This document shows positions 1 through 52,660 of a stretch of 52,660 nucleotides of DNA, one piece after another; positions within the stretch are counted from its first letter, which is position 1, and the number at the start of each line of letters is the position of its first letter. Source of the DNA: a virus (lineage: Duplodnaviria > Caudoviricetes); the IMG/VR virus record IMGVR_UViG_3300005537_000007, positions 1 to 52,660 of that record. One strand, written 5' to 3'. The translations under genes were made by a program, and so were the position numbers. The notes under the pieces were generated by a model that saw only the letters and a program-made list of their open reading frames with translations, did not search any database and was not told the origin of the DNA.

Positions 1-100
1 TGGGGCGCCGGGTGTCCCCACGCTGCAGCTTAGCGACTTTCATTGGGGCGAGCGAGTTGACAAACGCCAAATGGGTGGGATGAATGAGTTCAATCTCACC
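1..100. repeat. 100-bp terminal direct repeat, identical to 52561-52660 (assembly overlap of a circular or circularly permuted genome)
   Basis: The first and last 100 nt match exactly, and an ORF reads through the junction. Confidence 0.95.
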
Positions 101-886
101 ATAGCACACAAGCGTTTGAAATCCACAGTGGATAGCTGTGTGCGGTTGGCGCGTATCGTCAGCCCGGAAATGGAGTATCCGGGCATCGTCGCGCAGTTGT
201 TGGGGGATATGATCTCCGGCAACATCCACGATGAGTTGCAGGCCACTAATGAGTTGAACACCATGCCCACGGTGTTAGACCTCTATCGTCACCTCGTACC
301 CACGCTGACGACACTGGCGGATGTGTTTGGCCGCGTATTCGTACCTTGCGTAGGCGGTAACCACGGGCGCGATACCAAAAAGACGTGGGCCAAAGATCGC
401 AACCACACATCATTCGATTGGTTGTTGTATCAATTCCTGGCGGAGCATTTCGCCGCGACCGGGGACAGTCGCGTTGTGTTCTACATCCCGGACGGCGCTG
501 ATGGCGTCTATCGCGCGTACAACACGCGGTACCTGATCACCCACGGCGACCAGTTCCGGGCGGGCGATTCGATCATCGGCCCCGTTGGCCCTTTGATGCG
601 CGGCGAGCAGAAGAAGTCCGCAGCATATTCGGCCGTCAACGAGCCGTATGACATAATGTGTTTCGGCCACTGGCACACCCGATATCTATGGGCTCGTGGA
701 CGTGGCAACGGCACATTGAAGGGGTATGACGAATACGCGAAGCAGAACAACTTCCGGCCCGAACCGCCCAGCCAGAATTTTTGGATCACTCACCCAGACC
801 ATGGCATTACGTTCGATGCGCCGCTATACTGTGACCGCTCGGTCAGACGAGCCAAGGCACCGTGGGCATCTGTAACATCGAGGTGA
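1..886 (+). CDS. Calcineurin-like metallophosphoesterase, 3' part (gene starts at 52364 and crosses the circular junction; about 360 aa in total)
   Basis: Open frame runs from ATG 52364 through the terminal overlap. Complete metallophosphoesterase motif set: SDFHWG, LGDMISG, GGNHGR, THGD, GHWH. Confidence 0.85.
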   Translation, partial: GAPGVPTLQLSDFHWGERVDKRQMGGMNEFNLTIAHKRLKSTVDSCVRLARIVSPEMEYPGIVAQLLGDMISGNIHDELQATNELNTMPTVLDLYRHLVPTLTTLADVFGRVFVPCVGGNHGRDTKKTWAKDRNHTSFDWLLYQFLAEHFAATGDSRVVFYIPDGADGVYRAYNTRYLITHGDQFRAGDSIIGPVGPLMRGEQKKSAAYSAVNEPYDIMCFGHWHTRYLWARGRGNGTLKGYDEYAKQNNFRPEPPSQNFWITHPDHGITFDAPLYCDRSVRRAKAPWASVTSR

Positions 887-890
887 GCGA

Positions 891-1124
891 ATGGCGACAG
901 GACGACAGACTTGGTGGGGCTCTATCGTAGAGGCTAAAACCAACATAGTGATAGGATTCACAATCAACTATGTTGCCAATCTGATCGTGCTGCCGCTGTT
1001 CGGTATTCGCGGGTTGACGCCCGCTAACAATTTCGCCATCGGCGTGGTGTTCACGGGAATTTCCATCGCGCGGCAGTTGGTCATCCGGCGATGGTTCAAC
1101 GCAAGAAAATGGGGCCACAAATGA
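891..1124 (+). CDS. Small two-TM membrane protein (DUF7220-like)
   Basis: Pattern QTxxGSIVEAxTNIVIGF...SIARQLVIRRWFN with two hydrophobic segments. ATGA-coupled to the next gene. Confidence 0.65.
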   Translation: MATGRQTWWGSIVEAKTNIVIGFTINYVANLIVLPLFGIRGLTPANNFAIGVVFTGISIARQLVIRRWFNARKWGHK

Positions 1125-1609
1125 CAAACATGACTCTTCCAACCGATTCCGAGGAACGTAAGAATGTGCCCGTGTGGCGCGGTTGCGTCAGGTACTTCGC
1201 CGCCGCGCTCGCTGGAGTGGCGCGTATTTCTAAGATCGGGAACGACAAACACAACCCCGGTGAGGAATTGCACCACGCGCGCGGCAAATCCCAGGACCAT
1301 GCCGATTGTGTGATGCGGCATTTGATGGACCTGGACGACCTTGTTACGGCGTGTGACCGCGGGGACACTCCGCTGGGGGCATTTCCTGTTCGGCAAATTC
1401 TCGATGAAGCCGACCAAATGGCGTGGCGCGCGTTGGCACTCTCGCAGGAAATCCACGAGCGGTTTGGGAGCGCGCCACTCGCACCGGGCGCGCGGATGCC
1501 GGCTGAGCCGATCGCCACACCGCCGCGGGGCGCGCATAGTGTGCCGTTGCAAGTGTACGATTATTTCGCGTCAGGAACCGTAGACGCAGGTACACAGGAT
1601 ATCGTCTAA
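1121..1609 (+). CDS. dATP/dGTP diphosphohydrolase domain protein (DUF5664-like)
   Basis: Motif series ERKxxPV, YFxxALxxVAxxSxxGNDKH, DHADCxxRHL, AWRALA is typical of this family. Confidence 0.75.
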   Translation: MTNMTLPTDSEERKNVPVWRGCVRYFAAALAGVARISKIGNDKHNPGEELHHARGKSQDHADCVMRHLMDLDDLVTACDRGDTPLGAFPVRQILDEADQMAWRALALSQEIHERFGSAPLAPGARMPAEPIATPPRGAHSVPLQVYDYFASGTVDAGTQDIV

Positions 1610-1618
1610 TTTGCCATA

Positions 1619-3280
1619 ATGCAGCGTACCCCGTACTATCGGGGTATGCGCATACTAGCCAAACTCCGTTCGCTGTTCCGGCGCGCGCCGGCCTCTGCTG
1701 GCGATTCTGAGCCGGTGGCCCCCGATGGCTCAATCCAATGGGGCCGCATAAAAACGCTGCTGGCCGAAGCCGAGCGGCCACCGCGCGAAGAGGAGGCCCC
1801 CCGCTCGTCCTATAAGCTCCCCGCCGTGTTGCCTGGGGTGCGCCCGGAGACACTGCCCGCGCGCTCGCAAGTCGTCCTGGCGATGGACAGCGGCTATGAG
1901 GAACCGCTTGCGCAGGACAACGCGCCTCCGGCCGCGTGGGGCTTTACCGGCAACGGCGCGCTCGGGCCGGGGTTAGCGTTCCTTGGATTCCCGTACCTCG
2001 CCGAGCTGGCGCAGATTACCGAATACCGCACGCCCGCGGAAGCACTTTCCACGGAGATGACACGCGCGTGGGTGAAGTTGGTATCCAAGGATAAAAAGAA
2101 AGATCTCGGCGAGAAAATCAAAGACATCACTGACCGGCTCGAATCGCTTAAGGTGCGCGATCTGTTCCGCGAAGCGGCGTTGAAAACCGAACAGTTTGGA
2201 CGCGCGCACATCTACGTGTCGGTGAAAGGGCAGGACGACGATCGCACGCGGCAGGTGCCGTTAAAAAAGATCGAGAAGGGGTCGCTTGTTGGCTTTTCCT
2301 GCATTGAGCCCTACTGGCTCACCCCCTATTCGTGGAATTCCACGCACCCCGAGCGGCCTGACTTCTACAAACCGCAATCGTGGTTTGTGCTGGGGCGGAA
2401 AACGCACAGCTCGCGTCTGTTGACGTTCATATTCCGCGAAGTACCCGATCTCCTGAAACCCGCGTACGACTTCTCAGGTATCAGCATCACCCAATTGATG
2501 ATGCCCTACGTAAACCGTTGGCTGCGTACCGCTAAGAACGTCAATGACCTGATCAACATCTTCTCGATTGTTACATTGGCGACAGACATGCAGCAGATGT
2601 TGCAAGCCGGCGCGAATGATCCTTCGGGCCTGCCGGCGCGCATGCAGGCATTTACACACACGCGCGACAACCGTGGCGCGATGGTGATCAACAAAGACAC
2701 GGAAGAGTTGAGCACGCAAAACGTGCCGCTCGGCTCGTTGGATAAGCTTCAGGCTCAGGCCCAGGAGCACATGGCCACGCCGTCGCGCATGCCATTGATT
2801 GAGTTTTTCGGCATCACCCCCACGGGGTTGAATTCGTCCTCTGAAGGTGAGTTCCAGGCCCGCAACAAGTACGTGAAGGGAATGATCGAGTTGGGTTTCG
2901 CCGCCCATTTCCGCCGCGTGCATGAGTTGGTGCAAATGGATCTCTACGGCGAGATCGACCCGGATATCACCGAAGAGTGGCAGAATCTGTACGAACCCAC
3001 ACCGAAGGAAGAGTCAGAGTTGCGCAAGGCGGACGCGGATCGTGACGCGGTGTATCTCGACAACAGTGTGATCGCTGCGGATGAGGTGCGGGATAAGCTG
3101 AAGAATGACCCCAAGAGCGGGTATGACAATTTGCAGGGCGATGCACCTGAGCCACCTGAGATGACTGAGTTTGGGCTGGGCGAAGCGAGCGCCACCAACG
3201 CGCACAATCGCAGTGAAGAGTCGGCCGAAGCGGCCCACGCGCGCCAGATGGAGGTGCAGACCTCCGAGGAGAAAGAGTAA
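1619..3280 (+). CDS. Portal protein (DUF1073 family)
   Basis: 553 aa. Motifs FLGFPYLAELAQ, PDFYKPQSW, HSSRLL, PDLLKPAY and FGITPTGLNSSSEGE. Lies upstream of the protease, scaffold and capsid genes. Confidence 0.9.
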   Translation: MQRTPYYRGMRILAKLRSLFRRAPASAGDSEPVAPDGSIQWGRIKTLLAEAERPPREEEAPRSSYKLPAVLPGVRPETLPARSQVVLAMDSGYEEPLAQDNAPPAAWGFTGNGALGPGLAFLGFPYLAELAQITEYRTPAEALSTEMTRAWVKLVSKDKKKDLGEKIKDITDRLESLKVRDLFREAALKTEQFGRAHIYVSVKGQDDDRTRQVPLKKIEKGSLVGFSCIEPYWLTPYSWNSTHPERPDFYKPQSWFVLGRKTHSSRLLTFIFREVPDLLKPAYDFSGISITQLMMPYVNRWLRTAKNVNDLINIFSIVTLATDMQQMLQAGANDPSGLPARMQAFTHTRDNRGAMVINKDTEELSTQNVPLGSLDKLQAQAQEHMATPSRMPLIEFFGITPTGLNSSSEGEFQARNKYVKGMIELGFAAHFRRVHELVQMDLYGEIDPDITEEWQNLYEPTPKEESELRKADADRDAVYLDNSVIAADEVRDKLKNDPKSGYDNLQGDAPEPPEMTEFGLGEASATNAHNRSEESAEAAHARQMEVQTSEEKE

Positions 3281-4137
3281 TGCCGCTCCAAACTGGCAAA
3301 TCAAAGGAAGCGTTCAGCCATAACGTTGAGGTTGAAGTCGCGGCTGGCAAACCTCAAAAGCAAGCCGCGGCGATCGCGTACAGCAAGGAACGTGAGGCGA
3401 AGGACGCGGAGCCTGAGGTTGAGTTAGAGGAAGCTATTGAAGCAGGGAAAAAGGAAGCTGAGCATCAGCTCAAGGCGCTCGCCGGCATGGATGTTGAGTG
3501 TGCCGATGCACACGCGCAGGATGCCGCGGACCCCGCGCAAGCTGCGACGAGTCCGCGTCTTGCATTCGACCGCGGCGGCACGATGCGCACGAAGGACGTA
3601 GACGGGCGTCTCCACGTGAAGGATTGCCGGATTTCGAAGGCGAACATCTGCCCGTATCTGGGCCACGAAATACCGGACGCGGAAAAGCTCGGGCTCGAGC
3701 CGGATCGCGTGTATTACCTCTACCGCGACGCTGCCGCGCTCGCCGCCGCCGCACCCACGGCGGAACGCGTACCGCTGATGATGCGCCACGTTGCGAGTAC
3801 TGCTGCGAGCCCGCAGAAGGAAACGATCATCGGATGCGTGTCCAACGTACGTTGGATGCCGCCGTATCTTGTTGCGGATCTCACCGTGTGGGATCAAGCC
3901 GGCATCGAAGCGATCGAGTCAGAGCGTCAGCAAGAGCTGTCGCCAGGGTACCGTTACACCCCAGTGATGCAGTCGGGCGCCATTGAAGGCGAGCGATACG
4001 ACGGGCGCATGGCGGCGCCGATCATCTTTAACCACGTGGCCATCGTGGATACCGGGCGCACCGGGCCAGATGTCATGGTGAACGACTCACTCGCCGCTGT
4101 AGCACAAACTGACGGTACGGTCAATACCGAAATTTGA
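3280..4137 (+). CDS. Prohead maturation protease (DUF2213 family) with N-terminal MPLxxGKS...GKPQKQAxAIA extension
   Basis: Motifs ISKANICPYxGxEIP, ELSPGY and NHVAIVxxGRxGxDV, plus gene position. Confidence 0.85.
   Translation: MPLQTGKSKEAFSHNVEVEVAAGKPQKQAAAIAYSKEREAKDAEPEVELEEAIEAGKKEAEHQLKALAGMDVECADAHAQDAADPAQAATSPRLAFDRGGTMRTKDVDGRLHVKDCRISKANICPYLGHEIPDAEKLGLEPDRVYYLYRDAAALAAAAPTAERVPLMMRHVASTAASPQKETIIGCVSNVRWMPPYLVADLTVWDQAGIEAIESERQQELSPGYRYTPVMQSGAIEGERYDGRMAAPIIFNHVAIVDTGRTGPDVMVNDSLAAVAQTDGTVNTEI
4110..4123. promoter_or_regulatory. TGAC-N6-GTCA palindrome (TGACGGTACGGTCA) just upstream of a TTGACA hexamer at 4134-4139 ahead of the scaffold gene
   Basis: The 14-mer is identical to the copy at 43394. 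It lies at the end of the protease gene, next to a 68-bp intergenic gap. Confidence 0.55.
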
Positions 4138-4205
4138 CATATCCTAAGTCCGCGTGGAATACTCACGACTGTGCGTTATGTAAACCTCTATAGGAATTCC
4201 ACGCC

Positions 4206-4934
4206 GTGAAGCTTGCCAAAGTGATCGCGATTGCCGCGCCGTTCCTGGCTGCGGACAAAAAGCCCGAAGATCTTCAGGCCGCCATCCTGGCCGCCGACAA
4301 GCGAGCGAAGGATTCCCCCGAAGAGCGCGATCAGCCCAAGGCACAGGACGCCGACATGGACGAGCGCGAGCGCGCATGCGATGAGCGCGAGGAAGCGATG
4401 GACGCGGCCGAGGAAAAGGCCGACGAGGGCAAGTCCGACAAGGAAGCGAAGGATCGTAAGTCGGCCCGTGACGCCCGCAAGGGTGCGCGCGATTCGCGCA
4501 AGGGCGCCCGCGACGCACGGAGCGCCAAGGATCGTGATGACGATCCGGAGCACACCAACGACGAGAATTACCTGGAGGGGTCGGACCCTTCCACCCCTGG
4601 CGGCAATCGCGCGGGCGGCAAGACTGCGGTTGATTCGGCTGAGGTGGATCGGCGTATCTCGGCGGCTGTTGCCGCGCGCGATGCACTCCACACGGCGCGC
4701 GCTGAAGTCGAGTCGATCCTGGGCAAAACCACGTTCGATAGTGCGGGTGCTACGTACGAAGCGGCGCTTAAGCAGCTCGGTGTTGATACCGCCGGCATCG
4801 ACAAGAGCGCATTCCCCGTGATGCTGAAACTGGCGAAGGACCGCGCGGCGGCTGCGACGCCCTCCAGCGCCATGGACGGCGCCAGCGTATCGGAACTGTC
4901 CAAAGTCATCCCCGGCTACGGCCGGCTGCGTTAA
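4206..4934 (+). CDS. Capsid scaffolding protein
   Basis: Highly charged D/E/K/R-rich helical protein with many AxD motifs, between protease and decoration/capsid genes. Confidence 0.75.
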   Translation: MKLAKVIAIAAPFLAADKKPEDLQAAILAADKRAKDSPEERDQPKAQDADMDERERACDEREEAMDAAEEKADEGKSDKEAKDRKSARDARKGARDSRKGARDARSAKDRDDDPEHTNDENYLEGSDPSTPGGNRAGGKTAVDSAEVDRRISAAVAARDALHTARAEVESILGKTTFDSAGATYEAALKQLGVDTAGIDKSAFPVMLKLAKDRAAAATPSSAMDGASVSELSKVIPGYGRLR

Positions 4935-4961
4935 TCGGCCGGCGCCACAGGAAAACCACAC

Positions 4962-6122
4962 ATGTCGTTCCAGAAGCAAGTCAACAACACCCAGGCCCCG
5001 GCGGTTCAGGGCGATTTCGCCAGCACCAACCCGTTTTCAAACGTGTTGGCGGGTCCGGGTGAGCTGGTTGCGCCGGCTACCGGCCTGATCGTCGGAAACT
5101 TCGCGTGGGTCGGCCCGCAGGGGCAGGTGTCGCAGTCGTTTGTCGCCGGCTACCAGATTGGTTTCCTGGGCCGCAACGAACAGGCACTCATCACTCAATT
5201 CCTGGGCGAACAGACGCTTGTTGTGCCGCCCGGCTTCCCGGTTGTCCTGTTCAATGAGGGTGATTTCTGGGCCAAGTTCGCGGCTGGCGCGACGGTGGGC
5301 CAGAACGTGTACGCCGATCCGAACGACGGCGCGCCGCTGTCGGGCGCCTCGGCCCCCACGCTGGGCACTGGCACCGCAACCGCTGGCTTCAGCGGCACCG
5401 CGACGCTGAACAGCACCACCACGTTGAACGTGACGGCTGCGACGCACGGCGTCATCAGTGTGGGCGACGTGGTCGCGGATTCGACCACGGGTGCCAACAT
5501 CCCGACCGGAACCACCATCGTTGCGCAGCTCACCGGTATCGCCGGGGGTGTGGGCACCTACCAGATGTCGGCCGCCGCCACCGCCAGCGCGGTCGGCGAC
5601 ACCGTCACCACCACGTCGAATTTCGCGCTCGTGACTGCGGTTGCAAACGGTTCGTTCAACCAGGGGGATGTGTTCACCGGCACGAACGTTGCGGCCGGTA
5701 CCTCGATCGTCGGGCAGGCCACGCCGTTCTCGGGCGTCGCCACCCTCGCCTCGAGCACGGCCCTCGTGGTGACCTCGGTCGCTCCCGGAACCGATCTGTT
5801 GCGCAAGGGCGCGACTGTGGTTGGCTTGGGCATCCCGGCGAACACCACGATCAGCACTCAGGTCAGCGGCACTCCTGGCGGCGTGGGCACCTATACGCTG
5901 TCTGCGGCGGCCACGATCACCCAGGCCGGTGTCCCTGTCACCACGGCGGACAGCGCTGGTGGTACCGGGCTGTACACCATCAGCCCGGAGCCCCAGATTT
6001 TCGGCGCTGCCGCCGCTCCGATCACCATCACCGTGGCCGGCACGGCTCAGGCCACCCCGTTCAAGGTTCGCGGTGTTTACAGCCCGCTGGCCAACGAACT
6101 GGGCAAGATCAGCTCCCGCTAA
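4962..6122 (+). CDS. Head decoration/cement protein with inserted Thr/Gly-rich beta modules
   Basis: N-terminus FQKQVNxxQAPAVxGDFASxNP...GDFWA is typical of the decoration protein that precedes DUF2184 capsids. Three GxGxYxxS modules are inserted. Confidence 0.75.
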   Translation: MSFQKQVNNTQAPAVQGDFASTNPFSNVLAGPGELVAPATGLIVGNFAWVGPQGQVSQSFVAGYQIGFLGRNEQALITQFLGEQTLVVPPGFPVVLFNEGDFWAKFAAGATVGQNVYADPNDGAPLSGASAPTLGTGTATAGFSGTATLNSTTTLNVTAATHGVISVGDVVADSTTGANIPTGTTIVAQLTGIAGGVGTYQMSAAATASAVGDTVTTTSNFALVTAVANGSFNQGDVFTGTNVAAGTSIVGQATPFSGVATLASSTALVVTSVAPGTDLLRKGATVVGLGIPANTTISTQVSGTPGGVGTYTLSAAATITQAGVPVTTADSAGGTGLYTISPEPQIFGAAAAPITITVAGTAQATPFKVRGVYSPLANELGKISSR

Positions 6123-6156
6123 TCTGCGCCACCCATCACGAGACTGAGAAACCACA

Positions 6157-7194
6157 ATGTTGCGACTTGCACTTGACTCCGCGGACCTTGGCCGGCGCTA
6201 TGGCATTCATTTCATGCAGTCTCACGGACGTGAGTTGCAGGGACTTATGCTCATGGACCCGACCGAGCGGGCCTATGACGCGCAGCCCGCGCTGGTGACT
6301 CAGGCGAACGCGGGTATCCCGTCGCTGTTCACGACATACGTGGATCCGAAGATTATTGAAATCCTGGTGCGCCCCACAAAGGCCGCCGAACTGTACGGTG
6401 AGACCAAGAAAGGTACTTGGGTCACCGATACCGCAATGTTCCTTGTGGCGGAGCGCACCGGTGAAGTCGTCAGCTACGGCGATTTCAGCCAGGACGGAAT
6501 GTCCAACGCGAACGTGGTCTTCCCGCAGCGCCAGTCGTACCACTATCAGACCAACACTCGTTGGGGCGAGCGCGAGCTTGCGCGCGCGGCGGAAGCGAAG
6601 ATCGATTGGGCGAATCAGGTGAATCTCGGCTCGGTCCTGGCGCTGAACAAGTACCAGAATCAGGCGTATTTGTTCGGTATCGCCGGCTTGCAGAACTACG
6701 GCGGCACGAACGATCCGTCGCTGCCGGCCCCCATCGCCCCGACCTCCAGCTGGTTCGGCGCCGATGCGGATGTGATCTACGCGGACGTGCTGCGCCTCGT
6801 GCAGCAGATGATTGCGCAGGGCAACGGCCTTGTGGACGCCGAAACCGCGTATACCATGGGCATCAGCCCCGGCAACGTGACGAACTTCAACAACACGAAC
6901 CAGTTCAACGTCAACGTTTACGACCAGATCAAGAAGAATTTCCCCAACCTGAAGATCGTCACCATCCCAGAGTTTGCTCTGAATGGCGGCGGCGGCGCGG
7001 GCGGTACCGAGCTGGTGCAACTCATTGCCGACAACGTCGAAGGGCAGCGCACGTGCGAGGCAGCCTTCACCGAGAAGATGCGCGCGCACGCGATGGTGGT
7101 GAAGACCTCCTCGTGGGAGCAGAAGAAGAGCCAGGGCACTTGGGGCGTGATCTTCTACCGCCCGGTGTTCGTGGCTCAGATGTACGGAGCGTAA
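6157..7194 (+). CDS. Major capsid protein (DUF2184 family)
   Basis: Motifs NAGIP, TYVDP, ETKKGTW, YGDF, RQSYHYQT, YGxxNDPSL and EKMRAH. 345 aa. Confidence 0.92.
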   Translation: MLRLALDSADLGRRYGIHFMQSHGRELQGLMLMDPTERAYDAQPALVTQANAGIPSLFTTYVDPKIIEILVRPTKAAELYGETKKGTWVTDTAMFLVAERTGEVVSYGDFSQDGMSNANVVFPQRQSYHYQTNTRWGERELARAAEAKIDWANQVNLGSVLALNKYQNQAYLFGIAGLQNYGGTNDPSLPAPIAPTSSWFGADADVIYADVLRLVQQMIAQGNGLVDAETAYTMGISPGNVTNFNNTNQFNVNVYDQIKKNFPNLKIVTIPEFALNGGGGAGGTELVQLIADNVEGQRTCEAAFTEKMRAHAMVVKTSSWEQKKSQGTWGVIFYRPVFVAQMYGA

Positions 7195-7195
7195 T

Positions 7196-7768
7196 GTGCT
7201 CAGCACCCGCTACGGCGGGGGCGCCCTGTACGAGGGAGCCTTCGCTTCGCGGGTGCTCGGTCGTAACCTCGAAGTACTCGCGCCGTTTTCTTCCGCGCTT
7301 GCTGGCCCCACGGCGTGGCGCGCCGGGTCGGGTGGTCTGTTGCAGGGTCGTTTCGGTTGGGGCAACCCTGACACCGGGCTTGTCTTAAACGCCCCCTCCA
7401 CGCCAGCGGATACGCTCGGCGTGGTCATTCCCTTGCAGTCAGTCAACGGCGCCAACGGTGGTGTCATAGGCGGCTCCTCGTCCCTTGGCGGCCCCCAGGC
7501 GCAATGGACGTGGCAGACATGGGACACCATTGCCCGCGCTTGGCGCCTGCGCGCGGGAATCGTCGCCACCCTCATGACGGGGGGCAATTTCTGGTTGCGC
7601 TTTCCGAGCGGGGCGAGTTATGGTAACTCCGTTTATGCTTCACTGACGGACGGTTCAGCAATTTCCGGCGCATCGGCCGGAGCTGTGCAAACCCCTTGGT
7701 TTGTGTGCAGCGAATGCGGCCCCGGTTGTTTGGCAATAGTCAGCACTACAGCATTTTTCGGAGGATAA
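7196..7768 (+). CDS. Second decoration-protein paralog
   Basis: AGPTAWRAGSGGLLQGRFGW...GGNFWLRF..GASYGNSVYASLTDGS aligns by eye with AGPGELVAPATGLIVGNFAW...EGDFWAKFAAGATVGQNVYADPNDGA of 4962..6122. Confidence 0.65.
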   Translation: MLSTRYGGGALYEGAFASRVLGRNLEVLAPFSSALAGPTAWRAGSGGLLQGRFGWGNPDTGLVLNAPSTPADTLGVVIPLQSVNGANGGVIGGSSSLGGPQAQWTWQTWDTIARAWRLRAGIVATLMTGGNFWLRFPSGASYGNSVYASLTDGSAISGASAGAVQTPWFVCSECGPGCLAIVSTTAFFGG

Positions 7769-7769
7769 C

Positions 7770-8231
7770 ATGGCGAATGAAGAAACAGTTACGGTAGGTT
7801 GCCGCCTGCCACTCGGGTTGGTATTGGAAGTTGGTCTGCAGCGGACCATCAAGAGCGGCCCGCAAAATCGGCCCGTTGCTCAGGTTAAGCGGACGGAAAA
7901 ATACCGGACGTTTCAGCTGCGCGGTACTCGCGCGCACACCACCGAAATGCGCCGGCAAGGTATCGCCGTACCTTCCACGCTGAACCCTCAGCCGTTCATC
8001 AATAAGGACGTGCCCAAAGTCGTGTGGGATCAATGGAAGGCTGAAAACGCTGACTCCAACATTCTCAAGCGCGGCGAGATTTTCGAGGTCAAAGGCGGGG
8101 GCGAAGATAACGCCAAGGCTGCGGCGTTGGACGCGCTTGCGAAATCCCCCACGCCACTCACCCCACTGGACCGATCTAAAGTCGTCACCGTGGGCTCAGA
8201 CAAAGTCGAAACCGCCAAGTTCGATGACTGA
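7770..8231 (+). CDS. Conserved virion morphogenesis protein
   Basis: TVTVGCRLPxGLxL N-terminus of the kind seen after the capsid gene in this phage group. RBS GGAGG. Confidence 0.6.
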   Translation: MANEETVTVGCRLPLGLVLEVGLQRTIKSGPQNRPVAQVKRTEKYRTFQLRGTRAHTTEMRRQGIAVPSTLNPQPFINKDVPKVVWDQWKAENADSNILKRGEIFEVKGGGEDNAKAAALDALAKSPTPLTPLDRSKVVTVGSDKVETAKFDD

Positions 8232-8242
8232 AGGCTAACATC

Positions 8243-8752
8243 GTGCCTGTAACTCCGTGCCCCACGCCATGCCCTCCGGTTGTAACGGGAATTGTGCAAT
8301 TCTCGGCGCCGGAGTTTGTAGCATTGTGGCCGGAATTCACAGGGTTGGCGAATGGCGTAATGCAAAACGCATTCAATATCGCCACGTTGTTGCTAAACAA
8401 TTCGTGCGGGTCGGTTGTGCGCGATGCGAATTTGCGCATGGCGCTTCTCTACATGCTGACCGCGCACGTTTGTTTCCTCAACGCAGGAACAAACGACGGA
8501 GCGGGCAATATCACGCCCGCTCCGGGCATCGTAGGTCGAATTGATAGCGCCTCCGAGGGCTCGGTCAGTGTCACCGCACAGTATGCCTCCACGGTGGGGC
8601 AGAGCATGGCGTTTTTCATACAGACCAAGTACGGTGCGCAATTCTGGCAAGCCACCGTGCAGTATCGGTCAATGAGGTACTTCGGGCCGCCGCAGTTCGG
8701 CCCGAACGGCCCTGGTTATCCTTGGCCCGGTGCCGGGCTTGGGATCGACTGA
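8243..8752 (+). CDS. Head-tail adaptor (DUF4054 family)
   Basis: Motifs FxxxWPEF, LYMLTAH, GRIxSASEGSVSV and QTKYGAQFW. Confidence 0.85.
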   Translation: MPVTPCPTPCPPVVTGIVQFSAPEFVALWPEFTGLANGVMQNAFNIATLLLNNSCGSVVRDANLRMALLYMLTAHVCFLNAGTNDGAGNITPAPGIVGRIDSASEGSVSVTAQYASTVGQSMAFFIQTKYGAQFWQATVQYRSMRYFGPPQFGPNGPGYPWPGAGLGID

Positions 8753-8753
8753 C

Positions 8754-9191
8754 GTGGCCATCGGCAATCTTCACGGGCTCGTGCGCGGCGCAATCAACGC
8801 GGTCAACCCCGATATCCCGGCTCAATGGTTGGTGTCGACCGGTAACACAATCGGGCCATCCGGTAAATCAACGCCGAGTTACGCGGCAGCGGTGCCAGTG
8901 CAGGCGCAGGTTCAGGCCGTAACGGGCGGTGATCTTCGCAAGCATTCGTTTCTGCAAGACCAAGGCGTGTACCGCGCAGTCTACATGTACGCCAACCCCG
9001 ATGCGATCAACCGCGTGGAATCTAAAGGCGGAGACTTGTTGGTATTCCCGCAATATCCACGGGGCACTAATCGTACGTGGTTGGTGAAAGTTGTTGATGA
9101 GCCGTGGAGCGCTGGTAACGGCAATCTCGCATGGTGTCGGGTTATCGTGGCGTTGCAGCTCGATCCGAACAATCCGGTGTCGCAGGTGTGA
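8754..9191 (+). CDS. Head closure/neck protein (GTG start inferred)
   Basis: Motifs NLHGLVRGAIxAVNP, AQVQA and GGDL, plus position after the adaptor. Confidence 0.7.
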   Translation: MAIGNLHGLVRGAINAVNPDIPAQWLVSTGNTIGPSGKSTPSYAAAVPVQAQVQAVTGGDLRKHSFLQDQGVYRAVYMYANPDAINRVESKGGDLLVFPQYPRGTNRTWLVKVVDEPWSAGNGNLAWCRVIVALQLDPNNPVSQV

Positions 9192-9622
9192 ACACGAAGC
9201 TGTCGCGGAAGCTCGCGGAAATCGGCAAGCGCATCGGCGATGGCGGCACTGTGCGTGTTGGGTTTTTAGAAAACGCCACGTATCCGGCCGGTGCAAAAAA
9301 GGCGGGCCTCCACGTGGCTACAGTCGCATGGTGGAACAATTTCGGCAACGTACGCATCCCGGCGCGGCCATTTTTCACCAACATGATTTCGACCAAGTCA
9401 CCCGCGTGGGGGTCGGATCTTCGTAAGATATTCGTCGCATCTCAATACAATACGAAGATTACGCTGAGTTTGTTGGGCACGCGTATCAAAGACCAGCTAG
9501 TGCAGTCGATTGTTGATTGGCCAGCCGATAACGCCCCAGCCACGATTGCCCGCAAAGGTTTCAATAAAGGCCTTATCCATCAGGGCGTCATGCAACGTTC
9601 TGTTGATTTCGAAGTTGCATAG
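9188..9622 (+). CDS. Neck/tail-completion protein
   Basis: Motifs VRVGFLExATYP, IPARPFF and NAPATIARKGFNKxLI. Confidence 0.75.
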   Translation: MNTKLSRKLAEIGKRIGDGGTVRVGFLENATYPAGAKKAGLHVATVAWWNNFGNVRIPARPFFTNMISTKSPAWGSDLRKIFVASQYNTKITLSLLGTRIKDQLVQSIVDWPADNAPATIARKGFNKGLIHQGVMQRSVDFEVA

Positions 9623-9646
9623 CTCCCGCGGGAACTGTAGGAAACT

Positions 9647-10186
9647 ATGGCTGGCTATTCAATAAGTCTGACGTTCGAGGATGTGTACACGGCGGTGAAA
9701 CCGCTCATTGCGGCGGTGACCGGGCTCGATCCATCGTTGGTCATTCAAGGCGACCCGAACCGCTCCGCCATGCCGCCGGCCGCCCCCGGTTTCGTGGAAA
9801 TGCTTGCGACCGTCAGCGGGCGAATCCGGACCAATATCGACCGGTGGGACACCACGAACCCGGCGCCCACGAGTGAAACCATTGAGCAGGGTACGCGCAT
9901 TCGGATCCAGCTGGACTGCTACGGCGCCAGCGCGGGAGATTGGGCGGCGATGCTATCCGCGATACTGCGGGATGACGCGGGTTGTGTGGCTCTCAAGCCC
10001 ACCTGCCAGCCGCTGTATACGGACGAGCCCATGCAAGCCCCCCTGGACGACGGCGAGGCCCAGTACGAACAGCGCTGGACGCTTTTAACATATTTACAGT
10101 ACAATCCGGTAGTGACTGCCCCGATGCAGTTCGCGGATGAATTACACGCAACCCTTATCGACGTGGACGTGAGCTATCCCCCATGA
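9647..10186 (+). CDS. Tail terminator/neck protein
   Basis: Motifs IQLDCYG, PLYxDxP and QYEQRW...LQYNP, immediately upstream of the sheath gene. Confidence 0.7.
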   Translation: MAGYSISLTFEDVYTAVKPLIAAVTGLDPSLVIQGDPNRSAMPPAAPGFVEMLATVSGRIRTNIDRWDTTNPAPTSETIEQGTRIRIQLDCYGASAGDWAAMLSAILRDDAGCVALKPTCQPLYTDEPMQAPLDDGEAQYEQRWTLLTYLQYNPVVTAPMQFADELHATLIDVDVSYPP

Positions 10187-11721
10187 CCAATTCCATACCG
10201 GCATCCGCATTCGTCAACGTCATCCCTGGCGTCATAGGGGCCGGCGGTAATCCGCTGTCGCTCAACATGGTGGCCGTGGACAATAGCGGCGACACATCCA
10301 TCCCCATCGGCACGGTACAGAAGTTCCCAAGTCTTCCAGCGGTGCAGGCGTGGTACGGCGCCAACAGCGTCCAGGCGGCACTTGCGGACAAGTATTTCGG
10401 TGGCTATATCGGCGCTACGTCGCTTCCGAGCGCGATCTATTTTACCCAGGCGAACGCTGCAGCGGTTGCCGGGTATCTGCGCGGTGGCTCCGTCGCGGCA
10501 CTTACCCTCACGCAGTTGCAGGCGCTCTCCGGCACCCTCACCGTGGCCATTGACGGCGTGAGCCACGTGTCGGCGGCCATCAACCTGTCGGGCGCCACGA
10601 GCTTTACAAACGCGGCTACGTTGATCCAAGCCGGGCTTGACGCAGGCACCCCGACGACGACAGCCACGGTGACGTACGATTCGCTGCGCGCGGCGTTCGT
10701 CATCACTTCATCCACTACGGGCGCGTCCAGCACCCTGGCGTTCCCCACCACTAATTCGCTCGCCACCGGGTTGAACCTGACGCAAGCCACGGGCGCGGTA
10801 CTGTCGGCTGGCGCTGTTGCGGCGACCCCTGCCGGCACCATGGCCAACGTGGCGAATGTCACCCAGAACTGGGCCACGTTCATTACCGTGAACGAGCCCA
10901 TCCTCAGCGTCAAGCTTCAGTACGCCGCGTGGATGCAGACCACCAACCAGCGGTATCTCTATCTGCCGTACGACTCGGATGTCACGCCCACGCAAGGGCC
11001 GTCCGAACCGGCATCGTTTGGCGCCATTGTCAACGCGGCAGACGATAACGGTATTGCCGCCATCTGGGAGCCAACCACAATCCCCGGCTCCACCCAGGTG
11101 CAAGGGTCTGTCGCGGCATTCGCGGCAGGTATCGCTGCATCGTTGGACTTCAACCGGAAAGGCGGCAACACCACCTGGGCGTTCCGCAGTCAGGCCGGGC
11201 TCGTGCCGGCGGTGACCGATCTTACGACCTACCAAAACTTGATTGCCAACGGGTACAGTTGCTACGCAGCTGTGGCCACCGCGAACCAAAACTTCCAGTG
11301 GTTCCAGAATGGGCAGGTGTCGGGCATATGGCGTTGGGTTCAGCCGTATGTGAACCAGATTTACTTCAACTCGCAGCTGCAACTTGCGCTGGCGGAGTTG
11401 GAGTCCAGCGTGGGGTCGATTCCGTACAATCGCGCCGGGTACACGCTGATTCGGCAAGCGTGCATGGACACCATCAACCAGATGCTGAATTACGGCGCGA
11501 TTCAGCCCGGCGTGCAGCTCAGTGCGACTCAGGTCCAGGAAGTCAACCTTGCAGCAGGCGCCAACATCGCCAGCGTGTTGCAGAATACCGGATGGTACCT
11601 GCAGATATCGGACGCAACACCACAGGTTCGCGCGGCCCGCACCTCGCCGCCCATCACACTGTGGTACGTGGATGGCGGCTCGATCCAGCAGATCACTCTG
11701 AACAGCATTGACGTGGAGTAA
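10183..11721 (+). CDS. Contractile tail sheath (DUF3383 family)
   Basis: Motifs IPASxxVNVxPGV, QNWATF, AFRSQAGL, IPYNxxGY and RxSPPITLWYxDGGSIQ. Confidence 0.9.
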   Translation: MTNSIPASAFVNVIPGVIGAGGNPLSLNMVAVDNSGDTSIPIGTVQKFPSLPAVQAWYGANSVQAALADKYFGGYIGATSLPSAIYFTQANAAAVAGYLRGGSVAALTLTQLQALSGTLTVAIDGVSHVSAAINLSGATSFTNAATLIQAGLDAGTPTTTATVTYDSLRAAFVITSSTTGASSTLAFPTTNSLATGLNLTQATGAVLSAGAVAATPAGTMANVANVTQNWATFITVNEPILSVKLQYAAWMQTTNQRYLYLPYDSDVTPTQGPSEPASFGAIVNAADDNGIAAIWEPTTIPGSTQVQGSVAAFAAGIAASLDFNRKGGNTTWAFRSQAGLVPAVTDLTTYQNLIANGYSCYAAVATANQNFQWFQNGQVSGIWRWVQPYVNQIYFNSQLQLALAELESSVGSIPYNRAGYTLIRQACMDTINQMLNYGAIQPGVQLSATQVQEVNLAAGANIASVLQNTGWYLQISDATPQVRAARTSPPITLWYVDGGSIQQITLNSIDVE

Positions 11722-11727
11722 AACGAC

Positions 11728-12162
11728 GTGGCTGATATCACTGCCGCAAATGCGGTTTTCATGCTGGACATTCCCAACGTGTTGGGAACTGCCGTCCAGA
11801 TTCAGGGGTTTGCCGTTGACGATATGTTTGCCGCGGAGGTTGCGGAATCGTCGGAAGCTCGCATGGGCGCGGACGGGCTCTTGTCGGCCGGCTTCACTCC
11901 ATACCCGGTCAAGATGCCGGTGCACCTCCAACCCGACAGCGACAGTGTTGATGTGTTCGAGCAGTGGGACGGCGCGAACAAGGCACTGAAGACCTCGAAC
12001 GTGGCTCAGGCGTCTATCGATTATTTTTCGGTGGGCAAAGTTTACACCCTGAGCAACGGCTACCTGACGCGCGTCACTCCGTTTGCGAGTGCCAAGAAAG
12101 TGCTCGAACCCACCGAGTGGGAGATCACATGGGAGTTGGTCAGCGTTTCGCCGAGCGCCTAA
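11728..12162 (+). CDS. Tail tube protein
   Basis: 144 aa after the sheath gene. Motifs ITAANA, QGFAxD, MGADG and LQPDSxS. Confidence 0.85.
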   Translation: MADITAANAVFMLDIPNVLGTAVQIQGFAVDDMFAAEVAESSEARMGADGLLSAGFTPYPVKMPVHLQPDSDSVDVFEQWDGANKALKTSNVAQASIDYFSVGKVYTLSNGYLTRVTPFASAKKVLEPTEWEITWELVSVSPSA

Positions 12163-12165
12163 GCC

Positions 12166-12606
12166 GTGGCGCGGCGCACGGAACGGGTGACCATCGAGGC
12201 AGAAGGTCGCGATCAGGGTAAAACGTTCGTCATTACGGAGATGGACGCGGCGGCGGCGGATGACTGGGCCATGCGCGCCCTATTCACGCTGGCGAATTCA
12301 GGCGTGCCCGTAATCGAAGCGGTGCGGCAGGCCGGCATGGCCGGGCTCGCGCAGCTCGGGCCGGAGATTTTCGCCTACGCGAAATACGATGACATGCGGC
12401 CCCTCATGGATACCCTGTGGGATTGTGTCGCGTTCGAGAAAGATCCCGCACAGCCTTTGATACGCGGTAAGCTGAAGAACACCCAGATTGAGGAATCGGG
12501 GACGTTCTTATGGCTCAAACTTGCAGCGTTCCAACTCCACACGGGTTTTTCCTGGGCCGGCGCGCCCCTGCCTATGGGCGTCAATACCGTAGCGCCGCCG
12601 GCCTGA
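12166..12606 (+). CDS. Tail assembly chaperone
   Basis: Motifs GRDxGKxFxITEM and IEExxT...LHTGF, between tube and tape-measure genes. Confidence 0.8.
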   Translation: MARRTERVTIEAEGRDQGKTFVITEMDAAAADDWAMRALFTLANSGVPVIEAVRQAGMAGLAQLGPEIFAYAKYDDMRPLMDTLWDCVAFEKDPAQPLIRGKLKNTQIEESGTFLWLKLAAFQLHTGFSWAGAPLPMGVNTVAPPA

Positions 12607-12770
12607 TTGAGTATGTCAACGTGTCACGCCTCATTGGAATGTTGGTTTCTAGCGGGAAAGCCACGCTCATAGAGCTGCAAACGGTATACGGCATCAAGGA
12701 TGCCTACGACCTAGCGGAAATCGTCGCCGTGGACATGGCGAATCACAACAAAGTCATGAGCCGGAAGTAG
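12543..12770 (+). CDS. -1 frameshift extension of the tail assembly chaperone (G-T-like product)
   Basis: Slippery heptamer G GGT TTT at 12543-12549 is in the chaperone frame. The -1 frame stays open to 12770 and encodes ATLxELQTVYGxxDAYDLxE. Confidence 0.75.
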   Translation, partial: GFFLGRRAPAYGRQYRSAAGLIEYVNVSRLIGMLVSSGKATLIELQTVYGIKDAYDLAEIVAVDMANHNKVMSRK

Positions 12771-12774
12771 CGTC

Positions 12775-14340
12775 ATGACACAGACCGTACTCGATGCTTT
12801 CGTGGTAACCGTGGGGATTGATTCCACGGATTACAAGGATGGGCAACGCGAAGTTGATAAGCTGCAGCAGCAGACTATCAAAGGCGTCAAAGAGACCTCC
12901 GCTCAGGCTACTCGTGAAGAACGCAAAAAGGCGTTGGATGCCGCTCGCGTGCAGAAGCGTGCGGAAGCGGACAAGTCGCGTCAAGAGCGACTGAATCGGG
13001 CCGCCGCGCAGAAAGCTCGCAAGCAGGAAGAAAAGGAAACAGTCGAGTCAGCGGAGAACATCCAAAAACGCGTGTTGGGTGTTGCGAAGTCCGCCGCCGG
13101 GCTAGCCTTGGGGTTCGAGGGTATTCAGGGACTCATAAATTTCGTCGGGCAGATAAATCTGACCACTGCGGAGTTGGGCCGAACTGCGGCGAATCTCGAT
13201 CTTTCCTCCCACGAAGTGAACCGCGTAGGCAATGCCGTCGCGTTAGCCGGTGGGAAAGCAGAAGATGCGCAATCTGCGTTTGGTGCGCTATCGCAGTCCG
13301 TTACCAACTTGAATGTTGGTAAGGGTTTCTCCGAGCTGTTGCTGTTGTTACAGCGTCAAGGTGTTGCGTACAAAGATCAGACGACTGGCAAATTGCGCGA
13401 CCAAGCAGCAGTTTACGAAGACCTCGCAGACAAACTTAGTAAATATGATCGCGCTACCGCCCATAACTATCTTGTCAACGCAGGGTTGAGTGAAGGTTTC
13501 ATAAACTATCTGCTGTTGGAGAAATCGGCCCGCCGAGCGTTGAATGATGAAGCTGAGCGTTCTAACGCCATCTCGGATGAAAGTGCTGCTCGCGCCCAAA
13601 AAGCTCAAAAGAATTTTCGTCGATTCAAACAAGCTGTTGCCGGTGCGACACAGTTTGGGCTGGACGAAATACTTTCAGGGGATATATTTAAGAAAGCGTT
13701 AGAAGGCGAGTTAAACCCCTCACGCGTGGGTAACAGGATCGGCGATGCCTTATTTCGCCCCACGGGCCGTGCCGCGAATAACCCCGGAAATCTCAAGACG
13801 GTAGGCGGGAAAAAATTTCGTACTTTTACAACGTTGAAAGAGGGCATACAAGCAGCCAATCATCAGTTGGATTTATACCAACGCCGTGGCATCAACACCA
13901 TACAGGATATAATTAAAACATACGAAGGAAACGACGCGCCGGGCAATCACAACGACGTGCCGGCGTACGTGCGAGATGTTGCACGGCGCACAGGTATACC
14001 TGCAGGTCAGCAATTGACTAGCGAAGACCGCGCCAACGTGTTACGTGGGATGTTTCTGCATGAAGATCCCAACAACAGCGACATAGATATCGCCCAAATA
14101 AACGACGCCATAAAACCATCCGTGTTTAGCGGGGTATCTCAGATCACACCGACTCCGAGTGTGATGAACACGTCAGGGGATACCACTACGTCTAGCCGCG
14201 TCACCTATGACACGCACATCGGATCTATCAATGTACAAACCGCAGCCACGGACGCCAACGGTATTGCGGCGGGTATCGGCAACGCGATACAACAAAAGAA
14301 CATTTTGACGGCATCGCAGGCCGATGTGGGGCAGCAGTAA
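12775..14340 (+). CDS. Tape measure protein with C-terminal lysozyme/lytic-transglycosylase-like domain
   Basis: Helical Ala/Lys/Gln-rich N-terminus, then NNPGNL...F.T..EG..A...L..Y...G..TI..II..Y...N....Y. Confidence 0.8.
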   Translation: MTQTVLDAFVVTVGIDSTDYKDGQREVDKLQQQTIKGVKETSAQATREERKKALDAARVQKRAEADKSRQERLNRAAAQKARKQEEKETVESAENIQKRVLGVAKSAAGLALGFEGIQGLINFVGQINLTTAELGRTAANLDLSSHEVNRVGNAVALAGGKAEDAQSAFGALSQSVTNLNVGKGFSELLLLLQRQGVAYKDQTTGKLRDQAAVYEDLADKLSKYDRATAHNYLVNAGLSEGFINYLLLEKSARRALNDEAERSNAISDESAARAQKAQKNFRRFKQAVAGATQFGLDEILSGDIFKKALEGELNPSRVGNRIGDALFRPTGRAANNPGNLKTVGGKKFRTFTTLKEGIQAANHQLDLYQRRGINTIQDIIKTYEGNDAPGNHNDVPAYVRDVARRTGIPAGQQLTSEDRANVLRGMFLHEDPNNSDIDIAQINDAIKPSVFSGVSQITPTPSVMNTSGDTTTSSRVTYDTHIGSINVQTAATDANGIAAGIGNAIQQKNILTASQADVGQQ

Positions 14341-15038
14341 TGCCGCTCCCAATCATTCCCATGGTGCCGTTCCCTAACGTCCCAAACGCTCCGGGAGTTC
14401 CGCAGCTTGCGCGCTCACTGACCGCGCCGGTCACCCCCACGCCGTCACTCGGCCGCAATGCCGCGTCTGCCACCCTATGGCAGTCCACACAGACCAAGCC
14501 CACATGGGGCATATATAACAGCGCTGGTGTTGCAGTAATTGTGCCCGATTCGTTCATGGATTTCCGCAACAGGAACTCCTCCGACCTCACAAGCGCCTAT
14601 GTGCAGAAGAGTGCTTTCGCCTCTTACAATAAAGTACGCAAGCCATTCGACACGGTGTTGCGTATGCGTAAAGGCGGAACCCTACAGAATCGAACCGATT
14701 TTTTGAATCAGATAGATGCGATTGCGAACGATACCAACCTGTACACCATTCTGACTCCTGAGAAGAGCTATCAGAATTGCAACATCAGCGACTACGAAGT
14801 GACGCGCCGAGGTGTCAACGGGGCGTATTTGTTGGCTGACGTGGATATTTTCTTCAAGGAAATTGTTGAGGTATCGGCGCAGTACTCCTCTACGTCCACC
14901 AACACGCAAAATGCTAAAAGTGCATCGGCCATACCCCAGGTTAACCAAGGTCCTGTGCAGCCGCAACCGGTCAATTTTCTGGCCGCGCAGCAAGCTTCAG
15001 CCGCGGTCACGCGTGCGCTTAACCCCACGGCATTCTGA
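14340..15038 (+). CDS. Baseplate hub/tube-initiator (Dit-like) protein
   Basis: Motifs PNVPxxPGVP, FASYNKV and YxIxTPE, following the tape-measure gene. Confidence 0.7.
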   Translation: MPLPIIPMVPFPNVPNAPGVPQLARSLTAPVTPTPSLGRNAASATLWQSTQTKPTWGIYNSAGVAVIVPDSFMDFRNRNSSDLTSAYVQKSAFASYNKVRKPFDTVLRMRKGGTLQNRTDFLNQIDAIANDTNLYTILTPEKSYQNCNISDYEVTRRGVNGAYLLADVDIFFKEIVEVSAQYSSTSTNTQNAKSASAIPQVNQGPVQPQPVNFLAAQQASAAVTRALNPTAF

Positions 15039-15040
15039 TC

Positions 15041-15364
15041 ATGTTACAGATACCCCTGGGCGCCGTGCCGTCGCAACAAGTCAGCCTAAACTTGGCCAAC
15101 CAAAACGTTGTGCTTAACGTGTATCAATTGGCCAATGGCAAGCTGTACATGGATGTCATTTCAAACAATCAGCCCATCATAACGTGCCGTCCGTGCCAGT
15201 ACGGTACGTTGATGTTGGAGGATGCCAAGTACTGGGGCTTCGTGGGTGATTTTACGTGGGTTGATTTACTGTCGGGCGTTTCCACGCCGCCCACGGACCC
15301 CGTGTATACTGGCTTGGCGGATCAATACCAACTCATTTATTTGGAGGCATCAGACTTGCAATGA
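15041..15364 (+). CDS. Baseplate protein
   Basis: Motifs IPLxAVPSQ, GFxGD and DPxYxGLxxxYxLxY. Confidence 0.7.
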   Translation: MLQIPLGAVPSQQVSLNLANQNVVLNVYQLANGKLYMDVISNNQPIITCRPCQYGTLMLEDAKYWGFVGDFTWVDLLSGVSTPPTDPVYTGLADQYQLIYLEASDLQ

Positions 15365-16290
15365 GCCTCCCAAGCTTTACCAAGAAGAGTCTGCGCGCAA
15401 CCTTCACGCTATCCAACAACGCGAAGTTTGCCGGATCAAATAACAACGTCCTGCAGATAACGGGCTTGCGCATGTGCGCACGCCTCACCGCGTCACAGTT
15501 CCCAGCATTCCCGCAAGCCGAGATTGAAATATACGGGATGTTGCAGTCCGACATGAACGCGTTGACGGCCATCGCCCAGTACTCACTGGAGTTCAACCCT
15601 AACTCCGTGGTGATAGAGGCGAATTCGGGCAACGGATGGGCAGCTGTGTTTGCCGGTCAGATTATGACCGCAAGTCCGGATTACGACCGCATACCTGATG
15701 TCCCCTTCGTGGTGACTGCACAGGCGTTAGGATTCGAGCTGTTGAATCCCGCCACCCCCACGAGCTACACCGGCCCCACGGATGTCGCAACTATCGTGTC
15801 CGCCATCTGCGCCAAGATGGGGTGCGCGTTCGAAAACGACGGCGTCACACAAACACTACAAAGCCCATACTTTGCGGGCACGTTGGCCGCCCAGCTGAAA
15901 ACCGTCATCGAACACACCGGCATCAGCAGCTACATCGCGCCTGGGCCGTCTCAGGGCGTCCCGGCTCTCGTGGTGATCATGCCGAAAGGTCAACCGCGTC
16001 CCGGCAGCGTGTGGTCGCTGTCTAAAGACACCGGGTTGCTTGGATACCCCAAGCGCGATGCACGTGGATTTCTGTCGGCCCGAACATTGTTTAACCCCGC
16101 ATATCGGTTCGGTGGTCTCGTAGATCTATCCAATGCGGGCATACCGTTGAACGTGCCGGGGCAAGCGTATTTGAGCATCCCCGGCAATTGGGTGATATAC
16201 AACTTGGTGCACACGCTGGAAGCCAACAAGCCGGATGGCGCATGGTTTAGCGACATCATGGCGTACCCACCAGGGAGTTTGCCACCATGA
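15361..16290 (+). CDS. Baseplate hub protein
   Basis: Motifs IYGM, FENxGV, TGLxGYP and LFNP. Upstream of the spike gene. Confidence 0.75.
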   Translation: MSLPSFTKKSLRATFTLSNNAKFAGSNNNVLQITGLRMCARLTASQFPAFPQAEIEIYGMLQSDMNALTAIAQYSLEFNPNSVVIEANSGNGWAAVFAGQIMTASPDYDRIPDVPFVVTAQALGFELLNPATPTSYTGPTDVATIVSAICAKMGCAFENDGVTQTLQSPYFAGTLAAQLKTVIEHTGISSYIAPGPSQGVPALVVIMPKGQPRPGSVWSLSKDTGLLGYPKRDARGFLSARTLFNPAYRFGGLVDLSNAGIPLNVPGQAYLSIPGNWVIYNLVHTLEANKPDGAWFSDIMAYPPGSLPP

Positions 16291-16940
16291 CCGGAGTCTA
16301 CGGGTTTCAAGATCCCGCTACAACAGCCAACGCGTACAACACGCTTGAGTTTGTTATAAAACAACTGCAGGGCCGAGTACAGACGATATCGCTGGTACGC
16401 GTAGAGGCGTGTTCCAACAGCGGCGGCCTATCCCCCGTGGGCACTGTGGATATGACGGTACTGGCAAACCTCATGACCGGTAATCGTAAGTCTGTGCCTC
16501 ACGGGGTTCTAACGGGCCGGCCGTACCTCCGCATTCAAGGCGGCCAGAATGCAGTCATCATCGACCCGCAGAAAGGCGACCTGGGGTTGGCGGTGTTCTG
16601 CTCGAGGGACAGTTCCGCAGTGATCGCGGCGAAAGGCCCGGCCAACCCCGGTAGCCTTCGACAATTCGATTGGGCCGATGGGTTGTACTTGGGTGGATTT
16701 CTAAACGATACGCCCACGCAATACGTGCGGTTCTCTTCGACCGGCATAGAGCTGGTATCACCTACGGAAATCACTTTGCAAGCACCCACGATAAGCATCC
16801 AAGGCAGTAGCTCCGTGGTGATCAATAGCCCCGCGAACACCATTGCAGGCGGCCACACAAGCATTGATGGGAAAATGTTCCTGCCGCATTTCCACGGTGG
16901 CGTACAAACTGGGGGCGGTAACTCCGGACCTGTCGCATGA
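16287..16940 (+). CDS. Baseplate central spike (gpV/gp138-like)
   Basis: Motifs PYxRxQGG, DPxxGDxG and DGLYLGG, with C-terminal metal-binding HxHxGV. Confidence 0.85.
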   Translation: MTGVYGFQDPATTANAYNTLEFVIKQLQGRVQTISLVRVEACSNSGGLSPVGTVDMTVLANLMTGNRKSVPHGVLTGRPYLRIQGGQNAVIIDPQKGDLGLAVFCSRDSSAVIAAKGPANPGSLRQFDWADGLYLGGFLNDTPTQYVRFSSTGIELVSPTEITLQAPTISIQGSSSVVINSPANTIAGGHTSIDGKMFLPHFHGGVQTGGGNSGPVA

Positions 16941-17293
16941 ACACGCTATTACTCGCCGTAGATACTTGGGATTTTGTGCTGGACGCCAACCAAAATTGGG
17001 CGGTGGCCGCCGCTCCATACGCGCTCGCCCAGGACGTGGCCAGCGCCATCCGGACGTTTCTGGCCGAAGTCTGGTACGATGACACGCTAGGGATTGATTA
17101 TCTCGGCGAGATCCTAGGCCACACGCCGCCCGTTACGGTATTCCAGGCGCGCATGGTCGATGCGGCGAAGACGGTACCGGGGGTGGTCTCCGCGCAATGT
17201 GTTATTGAGAGTTTCAATCGCGACACACGCGAAGTGATCGGGCAGGTGCAATTCGTGGATTCGAACGGTAATACCGGAACGGTTTCGCTATGA
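16937..17293 (+). CDS. Baseplate wedge/sheath initiator (gp25-like)
   Basis: Motifs TWD, AQDVASAIRTF and WYDxxxGIxY. Confidence 0.75.
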   Translation: MNTLLLAVDTWDFVLDANQNWAVAAAPYALAQDVASAIRTFLAEVWYDDTLGIDYLGEILGHTPPVTVFQARMVDAAKTVPGVVSAQCVIESFNRDTREVIGQVQFVDSNGNTGTVSL

Positions 17294-18507
17294 CCAACAC
17301 AACGAGTGTCCCACCGCTCCAGTTTACGCCCACGGGGGTGGTCGTCCCCACGGAGTCGACAATCCTCACGGGCGTTCAGGCGGACCAAAACGCGGCGTTC
17401 GGCGGCAACCTCAACCCCGCATTGAACACCCCGCAGGGGCAGATTGCCAGCTCCACCACCGCCATCATTGCGAATGCCAACGGCACGTTTGCGGAAATCG
17501 TCAATCAGGTGGACCCGGATACCGCGGAAGGCTTCATGCAGGACGCGATTGGGCGCATATACTTCCTCGACCGATCTCCCGGCGCCCCCACCGTGGTGCA
17601 GTGCGTATGCACGGGCGCAGGCGTCACCATCCCCGTGGGCGCCCAGGCACAAGACACCAGCGGCAACCTTTACGTGTGCACCCAACCGGGCACCATCGGG
17701 TCGGGGGGCGGTTCAATAACCCTGGCATTCGCCAACGTTGTAGACGGCCCCATAGGTTGCCCGGCGAACACGTTGACAAAGATTTTCCAAGCAATACCAG
17801 GATGGGACACGATCAACAACCCTACTCCCGGTGTGCCTGGGCAGCTCGTGGAGAGTCGTACCGCGTTCGAGTTCCGCCGGTCCCAGTCGGTTGCACTGAA
17901 TGCCCACGGGTCACTCGATTCGATCTACGCGGCAGTGTTCCAATTGGCCAACGTGATTGACGTATACGCTACGGAGAACGTTACCAACGGAGTGGTGAAC
18001 ACGGGCTCAACCAACTACCCGCTTGCTCCGCATTCTTTGTACGTGGCTGTAGTTGGCGGCAACGCGGCCGACATAGCCCAGGCAATATGGAACAAGAAAG
18101 ATGTTGGATGCAACTATAACGGTAACACCACCGTCGTAGTGACTGACACCGTGGGCTATAGCCCACCATACCCAACATATAACGTAACATTCGAGATACC
18201 TCCATCGCTGCCAATACTATTCGCGGTTCAGATTGCCAACAGCTCATCGTTGCCGCCCGATATAGTTGCGCAGACCAAAGCGGCCATAATCGCCACGTTC
18301 AACGGGGCTGACGGTGGGGCGCGTATTCGCATCGGGTCGCTGATTCTGGCGGCCAAGTTCTACGGTGGTGTGATCGCCATTGGGCCTCAGGTTGAGGTGC
18401 TTTCTATTTTGCTCGGGCCAATCACGCCCACGCTGACAAACTATCAAGCCGGAATTGATCAGGCGCCGACGATCTCCGCAGCCAACATCACGGTAACACT
18501 TGTATGA
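17290..18507 (+). CDS. Baseplate J-like wedge protein
   Basis: Motifs TPQGQ, DPxxAxGxxQDAIG, ESRxxFExRR and PHSxYVxVxGG. Confidence 0.88.
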   Translation: MTNTTSVPPLQFTPTGVVVPTESTILTGVQADQNAAFGGNLNPALNTPQGQIASSTTAIIANANGTFAEIVNQVDPDTAEGFMQDAIGRIYFLDRSPGAPTVVQCVCTGAGVTIPVGAQAQDTSGNLYVCTQPGTIGSGGGSITLAFANVVDGPIGCPANTLTKIFQAIPGWDTINNPTPGVPGQLVESRTAFEFRRSQSVALNAHGSLDSIYAAVFQLANVIDVYATENVTNGVVNTGSTNYPLAPHSLYVAVVGGNAADIAQAIWNKKDVGCNYNGNTTVVVTDTVGYSPPYPTYNVTFEIPPSLPILFAVQIANSSSLPPDIVAQTKAAIIATFNGADGGARIRIGSLILAAKFYGGVIAIGPQVEVLSILLGPITPTLTNYQAGIDQAPTISAANITVTLV

Positions 18508-20207
18508 CCGATCTTAAAATCAGCCAGCTTCCGGTTCCGGTTACGCACACCCCCACGGGGGCGGAGCTGATGGAAACGGCTATTGCCAACACCAACAATT
18601 ACCAGCTGCCGCTTAACACCGTGCGCGGCATTGGCGTGGGCAAGGCTTTGGCTTCGGCGTATACCCCAAGCATCGGCAACCCGGTGTCAGGGCTCGCGTG
18701 GAAAGTCCAACGCACCATGCGCCCCATTGGGCCACTGGCACCGCGGTTGGTGATCTTCGAGGATAATTTCACTCAAGACTGCGGGTTCTATTCGTATTCG
18801 GGCAACATTGGCACTCGATCCTTTGTCAACGGGCATTTGCAGCTTGCATCCACAAGCAACACGTTTGGCAATTCGCAGAATATCAACACAACGCAGAAGT
18901 TTGAATTTCCAGGTTTCGCAATCGCGTTAGAGGGTATTGTCCCCAGCCCGGATAGCGGGGCCAATGTACTCGCACTGGGCATCACCAAAGCGGGCAACAA
19001 CTTCCTGTACTCTTATTTCGAGACGGGCAGCGGTACGCAAAATCGTATTACTGTAGCCAAGGTAGTTGGTGGCTCGTTCACAATTTTGGCGCAAACCGGC
19101 ATCGGGTCACTTCCATCCGGAATGACTGGTTTTTGCTTATCATTTGATGGCAACGGCTTCACTATTTGGATTCAAGTCAACACGGGCTCTTGGTACCCCG
19201 TGTTGACCGTGAGCATTACCGACTTCAACATGTTGTCTCCGGCCGAGTTGGCGGCATGGTCCCCGTTCTGGAACGTGACCGGAGGGACAACAACCCCGTG
19301 GGTGTTGGGTAAATTTAGCCTCGGTTATTCATACGCGACAATGTTCCGCGACTATCGCATAGTGAAGAACAAAGACGGTACGCCGTACGTATCCAACGGA
19401 TATTTGTACTTCACCGCGACCAACAACTATTGCGGCATTTGGAGGATGAACGTCAAGACCGGAACTTTCGAAAAGACCGGTGGCGTTCAAATGAATCGCA
19501 GCGGCACAATCTACTTCGATCTCAATTTAGATCTTGTATGGGATCAAGACGCCAACACGTGGCGGCTAACATTCGCCACGTGGGGCAACAACAGTTTCAC
19601 CAACGTCAAAGTATTTGCCGGCACATACAACGGCGACATTTTGAACGGCATGCATACCATCGCCGGAGCCACGCAGCTTTCGTTATCGCAGGGTGGTGGC
19701 TCCAACGCAGTATACGATCAGTGTTTGGTGTTCAATTACACCACCGGCCTTTGGACCCTCGCATATGCAGTGAGCCCCGGCGGAACGTTCGGCGGCAACA
19801 TGCGCATTGCAGTGGATACTTCACCTGACCTTGTTACGTGGACTAACTCATGGGTAGACACCACGCGTTTAAACAGCGAAGGCGCGTGGATTGCCAAAAT
19901 CGGCGGCAACTTCTACGTATTCGCCGGTGATGGAACTAACTTCAATTGTTGGGATTTAACGGGGACTTTCCTGGGCACAGTCGTAGTCGACGTACCACCC
20001 CCGTCGATGGGCAACCCACCACCACACTTCATTGTGTTTCCTTGGATGGATGGGGACACCACGCAATACTACGCGTTAACGTGGACAAACGTGCAGTTTA
20101 ACGTTGGCGGTGGCGCCGTGGGTATTTTCAGCAATGGTTCGCCAATGCTGTACCGCGCCCTTCAGACGGAAACCGGGTTTGAGTTCAACGCTATCGGTAA
20201 TGTCTAA
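18504..20207 (+). CDS. Putative receptor-binding/tailspike protein: KISQLP anchor, lectin-like beta domain, beta-propeller glycoside-hydrolase-like domain
   Basis: N-terminal DLKISQLP. Aromatic/Gly/Asn-rich beta sequence with FRD, VYD, Asp-box TSPDLVTW and EG motifs recalling GH43/GH32-type propellers. Confidence 0.55.
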   Translation: MTDLKISQLPVPVTHTPTGAELMETAIANTNNYQLPLNTVRGIGVGKALASAYTPSIGNPVSGLAWKVQRTMRPIGPLAPRLVIFEDNFTQDCGFYSYSGNIGTRSFVNGHLQLASTSNTFGNSQNINTTQKFEFPGFAIALEGIVPSPDSGANVLALGITKAGNNFLYSYFETGSGTQNRITVAKVVGGSFTILAQTGIGSLPSGMTGFCLSFDGNGFTIWIQVNTGSWYPVLTVSITDFNMLSPAELAAWSPFWNVTGGTTTPWVLGKFSLGYSYATMFRDYRIVKNKDGTPYVSNGYLYFTATNNYCGIWRMNVKTGTFEKTGGVQMNRSGTIYFDLNLDLVWDQDANTWRLTFATWGNNSFTNVKVFAGTYNGDILNGMHTIAGATQLSLSQGGGSNAVYDQCLVFNYTTGLWTLAYAVSPGGTFGGNMRIAVDTSPDLVTWTNSWVDTTRLNSEGAWIAKIGGNFYVFAGDGTNFNCWDLTGTFLGTVVVDVPPPSMGNPPPHFIVFPWMDGDTTQYYALTWTNVQFNVGGGAVGIFSNGSPMLYRALQTETGFEFNAIGNV

Positions 20208-21053
20208 ATGGCGTTCGAAAATCACCTACTGTTAGAAACTGGCGGGTTTCGACTTCTCGAAACCGGCGCTGGTAATCGGCTGCTGGAGAACTCTCCGGCC
20301 GGCACGGTTGTGCCTAATGTCGTAGGCGATCCGATCCCCGCCGCGTCCGCCGCCCTAACCGCCGTAGGGCTATTCGTAGGCACCATAACTGGCGCCGTGG
20401 ATACGTCCGTCCCCATCGGAACTGTGATTTCGCAAAATCCGGTGGGTGGCTCCGTGGTGGCGCCGGGATCGAGTGTCGATCTTGTCATCTCCGTGCCTGC
20501 TACCAATTTCGACGTGATGCTGACGGTAATCAGTCAGTATCAGAATAGCCCTGTGTTGCTGCAGCTCATAGAGAACATGGGCGTATATCTCAACCAGCAA
20601 GTTAACTACGCGATGTTTTACGCGTATGTGTGGAACGTATCCACGGCTGTGGACTTCGGGTTGGACATATGGGGCAAGATTGTCAACATCGGCCGTGCGT
20701 TGAACGTCAACGGCAGTCCGGTCATTCTCGGAAATGATGATTTCCGAACACTGATATTAGTCAAAGCGTTGTCAAACATCGTGGCTACAACGGCGCCTGC
20801 GATGAATCAACTGCTGACTAATCTGTTCGGCACACTTGGCCGGACATACGTCACCGACAGCGGTGGCATGGAAATGCACCTTGTTTTCGAGTACGTTATC
20901 ACGGACATACAGCGGGCCATCTTGACGCAATCCGGCGCACTGCCGCACCCGGCGGGCGTTCGCGTGAATATCGTCAGCTTCGATCCGGCACATACATTTG
21001 GATTTCATGGGTCCGGACTGCAGCCGTTCAATCAGGGCACGTTCTGGGCGTAA
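20208..21053 (+). CDS. Baseplate wedge protein (DUF2612 family) with N-terminal LLLETGG repeat and PASTA domain
   Basis: C-terminal TVISQYxNSP, WNVxTAxxFGLDIWGKIV, L.HPAGV and PFNQGTF. Residues 33-95 match the PASTA pattern VPNVVG...A...L...GL...GTVISQNP..G..V..G..V.LVIS. Confidence 0.8.
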   Translation: MAFENHLLLETGGFRLLETGAGNRLLENSPAGTVVPNVVGDPIPAASAALTAVGLFVGTITGAVDTSVPIGTVISQNPVGGSVVAPGSSVDLVISVPATNFDVMLTVISQYQNSPVLLQLIENMGVYLNQQVNYAMFYAYVWNVSTAVDFGLDIWGKIVNIGRALNVNGSPVILGNDDFRTLILVKALSNIVATTAPAMNQLLTNLFGTLGRTYVTDSGGMEMHLVFEYVITDIQRAILTQSGALPHPAGVRVNIVSFDPAHTFGFHGSGLQPFNQGTFWA

Positions 21054-21066
21054 TTGTGGAGTTAGC

Positions 21067-22293
21067 ATGCCTGTCACGACACCTACCAACTTAATTACCG
21101 AGCCGTTTGGCGCATCCGCCGTCGATATTACGCTACCGGTGCCCATCACCGACCCAGGTAGCGGACAGGCATCGTTTACGTTGGGATTCCCTCACGTCAA
21201 CAAGCTGCCGGTGAATACGGGCGGTATTCCGCCTTATCTGGAGGATATGAACGGTATCCTCAACATGGTGACGGCGTACGCTGCCGCGCTCGGAGCGGGA
21301 CAGATTTTCCCCTACTCATCCGCGCTCGCCACTGCCATCGGAGGTTTCAAGCAAGGCGCCATTTTGGCACAAGCCAGCGGCGCAGGGTTTTGGCTCAATT
21401 TGACCAATGGCAACACCTCCAACCCTGACACTGGCGGTGCCGGGTGGGTACCGTTATACACCTATGGCATTGCCACCGTCCCGGTAACAGGCGGTGTCGT
21501 AACGCTGACGACGGCGCAAGCGGCGTGTGAAACTATTATTTTTACTGGCACACTCACTACCGACTGCGCGGTGGTGGTGCCGCCGGTAGTGCGGCGCTGG
21601 ACGTTTGTGAATAACACCACGGCCGGTCTTTCATTCCAGATAACCATACAATCGGCACTAGGCCACGCCGCCGCCACACTGCAGCAACCGGATAGCATAA
21701 ACCCACTTTCGGTTTGCACAGGCGTACGTGGTGATGGCACTAATTGCTACAACGAATTCGCGCCGCTGTTTTCCCCGCAGTTTTATGGGTCACCTACTTG
21801 CGCTTTGGGGACTATAGGCGGCAACGCGTTCCAAGTCATAAATCAACAGTACTTGCGCGATGTTTTGTTATCGTCGCCTGCGTTGGGCGGAACTCCCACC
21901 GCCGCGACCGCGTCATTTGGCACCAACAACACGCAGATTGCGACTACCGCGTTTGTGCAAGCGGCCCTTGTGCCCAGCTCACACTTGGCGACAACAGGAC
22001 ATCGTATAAGCCCGGACGGTTACATAGAGCAATGGGGGCCGATAGCGGCCGGCGCAGGGATCAACCCCGTGGATATTGCCATAACGTTTGACATCCCATT
22101 CCCCCACGAATGTTTCCACGTGAGCGTTACTACTAACCGCAGCGTTGCGACAGCGGGTCAAGCAGGCAGTGGCAGTAACTTTGCGCTAGGGTACAGGGGT
22201 GCTGGGCCGACTTCGGGATGTACCGTCACGATTGACGATTCGCTCGGATCGGCTTCCGCATATGCGGGTACGTATTACGCCGTAGGATGGTAA
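21067..22293 (+). CDS. Tail fibre protein
   Basis: N-terminal ASFxxGFP...GGIPP..DMNGIL, tail-fibre repeat SPALxGTPTA...TQIATTAFVQAA, and C-terminal PDGYIEQWG module. Confidence 0.85.
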   Translation: MPVTTPTNLITEPFGASAVDITLPVPITDPGSGQASFTLGFPHVNKLPVNTGGIPPYLEDMNGILNMVTAYAAALGAGQIFPYSSALATAIGGFKQGAILAQASGAGFWLNLTNGNTSNPDTGGAGWVPLYTYGIATVPVTGGVVTLTTAQAACETIIFTGTLTTDCAVVVPPVVRRWTFVNNTTAGLSFQITIQSALGHAAATLQQPDSINPLSVCTGVRGDGTNCYNEFAPLFSPQFYGSPTCALGTIGGNAFQVINQQYLRDVLLSSPALGGTPTAATASFGTNNTQIATTAFVQAALVPSSHLATTGHRISPDGYIEQWGPIAAGAGINPVDIAITFDIPFPHECFHVSVTTNRSVATAGQAGSGSNFALGYRGAGPTSGCTVTIDDSLGSASAYAGTYYAVGW

Positions 22294-22300
22294 GGCTGAC

Positions 22301-22519
22301 ATGAGCGATATAGACGAGAAATCCGTTATGTTAGGCCAACATGAAGCGCGATTGGATAGCGTTGAGGCCACACTCAACGAAATCCGCGGTGATGTAAAGC
22401 GGCTCGTTGAGTACATGGACCGCGCCAAGGGTTCGTGGAAAACGTTGGTCGCTATCGGCGGTATCACCACGGCGGTAGTTGAAGGCGTTCACCAACTTGT
22501 CGGATGGTTGCACAAATGA
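22301..22519 (+). CDS. Putative holin/antiholin (coiled coil plus C-terminal TM)
   Basis: 72 aa with a coiled coil then a hydrophobic tail, ATGA-coupled to the endolysin gene. Confidence 0.55.
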   Translation: MSDIDEKSVMLGQHEARLDSVEATLNEIRGDVKRLVEYMDRAKGSWKTLVAIGGITTAVVEGVHQLVGWLHK

Positions 22520-23043
22520 CGCGAGACGAAGCTGTAGCGTTGATGATCCGCCTGGAGGGCGGCGAGGCGAACGTTAAAGGCGATCCGGGCGGGCACACCA
22601 AGTACGGTATCACGCAAGCCACGTTGGATTCGTACCGCAAAAACGCACCACTACTTGGGCTGCCCACCAACGTGGCGAATTTGACCACTACACAAGCGGC
22701 GGTTATTTACATCGATGTTGATTGGGATGCTATGCAGTGCGACGAACTGCCCGCACCACTCGCCGCGTTGATGCTCAATTCTGCGGTGAATCAAGGCGAG
22801 CCCACCGCCGTAGGGCTACTGCAAGAATGTCTGGGATTGCGTGTTGACCGTTTGATGGGGCCCGCTACGTTGGCTGAGGTCGCCACGTGGAAGTCTAAGT
22901 ACATGCCTGAACAGACTCTTGCGGAAGAGTTTGCCGCGCGCGTAGCAGTTCGTTACGCCTCGCTCAACCGCACCGAGTGGCAATTCGAGTTAGGTTGGAT
23001 GCGGCGGTTGTTCCGCATCTATACCCTCGCCATCTCCGGATAG
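22516..23043 (+). CDS. Endolysin, glycoside hydrolase family 108 with C-terminal peptidoglycan-binding motif
   Basis: Motifs EGG, DPGGxTKYGIT, AVNQG and FxxGWxRR. Confidence 0.9.
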   Translation: MTRDEAVALMIRLEGGEANVKGDPGGHTKYGITQATLDSYRKNAPLLGLPTNVANLTTTQAAVIYIDVDWDAMQCDELPAPLAALMLNSAVNQGEPTAVGLLQECLGLRVDRLMGPATLAEVATWKSKYMPEQTLAEEFAARVAVRYASLNRTEWQFELGWMRRLFRIYTLAISG

Positions 23044-23232
23044 TTGGTCAGCGCGTCGCTTTATGTATCGGCGGCACAATGCCAGTGCGTGAGGAACGGT
23101 CGGATTCTTGGTTCGGGTCGTGTCTATAACTGCTAACGTAACGGGATCGCGAACAAAGAAGTAGTGTTCAGTCCTGCCCAAATGTATTCGATGTTTTGTT
23201 GCGAATTGAGCGACAGTTTTTGGAATATTCAT
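22990..23232 (-). CDS. Hypothetical protein in an antisense cassette within the lysis module
   Basis: 80-aa ORF downstream of 23266..23439 and its promoter. Its 3' end overlaps the endolysin gene. Confidence 0.45.
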   Translation of the reverse strand: MNIPKTVAQFATKHRIHLGRTEHYFFVRDPVTLAVIDTTRTKNPTVPHALALCRRYIKRRADQLSGDGEGIDAEQPPHPT

Positions 23233-23265
23233 TTCCGTTGCACCGTAGATTGGTTGTACGGTTAA

Positions 23266-23439
23266 TTATCGATCCCTGGTATCTACCGGCGCATCTACCA
23301 CCATTTCTTTGACGTATGCTCGAAACCGTTGGATCTGCGATACAGCTTCCTCAGCCTTCTCGGAAGTTGAGCAAACTGCAGCGATCTTGTCAGTACCGGT
23401 TAGGCTGTTGACTTCTCGAAATACAAGATAGACCTTCAT
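23266..23439 (-). CDS. Small 57-aa protein (MKVYLVF...IAAVCSTxEKAEEA, DUF7336-like); first gene after an operator-containing promoter
   Basis: Read manually (below the ORF-track cutoff). AGGA RBS. Pattern is common in small phage proteins. Confidence 0.6.
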   Translation of the reverse strand: MKVYLVFREVNSLTGTDKIAAVCSTSEKAEEAVSQIQRFRAYVKEMVVDAPVDTRDR

Positions 23440-23469
23440 TCTGGGTTCCTGGTTGTCCGATGTGCAAGC

Positions 23470-23513
23470 ATCTTACTGACCGAGCCGTCAGTTTGCAAGT
23501 GATGCGCGTCACA
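23470..23513 (-). promoter_or_regulatory. Leftward sigma70 promoter TTGCAA-17-TAAGAT with TGAC-N6-GTCA operator in the spacer and a CRP-like AGTGA-N6-TCACA box abutting -35
   Basis: -35 at 23493-23498, -10 at 23470-23475, palindrome at 23477-23490. Near-identical to 45280-45323. Confidence 0.75.
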
Positions 23514-23553
23514 GTTTATACTTCGGTCGATTTTCCATAATCTGGGCGAAACC

Positions 23554-24162
23554 ATGAAGCACCTTGGCACGTACCTTGCGCATTACATGGCGCTCCTGGC
23601 AGGACTCGCCGCCGGTGTCGCATCCTTCAAGCCAGCCCTATTCGAAACCTTCTTGCCGTTCCTCGGCCCCCACGCGGCCGGGATCATCGGTGGTGCCGCC
23701 GCCCTCGTGGCCGCGCTCCATGCGCTCGGGATCGACCCGCCAAAGGCCGCCGCCGCGCTCCTCGTGGGCGTACTGTCCGCCGGTACGTTACATGGTTGCG
23801 CCACGCCGCCCGCTGGCGCATCGCTCGCCCAGGCCGCGCCCTTCGTGGAAGCTGCCGTCGATGTCGCCGTCGCTACGGCCGAATCTAAGGGCCTACAGCC
23901 GGCGCAAATCAATGCCATCGCCAAACTTGCCTTGGCCGCCGACGAGGGCTCCACGGCGAGCCTGAGCGCGATTGCAGTTGTCGTCAACGCGGAGCTGTCG
24001 AAGCTCGCGCTACCGCCGGGTGATGTAGCCGCCGCGCTCATCCTCGAGGATGCGTTGCGCGTGGCCATCACGGCGCGACTTGCCAACGATCCCAGTGCCG
24101 CGCAGGTGCAGGCCGCCGCCGCGCTCGTGATTCAGGATGTCATCAATGCTACCGGAGGTTAA
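23554..24162 (+). CDS. Membrane protein with internal lipobox (holin- or spanin-like)
   Basis: Hydrophobic segments, then LSAGTLHG-C, then an Ala-rich helical region. Located in the lysis region. Confidence 0.5.
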   Translation: MKHLGTYLAHYMALLAGLAAGVASFKPALFETFLPFLGPHAAGIIGGAAALVAALHALGIDPPKAAAALLVGVLSAGTLHGCATPPAGASLAQAAPFVEAAVDVAVATAESKGLQPAQINAIAKLALAADEGSTASLSAIAVVVNAELSKLALPPGDVAAALILEDALRVAITARLANDPSAAQVQAAAALVIQDVINATGG

Positions 24163-24163
24163 T

Positions 24164-24610
24164 GTGCGTAAATTTTACACTGGCGTTGTACTCGCGCTGC
24201 TGAGCGCTCTGACGGTTACCGCCGTTCAGGCGCAGACTGTCAACGAATCGGCTGCGGTGGCATGGACTGCTCCGACCAATGACGCCAACGGCATTCCGCT
24301 GGCGGGATCGCCCAATGCGGTCACGTCGTACAATGTCTATGCAAGCACCACGCCGCTGACGGCGGTACCGACCACGGCGCCGTTGGCTGTCGTCACCGCG
24401 CCGGCCACCACCGTAACGGGCTCCGTGTCCGCCTCCGTGGGAGCTACGTTGTACGTGTACGTGACGGCCTGTAACGCCACGGGGTGCTCGGCATTGTCAA
24501 CACCAGCTACAAAGCTCGTGGCAATCCCAGGGGCGCCGCCGGGTATCCCCACCAGCGTCACGCTGACCGTCACCGTCGTCCCTGTTGCGTCCAGCGCCAC
24601 GAAACCGTAA
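24164..24610 (+). CDS. Secreted fibronectin type III domain protein
   Basis: GTG start with GGAGG RBS. Signal peptide MRKFYTGVVLALLSALTVTAVQA, then FN3 motifs WTAP, SYNVY and YVYVTACNATGCS. Confidence 0.7.
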   Translation: MRKFYTGVVLALLSALTVTAVQAQTVNESAAVAWTAPTNDANGIPLAGSPNAVTSYNVYASTTPLTAVPTTAPLAVVTAPATTVTGSVSASVGATLYVYVTACNATGCSALSTPATKLVAIPGAPPGIPTSVTLTVTVVPVASSATKP

Positions 24611-25209
24611 TGTCGGTCCACGTGCACCTTGTCCACGGGATTTTGGACCCCGTTGGACACGCCGGCTTGCTGAAATTAGTGCCCTACCTTCAGCAAGCCG
24701 GCTTTGACGTGCGCGTGCCCGACTACGGGCTCATTACGGCGGTCGAGACACGGCTGGTTAACCCAATCATGACTCGATGTCTACGCCCCTACATGGAGCC
24801 GGGCGATGTATACATCGGACACAGCAACGGTTGCGCCATTGGTTACGATCTCGTGGCGTCCGGCGCGTGGGACCTTGCCGGGCTCGTGCTGATCAACGCC
24901 GCCCTGAAACGCGATATCAAGCTCCCAGGCCGGATGTGGGCTGACGTGTACTATAACGAAGGTGATGACGCGACCGTGGCCGCTGTAGCGGCTGCAGCGA
25001 TCGGGCTAACCGATCCGGTGTGGGGCAGCATGGGCCACGGGGGCTACGAAGGTAGCAACCCCCTCATCACGAACATCGATTGCGGCCACCCGGCTCCGAC
25101 CGATCTGCCGGCCGTTTCCGGGCACGGCGATATCTTCACGGACGCCAAAATCACCGCTTGGGCGCCGTTCATCGTGCGCCGAATTCTCAAGCATCTGCGC
25201 ACGCCGTAA
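24610..25209 (+). CDS. Alpha/beta hydrolase (lipase/esterase-like)
   Basis: Oxyanion motif LVHGI, nucleophile elbow GHSNG, candidate Asp (EGDD) and His (GHGD). Confidence 0.75.
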   Translation: MSVHVHLVHGILDPVGHAGLLKLVPYLQQAGFDVRVPDYGLITAVETRLVNPIMTRCLRPYMEPGDVYIGHSNGCAIGYDLVASGAWDLAGLVLINAALKRDIKLPGRMWADVYYNEGDDATVAAVAAAAIGLTDPVWGSMGHGGYEGSNPLITNIDCGHPAPTDLPAVSGHGDIFTDAKITAWAPFIVRRILKHLRTP

Positions 25210-25505
25210 CGCTTTGAGCTCACGCTTCGTGTAGCCGCCGAGCTTAGCCCGATACAGCGCGCGGTCTGCGGCGCGTAATCGCTCAGCATTCTTCTGGTAA
25301 TACTTGGCTCTAGCGCGGCGTTGTGCTTCAGTCGTCATTTACAACTCGCATTTTGTCTGGTGGGATGTCATGCCAATGGCGCCAAAAACACCCGCGCCAG
25401 TCGCTCACGCATCGCCAGGGGTTGACACACTTTGGCCATGTAGGCGCACATCTCAAGCCATCCCCGCATACGGTTGTGCAAAGCATCCGCGTGGGGATAT
25501 CTTCC

Positions 25506-27836
25506 TCAGTCCCATTTGCCATGGCGCTCTGTTTCCTCGGCTCCCGGCGCTTTGATTGGCCAAGGTCGGCCCCAATCGTCCACGGCCCATGACTTACCCA
25601 CGTTAACAATCGACAAATACTCCGGAGTATTGCCGCGCCCGTTCTCGACCTCGCAAACGATCTCGTCATGAGTGTGCATTACGGGTAGGTACAAACCGCC
25701 CTCATCCAGCGTAGTTAACGCATCGGCTTGAAACTCGCGAGCCACCTTGGCCACCACGTTTTGTGTAAGCACACCGCCATACAAAAACATCTGATTCCAA
25801 CCTATCGGGCCTTTCTGTATGTTGCTATTCCACCCATGATAACTTAACTCCAACTCCCACGGCGCTGCGTACTCGCGTCGCGAGGGTCGTAGCTCAGGCT
25901 GATGATATATGAGTGGGTCGCCATCTCCCGGTGGCATGCAATATAACGCATCCCCGTGGCACGCGAAGCGGACGCCACGATAGCCATAACATCCTCCTCG
26001 ATCCAGTACTGCAGAAATGGCCGCTCCCTCCAGCCCGTATAATTCGGGGCGCTCGGCATCCGTGAACTTGCAGCGCGTTTGACCGCCCCAGAATTCGGTA
26101 ATAGCGGGTTGTTTCGCACGAACGGCGAGGATGATTTTTTTGATCGCGTCGTCACTTCCAAGAATTTCGTCGGCTCCGAATCGCTTCCAGCCAGCGATCC
26201 AGGCGCCAAAGTCCGCTGACAATACAGCCAACTTTCCCAACTGTCTATCTTCATGATGTTTGCCGTGTTGTTTTTTATATTCGATGTATAACTCGACTGT
26301 GTTACCAGTAATCTGCGCGGCCATCGCCTCGTATATTTTGCCGTGCGTGTGGAAAACATCCAGGCGCCATTTTTCCCCGGCGAGCGCTGAGGTTACTACG
26401 GCCTGAATGGCATTGTAGTCGCTAGCAATAAGCCTACAACCACCCCGAGCAACCACGAGAGAACGCAGGCAATCCGCGATGCATTCGAGCGCATCCCCAT
26501 ATACAGATTCAACAAACTCAAGACTACGGCTAGAAATAACTGCCAGCGCATGCTCCACCTTTTCCGGTTTGTCTAACTTACCCTTCCAAACATTGGCCAT
26601 CTGGACACCTTGGCCATTCCATAGCATGGTGTGGGCTGCAGCGTAGGCGTACTGCTGCCGGAGCCGACCATCCGCGCACACTTCGGCGCGCATCTTGTAA
26701 AGCTTTTTGACGCTGGCGAATCCGAGTTTTTGACGGATTTCCAACACTCGGCGCACCGCGTCCGGTAATCCGCGGTCATTGACCGATCCCGCTACGACAT
26801 CTTCATCCAGATTGGGCAACGACACCCCGTGGATGTCACGCATCCATTCGAGGATTTTAGACACTTCATTGGCCGTCTTGACGCGGTTGGCCGTGATGCC
26901 GCGCAACTCACCTTCGTACTTGGCAAACACCTGTTCCATGATGCATATGCAATCTTCCATGGCTTTGGTGTCTATCTGCATGCCGCGCTCGTTGACGCGG
27001 TCGGAGGCTTGCGCGATACGCAGCTCTCGCGGCGATAGGTCCGGTATGCGGTTGTTCAGCGCCATCTCGGACACAACGTCCTGAATGTTGTATCGGTAGA
27101 AATTCGCGAAATCATCGGCCGCAGTCTGTGGCGTCCAGCGTAGCGAGGGGTTAGCCTTCGTGGGGTTGCGCGGCACGGTGAGCTTGCGTATCAATGCATC
27201 ACCGGCCGGATCTTTCTGAAGGTGCGCTTCGGAGGGCAGGAAGATAACTTTGCCCGCATTCTTCAACGCGCGTGGATACCCCGACACCGCAGCCTTAGCT
27301 TGCGTGTCGCGGCACTGCTCGAGCTTTAACTCAGGCCAACCCCACGTGGGAACACAGTACCCGTTCCATACTTCGTACTCGAAACCTACGACGTTCCAAC
27401 CTCCGAGAAGGCCGCCATTAGCCACGTAATCCAATAACGCCCATGGATGAGCGTTGGGCATCGTATTGTAGCATCCCGTAATTACTTGCTCAGGCCATTT
27501 ACCTGTCGTCCAATGAGGTACCCAATGCTGCGGCCCGCGCCCATCCAACATATCGTACGCCAGCGACAGCACCTCAAACGATGGGTGCCGCACATAATTG
27601 CGCACGCCTACAACGGGCAACCCACGGTTGGTGTCGGCAATGCCGGGCAGGCTGGTGAGCCGGCGCGTGGGCTCAACCCATGCGGGTACTGGAAATTCCA
27701 GATTCTTACGCTTCACCCATTTGTGGTATCCAGGTACGTCTTCCCACGCGAAACCGGCTTCGCTGTAAGTTTCGAAATCGCACGAAGGTAACAGCGTGCT
27801 CCATCCGTGGAGCGCCGGCACGCGGGAATAGTTCAT
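25506..27836 (-). CDS. DNA polymerase, family A, with 3'-5' exonuclease domain
   Basis: ExoI DFET, motif A SDYNAIQ, motif B RQLGKLAVLSADFG, motif C HTHDEI. Confidence 0.9.
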   Translation of the reverse strand: MNYSRVPALHGWSTLLPSCDFETYSEAGFAWEDVPGYHKWVKRKNLEFPVPAWVEPTRRLTSLPGIADTNRGLPVVGVRNYVRHPSFEVLSLAYDMLDGRGPQHWVPHWTTGKWPEQVITGCYNTMPNAHPWALLDYVANGGLLGGWNVVGFEYEVWNGYCVPTWGWPELKLEQCRDTQAKAAVSGYPRALKNAGKVIFLPSEAHLQKDPAGDALIRKLTVPRNPTKANPSLRWTPQTAADDFANFYRYNIQDVVSEMALNNRIPDLSPRELRIAQASDRVNERGMQIDTKAMEDCICIMEQVFAKYEGELRGITANRVKTANEVSKILEWMRDIHGVSLPNLDEDVVAGSVNDRGLPDAVRRVLEIRQKLGFASVKKLYKMRAEVCADGRLRQQYAYAAAHTMLWNGQGVQMANVWKGKLDKPEKVEHALAVISSRSLEFVESVYGDALECIADCLRSLVVARGGCRLIASDYNAIQAVVTSALAGEKWRLDVFHTHGKIYEAMAAQITGNTVELYIEYKKQHGKHHEDRQLGKLAVLSADFGAWIAGWKRFGADEILGSDDAIKKIILAVRAKQPAITEFWGGQTRCKFTDAERPELYGLEGAAISAVLDRGGCYGYRGVRFACHGDALYCMPPGDGDPLIYHQPELRPSRREYAAPWELELSYHGWNSNIQKGPIGWNQMFLYGGVLTQNVVAKVAREFQADALTTLDEGGLYLPVMHTHDEIVCEVENGRGNTPEYLSIVNVGKSWAVDDWGRPWPIKAPGAEETERHGKWD

Positions 27837-27987
27837 AGCTTATTAGGGCGTGTTATTACACCGAAGGGACTGGCTGCGCATACACCAGGAATGCTTTCTC
27901 GTCTTTCGACGTATGGCTGCACCCACTCATTAAAGCTGGCTACTTCTAGGCCCACTACCCTAATCTTGCTACTCGATCGAGAGTAAT

Positions 27988-28152
27988 TCACGGGTGGGAG
28001 GAAGAAACCTTTGCGTCCCAACCATACGCCATTCCGGCCGTCTCCAACACGCGAAGATCATTCGCCGCATCGGATACGCCGTGCCAATCGCCGCTTGCAA
28101 CTTTCGTTTTTAAGTAGACGATCAAAGCGGCGTGTTGTTCTTTGTAGGTCAT
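27988..28152 (-). CDS. Small conserved phage protein (YLxxKV..GDWHGVSDAAxDLR)
   Basis: 54-aa ORF read manually, with AAGGAG RBS upstream. Confidence 0.55.
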   Translation of the reverse strand: MTYKEQHAALIVYLKTKVASGDWHGVSDAANDLRVLETAGMAYGWDAKVSSSHP

Positions 28153-28174
28153 TGCTCACATCTCCTTTAGTTCG

Positions 28175-28344
28175 TTGCCCATCTCCCGCGCACCACATAC
28201 CCACTGATGATAAGGGTTGCATTTAGCGGTGCGCGGGCGGGACTCTATTGCCCATCTCCCCGCGCGCTGTAGTCCCGTCGCAGCAACCTGCTTACGCTCT
28301 AGAGACGGCTAGCACCTGACCAACAACGCGCGGGGCGGGACTCT
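28175..28344 (-). ncRNA. Two tandem hairpins with conserved stems and unrelated loops (putative processing sites or small RNAs)
   Basis: Units 28175-28246 and 28248-28344 both read AGAGTCCCGCCC(C)GCGC-loop-GCGCGGG(G)AGATGGGCAA on the minus strand. Confidence 0.5.
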
Positions 28345-28345
28345 G

Positions 28346-29401
28346 TTACGCCATGAACCCTTGCTGCCGGAGCATATCATCCGTCCACCCCTGCGCACGG
28401 AATTGCTCATAGGTGGCGCCGGCCGCCTTGGGCGTCATCTGACGCGCCGCCACGGGTGGTGCTGGCGGCGGGACCGGGCTCAGGAACGACGGCGCAGGCG
28501 TCACGTACGTGGGCTGCTGGGCCGCGGTGGGCGGTGGGCTAGAAGGGAATGCAGCAGTCGTCGGCCCCGGCGCCGAGGCACCCAGGAACGCAGGGGAGCC
28601 CATCGAAGGGGCACCGCTGACCGGGGGCGGCGGGGGGCCACCGTACCCACCGGCAGCCGGCGGCATCCCAGGCGTAGGGAACGCGGGACTTGGCGCACCT
28701 CCTCCGGCGACCGGGAACGCTGCAGCAACTGGGAACGGGGTGCCTCCCATCGGCGTGGCGCTGGCGCCGGCCGGCAGTGCAGACTTGCCGAAACCAATCT
28801 GTGTCGGATCGGGGCCGCTACGGATCTCATCCCCGTACCCACGTAACGCCACATGGTCGCCATTGATGTAGATGCCCGCGTTACCTTGTGACTCGTTCGA
28901 GGTGTAAGAACCGTACACCTCAATGTAGTACCCGCGCTTGACCGCGCCGGGCTCGGTGAGCGCCTGACCGGAGGCGTTGTAAATCTTGGGCGGCAGCGTG
29001 GAGGAAAACCCCACAATCCAACAACCTTTGAAACCTTCAGTGTTGGCATTAACACGCCCGTTTTTGTTCGGGCGAGTATCGTCGCCATCCTCAATCTTCC
29101 ACGCGAACGACGGGTGCTGCGCTTCGCCCTTGGGCCAAGCAGCGTGGCCATATTGCCAGATTTTCTGGCCCCACGGCTCTCTCGTGGTCGGGTTCACCGC
29201 TTGCGACCAATGTTGTTCGCCGGGGTTTTTTGGGATCGCAACAGCGAAAAAGTACGAAATCTTGGGTTGCCCGGCCTTCGGGTGCCCAGCGGGGTAAACC
29301 TTCTTTTGTTTGGTGACGAAATCGGTATCGTTACCTTTGTAGAGATCGCCTTGGACCATCCTACCAACAGGAAACAACATACTCACACGTTCAGAGGCCA
29401 T
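28346..29401 (-). CDS. Single-stranded DNA-binding protein (DUF2815-like) with Pro-rich linker and C-terminal KAxGxTYEQF..GWTD module
   Basis: Motifs FAWKIxDGD, KRGYY and GIYIN, between exonuclease and polymerase genes. Confidence 0.7.
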   Translation of the reverse strand: MASERVSMLFPVGRMVQGDLYKGNDTDFVTKQKKVYPAGHPKAGQPKISYFFAVAIPKNPGEQHWSQAVNPTTREPWGQKIWQYGHAAWPKGEAQHPSFAWKIEDGDDTRPNKNGRVNANTEGFKGCWIVGFSSTLPPKIYNASGQALTEPGAVKRGYYIEVYGSYTSNESQGNAGIYINGDHVALRGYGDEIRSGPDPTQIGFGKSALPAGASATPMGGTPFPVAAAFPVAGGGAPSPAFPTPGMPPAAGGYGGPPPPPVSGAPSMGSPAFLGASAPGPTTAAFPSSPPPTAAQQPTYVTPAPSFLSPVPPPAPPVAARQMTPKAAGATYEQFRAQGWTDDMLRQQGFMA

Positions 29402-29418
29402 AGGTATAGTAACTCCAG

Positions 29419-30606
29419 TTATTTCGAAATGTGTCCAAAAATCTTGCGAAACTGTATCTCGTCGTCCGGGACGAGCTTTTTACCACCCTTCGGGCGCGAT
29501 GCATAGTGCGCCTCGATGGTTTCGCGGTCGATGCCTCCGCGTATCGCGTTCGTGGGGGTGATGAGCTGCAACGGCTTACGTAGTTGGAAACCGAGTAGGT
29601 CACCCATCGCGGCGATATCCTCCGCAGATAGCCCGTCATTCCATCGAAGCCGGCCTACAACAGGCTCCATCTTCCAGTACGGAATCTGCAACCCTGCGTT
29701 TACTGCCGCTTCCGCGTGGGCACGAAGACCGGCTTCACGGCCCTCCAACATCTTGATCGCCCATTTCACCAACCGTAGCTCTACTCCCACGGCTTGAGGG
29801 CTCATCTTCTCGGGCTGCGAGGTACCCACGAAACGCAACACGTTAGCGATATCCCGGCGGAACGTTGGACATTGCGTCTTGGCTTTACAATCCACGCAAT
29901 GCGGGCCGGCGATGGTGCGCGGCGAGTCGGATAGCGCCTCGTTGACTGCGGGCACGATGTGCTGGTTGGCGTACGTCCATAGATCTATGAGTGCTAGAGG
30001 TCGGCCGTTCAACTGCCGCCACTCACGCACCGGCCCCTCGTGATGAAATGCGCGCGGTTGCACGATGGTGAGACACACGCGTGTATTCCACGCAAGTTGT
30101 AGCCGTTGCTGCACCCCCAACGCGTACGCAATAAGTTGCGGGATCTCAAACACCTCCACGTAACGGTGGCCGTATTTGTAATCTACGTTTTTGAGCATCA
30201 GCGCGGGTACGCCCGTTTCATGGTCGATGTATTCGATTACACGCCAGTAATCGGGCGTACCCCAACATTCGGGGATCACTTCCCGCGCATCGACGGCATC
30301 CTCATATCGCGCCCCCGCGTGGAATTGCGCCTCTTCTGCGTACATCGAAGCGCCATCCAACATGTCGTCATCGATCTCCCAAGATCGACCCGCGTGCATG
30401 AACTTGTCGCCGTACTTCGGTTCCCACTGCTTGGAAGCTACGCCCATGGCCACCAGATGCGCGGCCTGTCCCTCCAGCTCTTCATCGTCCGGCGGCAGTG
30501 GTGGTGCCTGCTCCTGCATCATCACGGAGCCAGGGCACGCTATTGTTAGATGCAAGGCGCTCGGCGCAATTCTGGCGTGAGCGCTACCGGTGACGGGGGT
30601 ATTCAA
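29419..30606 (-). CDS. Cas4-like PD-(D/E)XK exonuclease (DUF2800 family)
   Basis: Motifs HAxxAPS, CPGS, GTPD, DYKYG, QLxxYALG, IVQPR and GxHCxxCxAxxxCP. Confidence 0.85.
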   Translation of the reverse strand: MNTPVTGSAHARIAPSALHLTIACPGSVMMQEQAPPLPPDDEELEGQAAHLVAMGVASKQWEPKYGDKFMHAGRSWEIDDDMLDGASMYAEEAQFHAGARYEDAVDAREVIPECWGTPDYWRVIEYIDHETGVPALMLKNVDYKYGHRYVEVFEIPQLIAYALGVQQRLQLAWNTRVCLTIVQPRAFHHEGPVREWRQLNGRPLALIDLWTYANQHIVPAVNEALSDSPRTIAGPHCVDCKAKTQCPTFRRDIANVLRFVGTSQPEKMSPQAVGVELRLVKWAIKMLEGREAGLRAHAEAAVNAGLQIPYWKMEPVVGRLRWNDGLSAEDIAAMGDLLGFQLRKPLQLITPTNAIRGGIDRETIEAHYASRPKGGKKLVPDDEIQFRKIFGHISK

Positions 30607-30747
30607 TGCACTCCTCCTAGATGTACATCACGTGGCGGCCATTCACATCGCGCAATGACCAACGCGTGCCGTGCACTCGCATCACGGATCGACCATCCGC
30701 GAATACGTACCATTCCGGTACTGTCGGTGTGATGCTGAGCGCATCCA

Positions 30748-31839
30748 TCACGCCACCCCTTCGACTGGCAGACCGGCAATCAGCGAATCGAAGTCGCGGT
30801 CGATTGTCGGAATGAGGTGCGTATACTCGGGGTTGCCCAACGCCATAAGATTCGGCGCGCCGTGCTTCTGCACCACGGGCGATACCAACCGCGGATCGAG
30901 CTGTTTGTCCCGCGTGGCAGCAGTCAACTTGTTCATCAGTTGACGATACTCGTCAGCTGCTACGGACACCCCAGGAGCAGCCCCAGCGGCGGCATCGACG
31001 ACGGCCGATCCAACCTGTGCGGGTCCGGGTACAACACCCGGCATTGCGTAGGCTGGTGGCGGTGGAGGCACCATTGTAGCGGCGGGGACTGGCGGGACAG
31101 GAGGCAGTGGCACGGAACCATTAAAGCCGAGGGGGCTTGGGGGAAGTTGCACCTGTGGCGGCGGTGGGTTCCACGTGACGATTGCCGGCTCGGCCGGCCG
31201 AGGCGTCACGCCCATAGCGGCAACTCCCGCAGATACCCCAGCGTGCGGGGCAACGCGGCGCGCGCTCAACTCTTGAATCACCTGTTGCGCGACGGTTGGA
31301 TCGAGCCCCTTGATGAGCTTCCACGTGCCGTCTTGCTTTTTCGAGTGCTTCTTATTGTGGATACGGCCATCCCACGGCAGACCAGAAGAATCGTACTCAA
31401 CTGGTCCAGCCGCCGCGATTGTCGTCACAGGCGAGGCATTGTTCGGGGCTGCCGTAGGCACCGGGGGCACAAACACCGGGGGAACGGATGATGTGGTAAT
31501 GGCAGTGCTTGTTACGGTGCTTGATTGCGGGGCATTTGCAACAGAGTTGACAGGCCCAGCAGGCGGCGCAACAGGCAATGGAGGTATGGGTTGCGCAGTA
31601 GGGGCAGAAATGGGGCTCGTATTGTACGGGGCGCTCGGAGCGGGCGGCGCCGGAGGAAAAGGTACTACGTTGCTGCGCGCGGCGCTGGGCGCTGGCTGCG
31701 TCACAGTTCCCGCGGGAGCTGCCGGGGCATCCCCCGAAACCTCGAGTTGCGGGATATCACCGGCCAGCATCAAGATTGCGGCGGCGGCGGCACGGTACTG
31801 CGCGGGGCCATCGTGGGCAGAGTCGATTTCAATTCGCAT
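30748..31839 (-). CDS. Pro/Ala-rich replication-module protein with DxxGLPWDxRIH...DGTWK domain
   Basis: First gene of the leftward replication operon. Conserved core within low-complexity linkers. Confidence 0.65.
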   Translation of the reverse strand: MRIEIDSAHDGPAQYRAAAAAILMLAGDIPQLEVSGDAPAAPAGTVTQPAPSAARSNVVPFPPAPPAPSAPYNTSPISAPTAQPIPPLPVAPPAGPVNSVANAPQSSTVTSTAITTSSVPPVFVPPVPTAAPNNASPVTTIAAAGPVEYDSSGLPWDGRIHNKKHSKKQDGTWKLIKGLDPTVAQQVIQELSARRVAPHAGVSAGVAAMGVTPRPAEPAIVTWNPPPPQVQLPPSPLGFNGSVPLPPVPPVPAATMVPPPPPAYAMPGVVPGPAQVGSAVVDAAAGAAPGVSVAADEYRQLMNKLTAATRDKQLDPRLVSPVVQKHGAPNLMALGNPEYTHLIPTIDRDFDSLIAGLPVEGVA

Positions 31840-31880
31840 GGGTTTCCTCGAATAAAATTTTTGGGTTGCAGGCGGAGCGC

Positions 31881-31909
31881 ATCGTATGCTTAACTGACGC
31901 CCTCGTCAA
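31881..31909 (-). promoter_or_regulatory. Leftward sigma70 promoter TTGACG-17-TACGAT overlapped by TGAC-N6-GTCA (31895-31908)
   Basis: Located in the divergent intergenic region between the two replication arms. Confidence 0.7.
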
Positions 31910-31920
31910 CTGGAGTGCAC

Positions 31921-32106
31921 ATGGCCGCAAAAATACACATCAGTTCGTTTATCCTCTGCACCGGCCGTAAATGGCAGCGGGGCTCAATGCGGTTCAGTAC
32001 GTATGCGGATAACATCACATGCCGAAATTGCCAGCGCTACATTATGCGTAGTTATATGTTAACTACTCGCGAGAAAAATCGCTTGCGTAAAAAATGGGGG
32101 ATGTAG
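31921..32106 (+). CDS. Small Zn-finger-like protein (H...C...TCxxC)
   Basis: GGAG RBS. Abuts the helicase start. Confidence 0.45.
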   Translation: MAAKIHISSFILCTGRKWQRGSMRFSTYADNITCRNCQRYIMRSYMLTTREKNRLRKKWGM

Positions 32107-33807
32107 TTGACTCTCCGCGACTTCCAAATCGAGATGCGCGACGCAATCTATCAGCGTTGGCAGGAACCGAACGTATTTAACGTAATGGGTGTGCTGCCCA
32201 CGGGGGGTGGGAAGACTGTCCTTTTCTCAAGCATCGTGCGAGACTTCGGGACGCCCGCATGCATCATCGCGCACCGCCTGGAACTGGTCGCGCAAGCCTC
32301 GCTCGCGTTGAACCGCGAAGGAATCCCGCATGACCTTATCGCCCCCAAAGATGTCAAACACGCCATCACGAAAGTACATCACGACAATCACGGTAGCAGT
32401 TTTTATCGTAGCGGTAGCCCTATTCGCGTTGCTGGTGTTGATACCCTGGCGAATCTTGATGGCCATGATCGTTGGATGTCACAAGTTGGTATCGTGGTGC
32501 CGGATGAAGGTCATCACATTTTACGTGCAAATAAATGGGGCAAACAAGTACTACGGTTCCCCAACGCGCGTGGATTTTTTCCTACGGCTCACGCTTTACG
32601 CGCTGACGGGCGTGGCTTGGGGCGCGGCGCTGACGGGCTGGCGGATAGCTTGGTTATGGGGCCAAGCCCTAGGCATCTCATTGAACGTGGTTATCTTACT
32701 GACTATCGTTTGTTTTGCCCATCTTCTGATGTTGATTTCAGTAACGTACCTATTGGTTCTTCAGGTGAGTACAGTGCCCCGCAGCTACGAGCCGCCACGC
32801 ATGCGTCCAATAGCATCGTCGGCGACATTGTCAAACAGTACCTCAAACACGCGGCGGGAAAGTTAGGTGTCACGTTTGCAGTTGACGTTGAGGCGGCCAA
32901 ACAACTTGCGCAAGCGTACCGGGCGGCGGGAGTGCCGGCGGAAGTCATTACGGCGGATACGCCAATCGCCGTGCGCTCCCAACTCATGCAACAATTCCGG
33001 TCCCGTGTTTTGCTTCAGCTCGTATCCGTGGACTGCCTTGGTGAGGGTACAGACGTGCCTGCAATCGAGGTTGTCAGTATGGGGCGTAAAACAGCATCTT
33101 TCCAGCTGTTCGCGCAACAATTTGGCCGAGCGCTCAGAGTTATGGTCTCGGATGAGCACGCATCTGCGTGGAATACTTACACGGATGCCCAACGCCGCGC
33201 AGCTATTGCTGCGTCAACGAAACCTAAAGCCATAGTGATAGATCATGTTGGAAACACAATTTTTCACGGATTGCCAGACGTCCCTAGATCGTATTCGCTT
33301 GAACGTGCGGAGACACGAACGCGCGCAAAGACGGGTGTTGAGGCTCTTAAAGCATGCCCCGAATGCACTCGGCCCTATGAACGTTTCCACGCTCATTGCC
33401 CTTACTGCGGCTACGAATGTCCACCGCGAAACCGAAGCTCTCCAGAACAAGTTGAAGGAGACATTATCGAACTGGACGCAGCAATCCTTGCAAGTCTCCG
33501 AGGAGATATCGCGGCAGTTGATGGCCCTTCAGATGCGCGCGGGACGGATCTCGTAGGTAACAGCATCCGCAAACAGCATAAGGACCGGCAACAGGCGCAG
33601 TTCACACTTCGCAAGGCAATGGAACTTTGGGGTGGTTGGCGCATCCACGTGGGAGAGACTATCCGTGATGCGAATCGTAGATTTTGGTACGCGTTTGGTG
33701 TAGATGTACTGACCGCCCAGACACTTGGGGTGCGTGATGCTGCGGAGCTTGAGGCGCGTATTCGCACTGAGTTACAGCAACATAACGTGGAGGCACAACT
33801 TGTATGA
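32107..33807 (+). CDS. Superfamily 2 (DEAD/DEAH-like) helicase with C-terminal Zn finger
   Basis: Q motif LRDFQ, Walker A PTGGGKT, DEGHH, EGTDVP, QQFGRALR, DHVGN and CPEC...CPYCG. Confidence 0.9.
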   Translation: MTLRDFQIEMRDAIYQRWQEPNVFNVMGVLPTGGGKTVLFSSIVRDFGTPACIIAHRLELVAQASLALNREGIPHDLIAPKDVKHAITKVHHDNHGSSFYRSGSPIRVAGVDTLANLDGHDRWMSQVGIVVPDEGHHILRANKWGKQVLRFPNARGFFPTAHALRADGRGLGRGADGLADSLVMGPSPRHLIERGYLTDYRLFCPSSDVDFSNVPIGSSGEYSAPQLRAATHASNSIVGDIVKQYLKHAAGKLGVTFAVDVEAAKQLAQAYRAAGVPAEVITADTPIAVRSQLMQQFRSRVLLQLVSVDCLGEGTDVPAIEVVSMGRKTASFQLFAQQFGRALRVMVSDEHASAWNTYTDAQRRAAIAASTKPKAIVIDHVGNTIFHGLPDVPRSYSLERAETRTRAKTGVEALKACPECTRPYERFHAHCPYCGYECPPRNRSSPEQVEGDIIELDAAILASLRGDIAAVDGPSDARGTDLVGNSIRKQHKDRQQAQFTLRKAMELWGGWRIHVGETIRDANRRFWYAFGVDVLTAQTLGVRDAAELEARIRTELQQHNVEAQLV

Positions 33808-33995
33808 AGACCTACACTGTTACGAAGCGATTCTCCGTGGACGTGGAGCGGACTATCAATGCCGAATCTATAGCTGAAGCGGAGGAAAAATCGAAAGAGC
33901 TTCCGCTTTCGCGGTTTTTAAAACCAGCTCCGGGGGCTCATATAGTAGATTGGGGCGGATTGAGCGGCACCAATATCGCTGAGGAACGGGAATGA
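33804..33995 (+). CDS. Hypothetical protein
   Basis: ATGA-coupled on both sides, with GGAGG RBS. Confidence 0.5.
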   Translation: MKTYTVTKRFSVDVERTINAESIAEAEEKSKELPLSRFLKPAPGAHIVDWGGLSGTNIAEERE

Positions 33996-34483
33996 ATCTC
34001 GTTGAATGGGCCGAGCGTTGGCGTATCTCGCCCGAGGCGATCAAAGAGTTATGTTTGACGTGTATCCACACGGGGCCGTGCGAGTCAGCCGATAGCGAAG
34101 GTGATGTGCAGGCGCGAATACGCCTCGCAGCAGCACGCACGGCCCGTTTAGCGTGGGGCGAGCAAACATACCTCTTCCGCAATAACCGTGGCGCCGGGCA
34201 ATTGAGGAACGGCTCCTTCGTACGGTGGGGGCTCGCGAACGATTCCAAGGCAGTTGGCGACCGCGTCAAGTCGGGCGATCTCGTCGGTTGGGAGCAGGTG
34301 CGCATCGGCCCTGAGCACGTGGGTTCAGTCATTGCGCGGTTTCTCTCCATCGAAGTAAAGCGGCGCAACTGGAAGTTTGCGGCCACGGCGGAAGAATGCG
34401 CGCAGATTCAGTGGGCCGCCATCGTGAACGCGCAAGGCGGCCGGGCCGTGATAACCAACACTGACGGGAGTATAGCGACATGA
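33992..34483 (+). CDS. VRR-NUC-like nuclease
   Basis: Motifs FRNNxG, GLxNDS, SxDLxG, ExKR and Q..W...V...GG. Confidence 0.75.
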   Translation: MNLVEWAERWRISPEAIKELCLTCIHTGPCESADSEGDVQARIRLAAARTARLAWGEQTYLFRNNRGAGQLRNGSFVRWGLANDSKAVGDRVKSGDLVGWEQVRIGPEHVGSVIARFLSIEVKRRNWKFAATAEECAQIQWAAIVNAQGGRAVITNTDGSIAT

Positions 34484-34668
34484 CCAAGGGCCAGAACTGC
34501 AACCCTCGGCCAGAGTTTCATGTCTGCGGGCATTGCGGCGACTTTGCACGCCTCCCGAAGCGGGTCCAATGTAAGTGTCGTCCTGAATACAAATACTTTT
34601 CGTATCCTCCGCAGCAGCGTCCCGAGACAGGCCACCCAATGCTGTGCGGGTGCAAGGAGTGTATGTGA
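34480..34668 (+). CDS. Cys-rich hypothetical protein
   Basis: Coupled by start/stop overlaps on both sides. Contains CxxC, CxC and CxCxxC. Confidence 0.45.
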   Translation: MTKGQNCNPRPEFHVCGHCGDFARLPKRVQCKCRPEYKYFSYPPQQRPETGHPMLCGCKECM

Positions 34669-35459
34669 AAGACCATCCGTCCAAGGAGACGGTGACGATA
34701 GGGGATTCGACGCTGTATCTCGGTGACTGTCGCGAGATTATCCCGACGCTGTCAACCGTCGATCTCGTTGTGACGAGCCCACCCTATAACCTTGGTGCGG
34801 CCCCTTGGGCCAGACTCGGGCATTGGAAGCCGGGCGGCAAGTCAGGCGGTCGAGATAAGTGGAAGGTTGGCGCGAGCGGCCAAGCCGGTGTCAAATACGG
34901 CGTCCACATCGATGCATTGCCGTGGCCCGAGTACGTGGAGTGGCAGCGCGCCATTGTCTCGTTGCTCTGGAGCCGACTGTCCGATACCGGAGCGATTTTT
35001 TACAACCACAAACCGCGCGTGATCGGTAGCCGGGTATGGACGCCCTTTGAGCTAATCCCACCCGAAGTCTCGCTGAGGCAAATCGTTACCTGGGCGCGAC
35101 CGGGGGGCGTGAATTTCAACAAAACGGCATTTGTCTCAACGTCGGAATGGGTCATGTTGCTAGCGAGGGAGGCATTTCGCCTCAAGTCGCGTGGCGCATC
35201 CGGCCTTGGGGATGTCTGGCAGATGACGCCCGAGCGAAATGAGCATCCGGCGCCGTTTCCCGTAGAGTTGCCCAGGCGCGCGCTGGAGGCTACGGATGCG
35301 CCGGCCTGTCTTGATCCATTCATGGGAAGCGGGACAACCGGCGTCGCGTGTGCGCGTCTTAGGCGCCGATTTATCGGTATTGAGATTGATCCTCGCTATT
35401 TCGAAATGGCTTGCCGGCGAATCGAGGCTGAGCACGTGCAAGGGAGACTTTTGGCATGA
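34665..35459 (+). CDS. DNA amino-methyltransferase (beta class, SPPY type, probably N4-cytosine)
   Basis: Motifs GDCRE, VTSPPY, HPAPFP, LDPFMGSGTTG and FIGIE. GTG start after AAGGAG. Confidence 0.88.
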   Translation: MKDHPSKETVTIGDSTLYLGDCREIIPTLSTVDLVVTSPPYNLGAAPWARLGHWKPGGKSGGRDKWKVGASGQAGVKYGVHIDALPWPEYVEWQRAIVSLLWSRLSDTGAIFYNHKPRVIGSRVWTPFELIPPEVSLRQIVTWARPGGVNFNKTAFVSTSEWVMLLAREAFRLKSRGASGLGDVWQMTPERNEHPAPFPVELPRRALEATDAPACLDPFMGSGTTGVACARLRRRFIGIEIDPRYFEMACRRIEAEHVQGRLLA

Positions 35460-36103
35460 GCAACGTAGACCGGACCTCAAATCCCGTAAGCCTCCCGACT
35501 TGGGAGGAATGTAAAGCGAAGGTGGACGCCGAAATGGCTACGCCTCTAGAAGCATTCATCTATGAGAACGAGCCCGCTCTCACGGAAAAGGCGCAGGACT
35601 TCGTTCACAAGTGCATTCCGAACTACAGCCGGCGCGCTGATGAGCAATTTCGCGGAATGTTGGCTGCTCTGATTGCGTTCGTTCGAGCACCGGACGAGAC
35701 GTCTGCGACTTGCTGGGTATCTGTGAGCGACCAACTCCCGGAACTTGGCAAGCTGGTGATGATTTGCATCGGCGGGTTCATATCCATCGGTCAGCGCTTC
35801 GAACGCAATCGATGGGCCGATCTTGCGGGAGAGTTTTACGCTCGGTCTATCACGCACTGGATGCCAATCCCTGCAGGGCCTGGGTCATCTGTGGAACCGA
35901 CACCGCCTCACCCCGGCCCGTCGATCGCGAAAGCGTTTGCTAACTCGCCGCGACGGGTCGATGTGAAAGCCAGCGGTGAGCCTGTGTCATTACCGGAAGA
36001 ATCGGGATGTCGATGCGGCTGCTATTCGGGTGGCTGTGGCCGACCGGATGGGTGTCGATGCGGGCGTGAGTGCCCGTGCTACATCTCCGGTCGCGGAGCT
36101 TGA
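35456..36103 (+). CDS. DUF551-like domain protein with Cys-rich tail
   Basis: WVSVSDQLPE...ITHWMPIP, then C-terminal CRCGC...CRC...CPC. Confidence 0.6.
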   Translation: MSNVDRTSNPVSLPTWEECKAKVDAEMATPLEAFIYENEPALTEKAQDFVHKCIPNYSRRADEQFRGMLAALIAFVRAPDETSATCWVSVSDQLPELGKLVMICIGGFISIGQRFERNRWADLAGEFYARSITHWMPIPAGPGSSVEPTPPHPGPSIAKAFANSPRRVDVKASGEPVSLPEESGCRCGCYSGGCGRPDGCRCGRECPCYISGRGA

Positions 36104-36129
36104 CACTCCCGTCACTTAACCTATACCGT
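36100..36129 (+). promoter_or_regulatory. Rightward promoter (TTGACA -35) overlapped by TGAC-N6-GTCA (36101-36114), upstream of the TetR-like gene
   Basis: TTGACA at 36100-36105. Candidate -10 TACCGT at 36124-36129 (18-bp spacer). Confidence 0.55.
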
Positions 36130-36138
36130 ATACAAACC

Positions 36139-36432
36139 ATGCTGAAAGACACTATTCTCGGGGCGGCTGTGCAGCTCGCGCGCAAATGCGGCTACCAGAA
36201 TCTAACACGGCTCAACGTGGCGCACGCCGCCGAATGCGGCACAGGGACTGTCAACTATCATTATGCGTCCATGGACTTACTACGCACCGCCGTTGTTGAG
36301 TACGCCATCCAACATGAAATATTACCCATCATCGCGGAAGCACTCACGGCTCACCACGGGGCAACACAGAATATATCCGATGCGCTGAGGCGAAAGACAG
36401 CCCGCGAATTGTCCGGCATCGACCGATTGTAG
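36139..36432 (+). CDS. TetR-like helix-turn-helix regulator (97 aa)
   Basis: ILxAAxxLxxxxGYxxLTxxxVAxxAxCxxGTVxYHYxSMxxL is the TetR N-terminal HTH signature. Confidence 0.8.
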   Translation: MLKDTILGAAVQLARKCGYQNLTRLNVAHAAECGTGTVNYHYASMDLLRTAVVEYAIQHEILPIIAEALTAHHGATQNISDALRRKTARELSGIDRL

Positions 36433-36445
36433 CCGACTTCCTCCA

Positions 36446-38881
36446 ATGCGCGACACGCGCTTACTCGATGCCCTGGCATCATACCGCGGCTTCGTAGTCT
36501 ATCGCTTGCGCCCTGGCTCGAGCGGCAAGCTCGACAAGGTGCCGGTCGATCCGCGCACCGGTCGTAACTGCGACTGGATGAGCCCCAACTCGTGGATGTA
36601 CCCCCACGAAGCACTCCTGGCCGCCCAGGCACTCGGGCCGGACTACGGCGTGGGGCTTGTGCTCATCCCCGATTGCAACCTGTTCGTGGTCGATCTGGAC
36701 GCGGCACGCGATCCGGCCGGCGGCTGGCTCCCCCACGTGAGGGCATTCGAGGAAATGTTCCGTGGCGGCTACCTCGAGACGAGCGTATCCGGTACCGGGC
36801 GGCACATCGTGGTGCGTGTTCAGACCGCGCTTCTACCGGCGCACAGGACGCGCAACGCGGACTTCCGCATGGAGGCCTACTCGCAGGCCCGATTCCTGGC
36901 AATCACCGGCCTGGACGCGGCGGGCTCGCTCGAGCACGATTTTACCGCCGTCGCGCAACGGTGGCTGGCGCAATACTTCCCACCCACCGAAGCCCCCGCG
37001 GCGGGGGAGTGGCACGAAGGCCCGGTAATCCCGTGGGAGCACCCCCTGACCGATGCCGAGCTGATCGAGCGCGCGTGCCGCTCAAGCAGCCCTCGGGCCA
37101 TCTGGGGCGGCCGGGCGGCCTTCACCGACCTGTGGACAGGCAACGTCGAAATCCTGCACCGCGTGTTCCCATCACAGACCGGCCAAGCCTACGACGGCTC
37201 CGCGGCAGACCAAGCGTTGGCCAACCACCTAGCGTTCTGGACTCGCAACGATTGCCCGCGCATGGAATCGCTGATCAAGCAGTCAGGGCTCGCGCGCGAT
37301 AAACACCATCGGCCGGACTACATGCGACGCACCATCCTGGCCGCTTGCGCAAGCCAGACGGAGTGGTACACTGGCGGGGCAGTAAGCAACCCGCTGACGC
37401 TGGGCACGGGCACGGATGACATAGGTGTCGCAACACCAAACCCAGCACTTACTATCCAGCTCGTTGGAGCGCCCCCGCAAACGATAGATACGGCACCCGT
37501 AGGTGCCTCACTGGTGGGACCGCCGGCAGGGGCGCTCCAACCGGGCGAGCTGCCTGAGCCCGGCTCCTACATGGCAATCAGCCGTTGCCGCGATCACTTC
37601 GCCGGCTACAAATACGTCAAGAGCATCGAACGTATCCAACTACCGGACGGCACCACGCAGAACAAGTCGCAGTTCGATGCGATGCGCGGGAGTTGCAAAT
37701 GGGCGATGGAACCGGATGGCTCCAAACCCTCCAGCTCCGCGTGGGACTGTTATCTGTTCAATCAAATTTACGCGTTTGACCGTGTTGACGGTCAGTACTT
37801 TAGCCCGCGCGATCCCACGGGGTGCGTGCGAAAGAAGGACGGTCAAACCGAAGTTAACTGTTACGCGCCGCTGGAGATACGCCGCGCGGAAGGCGACCCC
37901 ACGCCGTTCATTCAACACGTGCAACGCCTGTTGCCGCACGACTGGCAACTCATGATTTACACGTTGGCTGCACGCGTGAAATTTCAAGGTGTCAAGTTCA
38001 TGTGGGCGCCATTCCTCCAGGGCACCAAAGGCAATGGTAAAACGCTGCTGGCCAAGATTCTAGAATACTCCATCGGTAAACGTTACGTGCATTGGCCCAA
38101 GTCGGATCAATTGGACGAAAAATTCAACGCCGTACTGACTGACAAAATCATCATCATCGTGGATGAGATGCCGCGCAATGCGTTGGACATAGAGCCGGTA
38201 CTCAACTCGTTGGTGACGGCCACGAGCTTGGAAGTACGGCCGATGTACGCTGAGAAAATCATGCGCGACGTTTGCTTCAACATGATGTTTATCAGCAACC
38301 ACCGCACCAGCCTCCAGTGTGATCCGGACCAACGTCGTTATGCACCGTTCTTCTGCGCGCAGCAACACAAGGCTGACCTTGCGCGTGATGGGCTCACCGT
38401 AGAATACTTTCAGTGGTTTCGAGACTGGTTGGAAAATCGAGATGGATTCGCCATATGCGCCCACTACCTCAGCACTCTGCACATTCCTCGTGAGTATCAT
38501 CCTGACGTGTCTATACGTGCACCTGAGACCTCCTCCACATACGCGGCCTATCGTGCTAGCTACACGCCTGCGGAACAGGAGATTCTTGCGGCAGTTGAGG
38601 AAGCTCGCCCAGGTTTCCGCAACGGTTGGCTGTCATCTCACGCGGCGGATATGGTGTGGGCTCAAGCGGGTCGCGCGCGACATCTGCCGTTGAACACACG
38701 CCGTCAGATTATCGAAGGACTAGGTTATGTTCCACACCCGTCGCTACCGGATGGCTTGGCAACGCAGACGCTTCCAGACGGCACTCGACCACGTTTATAC
38801 CTACGTGAGGATCACCCGTGGAATACGACGATGGTCACAGCAGCACAGGTGGTAACGGGTTACCTGGAGTCACAGAAATGA
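36446..38881 (+). CDS. Primase-polymerase/SF3 helicase (NrS-1-like, with DUF5906-type C-terminus)
   Basis: Motifs KVP, DLD, ExSxSGxGxH, DxSxAD..L...LAFWT, Walker A GTKGNGKT, VDE, SNH and RRY. Confidence 0.85.
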   Translation: MRDTRLLDALASYRGFVVYRLRPGSSGKLDKVPVDPRTGRNCDWMSPNSWMYPHEALLAAQALGPDYGVGLVLIPDCNLFVVDLDAARDPAGGWLPHVRAFEEMFRGGYLETSVSGTGRHIVVRVQTALLPAHRTRNADFRMEAYSQARFLAITGLDAAGSLEHDFTAVAQRWLAQYFPPTEAPAAGEWHEGPVIPWEHPLTDAELIERACRSSSPRAIWGGRAAFTDLWTGNVEILHRVFPSQTGQAYDGSAADQALANHLAFWTRNDCPRMESLIKQSGLARDKHHRPDYMRRTILAACASQTEWYTGGAVSNPLTLGTGTDDIGVATPNPALTIQLVGAPPQTIDTAPVGASLVGPPAGALQPGELPEPGSYMAISRCRDHFAGYKYVKSIERIQLPDGTTQNKSQFDAMRGSCKWAMEPDGSKPSSSAWDCYLFNQIYAFDRVDGQYFSPRDPTGCVRKKDGQTEVNCYAPLEIRRAEGDPTPFIQHVQRLLPHDWQLMIYTLAARVKFQGVKFMWAPFLQGTKGNGKTLLAKILEYSIGKRYVHWPKSDQLDEKFNAVLTDKIIIIVDEMPRNALDIEPVLNSLVTATSLEVRPMYAEKIMRDVCFNMMFISNHRTSLQCDPDQRRYAPFFCAQQHKADLARDGLTVEYFQWFRDWLENRDGFAICAHYLSTLHIPREYHPDVSIRAPETSSTYAAYRASYTPAEQEILAAVEEARPGFRNGWLSSHAADMVWAQAGRARHLPLNTRRQIIEGLGYVPHPSLPDGLATQTLPDGTRPRLYLREDHPWNTTMVTAAQVVTGYLESQK

Positions 38882-39093
38882 GATATCGAATCGCCTACCC
38901 CACCCGTCGTCGCCACCCGCTAGCGCATCGACGTAAACCAGCGAGGCTTGAGACACAACTCAAGCAGTTGGGTATCGCTGAAAGTCCCGCGCAACGACCG
39001 GTGTTGGCCCCCGTGGATCGTTGGGCGTTACGTGCTTATCGCAACGAGTTCGGAGTGGTCACTCTAACGGGCCAAATCGTGCCGATGTATTGA
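38878..39093 (+). CDS. Hypothetical protein
   Basis: ATGA overlap with the primase stop. Basic protein of 71 aa. Confidence 0.4.
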   Translation: MRYRIAYPTRRRHPLAHRRKPARLETQLKQLGIAESPAQRPVLAPVDRWALRAYRNEFGVVTLTGQIVPMY

Positions 39094-39176
39094 TGGCTGG
39101 GGCTGGAGGATTCGAACCCCCGCCGCTCGGCCCTTGTGGCCGACGGTTCCGAGCTGCACCCACCTGTGCCGCCCCA
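39094..39176 (-). tRNA. Degenerate tRNA-like element (tRNA-Gln-like acceptor, encoded CCA, non-canonical anticodon arm)
   Basis: Acceptor TGGGGC/GCCCCA-G-CCA, T arm GGGGG-TTCGAAT-CCTCC, D-like hairpin GCAC-AGGTGG-GTGC. Confidence 0.55.
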
Positions 39177-39181
39177 TAGAC

Positions 39182-39382
39182 TTACCGTGGGTGCTGATCG
39201 CCGAGCGCGACGGCCCAAGCAATCAACGCCAACATAATAGAATGCTTTTTCGGGCCGCGCTTGCCGCAGCCCTCACATACAACCCAACTACAACGGTCAC
39301 GCTCAGTGCGTATCGTCAGCCGGCGGTGCGGGCAACGTTGAGCGTTTGAGGAACGTTCCGGTGCAGTAGATGAACGCGGCAT
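39182..39382 (-). CDS. Lar-like (restriction alleviation) Zn-ribbon protein; start uncertain
   Basis: Pattern CPH...VVCxxCGxRGP.....ALIAW resembles the Lar family. Confidence 0.4.
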   Translation of the reverse strand: MPRSSTAPERSSNAQRCPHRRLTIRTERDRCSWVVCEGCGKRGPKKHSIMLALIAWAVALGDQHPR

Positions 39383-39445
39383 AGGCAACGATAACCGCCA
39401 AAACAATGAGTGCTTTAACCATGCGGCCCCCGATCTGATATCGGG

Positions 39446-39474
39446 AGCCTAGCGCCGACTGACGGGAGAGTCAA
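39446..39474 (-). promoter_or_regulatory. Leftward sigma70 promoter TTGACT-17-TAGGCT overlapped by TGAC-N6-GTCA (39460-39473)
   Basis: Read directly. Upstream of small ORFs and the tRNA-like element. Confidence 0.65.
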
Positions 39475-39689
39475 CCCGCATCCGTGGCGACGACGGGCGG
39501 CGGGTCGGGGAAGTACCCGGCGACCTCACGAAATTCCTGCACATCATCCGTTGTCTGCACCCCGGTGGAACGCGCGGTCTCATTCACCTTGTGCATCCAC
39601 GCAGTCAGTGCGGGCGTGGGTGTCTCGTTGGGGGGCCGATCCACTCGCAGTTCAACTGCTGCAATTGATTGTGCTGCCGTCAATCCCAT
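39471..39689 (-). CDS. Hypothetical early protein
   Basis: ORF in the leftward small-gene array. Confidence 0.4.
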   Translation of the reverse strand: MGLTAAQSIAAVELRVDRPPNETPTPALTAWMHKVNETARSTGVQTTDDVQEFREVAGYFPDPPPVVATDAG

Positions 39690-39950
39690 GGTTTAGTCCG
39701 CCTGTCGCCGTGTGGTGAAGCCCGCAGTATATAGCATCGACGGTGGGGGCGGCGCAATCGCTGGGGTTTTGCCCAGCGCGTACTGCACTAACGGGCACGT
39801 ATCACCATCGACACCGGTCAACTCCTCGCGGGTCGCGGCGCGACGGGCCATGTACTGTTCGAGCGTTTCCACGGGGTGACTCCTGCGTTATTCGATGGTG
39901 CGCATCGTAGTGCTGCAAGCGAGACTCGTCCGTGAACCTCGCCGCAGTTT

Positions 39951-40142
39951 TCACACTCCACGTCGTTCTAACTCCGCCTTAAGTAAAGCTGCCGCCGTCC
40001 CCAGGTTACAGTTGAGTGCTTCCATGAGTTCCTTGCACGCCCAACCGAACGCAGCGGCCGACTCAGGCCCCGGCAACGCGGCCACGGTGACGTAGGTCGT
40101 TACCGCGTGACTGAGCGCCACCTGAACGAACCCGGCGTTCAC
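39951..40142 (-). CDS. Hypothetical early protein
   Basis: GTGA-coupled to the upstream gene. Confidence 0.45.
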   Translation of the reverse strand: MNAGFVQVALSHAVTTYVTVAALPGPESAAAFGWACKELMEALNCNLGTAAALLKAELERRGV

Positions 40143-40867
40143 GGCCCACCCCCGGTATGCGGCGCCACACCCGCCATCGCCGGTCGATTCAGCAGCACGC
40201 GGCCCACTCGGGTGCGCGCGGGGCCTCGATCAGGCGGCCGGGCTCGCGCGGTGGTCTCGGCGGGTTCTCCCTCGTCGCCCAGGCCATCCAGCAGGGCCTG
40301 TAGATCCTCCAGGATCGCCTCCAGCAATTCTCGAGCTGCGGCTGGATCCACACGCGCCTGCCGCTCTATCGCCCGCTGTAGGCCCTCAGAATTGCGCTGG
40401 ATCTGCCGCGCCACCCGGTCGGTTGGCTCCTGGGGCTGTCCGGCGCGCCGCAGGGAGTCTTTCGTCGCAGTCTCGGGGTCCACGGTGCGCAGGTCGCCGC
40501 CGGCCCTCACGTAGCCCACGAGGGTCGCCTTCGCCGTGCGGGCGAACCCGCTACGACTGTTCCGTGCCAGCATCCGGCGGCGCCGCTCGTCGCGCGGTAG
40601 CTCGAGATCATCGGCGATATCCTCCGTGACCACTCCACGCAGCACTGCGGCGTACAACGGCGCCTCGATCCGCTCGAGCGCCGCCAGCTGTGTTTCCGCG
40701 CTCATGGGTCGTCCACGCCCACGTGGGGTTCCAAGCTGTGCTTGCACCGCTACCAGCAACACGCGCAAGTAAGTGAGCCCACCACCTTGCGAGGCTACAA
40801 CGTGGGAAGTGTGATCACGGGCCAATTGCTCCACCTGGGCCTCGGTCATGACGTACTTGGATTTCAT
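40139..40867 (-). CDS. Hypothetical Arg-rich helical protein (242 aa)
   Basis: Long ORF starting MKSKYVM. Flanked upstream by TGAC-N6-GTCA sites at 40889 and 40993. Confidence 0.65.
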   Translation of the reverse strand: MKSKYVMTEAQVEQLARDHTSHVVASQGGGLTYLRVLLVAVQAQLGTPRGRGRPMSAETQLAALERIEAPLYAAVLRGVVTEDIADDLELPRDERRRRMLARNSRSGFARTAKATLVGYVRAGGDLRTVDPETATKDSLRRAGQPQEPTDRVARQIQRNSEGLQRAIERQARVDPAAARELLEAILEDLQALLDGLGDEGEPAETTARARPPDRGPARTRVGRVLLNRPAMAGVAPHTGGGP

Positions 40868-41048
40868 GTTCAGTACTCTCAACAACACTGACGGATGTGT
40901 CAGCACACTGAGATATGCAGGAGGCGTGCCAGCGCGTTGCGTAGCAATACACACACTTAACTTGCTACAGCTGTAGCGTTGCGCTGCAATACTGACCGAC
41001 TCGTCAGTAAATGCTACATAACACTACAACCGTATTATCGTTGAACAT

Positions 41049-41076
41049 AAAAAAAGCCCCGGTTGTGAGCCGGGGC
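41049..41076 (-). terminator. Rho-independent terminator
   Basis: GCCCCGG-7 nt-CCGGGGC stem followed by T7 on the minus strand. Confidence 0.8.
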
Positions 41077-41120
41077 AAAGAACGTTGGCCAGTCGCGGAC
41101 CCAACGTTCAGGGGGTCAAT

Positions 41121-41273
41121 TCAATTGTAGCGACTGTTCAAGTAATCCACAAATGTTTCTACATCGGATGGAGACCAATCGCGGCCATCTCGAATGAACA
41201 CAGCATCGGGAATGTCCACGCTGCGAAATTCCCACTCGCCCAAATTGCGCAGGTAGCGTGCTTTCCATTTCAT
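41121..41273 (-). CDS. Small hypothetical protein (MKWKARYL...)
   Basis: ATGA-coupled to the upstream lipoprotein gene and last gene before the terminator. Confidence 0.45.
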   Translation of the reverse strand: MKWKARYLRNLGEWEFRSVDIPDAVFIRDGRDWSPSDVETFVDYLNSRYN

Positions 41274-41755
41274 ATCGGGCACCTCGTGCCGCTCGGCCGG
41301 ATTCCTTCGCGGAAATTGCGAGCCACCGCGGCACCTGAATAGACGAATGACACAACGTACCATGTCTGACGTGCGATCTTCCACGCGCGCATGCTATCCG
41401 GGTGTTCGACGCTCTCGCGGGCTACCTGCACATCGAGCCACGAGGAGACAAACGAGTGAACGCCCGCCATCAGCGCGTTGACGGCGATCACCTTCGATTC
41501 GGAGGGATGCGGCCCGCCGTACATCAGCCGCGCCAATGGGTCGCCTTCGAAATAACACACGGGATGCCGCGCGATCTGAACGGTTTGTGCGGTGTCCACG
41601 GTGTCTAAAGCTTGCCACACGGCTTCCTGGTATTGCGAGGAGCGCTCGCTAGGCTGCAACGGCATGGGCAGCATAGCGCAACCGGGCAGCAGGAGTTGAA
41701 TGAGCAACACGGCCAGAATCGCACCGATGTAGTAATAGCGTTCGTGGATGCGCAC
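41270..41755 (-). CDS. Predicted lipoprotein/membrane protein
   Basis: GTG start with GGAG RBS. Hydrophobic signal plus lipobox LLPG-C, then DxxQT...ExDP and amphipathic helices. Confidence 0.6.
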   Translation of the reverse strand: MRIHERYYYIGAILAVLLIQLLLPGCAMLPMPLQPSERSSQYQEAVWQALDTVDTAQTVQIARHPVCYFEGDPLARLMYGGPHPSESKVIAVNALMAGVHSFVSSWLDVQVARESVEHPDSMRAWKIARQTWYVVSFVYSGAAVARNFREGIRPSGTRCPI

Positions 41756-41757
41756 GG

Positions 41758-41973
41758 TTATATCTCCAGTGGGATAACATCGACCCAAGCCCCCAAGGGT
41801 GCAAGATGATACACCGTCGCTCGCGCGAGATGCACATCGGCTAACGGCACATACATCTCTGCGTTCCATAAAGGGCCTACAAACAACTTCCATTTGTGTC
41901 GAATTGCCGTTTCTACGAAACCCAAGCGTGTATCTACACAGATCGATGGTGGTGTGTCGTTCAGGCGTATCAT
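41758..41973 (-). CDS. Hypothetical early protein
   Basis: Fills the gap in a tightly packed leftward array. Confidence 0.4.
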   Translation of the reverse strand: MIRLNDTPPSICVDTRLGFVETAIRHKWKLFVGPLWNAEMYVPLADVHLARATVYHLAPLGAWVDVIPLEI

Positions 41974-41976
41974 GCA

Positions 41977-42336
41977 TCACCCGATGAAGAAACAACTACC
42001 CAGGAACGCTATCCGCACATCCGCGCGATCTCGATGAGCGTAATACGCGTCATTTAGAAACTGCAGTGCGCTCAATCGAGACACCCGAACATACGCGGCC
42101 ACGCGGAATGCCGGGCCAAATTCGACTTTAGGCGGAGCGAACTGGTCAACGTGTACGTGAAACGTGCGACCGCTGGAGTTGTGTATCAGTCGGCACGCCT
42201 CTTCATAATCCACGTGGAAGACTCGGATCGTTTCGGCACCATTAAGCTGGTGGATCGAGTCGGTTGTTTCCTTGCCTTCCACGGTGAGAATGTTCGCCTT
42301 GCCACCCTCTGACGGAGCTACACAATACATGCTCAT
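41977..42336 (-). CDS. Hypothetical early protein
   Basis: ATGA-coupled to the upstream gene. Confidence 0.5.
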   Translation of the reverse strand: MSMYCVAPSEGGKANILTVEGKETTDSIHQLNGAETIRVFHVDYEEACRLIHNSSGRTFHVHVDQFAPPKVEFGPAFRVAAYVRVSRLSALQFLNDAYYAHRDRADVRIAFLGSCFFIG

Positions 42337-42570
42337 GGCAACAGGCCCCACCGCGGGCTGGTGCGCATCACATGGACGTGGTGTCTGCGCAATTGCTTGG
42401 AATATCGGTACAGGTTACGCGCAAGCTCCAGATTGAAGAACGGGTTGCGCTGGTTCCAAGCCCGCACACGTTCGCGGAAATCCGAAGACACCGCACCCCG
42501 CATCACGGTGCGACCGCTCATGGCAGCAGACTCCACCGCGGGCTGGTGCGCATCACATGGATGCGGTGTC
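42331..42570. repeat. Imperfect 55-bp direct repeat (42331-42385 and 42516-42570) forming the 3' ends of two adjacent small genes
   Basis: Identical 29-bp core ccaccgcgggctggtgcgcatcacatgga. Confidence 0.85.
42333..42521 (-). CDS. 62-aa protein ending HVMRTSPRWGLLP
   Basis: ATGA-coupled on both sides. Confidence 0.5.
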   Translation of the reverse strand: MSGRTVMRGAVSSDFRERVRAWNQRNPFFNLELARNLYRYSKQLRRHHVHVMRTSPRWGLLP

Positions 42571-42640
42571 CGTAGCCTATGCGGTCCCACCCCGCACGGG
42601 CGGCCAGCATGGCTTCGATTACAAAGCGGCGTACGTTCAT
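42518..42640 (-). CDS. 40-aa protein ending HVMRTSPRWSLLP
   Basis: Read manually. ATGA-coupled on both sides. Confidence 0.45.
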   Translation of the reverse strand: MNVRRFVIEAMLAARAGWDRIGYGHRIHVMRTSPRWSLLP

Positions 42641-42735
42641 ATGCCGCGCACCTTGCTGCGGCGATCGCGTTTAATCGGCTCCTGCGCCCACGGGTCGCGC
42701 GGGGCTACGGGTGGGGCATTGTCGTAGGGGTTCAT
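42637..42735 (-). CDS. 32-aa leader ORF of the early cassette
   Basis: GAGGAG RBS, first ORF after the promoter, ATGA-coupled. Confidence 0.45.
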   Translation of the reverse strand: MNPYDNAPPVAPRDPWAQEPIKRDRRSKVRGI

Positions 42736-42765
42736 AGCTGGGGCTCCTCGAGTGACTGTGTGCGT

Positions 42766-42809
42766 AGAATACTGACGGGGCGGTCAGTCGTCAAGTGAAA
42801 TACATCACA
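42766..42809 (-). promoter_or_regulatory. Leftward sigma70 promoter TTGACG-17-TATTCT with TGAC-N6-GTCA operator in the spacer and a CRP-like AGTGA-N6-TCACA box
   Basis: Same geometry as the promoters at 23470 and 45280. Confidence 0.75.
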
Positions 42810-42810
42810 A

Positions 42811-43197
42811 TCACTCGCTTTGGTTACGCGGGTCTTCGATCTCGTACGCCAAGTCGCGCTTGCTCCAATACTCACAAGCCTCCTGCGCACCGGCCGGTAG
42901 CTGGCCACCCCGCTTGACGCGCCAAAATTCGAAAATGCAACGCTGCAAATACAAGCGCAACTCGATGCGCTCCGCGTTGGTGCTTTCCTCCAAAGTCAAT
43001 AGCTTTTCGCTTTGGTAGGTTTTCACCCCGTCAAACGGCATGAGCTTCGGCGACACCACCACGCTTACGCACGTCACGCAACCGCCCGTGCTGGTATACC
43101 GCTTCGAATAGTGGCCGTACTTACAGGGCTTACCCGTGGTGAAGAACTTTTCGCCAGCTCGCGCCGCCAGCAATCGTTGTGAATAGATCGAAGTCAT
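42811..43197 (-). CDS. Protein with N-terminal TGKPCxxGH...RY....CxxC Zn-binding motif
   Basis: This motif is often found on phage HNH-associated DNA-binding proteins. No HNH motif is visible here. Confidence 0.6.
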   Translation of the reverse strand: MTSIYSQRLLAARAGEKFFTTGKPCKYGHYSKRYTSTGGCVTCVSVVVSPKLMPFDGVKTYQSEKLLTLEESTNAERIELRLYLQRCIFEFWRVKRGGQLPAGAQEACEYWSKRDLAYEIEDPRNQSE

Positions 43198-43415
43198 ATT
43201 GGCTATTACCTATTAATTAAGAACGCCACTATCCTCGCAGCTATTCATTCTTGCGTCAATAATTCGACGACGCCCACCCCCTGCTTCTCTCTATATTATT
43301 AAACCCTATTACTTATTTTTACTCTTCTACATTCTATATATATCTCACATAATACCTTTTAATAATTGCGTTAAAGGGTAGGGGACATACCCGTGACGGT
43401 ACGGTCAGTCATTCT

Positions 43416-43442
43416 TGCAAGATGCAAGATGCAAGATGCAAG
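43416..43442. repeat. Tandem heptamer (TGCAAGA)x3 plus TGCAAG in the AT-rich divergent region
   Basis: Read directly. Adjacent to TGACGGTACGGTCA at 43394-43407. Confidence 0.85.
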
Positions 43443-43567
43443 CTCGTGGTGATCGCGTTACATAAGTGTGGACTTATATGAAAACTGACGACACTTAAGC
43501 GATTGCTTGACTAATAAGCGTAGGCTTATACATTGATTTTTAACCGCAAACCTACATACTTTTACGC

Positions 43568-44485
43568 ATGAACCAAATTGCGACAGTTCCCGCGGGCACC
43601 CCCGTGGAGGTAGTTGAAAAGTCGCGCGCGATGGTGCGCGTGGAAGCGGCGCGCAAAGCGTGCAACGCGGCCGAAGCTTCGTTCGCTGAACACTGGGCCG
43701 CAACATCCAACAAGGCTAAAGCGTACCGATTGGCCATGGGCTACGACGGTACAAAGAAAGGCGCGAAGGCGTGGGGGCCAGCGTTTCAGTATCAACGTGC
43801 GATTGAGTATTCCTACAAGCCAGCAGTGCAAGAGTATTTCCAGGCGTTGAAGGATCTTGCGTGCGAGAACGCGGTGATCAACATTCAACGCATCCTGGAA
43901 CATGACAAGGCAATTGTGCAGGCGGCGGAAACATCCAACGATCTATCACGCCACGTGTGGCTCAATTGCCGCTACTGCCACGGTGCCAACAACGCGTATC
44001 AGTGGATTGATGATGCGGAGTATCGGCAAGCCATGGCGAAATGGTTTGAACAGGTCGGCGCGTTGAAGGGGGATCAACCCGCGCCCGCGCAACCGGACGA
44101 CTCGGGCGGCTATGGTTTCGAACAGTGGGCCAAGCCCAACGCCGATTGCCGCCGCTGCCTGGGGCTCGGCGAGCAGCGCACGCTTATCGCGGACACGACC
44201 GAGCTGGAGGGACCGGCCGCTGCGCTCTACAAGGGCGTGAAAGCCAAAGCGGACGGCTCAATCGAGTTGATTACGCACGATGTGGACAAAGCCAAGGAGC
44301 GACTGCTGAAGGCCGCAGGCGCGTATGGTGACTCGGCTAGCGACGTGGCCCGCGGCGCGGCGGCGGGGGCTGCTGCGGGGGCGGCGGCTGCTGGGGCGGC
44401 TCAGGTAGCAGCCCGTACAGCGACTGTCGCAGTGACGCTTTCGGATGAGGAAGCGGCGCGGATGTATTTGGAGCTGGCGGGTTAG
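43568..44485 (+). CDS. terS: Terminase small subunit (Zn-finger type)
   Basis: Motifs AYRxAxG, CRYCHG...YQW, PNxDCxxCxGxG, DT..L...AxxLYxGVK and C-terminal EAxRxY. Upstream of terL. Confidence 0.75.
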   Translation: MNQIATVPAGTPVEVVEKSRAMVRVEAARKACNAAEASFAEHWAATSNKAKAYRLAMGYDGTKKGAKAWGPAFQYQRAIEYSYKPAVQEYFQALKDLACENAVINIQRILEHDKAIVQAAETSNDLSRHVWLNCRYCHGANNAYQWIDDAEYRQAMAKWFEQVGALKGDQPAPAQPDDSGGYGFEQWAKPNADCRRCLGLGEQRTLIADTTELEGPAAALYKGVKAKADGSIELITHDVDKAKERLLKAAGAYGDSASDVARGAAAGAAAGAAAAGAAQVAARTATVAVTLSDEEAARMYLELAG

Positions 44486-44756
44486 CTATTGCCCGCGCTG
44501 TTGCGTCGATGCGTGCTTGATTAGTTAAAAACCACTCCACTAATGGGTCCACTAATGGGCTGAGTGGCGATTCAATCAATCGCCGAATGTGATCAATCCC
44601 AGCGCGCATGCCCGCGTATTCAGGATCGGGCGGCTTGACTCTCACTACAGATGCGAGCGCGAATACCCGGCGCTCCGCAGGCCACTCGCCCGTTCGTAAC
44701 AACCGATCTAACTCGCGTTTGCTGAGATTGCGGCGCATGGGGCGCATTGCTTTCAT
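44337..44756 (-). CDS. Hypothetical protein, last gene of the acr cassette (3' end overlaps terS)
   Basis: ATGA-coupled start at 44756. Confidence 0.4.
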   Translation of the reverse strand: MKAMRPMRRNLSKRELDRLLRTGEWPAERRVFALASVVRVKPPDPEYAGMRAGIDHIRRLIESPLSPLVDPLVEWFLTNQARIDATARAIANPPAPNTSAPLPHPKASLRQSLYGLLPEPPQQPPPPQQPPPPRRGPRR

Positions 44757-44860
44757 GAGCGTTCCTGCCACCACGCGAGCGCGGCGATAGCCAGGACGCT
44801 GATCACCGTGCCGCACACCGAGCCGATGATCACAAGCACCACTGTATGTGTTTCGCACAT
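44753..44860 (-). CDS. 35-aa single-TM peptide
   Basis: Read manually: MCETHTVVLVIIGSVCGTVISVLAIAALAWWQERS. Coupled on both sides. Confidence 0.45.
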   Translation of the reverse strand: MCETHTVVLVIIGSVCGTVISVLAIAALAWWQERS

Positions 44861-45039
44861 CATTCGACACCTTTGGGTAAATGCTTACGGTACTCTTCCA
44901 GCAGATCGTTCTGCGTGGAGTTGAACTGCGCCTCCAATCGCTCCACCTTGGCGCGTTGGGCCGCGAGCCGTTCCTTGTGCACGGCGAGCTGGTAGGCCAG
45001 TACGGCCAGCTCGCGGCGTAATTCTTCAAAGCGTGTCAT
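44860..45039 (-). CDS. Small coiled-coil protein
   Basis: Start overlaps the acr stop. Heptad pattern visible. Confidence 0.55.
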   Translation of the reverse strand: MTRFEELRRELAVLAYQLAVHKERLAAQRAKVERLEAQFNSTQNDLLEEYRKHLPKGVE

Positions 45040-45251
45040 CACATCACCTTGAACACTTCGCCGAATTTGGCCGCGTGGGCCATAGTGTAGGCGTCTATGA
45101 ATTGTTGATTGGTGCAAGGCGAGACGATGGTGCTGTAGATGTGTTCGCGCAGCTCGTCGTCCATCAAATTTACCGCAGCATCGAAATCCACCAACCGACC
45201 GTTGATAGGGGCGCCAACGTACACCTTGCCATCTCCGAAAGAATCATTCAT
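45039..45251 (-). CDS. acrIC5: Anti-CRISPR protein, AcrIC5-like (70 aa)
   Basis: NGRLVDFDAAVNLMDDELRE...QQFIDAYxxAHAAKFGEVF matches my recollection of AcrIC5 (NGxxIDFDAAVNLMDxELRE...QEFLDAY..AHAAKF). Acidic, GGAG RBS, first gene after a strong promoter. Confidence 0.8.
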   Translation of the reverse strand: MNDSFGDGKVYVGAPINGRLVDFDAAVNLMDDELREHIYSTIVSPCTNQQFIDAYTMAHAAKFGEVFKVM

Positions 45252-45279
45252 TTGCGTATCTCCGTAACCAGTGATGCGA

Positions 45280-45323
45280 ACTATACTGACCGTCGCGTCA
45301 GTTTGCAAGTGATGCGCGTCACG
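45280..45323 (-). promoter_or_regulatory. acr promoter TTGCAA-17-TATAGT with TGAC-N6-GTCA operator in the spacer and a CRP-like box
   Basis: -35 at 45303-45308, -10 at 45280-45285, palindrome at 45287-45300. Confidence 0.78.
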
Positions 45324-45342
45324 CTTTACACTGCGGCCGATT

Positions 45343-47049
45343 ATGGTAAATTCCAACGCGGAGCTGAGTGACCGGGGGCTCGTGGCTAACTCAGCAGCTG
45401 CATGCGAGCCCCAATTCGACTGGCGTCACCCGCACTATGCGCCTATTTGGGCCAAGCGCATGCGCATGCTGGCCAAGCTGCGCGATCCCAAGACCGGCCC
45501 GCAATACTTCCAAGCGATGATGCAGTTTTATCGTGCGGGCAACATCGACCGCATGATCGAGGACTGGGGCGTGACGGTCGATCCGCGCAATGCGGGCACT
45601 GGCAAGCCCATTATGATGCCGTTCATCTTGTTTCCACGGCAGCGTGAGTTTACCCAATGGCTGTGGGGTAAGTTCAAACAACAAGAAGATGGCCTCGAGG
45701 TCAAATCGCGTGATTGCGGCGCATCGTGGCTCGCCATGGCGTTTTCCATGTGCATGTGTCGCCTATTCAACGATGTTAGCTTCGGCTTTGGTTCGCGTAA
45801 AGAGGATCTTGTTGACCGTTCGGGCGATCCCGATTGCTTGTTCTGGAAAGGCCGCACATTCGTTAAATATCTGCCGCGTGAGATACGTGGCCCATGGGAC
45901 TGGAAGCGTAACAATGCACACAAACGTACATGGTTTGATGACACAAACAGTTCTGCCACCGGTGAGGCAGGGGATGACATTGGCCGAGGCGGCCGTAAAA
46001 CTATGTATTTTGTCGATGAATTTGCGTTCGTCGAACGACCCAAGCTCGTGGATGCAGCACTGTCAGCCAACACGCGATGTCGTATTGAGATGTCTTCAGT
46101 TAATGGGCTCAACAACACGTTCGCCGAGCGCGCCCGTGGCGGAAAGATAGATCGATTCGACTTCGACTATCACGACGATCCGCGCAAGTGTTACGTTGAT
46201 GCGAATGGCATCAAGGTGCCCTACCCTGATTTCGCCAAGTATCTCGCCTCGCTCGACCCCGTGGTTAAGGCCGCGGAGTATGACCGCGACTTCAAGGCAT
46301 CTATCGAAGGCGTGCTTATCCCACAGGAATGGGTAGAGGCGGCCATCGGTGCGGCGGCGAAGCTGGGTATTAAAGTTAGCGGCGTGCGTCGGGTCGCGTG
46401 GGATATTGCTGATGCCGGCAAGGATAAAAATACCAACATATTCCGCCATGGTATCCAGGTTGAGGATGCCGAAGAGTGGCAAGGTCAGGAAGCGCGCATG
46501 ATGGATTCTGTGCGGCGCACTGTTGAGTTTGTTGATAAGCATCAAGCGAGTGAGTTGTACTACGATAAGGATGGCATGGGCGCGCCGGCATCGTCCATGC
46601 TAGCCATGGAACTGGAAGAACGCCGAAAGCGCAACGCGAAGTATCGATTGAGCGTTACGGGTTTCCGTGGCAGCGGTGCGGTAATAGATCCGGAGCGCAA
46701 AACTCCGGGCACGGACCGCAAGAATGAGGATTACCTCGAGAATCAAAAGGCGCAAAGCTGGATGGCCCTCCGTTGGCGGTTTTGGATTACATATAACGCT
46801 TTGACCGTTCCCGGCTATACGTATGATCCGAATGAAATTATCTCGTTAAATCCACAGATGAAGTTGCTCACCAAGCTCACGGGTGAATTGTCGCAACCCA
46901 CCCGCACGTGGAGCAAGACGGGCAAGCTCATGATCGATAAGACGCCCGACGACGTTGCCTCTCCCAACCTTGCGGATGGCGTGATGATGGAATTTGCATA
47001 CCAGCGGCCCGCTATGGTATTCAGTGACGAACTGTTGGGGGCACTATGA
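45343..47049 (+). CDS. terL: Terminase large subunit
   Basis: Motifs PFILFPRQ, Walker A-like KSRDxGASW, GRGGR, Walker B YFVDE, SSVNG, nuclease WDIADxGxD, YDxDGxG and SPNLAD. Confidence 0.92.
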   Translation: MVNSNAELSDRGLVANSAAACEPQFDWRHPHYAPIWAKRMRMLAKLRDPKTGPQYFQAMMQFYRAGNIDRMIEDWGVTVDPRNAGTGKPIMMPFILFPRQREFTQWLWGKFKQQEDGLEVKSRDCGASWLAMAFSMCMCRLFNDVSFGFGSRKEDLVDRSGDPDCLFWKGRTFVKYLPREIRGPWDWKRNNAHKRTWFDDTNSSATGEAGDDIGRGGRKTMYFVDEFAFVERPKLVDAALSANTRCRIEMSSVNGLNNTFAERARGGKIDRFDFDYHDDPRKCYVDANGIKVPYPDFAKYLASLDPVVKAAEYDRDFKASIEGVLIPQEWVEAAIGAAAKLGIKVSGVRRVAWDIADAGKDKNTNIFRHGIQVEDAEEWQGQEARMMDSVRRTVEFVDKHQASELYYDKDGMGAPASSMLAMELEERRKRNAKYRLSVTGFRGSGAVIDPERKTPGTDRKNEDYLENQKAQSWMALRWRFWITYNALTVPGYTYDPNEIISLNPQMKLLTKLTGELSQPTRTWSKTGKLMIDKTPDDVASPNLADGVMMEFAYQRPAMVFSDELLGAL

Positions 47050-47071
47050 GAGATGATTGGGAGGGATTGTA

Positions 47072-47221
47072 ATGAAACCGCACATATGGTTTGCTGGCGG
47101 CCGTTGGTTTTGCGGTTTCTCCGGAACAGTAGGGCTAGGCGTGTCGCCCGAGAGTGCTTACCGCGATTATTGGCTCGTCGCAGGTCTGCGAAAATACGTG
47201 TTGCCGTACGCCACGCGATGA
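47072..47221 (+). CDS. Small phage protein (MKPHIW...W.C...GxGxSPxxAYxD)
   Basis: Read manually. GGAGG RBS, ATGA-coupled. Confidence 0.55.
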   Translation: MKPHIWFAGGRWFCGFSGTVGLGVSPESAYRDYWLVAGLRKYVLPYATR

Positions 47222-47472
47222 GTCGGCGCGGCACAGCAGTGGGCGGCATTGATGAGAGTGGCCCGATGTCGTTTCTAACTCGTGCCCAAGACCGAGCGTT
47301 GCGGGCCAAAGCGTGGCGTTATGTGCGGCGGATCAACCCTCAGGTGGCGCGCCGCGTGTGGCGTAAGCACAGGACGGCCCAACAGTGGAAACGCTTGGGA
47401 ATCGTAGGCGTGGCTGGCCATGACATTGGCCGCGGCGGGCGCACTACCGTGTATTACGTGGACGGTATATGA
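47218..47472 (+). CDS. Basic 84-aa protein ending in a TerL-like segment
   Basis: C-terminus GVAGHDIGRGGRTTVYYVD mirrors TerL GEAGDDIGRGGRKTMYFVD. Confidence 0.5.
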   Translation: MSRRGTAVGGIDESGPMSFLTRAQDRALRAKAWRYVRRINPQVARRVWRKHRTAQQWKRLGIVGVAGHDIGRGGRTTVYYVDGI

Positions 47473-47750
47473 TCTGCGCGCGCTGTCACTACGTGAACAA
47501 CAACGGGCCGCCCGTGCGGCGCATCTGTATCGCCTGCAAGAAACCGTTCGAGCCGGGGCTCATCCGCGCCCCGTGGAAGTTCGAGCCGTCCACAGTACAT
47601 GACCCGCACCGGAATCGCGGCGGCCTAGGCCCTCAGTTTCCTGTGAGCCGGTTTCACCCGATTGATTTACTCAAACCGTACGTAGAACAGGTTATCGAAT
47701 CCGCCATTAAAGCCGGACTCGTCAAGCGCGGCAGTTCCCACGGGAGCTAA
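47469..47750 (+). CDS. Zn-ribbon protein
   Basis: CxxC...CxxC at the N-terminus. ATGA-coupled. Confidence 0.5.
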   Translation: MICARCHYVNNNGPPVRRICIACKKPFEPGLIRAPWKFEPSTVHDPHRNRGGLGPQFPVSRFHPIDLLKPYVEQVIESAIKAGLVKRGSSHGS

Positions 47751-47950
47751 GGTGTGCTAGGGTGCGCGGGAGCCGAACGGTCGGCGCACAGGTGCAACAA
47801 TGGCCCGCCGACAACCCAGCCTGATACATCGGGGCTATCTCTACGCCCAAAAGAGGCAGCCGTCTGCATTTCCGGCAGGCGTTGAGCCATCCACCGTTCG
47901 CATGACTTATGCCCGCGCGTGGCGCGATGGCTACCTTGCGGCTCAACGCG

Positions 47951-48811
47951 ATGCCAAAAACAAGCCGTAGGCCCAAACAGCTCCGCACCATCGCCGCGAT
48001 TCATCCGAACCGTGGCGTGCAGGCGTGGTATTGGAACGAGTTGGAACGATTGATCCGCTCGGCCCACGGCGACCTCTTGCGTCAGTTGGAGCGGCCGGCG
48101 CAGATAGCGTTAGATGGCAAGCCTCGCACACCATCCGGGTTGGTGCGTGAAGATGGTTCAGAAGTTGTATACGACGCATCTTCACCAATCACGCGGTTGG
48201 ATAAAGTACTCAAACGATGGGGTGAACGATGGGCGGGGAAATTCGACAAAGCGGCCAACAAGCTGGCGAAGCAATTTGCGGCGAAATCGTTCACCTCGAC
48301 AAACACGGCATTTCGAGCTGCCCTTTCAAGTGCAGGCTTTACGGTCCGGTTCAAAACGACGAAAGCCTCGCTGGAGTCGTTTCGTGCAACTGTCGCGGAG
48401 AATGTTGGGCTAATCAAGTCAATACAACAGCAGTTCCACACCAAAGTCCAGGGTGACGTATGGCGCGCTGTAACACGTGGCTCAGACTTGTCCACTCTGA
48501 GCAAGAGCTTGCGCGAGAGCTACGATATTACGACGAAACGCGCGGCCTTGATCGCGCGGGACCAGAACGCGAAAGCCAAGGCGACGATCGAGAACACACG
48601 AAGGGCGGAGCTTGGAATTACACAGGCCATTTGGCAACATTCGAGCGCGGGTAAAAAGAAGCGTCGTACCCACGTTGCGATGAACAACAAAGTGTTTGAT
48701 ATTCGTAAAGGGATGTGGGACGAGGATGAACAAGAATGGGTGTTGCCGGGCCAGTTGATTAACTGCCTCTGCACATCGCGCGCCATCATACCGGGGTTGG
48801 AAGAATCATGA
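47951..48811 (+). CDS. Minor head protein (Mu gpF/SPP1 gp7-like)
   Basis: Motifs ENVxLIKSI, RAxLIARDQxxK, WxHS, RxxH and PGxxINCxC. Confidence 0.88.
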   Translation: MPKTSRRPKQLRTIAAIHPNRGVQAWYWNELERLIRSAHGDLLRQLERPAQIALDGKPRTPSGLVREDGSEVVYDASSPITRLDKVLKRWGERWAGKFDKAANKLAKQFAAKSFTSTNTAFRAALSSAGFTVRFKTTKASLESFRATVAENVGLIKSIQQQFHTKVQGDVWRAVTRGSDLSTLSKSLRESYDITTKRAALIARDQNAKAKATIENTRRAELGITQAIWQHSSAGKKKRRTHVAMNNKVFDIRKGMWDEDEQEWVLPGQLINCLCTSRAIIPGLEES

Positions 48812-49008
48812 TAAAGGGTTTTAAAACGGTCACCGCTACGTCGCCGCACGGCGCATCAGAAAGATTCATCGGCGAAGCGTTGTATATAAGACGCGGCTAT
48901 CCAGGGCATATAGAGATCTTAGAATTAAGCATTGATCAGCCGACCGGTGCGCCGCTTGTTGGCGTAGTACCCGACTCGTGGGCGTTGCGTTTTGAGTTGA
49001 ACCAATAG
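48808..49008 (+). CDS. Hypothetical protein
   Basis: ATGA-coupled to the gpF-like gene. Confidence 0.45.
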   Translation: MIKGFKTVTATSPHGASERFIGEALYIRRGYPGHIEILELSIDQPTGAPLVGVVPDSWALRFELNQ

Positions 49009-49023
49009 TTATATAGGTGTTGC

Positions 49024-49389
49024 ATGTTTCGTAAACTCTCCTTCGCTCTCTCCCTCACCCTCGCCTTCCTGTTTTGCACTCTGCCCACCTGGGCCGCAAC
49101 GCTCTACGTGGAGGAATTCTCGCAGCCTGTGCCCGTGTTGTATCAGGCGGCCATCACGCCCAGCCTTGCATCACAGACCGTGGCTATTGGCGGCAGCTCG
49201 GCGCAATCGGCTGCGTTCAAAAACGACACCGTGTTGATCCGCGTTCACGCGGACGCAATCTGTAGCGTGCAGATTGGGCTGAACCCCACTGCGGCAACTA
49301 CGAATATGCGCATGACGGCGGGCCAGACAGAGTATTTTCTGGTACCCAAAGGAGCCGCGTTTAAGATCGCGGTCATAAGCAACACATGA
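49024..49389 (+). CDS. Signal-peptide-bearing small beta protein (possible head-spike or fibre base)
   Basis: Signal MFRKLSFALSLTLAFLFCTLPTWA, then SAQSAAF...IRVHAD..C....G.NPTA.....M.AGQTEYF. Confidence 0.6.
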   Translation: MFRKLSFALSLTLAFLFCTLPTWAATLYVEEFSQPVPVLYQAAITPSLASQTVAIGGSSAQSAAFKNDTVLIRVHADAICSVQIGLNPTAATTNMRMTAGQTEYFLVPKGAAFKIAVISNT

Positions 49390-49550
49390 TCCTTATCGCT
49401 TGCGCCTATTTCCTCAACGGTGGCGTGGGTATTCTCACGCAACCCAATACGGGCGCAGGCTCCGGGCCGCCACCCGTTACTCACTATCTCGTGACCGGGA
49501 CCGGCACGCCACTCGCCACAGGATCGGGCGCAATTCTGGTGTATCAATGA
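49386..49550 (+). CDS. 54-aa peptide with C-terminal LxTGxGxxL repeat
   Basis: Read manually, ATGA-coupled on both sides. Ends YLVTGTGTPLATGSGAILVYQ. Confidence 0.55.
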   Translation: MILIACAYFLNGGVGILTQPNTGAGSGPPPVTHYLVTGTGTPLATGSGAILVYQ

Positions 49551-50803
49551 AATCGCTCTACCGCTCACTCCCCTTGTGGCTGCCTTCAGCTATCGTTTTG
49601 TTGCTGTTCGCATCTGGCGCATTCGGCCAGAACGTAACAATCAACGCGCTTCCCACGGGCGCGGCGATTACCGGCACCGAATCCGTGCCGATGTACCAAT
49701 CAGGCTCATGTTCCGCAACGAGCGGTACGTGCCAAACGACGCCCGCCGCGTTGCTCACCTACGTGAACGCCAACGCCGCACTGAACGCGTCAGCGCTCGT
49801 TAACGGCACGTTGCTCGTGGGGCGCATGCCTGCTCTTACGGGCGATGTCACGACTAGCGCGGGCGCCGTGGCGACCACCATTGCGGCGAGCGCGGTAACC
49901 AACGCGAAGTTGGCCAACATGGCCGCCAGCAGTATCAAATGCAACTCTACGACCGGTAGCGCCGTAACCGTAGATTGCAATCCCCTTCAGGCAGCCAACC
50001 TCATGGCAGCGCTGCTCGCCGTGGACGTTGCAAGCAACGCCAACACCACTCTGAGCGGGTTACAAACTGTCGATGGCATACCAGGATTCGCCGGAGAAGT
50101 AGTCCTCCTGTGGGGACAAACCACCGCATCGCAGAATGGCTTCTACGTGATGGCTTCAGGCGCGTGGTCCCGAGCGGTCAATTTCCCTGGCGGTTACACT
50201 ATTCCCCAGTTTTGCGATCTTGCGGTGTTTGTTCTAAAAGGCACTAGCACTGGCGGATTGCACCTGTACTTAGACACCTCTTCTGCTGCCATCACCGTTG
50301 GAACGACTTCCCAAACTTGGCGTTTTCGAGCGCTCCCGGTCGCGACTCCAACGGTGTCAGGCACCACCAAGACCACCTCCACCACGCCGGGGCTGAATAC
50401 AGTCCCCTCCATGACCTCACCCCCGAGCGCCAGCGGCGGTGCGGCCCAAGACTGCGTATCGTTCAGCGATACCGCCGGTAGCATCGCGGATTCGGGCGAT
50501 CTGGCGGGTGAGCTTGGCCCCTGCATTGTGTCGGACGCCAACGGTCATGCGCTTCTGACGGGCGTTGCCTTGCCGGCTTCGAATGTTGGGACTCTGGATG
50601 GGAACGACCAACACGGTCACATCACCGGGCTCACTGCCGCGACCTCCGTGACTATCACCTTTGGAGCGCCCTGGACCTACGCGCCCTCCTGTGGCGCCAG
50701 CACCAGTGCGAACACCGCCGTGGGAATGTCGGCATCGTCTACGGCGGCTGTGACTTTGAATTTTGTGGCGCTTACTGGGTCGCTTCACTATTGGTGTTTT
50801 TAA
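49547..50803 (+). CDS. Signal-peptide-bearing virion-fibre-like protein (418 aa)
   Basis: Signal MKSLYRSLPLWLPSAIVLLLFASGAFG, TINALP anchor, LTGDVT...IAASAVTNAKLA repeat, LSGLQTVDG...QTTASQNGFY...GAWSRA fibre domain, and several Cys pairs. Confidence 0.7.
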   Translation: MKSLYRSLPLWLPSAIVLLLFASGAFGQNVTINALPTGAAITGTESVPMYQSGSCSATSGTCQTTPAALLTYVNANAALNASALVNGTLLVGRMPALTGDVTTSAGAVATTIAASAVTNAKLANMAASSIKCNSTTGSAVTVDCNPLQAANLMAALLAVDVASNANTTLSGLQTVDGIPGFAGEVVLLWGQTTASQNGFYVMASGAWSRAVNFPGGYTIPQFCDLAVFVLKGTSTGGLHLYLDTSSAAITVGTTSQTWRFRALPVATPTVSGTTKTTSTTPGLNTVPSMTSPPSASGGAAQDCVSFSDTAGSIADSGDLAGELGPCIVSDANGHALLTGVALPASNVGTLDGNDQHGHITGLTAATSVTITFGAPWTYAPSCGASTSANTAVGMSASSTAAVTLNFVALTGSLHYWCF

Positions 50804-50805
50804 GG

Positions 50806-51858
50806 ATGAATTTACGCGCACTGTTGTGTTGGGCGGTTCTAGTTGGAACCGCCCACGCAGGCCCTAACGTACTCAACGCGACCACGCATGCCGATACGTT
50901 TATAGCTCCTGCTATCAACGCCGTGCTGGGGTCGGGCCACGTCGATACCGATATATTCGTAGATTATTACGGCGCGGGCACGGTAGCGAATATGATCGCG
51001 GCCAGCTCCAACACGGGCGCGAGTTACACGTCTGTTGCCAGCGGTCTAACGGTCAACCATGCGCCATATAAAGTCATAAACGCCTCCTTGTGTTGCTTTG
51101 CTACGGCCACGGATCAAGCGAACTACCCTTCTTTGGTGAGTGGCGACATCGCCTACGCCCAGCCGATCGGCACATTGCCGTTGCCCGCCGGCAGCGCGCC
51201 TCCTACGGCCATGATTACGGCATCTTCACCCAACTCCGGCGATGGCCCTGGAACCAACGGCTCGGGCCTGGAATTCGGGCTGTCAGCGAGCTACCTGGGA
51301 CTCGACACCAGCGCCGATTCCTGGGATTCAGCCGCGATCGCGGGATTCGTGGCGGCGCTCGAGTTCAACCACCCCACGTGGAATTTCTTTGACGCCAAAG
51401 CGGCTTTGCGCGTCACCGCAGGCCAATGGGCCACCGGGTACTCGAGTAGCAATTTCGGCTTCGGGTTTGTCAATTGGAGCGCCGCCAACGCCGCCTCGAC
51501 CCTGTACCTGCAAGGCCCTGGCATGACCGTGCGCAACCAAGTAGACGCTGCTGTCATCACGTTGTACCCGTTTCGCCAGACGCGCCGCACCCGCGAAGTG
51601 ATCTATTCGGTGCCGGCCGCCTATACGTGGCCGATCAAAAACGAGTACACCGCATCGGATCTTACCGCATCGGGCGGCACGCTCTTGTACACCTCCAACG
51701 GTACAGACGTAGAACCAACCTACACATTTATGCCCGTTGCATCGGGCACGGTGACGTTCGTGGCTTTCACCACCGACGGATCGGGAAACTATTCGCGTGT
51801 TGAGCCGTATAGCGAAATGTCGGCCGCGCTGTTGGTGAGCGCATCATGCCATCCGTAA
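50806..51858 (+). CDS. Secreted subtilase-fold-like protein (divergent or degenerate)
   Basis: Signal MNLRALLCWAVLVGTAHA. VINASL and DSW.SAAIAGFVAAL...HPTW....KAALRxTA...GFGFVN resemble S8 peptidase elements. Confidence 0.5.
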   Translation: MNLRALLCWAVLVGTAHAGPNVLNATTHADTFIAPAINAVLGSGHVDTDIFVDYYGAGTVANMIAASSNTGASYTSVASGLTVNHAPYKVINASLCCFATATDQANYPSLVSGDIAYAQPIGTLPLPAGSAPPTAMITASSPNSGDGPGTNGSGLEFGLSASYLGLDTSADSWDSAAIAGFVAALEFNHPTWNFFDAKAALRVTAGQWATGYSSSNFGFGFVNWSAANAASTLYLQGPGMTVRNQVDAAVITLYPFRQTRRTREVIYSVPAAYTWPIKNEYTASDLTASGGTLLYTSNGTDVEPTYTFMPVASGTVTFVAFTTDGSGNYSRVEPYSEMSAALLVSASCHP

Positions 51859-52118
51859 AACGCCGCAGTAAATACGCGCAAGTGTGGTCCGGCATTTGGG
51901 AGGACCTGCCGCGCGCGTGGGATCTCGCTTGCTGCGATTGCGGGTTGATCCACGGCATTGAAGTACGCGTTCACTACGGTGAGCCGCAGATACGCATGAC
52001 TGTGAACAAACGAGCTACCGCTTCGTACCGCCGCCGCAATACCCTACCTTTTAAACCAAGGAGTAAGCCCCGTGCCAAAGGCAAAAACCCTAAGCGACCT
52101 ACTCGTAAAACACGATGA
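51846..52118 (+). CDS. Small basic phage protein with CCDCGLxH motif
   Basis: Pattern ACCDCGLIH...RAT..YRR recurs in phages. Confidence 0.6.
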   Translation: MPSVKRRSKYAQVWSGIWEDLPRAWDLACCDCGLIHGIEVRVHYGEPQIRMTVNKRATASYRRRNTLPFKPRSKPRAKGKNPKRPTRKTR

Positions 52119-52371
52119 GTCCGTCATCATCCCCAAGCGCATTCGCGAACATCTCGCCGCTATGTTGCGAGTTGGCCCTGAAGAGCACGATTACGAACAG
52201 GATTTCCTAACTGCCGCGAAAATAGCCAACAACAAAATTGGCAAGTATCGCGAGCAGTTCAAGGCGCACATCGTGTGGACGCGTGACAAAAACCCCAAAC
52301 GCGTGTGGTTCGCCGACCCCAAGGTAGCGGCGAAATTCCGCGCCCGTATCGGAGCATCTGACGATGTCTAA
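52072..52371 (+). CDS. Hypothetical protein
   Basis: AAGGAG RBS and GTG start. Its N-terminus resembles that of the next gene. Confidence 0.6.
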   Translation: MPKAKTLSDLLVKHDESVIIPKRIREHLAAMLRVGPEEHDYEQDFLTAAKIANNKIGKYREQFKAHIVWTRDKNPKRVWFADPKVAAKFRARIGASDDV

Positions 52372-52660
52372 GCCCAAAACACTAGACGATCTCGCTGCCA
52401 AACACGACCCGGTGACCATCATCGCCGGGTTGCGCGCTGAGTTGGCGGAGGCCCGTAGTCGTGCTGATTCCGCAGCCATTTTGCGTGAGTGGATCGGCAC
52501 GGCGAAATTGGAGCTATCCGAGCTACAGTTGCCAAAATGGGTTGTGTCGCCCAAGACGGCTGGGGCGCCGGGTGTCCCCACGCTGCAGCTTAGCGACTTT
52601 CATTGGGGCGAGCGAGTTGACAAACGCCAAATGGGTGGGATGAATGAGTTCAATCTCACC
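52364..52660 (+). CDS. Metallophosphoesterase, 5' part (continues at 1..886)
   Basis: ATG at 52364 after GGAG. MSKPKTLDDL...LSDFHWGE is in frame with ORF 71..886. Confidence 0.8.
   Translation, partial: MSKPKTLDDLAAKHDPVTIIAGLRAELAEARSRADSAAILREWIGTAKLELSELQLPKWVVSPKTAGAPGVPTLQLSDFHWGERVDKRQMGGMNEFNLT

Follow-up and report, generated by a model that had tools for sequence, protein, structure and literature searches.

Does a 70-residue reading frame that runs against the terminase genes of a phage encode a true inhibitor of CRISPR interference, and, if so, how is it controlled from a cassette in which no aca gene is visible? The question is raised by a locus in a Caudoviricetes genome, IMG/VR record IMGVR_UViG_3300005537_000007, of which the window analyzed here is the whole stretch of 52,660 nucleotides. 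This 52.7-kb phage genome is complete and constitutes a stand-alone virus record. It encodes a replication set composed of a DNA polymerase, a Gp2.5-like SSB, an exonuclease, a helicase, and a primase, and a search of the genome with PF00589 gave no integrase match; the phage carrying the cassette is probably virulent. A megablast search of the acr locus against 50,697 phage records returned zero matches. The answer developed below, which is probable as a whole, is that the locus holds a genuine AcrIC5-family acr gene, likely directed against type I-C Cascade, which heads an inserted accessory cassette and is served by a palindrome-bearing promoter, probably under control in trans. The genes of the cassette and its flanks are as follows.

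45039..45251, minus strand: acr, AcrIC5 family (codons 45251..45042, stop 45041..45039; Pfam PF22147, PDB 7yhr)
44860..45039, minus strand: ORF2, 59 aa, heptad-repeat (coiled-coil) protein; TGATG overlap with the acr stop
44753..44863, minus strand: ORF3, 36 aa, a single hydrophobic, transmembrane-like segment; ATGA overlap with ORF2
44337..44756, minus strand: ORF4, 139 aa, doubtful gene; ATGA overlap with ORF3
43568..44485, plus strand: probable terS, left flank (PHROG 51, E 1.9e-5)
45343..47049, plus strand: terL, right flank (PHROG 2, E 1.5e-12)

The minus-strand reading frame 45251..45039 is clearly a member of the AcrIC5 family. The likeness, which the original prediction had put forward and proposed to check by profile or pairwise alignment and by structure prediction, is borne out on each count. 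The protein matches Pfam PF22147 at 65.4 bits (E 5.2e-18; curated gathering cut-off, 27 bits) over profile positions 3-53 of 53, and a six-frame search of the genome with the same profile recovers the gene at 64.9 bits (E 4e-19). With phmmer, the sole match at E <= 10 among 177,635 distinct PDB sequences is AcrIC5 itself (7yhr_A, E 7.3e-14), residues 15-69 of the query aligning to residues 5-59 of the structure. The AF2 model, of moderate confidence (pLDDT 72), consists of a beta-hairpin and three helices (E13-16, E19-22, H23-29, H32-41, H48-63); in Foldseek it superimposes on 7yhr with TM 0.71/0.83, an rmsd of 1.3 A, and 55% identity over 56 columns, and 7yhr alone among 77 hits reaches E <= 0.001. 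PF22147 is present in all 24 hits of a search of 5.8 billion proteins with the acr sequence, and the motif AVNLMDDE-[IL]-RE together with the F, Y, H, K, and G residues of the C-terminal helix (including F51, Y55, and H59) is invariant in the 22 aligned sequences, acr included. As spurious reading frames are common in high-GC genomes and several overlap this region, the acr frame might be supposed to be open by chance and its AcrIC5 similarity to be an artefact of composition. This supposition has a negligible probability and is refuted by the PDB, Pfam, and fold matches, with E values of 5e-18, 7e-14, and 4e-19 in the Pfam, PDB, and six-frame searches; also opposed to it are the coding-type GC content by codon position (0.54/0.33/0.67) and an SD-like site upstream of the gene. 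A public protein collection contains the identical sequence.

What the protein does can be anticipated from its tested relatives. AcrIC5 has been described as restoring plaquing on I-C strains and blocking CRISPRi, i.e. DNA binding (PMC7913775), and as inhibiting also the I-C system of Eggerthella lenta, with Cas proteins at 35-55% identity (PMC7913775). A distant homologue from Bifidobacterium is reported to be active (PMC10651486), and an AF3 model places AcrIC5 at the PAM site of Cas8c (bioRxiv 10.1101/2025.06.06.658234); published inhibition of type I-C concerns the Pseudomonas and Bifidobacterium homologues only. By homology with these proteins, the most likely target of the acr product is type I-C Cascade, with probable binding on Cas8c close to where the PAM is recognized. 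Cascade would then be unable to bind its target DNA, and the phage would consequently escape CRISPR interference. A complex prediction of the acr protein with a natural Cas8c (589 aa, locus L057) scored under the mark with controls not run, and is neutral on binding.

One reason to hesitate over this function lies in the protein's charge. AcrIC5 is characterized as highly acidic (PMC10478522; bioRxiv 10.1101/2025.06.06.658234). Its acidic surface has been proposed to mimic DNA or to occlude a DNA-binding site. The original description of a 70-aa acidic minus-strand ORF proved accurate, with a pI of 4.56 and a net charge of -5. Among 28 distinct family members, however, this charge is the least acidic (the others range from -6 to -15), the Asp+Glu fraction is 14% as against 18-28% in the others, and His, Asn, Gln, or Val occupies several positions that are mostly Asp or Glu elsewhere in the family. 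The Pfam score of 65 bits is likewise the lowest when compared with the 65.5-90.6 bits of four other members scanned. Given that subtype specificity can vary inside one acr family, as exemplified by AcrIC7 variants (PMC7913775), the fold may have drifted to act on another CRISPR subtype or another DNA-binding defense, or to be weak or inactive against type I-C. Such drift appears rather unlikely: the protein retains every family-invariant residue, is acidic all the same, and shares 55% identity with the tested AcrIC5; AcrIC5 itself tolerates the divergence among I-C Cas proteins noted above, and the Bifidobacterium homologue is active. This divergent, unusually weakly acidic homologue from an uncultured phage could help to show which acidic residues the family needs against type I-C Cascade.

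Where translation begins is uncertain. The product has 70 aa from ATG 45251 and 61 aa, the usual family length, from GTG 45224, and the two starts share a CGGAGAT + 6 nt context; the N-terminal 10 residues of the longer form are disordered in the AF2 model. The closest named homologue, at 66% identity, comes from Rugamonas sp. (Burkholderiales) and the closest in representative genomes, at 61%, from an Acetobacteraceae MAG; as pointers to the host of the phage, these sequences may offer hints at most. The original prediction took the host to carry type I-C CRISPR, which may be so; the searches made for a host yielded no link to one. A search of representative genomes with a terL pattern gave 39 matches, of which 0 were confirmed, and when 190 spacers taken from three I-C arrays in a single bacterial family were compared with the phage, the best match spanned 14 nt, no more than chance would give. 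Cas_Csd1 had matches in 4 of 11 genomes from the family to which the closest homologue-bearing MAG belongs, and in 0 of the 3 incomplete MAGs carrying acr homologues; neither the MAGs nor the family is tied to the phage's host.

The acr gene is the first gene of a minus-strand insertion of about 860 bp between probable terS and terL, and the antisense placement between the two terminase genes stands as it had been described. The terS product falls under the cut-off for Pfam Terminase_2 (15.3 bits) and is 41% identical, C-terminal end included, to the gene immediately ahead of terL at two related loci (L048/L049). TerL, for which GTG 45382 is a second in-frame start option, matched 952 phage records, the nearest cultured phage being Burkholderia phage Magia (46% identity to its annotated terL); relatives in viral and metagenome contigs reach 88% and 51%. 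In the 51% relatives, the order is a 128-aa gene, terS, and terL, with about 200 nt from terS to terL and no genes resembling acr or ORF2-4 between the two. A PF22147 search found the family in 0 of the 2 relatives' records, and the same search found acr in the present phage. The cassette is accessory and has been inserted between terS and terL. Its transcription, from a sigma-70-type promoter, would oppose that of the late packaging genes.

The three small ORFs behind acr are all present on the minus strand with overlapping stop and start codons (TGATG, ATGA, and ATGA down the cassette), so that the coupling originally claimed is confirmed. They differ in how gene-like they are. ORF2 has a coding-like GC content by codon position (0.71/0.32/0.71) and is picked up by gene callers, and ORF3 (0.56/0.44/0.78) has an identical sequence in the public protein collection; both look like coding sequences without relatives. 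A search of 5.8 billion proteins with ORF2 gave no match besides ORF2 itself, viral contigs held no relatives of it, and its best score against the ESM Atlas, 0.86, lay under the 0.9 lead level; none of ORF2, ORF3, and ORF4 matched a Pfam or PHROG family. ORF4 is doubtful as a real gene because it runs antisense into a conserved end of terS: its final ~149 nt oppose the terS 3' end, the C-terminus of terS is conserved in a relative, and the Pro/Gln-rich tail of ORF4 faces an Ala/Gly-rich stretch of terS. The non-overlapping part of ORF4 has an ambiguous composition (0.62/0.49/0.57), and a 12-nt tandem duplication lies inside it at 44536-44559. A search of 1.84 billion representatives gave 3 marginal matches, viral contigs contained no relatives, and the gene-call collection lacks an identical sequence; the ESM Atlas holds ORF4 with a poor model (pTM 0.19), and AF2 yields pLDDT 55 and pTM 0.27.

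A candidate RNA anti-CRISPR (Racr) in ORF4, consisting of a hairpin and a T-run, was rejected, the feature being in reality the 12-nt tandem duplication. The RNA fold of ORF4 is unremarkable (z -0.90), an Rfam scan of 43300-45500 found no CRISPR-DR family, and three natural I-C repeats had no match in the phage with <10 mismatches in 31-32 nt.

Anti-defense genes are often clustered, and the original prediction took ORF2, ORF3, and ORF4 to be further anti-defense genes co-transcribed with acr. Their translational coupling to a bona fide acr gene, the coding-type composition of ORF2 and ORF3 and their recovery by gene callers, and the absence of the accessory cassette from relatives are in keeping with this idea. 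Beyond position, however, nothing supports the proposal: none of the three has a family, fold, or relative, and none is present at 45 other viral AcrIC5 loci; ORF4 in particular lies over the conserved terS end and has an ambiguous composition and no entry in the gene-call collection. An anti-defense role for the three downstream ORFs is accordingly doubtful.

How the cassette is expressed can be approached through the sequence just ahead of acr, where the following feature was delineated.

45284..45342, minus strand: acr promoter module, consisting of the upstream box GTGACGCGCATC, the -35, a palindrome-filled spacer, and the start of the -10

The module stops one base short of the terL ATG. 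Its -35, TTGCAA, occupies 45308..45303 (-), the palindrome ACTGAC-N6-GTCAGT at 45302..45285 (-) fills the 17-nt spacer, and the -10, TATAGT, at 45285..45280 (-), extends just past the lower bound of the module. A sigma-70-like site does lie directly before acr, as claimed, although 'near-consensus' was slightly generous for TTGCAA-17-TATAGT (45308..45280, minus strand), which agrees with the consensus at 9 of 12 positions and is a consensus match only. A scan of 43300-45700 found 4 promoter-like sites, compared with 1.4 +/- 1.2 in shuffled sequence.

The palindrome in the spacer is a new observation that goes beyond the original prediction. Taken by itself, the acr-site copy is weak, because 464 of 10,527 windows of 29 nt (4.4%) contain a perfect 6-bp inverted repeat, and the argument thus depends on recurrence. 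At <= 2 mismatches the phage has 11 sites, where 1.27 +/- 1.17 are expected and none of 100 shuffles reaches 11; seven of these fall in gaps between long ORFs, and three perfect sites on the minus strand have a common layout of -35, palindrome, and -10. Two relatives carry 5 and 4 sites, as against 0 for a reversed control pattern, with the same promoter architecture and -10 boxes TATAAT or TATACT. The exact palindrome was found at 0 sites in 58 other loci (404,000 bases), and an exact-pattern scan of viral contigs for the composite promoter returned only two contigs, both of them the known 51% relatives. The palindrome therefore recurs in this phage and is conserved in its relatives.

This recurrence bears on the missing aca. 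No HTH family was matched by ORF2-4 in Pfam, and HTH_3 (PF01381) had no match across the whole phage at E <= 0.1, so the reported absence of an aca holds for the cassette and, as regards HTH_3, for the phage; to call it atypical is less apt, because among 20 neighbors or forms picked from acr-homologue loci only three contained an HTH, namely two small, sub-threshold HTH proteins and one HTH-AcrIC5 fusion. At loci L006 and L013, an HTH protein of 64-66 aa is translationally coupled directly behind the AcrIC5 homologue. ORF2 takes the same slot, the cassette promoter holds a palindrome, and the heptad pattern suggests dimerization, all of which would suit a non-HTH Aca analogue that autoregulates the cassette promoter as a dimeric coiled coil. 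That ORF2 has this role is quite improbable. It matches no DNA-binding family, the Aca families named in PMC8633003 are all HTH proteins, and the palindrome is also present in relatives without an ORF2 homologue, which means that some other factor reads it, unless ORF2 is an extra component. Control in trans through the operator-like, lineage-wide palindrome is the preferred reading, and the recurrence of the palindrome across the phage implies that such control may replace a dedicated aca. A dimeric phage-wide or host regulator would probably repress the acr cassette along with other leftward small-gene cassettes, filling the role of the dedicated Aca repressor in classical acr-aca operons. 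Expression would presumably be early, with repression exerted through the palindrome.

Further copies of the promoter elements are found ahead of other leftward genes.

22990..23532, minus strand: sister promoter and second antisense mini-cassette (promoter copy 23532..23474)
23439..23266, minus strand: 57-aa ORF of the sister cassette, DUF7336
23232..22990, minus strand: 80-aa ORF of the sister cassette
42771..42788, minus strand: perfect palindrome copy (TTGACG, palindrome, TATTCT), ahead of small minus-strand ORFs
40991..41008, minus strand: perfect palindrome copy with weaker hexamers, upstream of ORF 40954..40139 (-)

The sister mini-cassette is flanked by a GH108 endolysin gene and by the plus-strand gene that comes next. 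Its promoter copy is identical to the acr promoter at 51 of 59 nt, with a local score of 43 as compared with 10.0 +/- 1.4 (maximum 16) for 194 random pairs, and the promoter has been duplicated within the phage. It is tempting to go further and to view the acr and 23.5-kb cassettes as mobile modules, each led by the shared unit of the GTGACGCGCATC box, -35, ACTGAC-N6-GTCAGT, and -10, which plug captured counter-defense genes antisense between essential late genes and answer to one lineage-wide regulator. This more ambitious scheme is possible but unlikely; if true, it would amount to aca-free control of anti-CRISPR expression and would make ORF2, ORF3, and the DUF7336 protein new anti-defense proteins.

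Among known systems, the PeSL elements of T4-type phages are small-gene cassettes that are mobile and led by a promoter, and the present phage resembles them in that a repeated, palindrome-bearing promoter precedes small accessory ORFs at several places in the genome. The two near-identical promoter copies suggest recombination shuffling. PeSL elements differ in phage group and in sequence, and mobility in the present case is deduced only from the similarity of two copies and from a single comparison of presence and absence.

A second parallel is the AcrIC5-RacrIC1 operon of a Bifidobacterium prophage, in which an AcrIC5 homologue likewise opens a short operon and is followed immediately by a second element (PMC10651486). 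It differs in that no solitary CRISPR repeat was found at the acr cassette by the Rfam scan of 43300-45500 or with the three I-C repeats. With AcrIC5 of Pseudomonas (7yhr), the present protein shares its family, by sequence and predicted fold, and the properties of being small, acidic, and phage-borne; by analogy, it would also be expected to block target-DNA binding by Cascade, as described for AcrIC5 (PMC7913775). It differs in its N-terminus, which may be longer (70 vs about 60 aa) if translation does not begin at the GTG, in being the least acidic of the 28 members, in being encoded antisense between the terminase genes of a phage that is probably virulent, and in lacking an adjacent aca1, the gene through which the P. 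aeruginosa gene is described as having been discovered. The basic picture of AcrIC5 is unaltered, the family being a curated Pfam entry that is recognized automatically and known from several phyla.

A further comparison is with the classical acr-aca operons, in which an Aca dimer is described as binding an inverted repeat and silencing otherwise harmful transcription (PMC8633003). As in acrIF1-aca1 of JBD30 and acrIF8-aca2 of ZF40, a strong-looking promoter with an inverted repeat precedes acr, and the acr-aca layout is seen for AcrIC5 homologues at L006 and L013. The cassette described here, in contrast, is without an HTH gene, and its inverted repeat is multi-copy and lineage-wide, being present also in relatives without any acr. 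This acr gene is wired without a private aca, to a copy of a putative promoter-operator used at several leftward cassettes of the lineage. If a phage-wide regulator reads the palindrome, guilt-by-association searches based on aca would miss such acr loci, and the other cassettes behind the same promoter would become candidate counter-defense genes.

The acr gene heads a cassette of overlapping minus-strand ORFs, preceded by a sigma-70-like site and flanked by the terminase genes, as the original prediction had described it. The features are as follows.

45251-45042 (stop 45041-45039), minus strand: acr ORF, 70 aa, by ORF reading
45039-44863, minus strand: ORF2, 59 aa, start overlapping the preceding stop
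44863-44756, minus strand: ORF3, 36 aa, start overlapping the preceding stop
44756-44340, minus strand: ORF4, 139 aa, start overlapping the preceding stop
Left flank of the cassette, plus strand: probable terS (PHROG 51, E 1.9e-5; Pfam Terminase_2 under cut-off)
Right flank of the cassette, plus strand: terL (PHROG 2, E 1.5e-12)

The window is a complete 52,660-bp IMG/VR record with direct terminal repeats, its first 100 bases being identical to its last 100. The terL product is 46% identical to annotated large terminases and matched 952 phage records. The phage encodes its own DNA polymerase, Gp2.5-like SSB, exonuclease, helicase, and primase and is probably virulent, as no tyrosine integrase was detected in it.

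The acr ORF belongs to the AcrIC5 family, as originally predicted. A search against all PDB chain sequences returned a single match, AcrIC5 itself (7yhr_A, E 7.3e-14), and the protein scores 65.4 bits against Pfam PF22147 'AcrIC5', for which the cut-off is 27. AlphaFold2, given an alignment of 22 members of the family, predicts a beta-hairpin followed by three helices (mean pLDDT 72, pTM 0.56), and among 77 Foldseek matches to this model only 7yhr reached E <= 0.001 (TM 0.71/0.83, rmsd 1.3 A, 55% identity). The motif AVNLMDDE-x-RE together with F51, Y55, and H59 is invariant in all 22 aligned sequences, and PF22147 is present in each of the 24 matches recovered from a collection of 5.8 billion proteins. 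Taken together, these lines of evidence establish membership; the gene is real and adds a new member to a known, curated family. Its nearest relatives other than itself are 64–66% identical, one being a hypothetical protein of Rugamonas sp. (Burkholderiales). The start codon is ambiguous: ATG 45251 and GTG 45224 are both preceded by CGGAGAT plus 6 nt, initiation at the GTG would yield 61 aa, a length typical of the family, and the model shows residues 1–10 of the 70-aa form as disordered. The protein is also the least acidic in a comparison of 28 distinct members (net charge -5, 14% Asp+Glu, vs -6 to -15 and 18–28% for the remainder).

Across the viral and metagenome contigs searched, the terL of the window is common to only three lineages. 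Two contigs with 96.8% mutual identity carry terL at 51% identity in the order 128-aa minus-strand gene, terS, terL, and their terS shares the C-terminal motif of the window's. The terS–terL gap in these relatives is only ~200 nt, none of six relative loci matched ORF1–4, and PF22147 was found in neither of two relatives' records by a search that detects it in the window; the ~860 bp between terS and terL are therefore an accessory insertion of this phage. In the 88% relative, tail-fibre-like genes rather than terS lie directly upstream of terL. The three genes (656, 383, and 256 aa) take the place that terS has in the 51% relatives and in the window itself, which makes this junction the site of a mosaic rearrangement.

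The sole feature beyond routine annotation is a recurrent promoter-operator. The sigma-70-like site of the acr gene, TTGCAA-17-TATAGT (45308-45280, minus strand), agrees with consensus at 9 of 12 positions, and the 2.4-kb region holds 4 promoter-like sites vs 1.4 +/- 1.2 in shuffles. Its 17-nt spacer is filled by the palindrome ACTGAC-N6-GTCAGT, which alone means little because perfect 6-bp inverted repeats of any kind occur in 4.4% of 29-nt windows (464/10,527). The weight of the argument is recurrence: at <=2 mismatches the window contains 11 copies, 4 of them perfect, where 1.27 +/- 1.17 are expected and none of 100 shuffles reached 11. Seven of the 11 fall in gaps between long ORFs.

4108, 7642, 23475, 31893, 33708, 39458, 40887, 40991, 42771, 43392, 45285: palindrome copies at <=2 mismatches
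22990-23532, minus strand: sister antisense mini-cassette under the sister promoter, with two ORFs, one for a DUF7336 protein (57 aa) and one orphan (80 aa)

At 45285, 23475, and 42771, all perfect minus-strand sites, the arrangement is the same: the palindrome directly follows a -35-like hexamer, and its last base is the first of the -10 box (TATAGT, TAAGAT, and TATTCT, respectively); the site at 40991 is weaker than these three. The acr promoter (45342-45284) and its sister copy (23532-23474) are identical at 51 of 59 nt without gaps, with a local score of 43 vs 10.0 +/- 1.4 (maximum 16) for 194 random pairs, and the acr-side copy stops one base short of the terL ATG. The sister cassette lies between a GH108 endolysin gene (22504-23043) and the next plus-strand gene, and its 57-aa protein scores 26.9 bits against DUF7336 (cut-off 25). 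Other palindrome sites fall within the divergent region (31839-32107) and, at 43392, upstream of terS, where the intergenic heptamer GCAAGAT adjoins in three tandem copies (43410-43439).

The motif extends to the relatives. A complete 52.8-kb relative genome has 5 perfect sites; for the 88% relative, a 29.9-kb fragment yields 3, plus one with a single mismatch. The reversed control pattern gave 0 in each. Site flanks in the 51% relative include the same upstream GTGACGCGCATC box as the window, with -10 boxes TATAAT or TATACT. The exact palindrome was absent from 58 other loci (404,000 bases in all), and the composite promoter pattern retrieved only the two known relative contigs from the viral collection. 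Conserved arms around a variable centre, set between -35 and -10, have the look of an operator for a dimeric repressor. The factor reading it would not be encoded in the acr cassette, because relatives lacking acr and ORF2–4 carry the motif.

Back-to-back with the acr promoter lies a promoter-like sequence, TTTACA-16-TAAATT with an extended -10 TG (45325-45352, plus strand), into which the terL ATG (45343) falls. The true terL start could instead be a GTG in the same frame at 45382, which follows a GGGGG; translation from there would leave terL with a promoter of its own on the downstream side of the insertion.

ORF2 and ORF3 have the base composition of the genome's genes (GC at codon positions 1/2/3 of 0.71/0.32/0.71 and 0.56/0.44/0.78, respectively; reference 0.59/0.49/0.67 from 17 long genes), are preceded by SD-like sequences, and exist as gene calls with exactly these ends in a public collection. 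ORF2 shows a clean heptad pattern; protein-collection and viral-contig searches returned only itself, and Pfam, PHROG, and ESM Atlas gave no family match. ORF4 is doubtful as a real gene. Its codon-position GC in the non-overlapping part (0.62/0.49/0.57) is ambiguous, its last ~149 nt are antisense to the conserved terS end, its exact sequence is absent from the public gene-call collection, an exhaustive HMMER search gave 3 marginal matches among 1.84 billion proteins, and its predicted folds are poor. A hairpin and T-run scanned as a terminator at 44536-44559 is probably not one; the site is a perfect 12-nt tandem duplication within ORF4 (Pro-Leu-Val-Asp / Pro-Leu-Val-Glu). The proposal that ORF2–4 are anti-defence genes found no backing beyond their position, as none accompanies acr in 45 other viral loci encoding AcrIC5 homologues.

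Bearing on the proposed type I-C host, no prophage relative of terL was found in representative genomes. AcrIC5 homologues that preserve the core motif exactly are found in three MAGs (Acetobacteraceae 61%, Lachnospiraceae 53%, Spirochaetales 41%). Cas_Csd1 was found in none of the three, all incomplete genomes, but within the Acetobacteraceae MAG's family 4 of 11 genomes have it. The 190 spacers from three I-C arrays of that family matched the phage over no more than 14 nt, and the window contains no I-C repeat-like sequence. The Acetobacteraceae homologue (L053:2434-3165) is C-terminal in an open frame of up to 243 aa, which may be another fused form or merely an over-long ORF. Among other family proteins, P0016 (111 aa) joins two anti-CRISPR domains, AcrF31 (PF25703, 68 bits) and AcrIC5 (79 bits), in one chain, and P0010 and P0017 (110–111 aa) have N-terminal extensions of no assigned family. 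AcrIC5-like coding sequences (46–53% identity) also lie in unannotated stretches of MG945373.1 and KT264799.1, ~5-kb Microviridae/gokushovirus genomes; an anti-CRISPR is striking in ssDNA genomes with so little spare coding room.

AcrIC5 of P. aeruginosa, discovered adjoining aca1, lets phage form plaques again on a type I-C strain; its relief of CRISPRi shows that Cascade DNA binding is blocked, and it likewise inhibits the Eggerthella lenta I-C system, with orthologues, commonly phage-borne, reported in Proteobacteria, Firmicutes, and Actinobacteria (PMC7913775). A Bifidobacterium prophage homologue is reported as active, with an RNA anti-CRISPR directly after it (PMC10651486). AcrIC5 is described as a small, acidic monomer (PMC10478522), and a preprint model places it on the Cas8c PAM-binding site (10.1101/2025.06.06.658234). 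By homology, the acr protein most likely acts in the same way, blocking Cascade DNA binding through that site.

The lack of an aca gene had been called atypical. The absence itself stands for the cassette: ORF2–4 matched no HTH family, and PF01381, the one HTH family searched across the whole phage, had no match there. Its supposed rarity does not, as a non-exhaustive sample, 20 neighbours or forms hand-picked at homologue loci, yielded only two HTH neighbours, 64–66-aa proteins coupled directly after acr (L006, L013; E about 1e-5, under Pfam cut-offs), and one fusion form; the rest lacked an HTH.

L029:1236-1622 and, in identical form, L033:725-1111: HTH_3-AcrIC5 fusion, 129 aa, an Aca-like/Acr fusion within the AcrIC5 family (N-terminal HTH_3 40 bits, AcrIC5 85 bits)

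An acr without aca is thus not rare within this family. In classical acr-aca operons, as reported, Aca binds an inverted repeat like that of the acr promoter and stops harmful constitutive transcription (PMC8633003). The acr cassette probably borrows a lineage-wide promoter-operator, likely an early one, and is controlled in trans, which would matter because it fires head-on into terS, against the terS-to-terL direction.

What the first reader, a model, noticed from the sequence alone, without database searches (positions are those of the whole stretch)
49024..51858. Operon of virion-like proteins carrying Sec signal peptides and Cys pairs: possible periplasmic assembly route for virion appendages
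Seen: three of four tightly packed genes after the gpF-like gene begin with classical signal peptides (…PTWA|A, …GAFG|Q, …TAHA|G). The 418-aa product is otherwise built from typical virion-fibre parts (INALP anchor, LTGDVT/AVTNAKLA repeats, LSGLQTVDG…QNGFY domain) and has locally paired cysteines (CSATSGTC, CNSTTGSAVTVDC). Established: tailed-phage virions assemble in the reducing cytoplasm and structural proteins normally lack signal peptides. Inference: these proteins are exported, fold with disulfides in the periplasm, and either dock on virions at lysis or modify the infected cell surface. I know of no characterised example, but I cannot search the literature.
Basis: partly seen in the sequence, partly recalled or inferred. 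Interest (0 to 1): 0.8.

Follow-up and report, generated by a model that had tools for sequence, protein, structure and literature searches.

The report
Exported fibre-and-protease cassette in phage
A probably virulent soil myovirus carries, inside its packaging and head operon, a small gene cassette whose fibre-like protein, small partner protein and subtilisin-like protease all bear conserved secretion signals, so these virion-type parts are apparently sent out of the cytoplasm, for a purpose still unknown.

Summary
Genes A (49024-49389), B (49547-50803) and C (50806-51858) start with classical Sec signal peptides. Relatives keep these signals while their sequence drifts. SP-less relatives of A start with Met exactly at the predicted cleavage site.

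B is a mosaic of virion-fibre domains. Its repeat loops carry Cys pairs that were seen only in signal-bearing relatives.

One correction: C is not virion-like. It is a subtilisin-fold serine protease (AF2 pLDDT 94.6; Foldseek hits to S8 proteases). It is always adjacent to B in phages and sometimes fused to a B domain. Stand-alone signal-bearing copies lie in two Steroidobacteraceae MAG contigs.

A, the 54-aa peptide S and a fibre form a module found in many phages without signals. One clade converted the module to exported forms, and the cassette moves between head, packaging and tail gene blocks.

Export is well supported by comparison but not by experiment. Docking on virions after lysis is untested.

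My preferred reading is a periplasm-folded, disulfide-stapled fibre that targets a protease to envelope or surface proteins late in infection and after lysis. I found no characterised precedent. Interest is moderate to high.

The parts
49024..49389 (+). Gene A, 121 aa. Signal peptide is residues 1-24 (49024-49095), followed by a 97-aa beta-sandwich of unknown function.
   Evidence: ORF and AGGTG 4 nt upstream of the ATG. AF2 model pLDDT 93.6 shows an N-terminal helix then seven strands. 433 homologues and 4059 cluster representatives at E<=1e-3. SP-less forms start M-ATLY at the predicted cleavage site. No PDB fold match at E<=1e-3. 13 BFVD matches, none carrying a functional name.
49386..49550 (+). 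Gene S, 54 aa. Gly/Pro/Thr-rich peptide with a short hydrophobic N-terminus and no canonical signal peptide in this genome. Its start and stop overlap A and B (ATGA junctions).
   Evidence: Sequence. Homologous small ORFs follow A in L005 (53 aa), L001 (71 aa, SP), L051 (69 aa, SP) and L014 (78 aa, SP), and SP-less in L026 (52 aa). My detector finds no SP here.
49547..50803 (+). Gene B, 418 aa. Signal peptide is residues 1-27 (49547-49627). Then come the INALP-type N-terminal motif with a C-x6-C loop, a DUF5907-like repeat with a C-x11-C loop, an LSGLQTVDG...GAWSRA domain, and a Cys-containing C-terminal region ending WCF.
   Evidence: PHROG hits 2647, 24595, 11518 and others. Pfam DUF5907 is below cut-off. 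Homologues P0002-P0006 are 45-53% identical in the alignment, with leaders. GenBank phages match at domain level only. Cys positions. Cys-pair versus SP association.
50806..51858 (+). Gene C, 350 aa. Signal peptide is residues 1-18 (50806-50859). Then a compact subtilisin-fold domain with candidate D53/H85/N143/S172, and a C-terminal beta-sandwich (about residues 239-342).
   Evidence: AF2 pLDDT 94.6, pTM 0.91. Foldseek PDB gives 82 matches at E<=1e-3, all of those listed at that E-value subtilases or engineered subtilisins apart from two chains of one glycopeptidase. Profile against PDB aligns the invariant S172 with the subtilase catalytic Ser. Conservation: D53 63/66, H85 57/66, N143 59/66, S172 66/66. 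PF00082 matches weakly in 15 of 66 members and not in the window protein.
47909..48811 (+). Mu F-like head morphogenesis gene immediately upstream. Context only, not part of the exported set.
   Evidence: PF04233 1.3e-12; phrog_324 2.8e-68.
48808..49008 (+). 66-aa ORF between Mu F and A. No signal peptide and no family hit. Context only.

Best explanation
The cassette is a Sec-exported version of a widespread phage module joined to a protease. The module is a small beta-sandwich (A), a short repeat peptide (S) and a fibre (B). The added gene is a subtilisin-fold serine protease (C).

Proposed mechanism, with the status of each step:
1. The genes are transcribed with the packaging and head genes late in infection. 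Inferred from tight packing and the lack of promoter or terminator signals.
2. A, B and C are translocated by the host Sec system, and signal peptidase I cleaves them at the A-x-A sites. Shown only by comparative sequence evidence. S is uncertain in this genome.
3. B folds in the oxidising periplasm into a fibre stapled by short-range disulfides. A and S, its conserved gene neighbours, had to be exported with it. Inferred.
4. C works physically with B, so that the fibre gives the protease its target. Inferred from invariable adjacency in phages and from natural fusions.
5. The products act outside the cytoplasm, on envelope or surface proteins of the infected cell and, once lysis frees them, on debris and neighbouring cells. 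This could destroy or mask receptors, or clear surface layers. They are not built into virions in the cytoplasm. This is my commitment, not shown.
For: Signals are real and selected. Three complete n/h/c signal peptides are present. At the alignment-defined junction, -1 is Ala or Gly in 43 of 43 A rows and 52 of 64 C rows, with positive n-regions. The leader sequence varies while the mature N-terminus is conserved. SP-less A proteins begin exactly at the junction.

The signal was gained rarely and then kept. On a tree of the mature part, 42 of 43 SP forms fall in one clade (SH-aLRT 96). The minimum is 3 changes, against a mean of 33.8 in shuffles, and 0 of 500 shuffles were as low. Only 12 of the best 150 family representatives carry a signal.

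The module was converted as a whole.
- Raw script count over 41 distinct loci: A with signal and next large ORF with signal, 3; A with signal and next without, 3; A without signal and next with, 1; neither, 34.
- Reading the starts by eye, B in the window and in L028 and A in L014 do carry signals. Adding L075 and L044, which the script missed, the count is 7, 1, 1 and 34 of 43.
- S relatives likewise exist with a signal and without one.

Oxidising compartment. The C...C form of B's repeat loop occurs in 3 proteins, all with signals. It occurs in 0 of the 30 scored SP-less, among the 38 of 120 proteins that have the repeat. The Cys pairs recur in B-like proteins of other cassettes.

C is a protease coupled to B. 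B-C adjacency holds in the window and in all 4 viral loci found with C. P0142 and P0150 fuse a B domain to C with no leader between them.

C is not a virion part by origin. Two Steroidobacteraceae MAG loci carry signal-bearing C alone among non-phage genes.

The cassette is mobile. It lies between Mu F and the portal gene here, between TerS and TerL in L005 and L014, between portal and Mu F in L028 and L051, after the tail fibres in L001, and inside a siphovirus tail block in L003 and L004.

The phage already has ordinary signal-less tail fibres at 20208-22293.
Against: No experiment and no SignalP run stands behind the export claim; my detector is a crude rule set.

The SP-less A-S-fibre module lies in structural blocks, and in one case precedes a gene matching a 'tail protein' family (L043, phrog_5939, 2e-80). 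The exported version could therefore still be a virion part.

The cassette shows no promoter or terminator of its own. It sits in a late structural operon of a phage with no integrase among the roughly 50 larger ORFs searched. That is unlike classical exported morons.

The Asp and His of C's triad were not aligned to subtilisin. I placed them by spacing and conservation only, and H85 is replaced in 9 of 66 members.

No target is known. S in this genome lacks a canonical signal.

Exceptions exist. L009 has A with a signal but signal-less downstream genes. L044 has the reverse.
Confidence: 0.5

Rival explanations
1. Periplasmic assembly route for virion appendages. A, S and B are exported and fold with disulfides. 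C matures them. At lysis the finished fibres dock on heads or tails that were built in the cytoplasm.
For: B consists of domains that GenBank phages annotate as head decoration, virion protein or tail fibre. It keeps an N-terminal motif, directly after the signal, that recurs at the N-termini of the B-like proteins in the other cassettes.

SP-less A-S-fibre modules lie next to portal or capsid genes. In L043 the module precedes a 'tail protein' family member.

The cassette is co-transcribed with structural genes as far as can be seen. All partners gained signals together.
Against: No virion data exist.

The cassette changes position among head, packaging and tail blocks and among myovirus- and siphovirus-type gene contexts. 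That is unusual for a part that must fit a fixed docking site.

No other protein of this genome carries the same N-terminal motif.

C also exists alone among non-phage genes in two MAG contigs and is fused to a B domain in some relatives. That looks more like an effector than a maturation factor.

I found no precedent in five literature searches.
Confidence: 0.2
2. Egress accessory. The exported protease, held by the fibre, cuts envelope tethers, an S-layer or matrix proteins from the periplasmic or outer side. This would make lysis complete and let progeny escape.
For: Expression is probably late. The protease is kept away from cytoplasmic virion assembly by export. Phage late proteins that use host Sec are an established kind, namely Sec-dependent and SAR endolysins and spanins. 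The SAR endolysin and spanin points appear in the phiCbK paper passages read.
Against: The cassette is about 26 kb from the endolysin gene (22504-23043, phrog_315). It is never next to lysis genes in the loci examined, except possibly L075, where three short hydrophobic-leader ORFs precede A. A receptor-binding-type fibre is not needed for a lysis function.
Confidence: 0.15
3. Uncleaved signal-anchors. The N-termini tether A, B and C to the inner membrane facing the periplasm, for example to block DNA entry of superinfecting phages.
For: Hydrophobic N-termini are present. Exported or membrane-bound exclusion proteins are a known kind; one example is T5 Llp (PMC9586334, passages read).
Against: The -3/-1 rule is obeyed in 43 of 43 A rows and most C rows. 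h-regions are short, with median uncharged runs of 13-15 residues, shorter than typical membrane anchors. SP-less relatives begin exactly at the predicted cleavage site.
Confidence: 0.08
4. Artefact. The hydrophobic N-termini come from wrong start codons, and the true proteins are cytoplasmic.
For: Alternative in-frame GTG or TTG codons exist, for example a GTG at V29 of A. ORF-calling in GC-rich DNA is error-prone.
Against: The conserved mature N-termini (ATLY..EF, QNVTI.ALP, PNVLN..THAD) lie immediately after the leaders. A downstream start would truncate them. The leaders are conserved in dozens of independent contigs.
Confidence: 0.03

Closest known systems
T5 Llp and the Cor lipoproteins (superinfection-exclusion / 'lytic conversion' proteins)
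   Same: These are phage-encoded proteins sent to the periplasm. Llp is encoded next to the receptor-binding protein gene, contains an intramolecular disulfide and acts on the host receptor (PMC9586334; abstract, results and discussion passages read). T5 being virulent is my recall.
   Different: Llp is a small lipoprotein of about 60 residues with a lipobox Cys. A, B and C have no lipobox. They are a beta-sandwich, a 391-aa fibre mosaic and a protease. No receptor is known here.
Lambda Lom and Bor: exported 'moron' proteins inside late operons (recalled, not looked up)
   Same: They are signal-bearing envelope proteins encoded amid tail or late genes, and are not virion parts.
   Different: Morons have their own promoter and terminator and are expressed from prophages. 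Here no such signals exceed chance, no integrase was found, and the proteins derive from virion-type modules.
Subtilases (peptidase family S8), secreted pre-enzymes of bacteria
   Same: The fold matches. The catalytic Ser helix and the following H-P-x-W motif align. There is an N-terminal signal peptide. Members P0155 and P0169 weakly match mycosin TIGR03921 around the Ser.
   Different: The catalytic domain is much shorter, about 215 residues. The window protein has no Pfam PF00082 hit. I saw no I9-type propeptide. The Asp and His are not confirmed by alignment. The gene is embedded in phage structural operons beside a fibre gene.
C-terminal intramolecular chaperone-protease (S74) of tail spikes and fibres such as K1F endosialidase and T5 L-shaped fibre (recalled)
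   Same: A serine protease is genetically coupled to a phage fibre. Natural B-C fusions exist.
   Different: The fold is different (subtilisin, not S74). The protease is usually a separate gene, carries its own signal peptide, and has stand-alone homologues in MAG contigs.
Cell-surface display of Mtd-like variable proteins of diversity-generating retroelements, such as Legionella LdtA (recalled)
   Same: A phage receptor-binding-type protein carries an export signal and works on the bacterial envelope rather than on a virion. Some distant B relatives carry Pfam Mtd_N (PF18454; P0012, P0040, P0075).
   Different: I saw no retroelement and no lipobox or Tat motif in the cassette, and it sits in a probably virulent phage.

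Membership tests
Sec-type (signal peptidase I) signal peptide | Positively charged n-region | tested here: met
   MFRK, MKSLYR and MNLR in the window. Net charge of the first 8 residues is >=1 in 43 of 43 SP-form A rows and 59 of 64 C rows.
Sec-type (signal peptidase I) signal peptide | Uncharged hydrophobic h-region of about 7-15 residues or more | tested here: met
   h-regions are 16, 19 and 12 residues by my detector. The median longest uncharged run is 15 in A and 13 in C.
Sec-type (signal peptidase I) signal peptide | Small neutral residues at -3 and -1 before the mature protein | tested here: met
   TWA|A, AFG|Q and AHA|G in the window. -1 is Ala 41 and Gly 2 of 43 in A; Ala 45 and Gly 7 of 64 in C.
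Sec-type (signal peptidase I) signal peptide | Actual translocation and cleavage | not testable with these tools
   This needs fractionation, PhoA fusions or N-terminal proteomics. SignalP was not on hand.
Peptidase S8 (subtilase) | Subtilisin alpha/beta fold | tested here: met
   The AF2 model (pLDDT 94.6) gives 82 PDB matches at E<=1e-3. They are led by Vpr, TPP II, Tk-SP and subtilisin BPN', with TM up to 0.51 on the target.
Peptidase S8 (subtilase) | Catalytic Ser at the start of the central helix | tested here: met
   Invariant S172 (66 of 66) aligns with the Ser of G-T-S-M-A in three plant subtilases.
Peptidase S8 (subtilase) | Asp and His of the D-H-S triad, and the oxyanion Asn | tested here: inconclusive
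   D53 is kept in 63 of 66, H85 in 57 of 66 and N143 in 59 of 66. The D-to-H spacing of 32 equals that recalled for subtilisin.
Peptidase S8 (subtilase) | Pfam PF00082 at its gathering score | tested here: not met
   The window protein has no hit at E<=1. 15 of 66 relatives give weak hits, best 5.2e-05. NCBIfam gives none for the window protein.
Phage tail-fibre / DUF5907 repeat proteins | Pfam PF19264 at its gathering score | tested here: not met
   18.6 bits against a cut-off of 27, residues 96-141.
Phage tail-fibre / DUF5907 repeat proteins | Domain-level homology to proteins annotated as virion fibre or decoration | tested here: met
   Eight PHROG families, best 2e-17. 59 GenBank phage records match about 26% of the query.
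Phage tail-fibre / DUF5907 repeat proteins | Presence in purified virions | not testable with these tools
   No cultured phage with the cassette was found. tblastn of A and C against GenBank phages gave no match.
Moron (autonomous accessory gene in a late operon) | Own promoter and terminator | tested here: not met
   Promoter-like sites number 5 against 5.4 expected, with none between 45353 and 52660 on the + strand. Terminator-like sites number 13 against 9.9 expected, and the only + strand site in the cassette is a weak one inside B's leader. This is a consensus scan only.
Llp/Cor-type exclusion lipoprotein | Lipobox with Cys at +1 | tested here: not met
   The leaders of A, B and C end in A|A, G|Q and A|G. 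The Cys in A's leader (FLFC) does not fit a lipobox.
Lysis cassette (holin, endolysin, spanin) | Adjacency to the endolysin and membrane-protein genes | tested here: not met
   The endolysin is at 22504-23043 (phrog_315), with membrane-protein ORFs beside it. The cassette lies about 26 kb away.
PEP-CTERM sorted proteins (for relatives of C) | C-terminal P-x-P, hydrophobic helix and basic cluster, recognised by a curated model | tested here: inconclusive
   6 of 82 C relatives fit a pattern I wrote. NCBIfam reported no PEP-CTERM model for P0155 or P0169. The window protein has no such tail.

The most novel reading that the evidence does not exclude
A clade of tailed phages has moved a whole tail-fibre-type module (fibre, small beta-sandwich partner, repeat peptide) into the Sec pathway and paired it with a subtilisin-like protease. 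Disulfide-stapled fibres are then built in the periplasm. One possibility is that they are added to finished virions only at lysis, which would be a second, extracytoplasmic assembly line for a tailed phage. The other is that they are released as a free fibre-guided protease that works for the phage outside the cell.
Probability: 0.2. Interest if true: 0.9.

Novelty: new variant of a known kind. Interest (0 to 1): 0.62.

Why it matters
Tailed-phage particles are assembled in the cytoplasm. The exported phage proteins known so far are lysis proteins, small exclusion lipoproteins or prophage morons. Here a module made of virion-type parts has been converted, gene by gene, into secreted proteins and linked to a protease, in a probably virulent phage.

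If the products act on receptors or surface layers, this is a new way for phages to condition the cell surface and protect progeny. If they dock on virions, it breaks the rule of cytoplasmic assembly.

The data also give a first handle on family A. It is a very large, uncharacterised phage family (4059 cluster representatives), and the exported clade gives it a testable handle: with which fibre, and in which compartment, it works.

Tried and rejected
- Complex prediction of mature A with mature B gave no verdict: score 0.00 in two runs and controls not folded. This says nothing either way about binding.
- blastn of 47000-52660 against GenBank phages gave one short Mu F-region hit. tblastn of A and of C against the same collection gave no match. 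I found no cultured phage with the cassette.
- A's model has no PDB neighbour at E<=1e-3. Its 13 BFVD neighbours carry no functional name. The ESM Atlas gave only unnamed viral clusters for A and lead-level tail-fibre neighbours for B.
- Pfam, PHROGs, NCBIfam and PADLOC gave nothing for A, S or C of the window.
- A search of the whole genome for a second protein with B's N-terminal motif found none, so that test of a shared docking site was uninformative.
- My first two-strand greedy gene caller picked wrong-strand ORFs in this GC-rich DNA, so I replaced it. The alternative-start signal scan over-calls, for example 49-57-aa 'sp' fragments of A. Counts taken from it were therefore checked by eye, as stated.
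- One PHROG batch failed on a bad coordinate. I repeated it without that item.
- Five literature searches turned up no report of signal-bearing tail-fibre modules or phage-encoded secreted subtilases in structural operons. From them I read only passages of PMC3556154 (lysis genes), PMC9144972 (spanin signal) and PMC9586334 (Llp). All other papers were seen as listings only, and supplements were not available.
- I considered and rejected a spanin or holin role (wrong place, no lipobox), Tat export (no twin arginine in the leaders) and lipoprotein export.


Full report
What the window is

The held genome equals the window, and its first and last 100 bases are identical. It is therefore a closed contig of about 52.56 kb.

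PHROG searches on about 50 of the larger ORFs give the following map:
- TerS 43568-44485
- TerL 45343-47049
- Mu F-like head morphogenesis 47909-48811
- the cassette
- an exonuclease that runs across the contig ends
- portal 1619-3280
- prohead protease 3280-4137
- major head protein 6157-7194
- tail sheath 10183-11721
- tape measure 12775-14340
- baseplate genes 15361-18507
- tail fibres 20208-22293
- endolysin 22504-23043
- a replication block with DNA polymerase, gp2.5-like SSB, exonuclease, helicase, methyltransferase and primase

None of the ORFs searched matched an integrase family. This looks like a virulent myovirus. Small ORFs were not searched.

The observation

After Mu F and a 66-aa ORF come four genes with overlapping or nearly abutting ends:
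- A, 49024-49389, 121 aa
- S, 49386-49550, 54 aa
- B, 49547-50803, 418 aa from the ATG
- C, 50806-51858, 350 aa from the ATG. The longest ORF starts at TTG 50791, five codons upstream, and also keeps the leader.

A, B and C begin with a basic n-region, an uncharged stretch of 12-19 residues and A/G at -1. My rule-based detector flags 5 of 72 crude ORFs of this genome at their longest start, plus B and one further ORF at their proper starts. The run of three is therefore not a base-rate effect. SignalP was not available.

Conservation of the signals

C has 82 homologues of very uniform length. Their N-termini differ freely in sequence but keep the same form, and they then converge on (A/G)PNVLN..THAD.
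- 72 of 82 pass my detector.
- Of the 10 that fail, by eye: 3 look like signals the rule misses, 2 are truncated starts, 1 is a fusion, 1 is a fragment and 3 seem to lack a leader.

A has 433 homologues. Among the 120 listed, 51 have a leader and 69 do not. The script gave 48 and 67, and I assigned the other 5 by eye.

The SP-less forms begin M-A-T-L-Y, exactly at the residue that follows the predicted cleavage site of the leader-bearing forms. This natural comparison marks the boundary of the signal.

At that junction, -1 is Ala in 41 and Gly in 2 of 43 rows. -3 is A, T, C, V, S, I or G in all 43. The n-region is positive in all 43.

B's five close homologues (45-53% identity in the alignment) all begin with leaders. 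So do B-like genes in six other cassettes.

A downstream start cannot explain any of this, because the conserved mature N-termini follow the leaders directly.

History of the signal in family A

I built a tree from the mature part only: 106 rows, 43 with a leader.
- 42 leader-bearing proteins and 1 without fall in one clade (SH-aLRT 96).
- The label needs at least 3 changes, against a mean of 33.8 in shuffles, and 0 of 500 shuffles were as low.
- The alignment is short and many forks are unresolved. The number of gains is not fixed, but it is small.

A profile search of 1.84 billion cluster representatives found 4059 family members at E<=1e-3 and 1885 at E<=1e-10. Of the best 150, 15 have an N-terminal extension, and 12 of those are signal peptides by eye.

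The exported form is thus a derived minority that has been kept through much divergence.

What the proteins are

A. It folds with high confidence (pLDDT 93.6) as a leader helix followed by a seven-stranded sandwich. It has no PDB neighbour at E<=1e-3. Its BFVD neighbours are phage proteins of about 90-130 residues with no functional name. Nearly invariant residues include R73, H75, D77 and C80. I cannot assign a function.

B. It is a mosaic of four parts:
- an N-terminal I-x-A-L-P...G-x-E-x-x-P...Q-x-G motif;
- a DUF5907-like repeat, below the Pfam cut-off;
- a domain shared with proteins annotated head decoration, virion protein or tail fibre in 59 GenBank phage records;
- a Cys-containing C-terminal part shared only with its close relatives.

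C. This is the surprise. The model (pLDDT 94.6, pTM 0.91) matches subtilases, with 82 PDB matches at E<=1e-3. A family profile aligns the invariant S172 and the following helix, down to an H-P-x-W motif, with the catalytic Ser region of subtilisin-like proteases.
- D53, H85 and N143 are conserved in 63, 57 and 59 of 66 members.
- They have the order and, for D to H, the spacing that I recall for subtilisin. No alignment covered them and I could not inspect coordinates, so the full triad is an inference.
- The window protein does not reach any Pfam or NCBIfam model.
- A C-terminal beta-sandwich follows the catalytic domain.

Signs of an oxidising compartment

Mature B has 9 Cys. Two are in a C-x6-C loop inside the N-terminal motif, and two are in a C-x11-C loop of the repeat.

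Of the 120 listed relatives of B, 38 have a recognisable repeat.
- The loop reads K-C-N...D-C in 3 of them, and all 3 have leaders.
- It reads K-G-N...D-L or similar in the 30 scored as SP-less.
- The detector flagged 5 further proteins as leader-bearing without the Cys pair. By eye, 3 of these are false calls and 2 are real leaders.

The sample is small and the three are not known to be independent. Even so, the direction is what export predicts. The same short-range Cys pairs recur in B-like proteins of other cassettes.

The module and its conversion

In IMG/VR loci found with family A (80 kept of 169), SP-less A lies in the following contexts:
- just after the major head protein gene (L019, phrog_9953);
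- just after the portal or adaptor gene (L039);
- or between TerL and portal.

SP-less A is often followed by a short Gly/Met-rich peptide and then a large protein. In L043 that large protein matches a 'tail protein' family at 2e-80. Seven of the other large neighbours tried had no PHROG match, and two matched only unknown-function families weakly.

The window's S belongs to this peptide family. Relatives in L001, L051 and L014 have a cleavable-looking leader joined to the Gly/Met-rich start. L026 has the same peptide without a leader. The window and L005 have only a short hydrophobic start.

Leaders on A and on the next large gene go together.
- Raw script counts over 41 distinct loci: both with leader 3; A only 3; next gene only 1; neither 34.
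- I corrected three mis-scored starts by eye and added two loci the script missed.
- Corrected counts: 7, 1, 1 and 34 of 43.

A whole module, not a single gene, was moved into the export pathway.

The link between B and C

C is directly downstream of a leader-bearing B-like gene in the window and in all four viral loci found with the C profile. Two database proteins (P0142, P0150) join B's middle domain to the mature start of C with no leader between them.

In contrast, the two loci found in bacterial MAG contigs, both Steroidobacteraceae, carry a leader-bearing C alone. None of their other ORFs matches this phage, and several carry leaders of their own. Six of 82 relatives have C-terminal tails that resemble PEP-CTERM sorting signals by a pattern I wrote. 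NCBIfam did not confirm this.

C therefore looks like a bacterial-type secreted protease recruited beside a fibre.

Mobility and expression

The cassette is found in different places:
- between Mu F and portal (the window);
- between TerS and TerL (L005, L014);
- between portal and Mu F (L028, L051);
- after the tail fibres of a related myovirus whose baseplate protein is 71% identical (L001);
- inside a tail block that has a tape-measure-sized gene downstream (L003, L004).

In the window, promoter-like and terminator-like sites do not exceed chance. No promoter-like site precedes the cassette on its strand. I take the cassette to be co-transcribed with the packaging and head genes, on weak evidence.

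Interpretation

Export of A, B and C is well supported by comparison. I put it near 0.9, although nothing here shows it directly.

What the exported products do is open. I favour a periplasm-folded fibre that carries or guides a protease and acts on envelope or surface proteins, of the infected cell and, after lysis, of debris and neighbours (0.5). My reasons:
- C is an enzyme of bacterial type.
- C is fused to B in some relatives.
- The cassette moves among unrelated structural contexts.
- The phage has ordinary signal-less tail fibres.

B keeps a recurrent N-terminal motif directly after the signal, the SP-less module lies in structural blocks, and the genes sit in a late operon.

An egress role (0.15), uncleaved anchors (0.08) and start-codon artefacts (0.03) are the remaining readings.

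The closest characterised case I could read about is T5 Llp. It is a periplasmic, disulfide-containing lipoprotein encoded next to the receptor-binding protein gene, and it inactivates the receptor (PMC9586334, passages). It shares the logic but none of the parts.

Limits

- There was no SignalP run, no model coordinates, no cultured relative, no expression or virion data, and no access to supplements.
- The complex prediction for A with B returned no verdict.
- Five literature searches found no precedent. This covers only the open-access library searched.

Noticed in passing
window 1-100 and 52561-52660: There is an exact 100-base direct repeat at the two contig ends. An exonuclease-like gene (phrog_284) runs across the junction (52364-52660 continues at 2-886). 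The contig is therefore a closed genome of about 52.56 kb.
   Followed up: yes
window 24137-24610 (+): A further signal-bearing ORF of 157 aa (…TVTAVQA|QTVNE) lies just after the lysis region. L014 has a leader-bearing 142-aa ORF inside its cassette, but whether the two are related was not tested. The window ORF has no PHROG or NCBIfam hit.
   Followed up: partly
window 22301-24162 (+): This is the likely lysis block. It holds a 72-aa ORF with a C-terminal hydrophobic stretch, the endolysin (phrog_315), and a 202-aa ORF with several hydrophobic segments and an L-H-G-C motif that could be a lipobox. Spanins were not identified.
   Followed up: no
family of gene A (P0203-P0470; loci L005-L084): This is a very large uncharacterised phage family: 4059 cluster representatives at E<=1e-3. 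Members are about 100 aa with a nearly invariant R-x-H-x-D-x-x-C motif. The gene is usually next to TerL, portal or major head genes, and members found beside different kinds of phage structural genes are still about 50-60% identical.
   Followed up: partly
P0142, P0150 (relatives of C): These proteins fuse the LSGLQTVDG-type domain of B to the subtilisin-like domain of C with no signal between them. P0467 is a 401-aa protein with a leader, an A domain and a long extra C-terminal part.
   Followed up: partly
P0154, P0155, P0157, P0158, P0165, P0169 (relatives of C): Their C-terminal tails (P-x-P, hydrophobic stretch, basic cluster) resemble PEP-CTERM sorting signals. NCBIfam gave no such hit for the two tested.
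   Followed up: partly
window 45343-48811 and 1619-3280: The gene order is unusual. TerL and Mu F are separated from the portal gene by the cassette, two small ORFs, an exonuclease gene and a 172-aa ORF. Relatives L028 and L051 have TerL-portal-cassette-Mu F instead.
   Followed up: no
L085, L086 (Steroidobacteraceae MAG contigs): Stand-alone, leader-bearing homologues of C lie among ORFs that do not match this phage, several of which carry leaders of their own. This hints at the host group and at a bacterial origin of C.
   Followed up: partly
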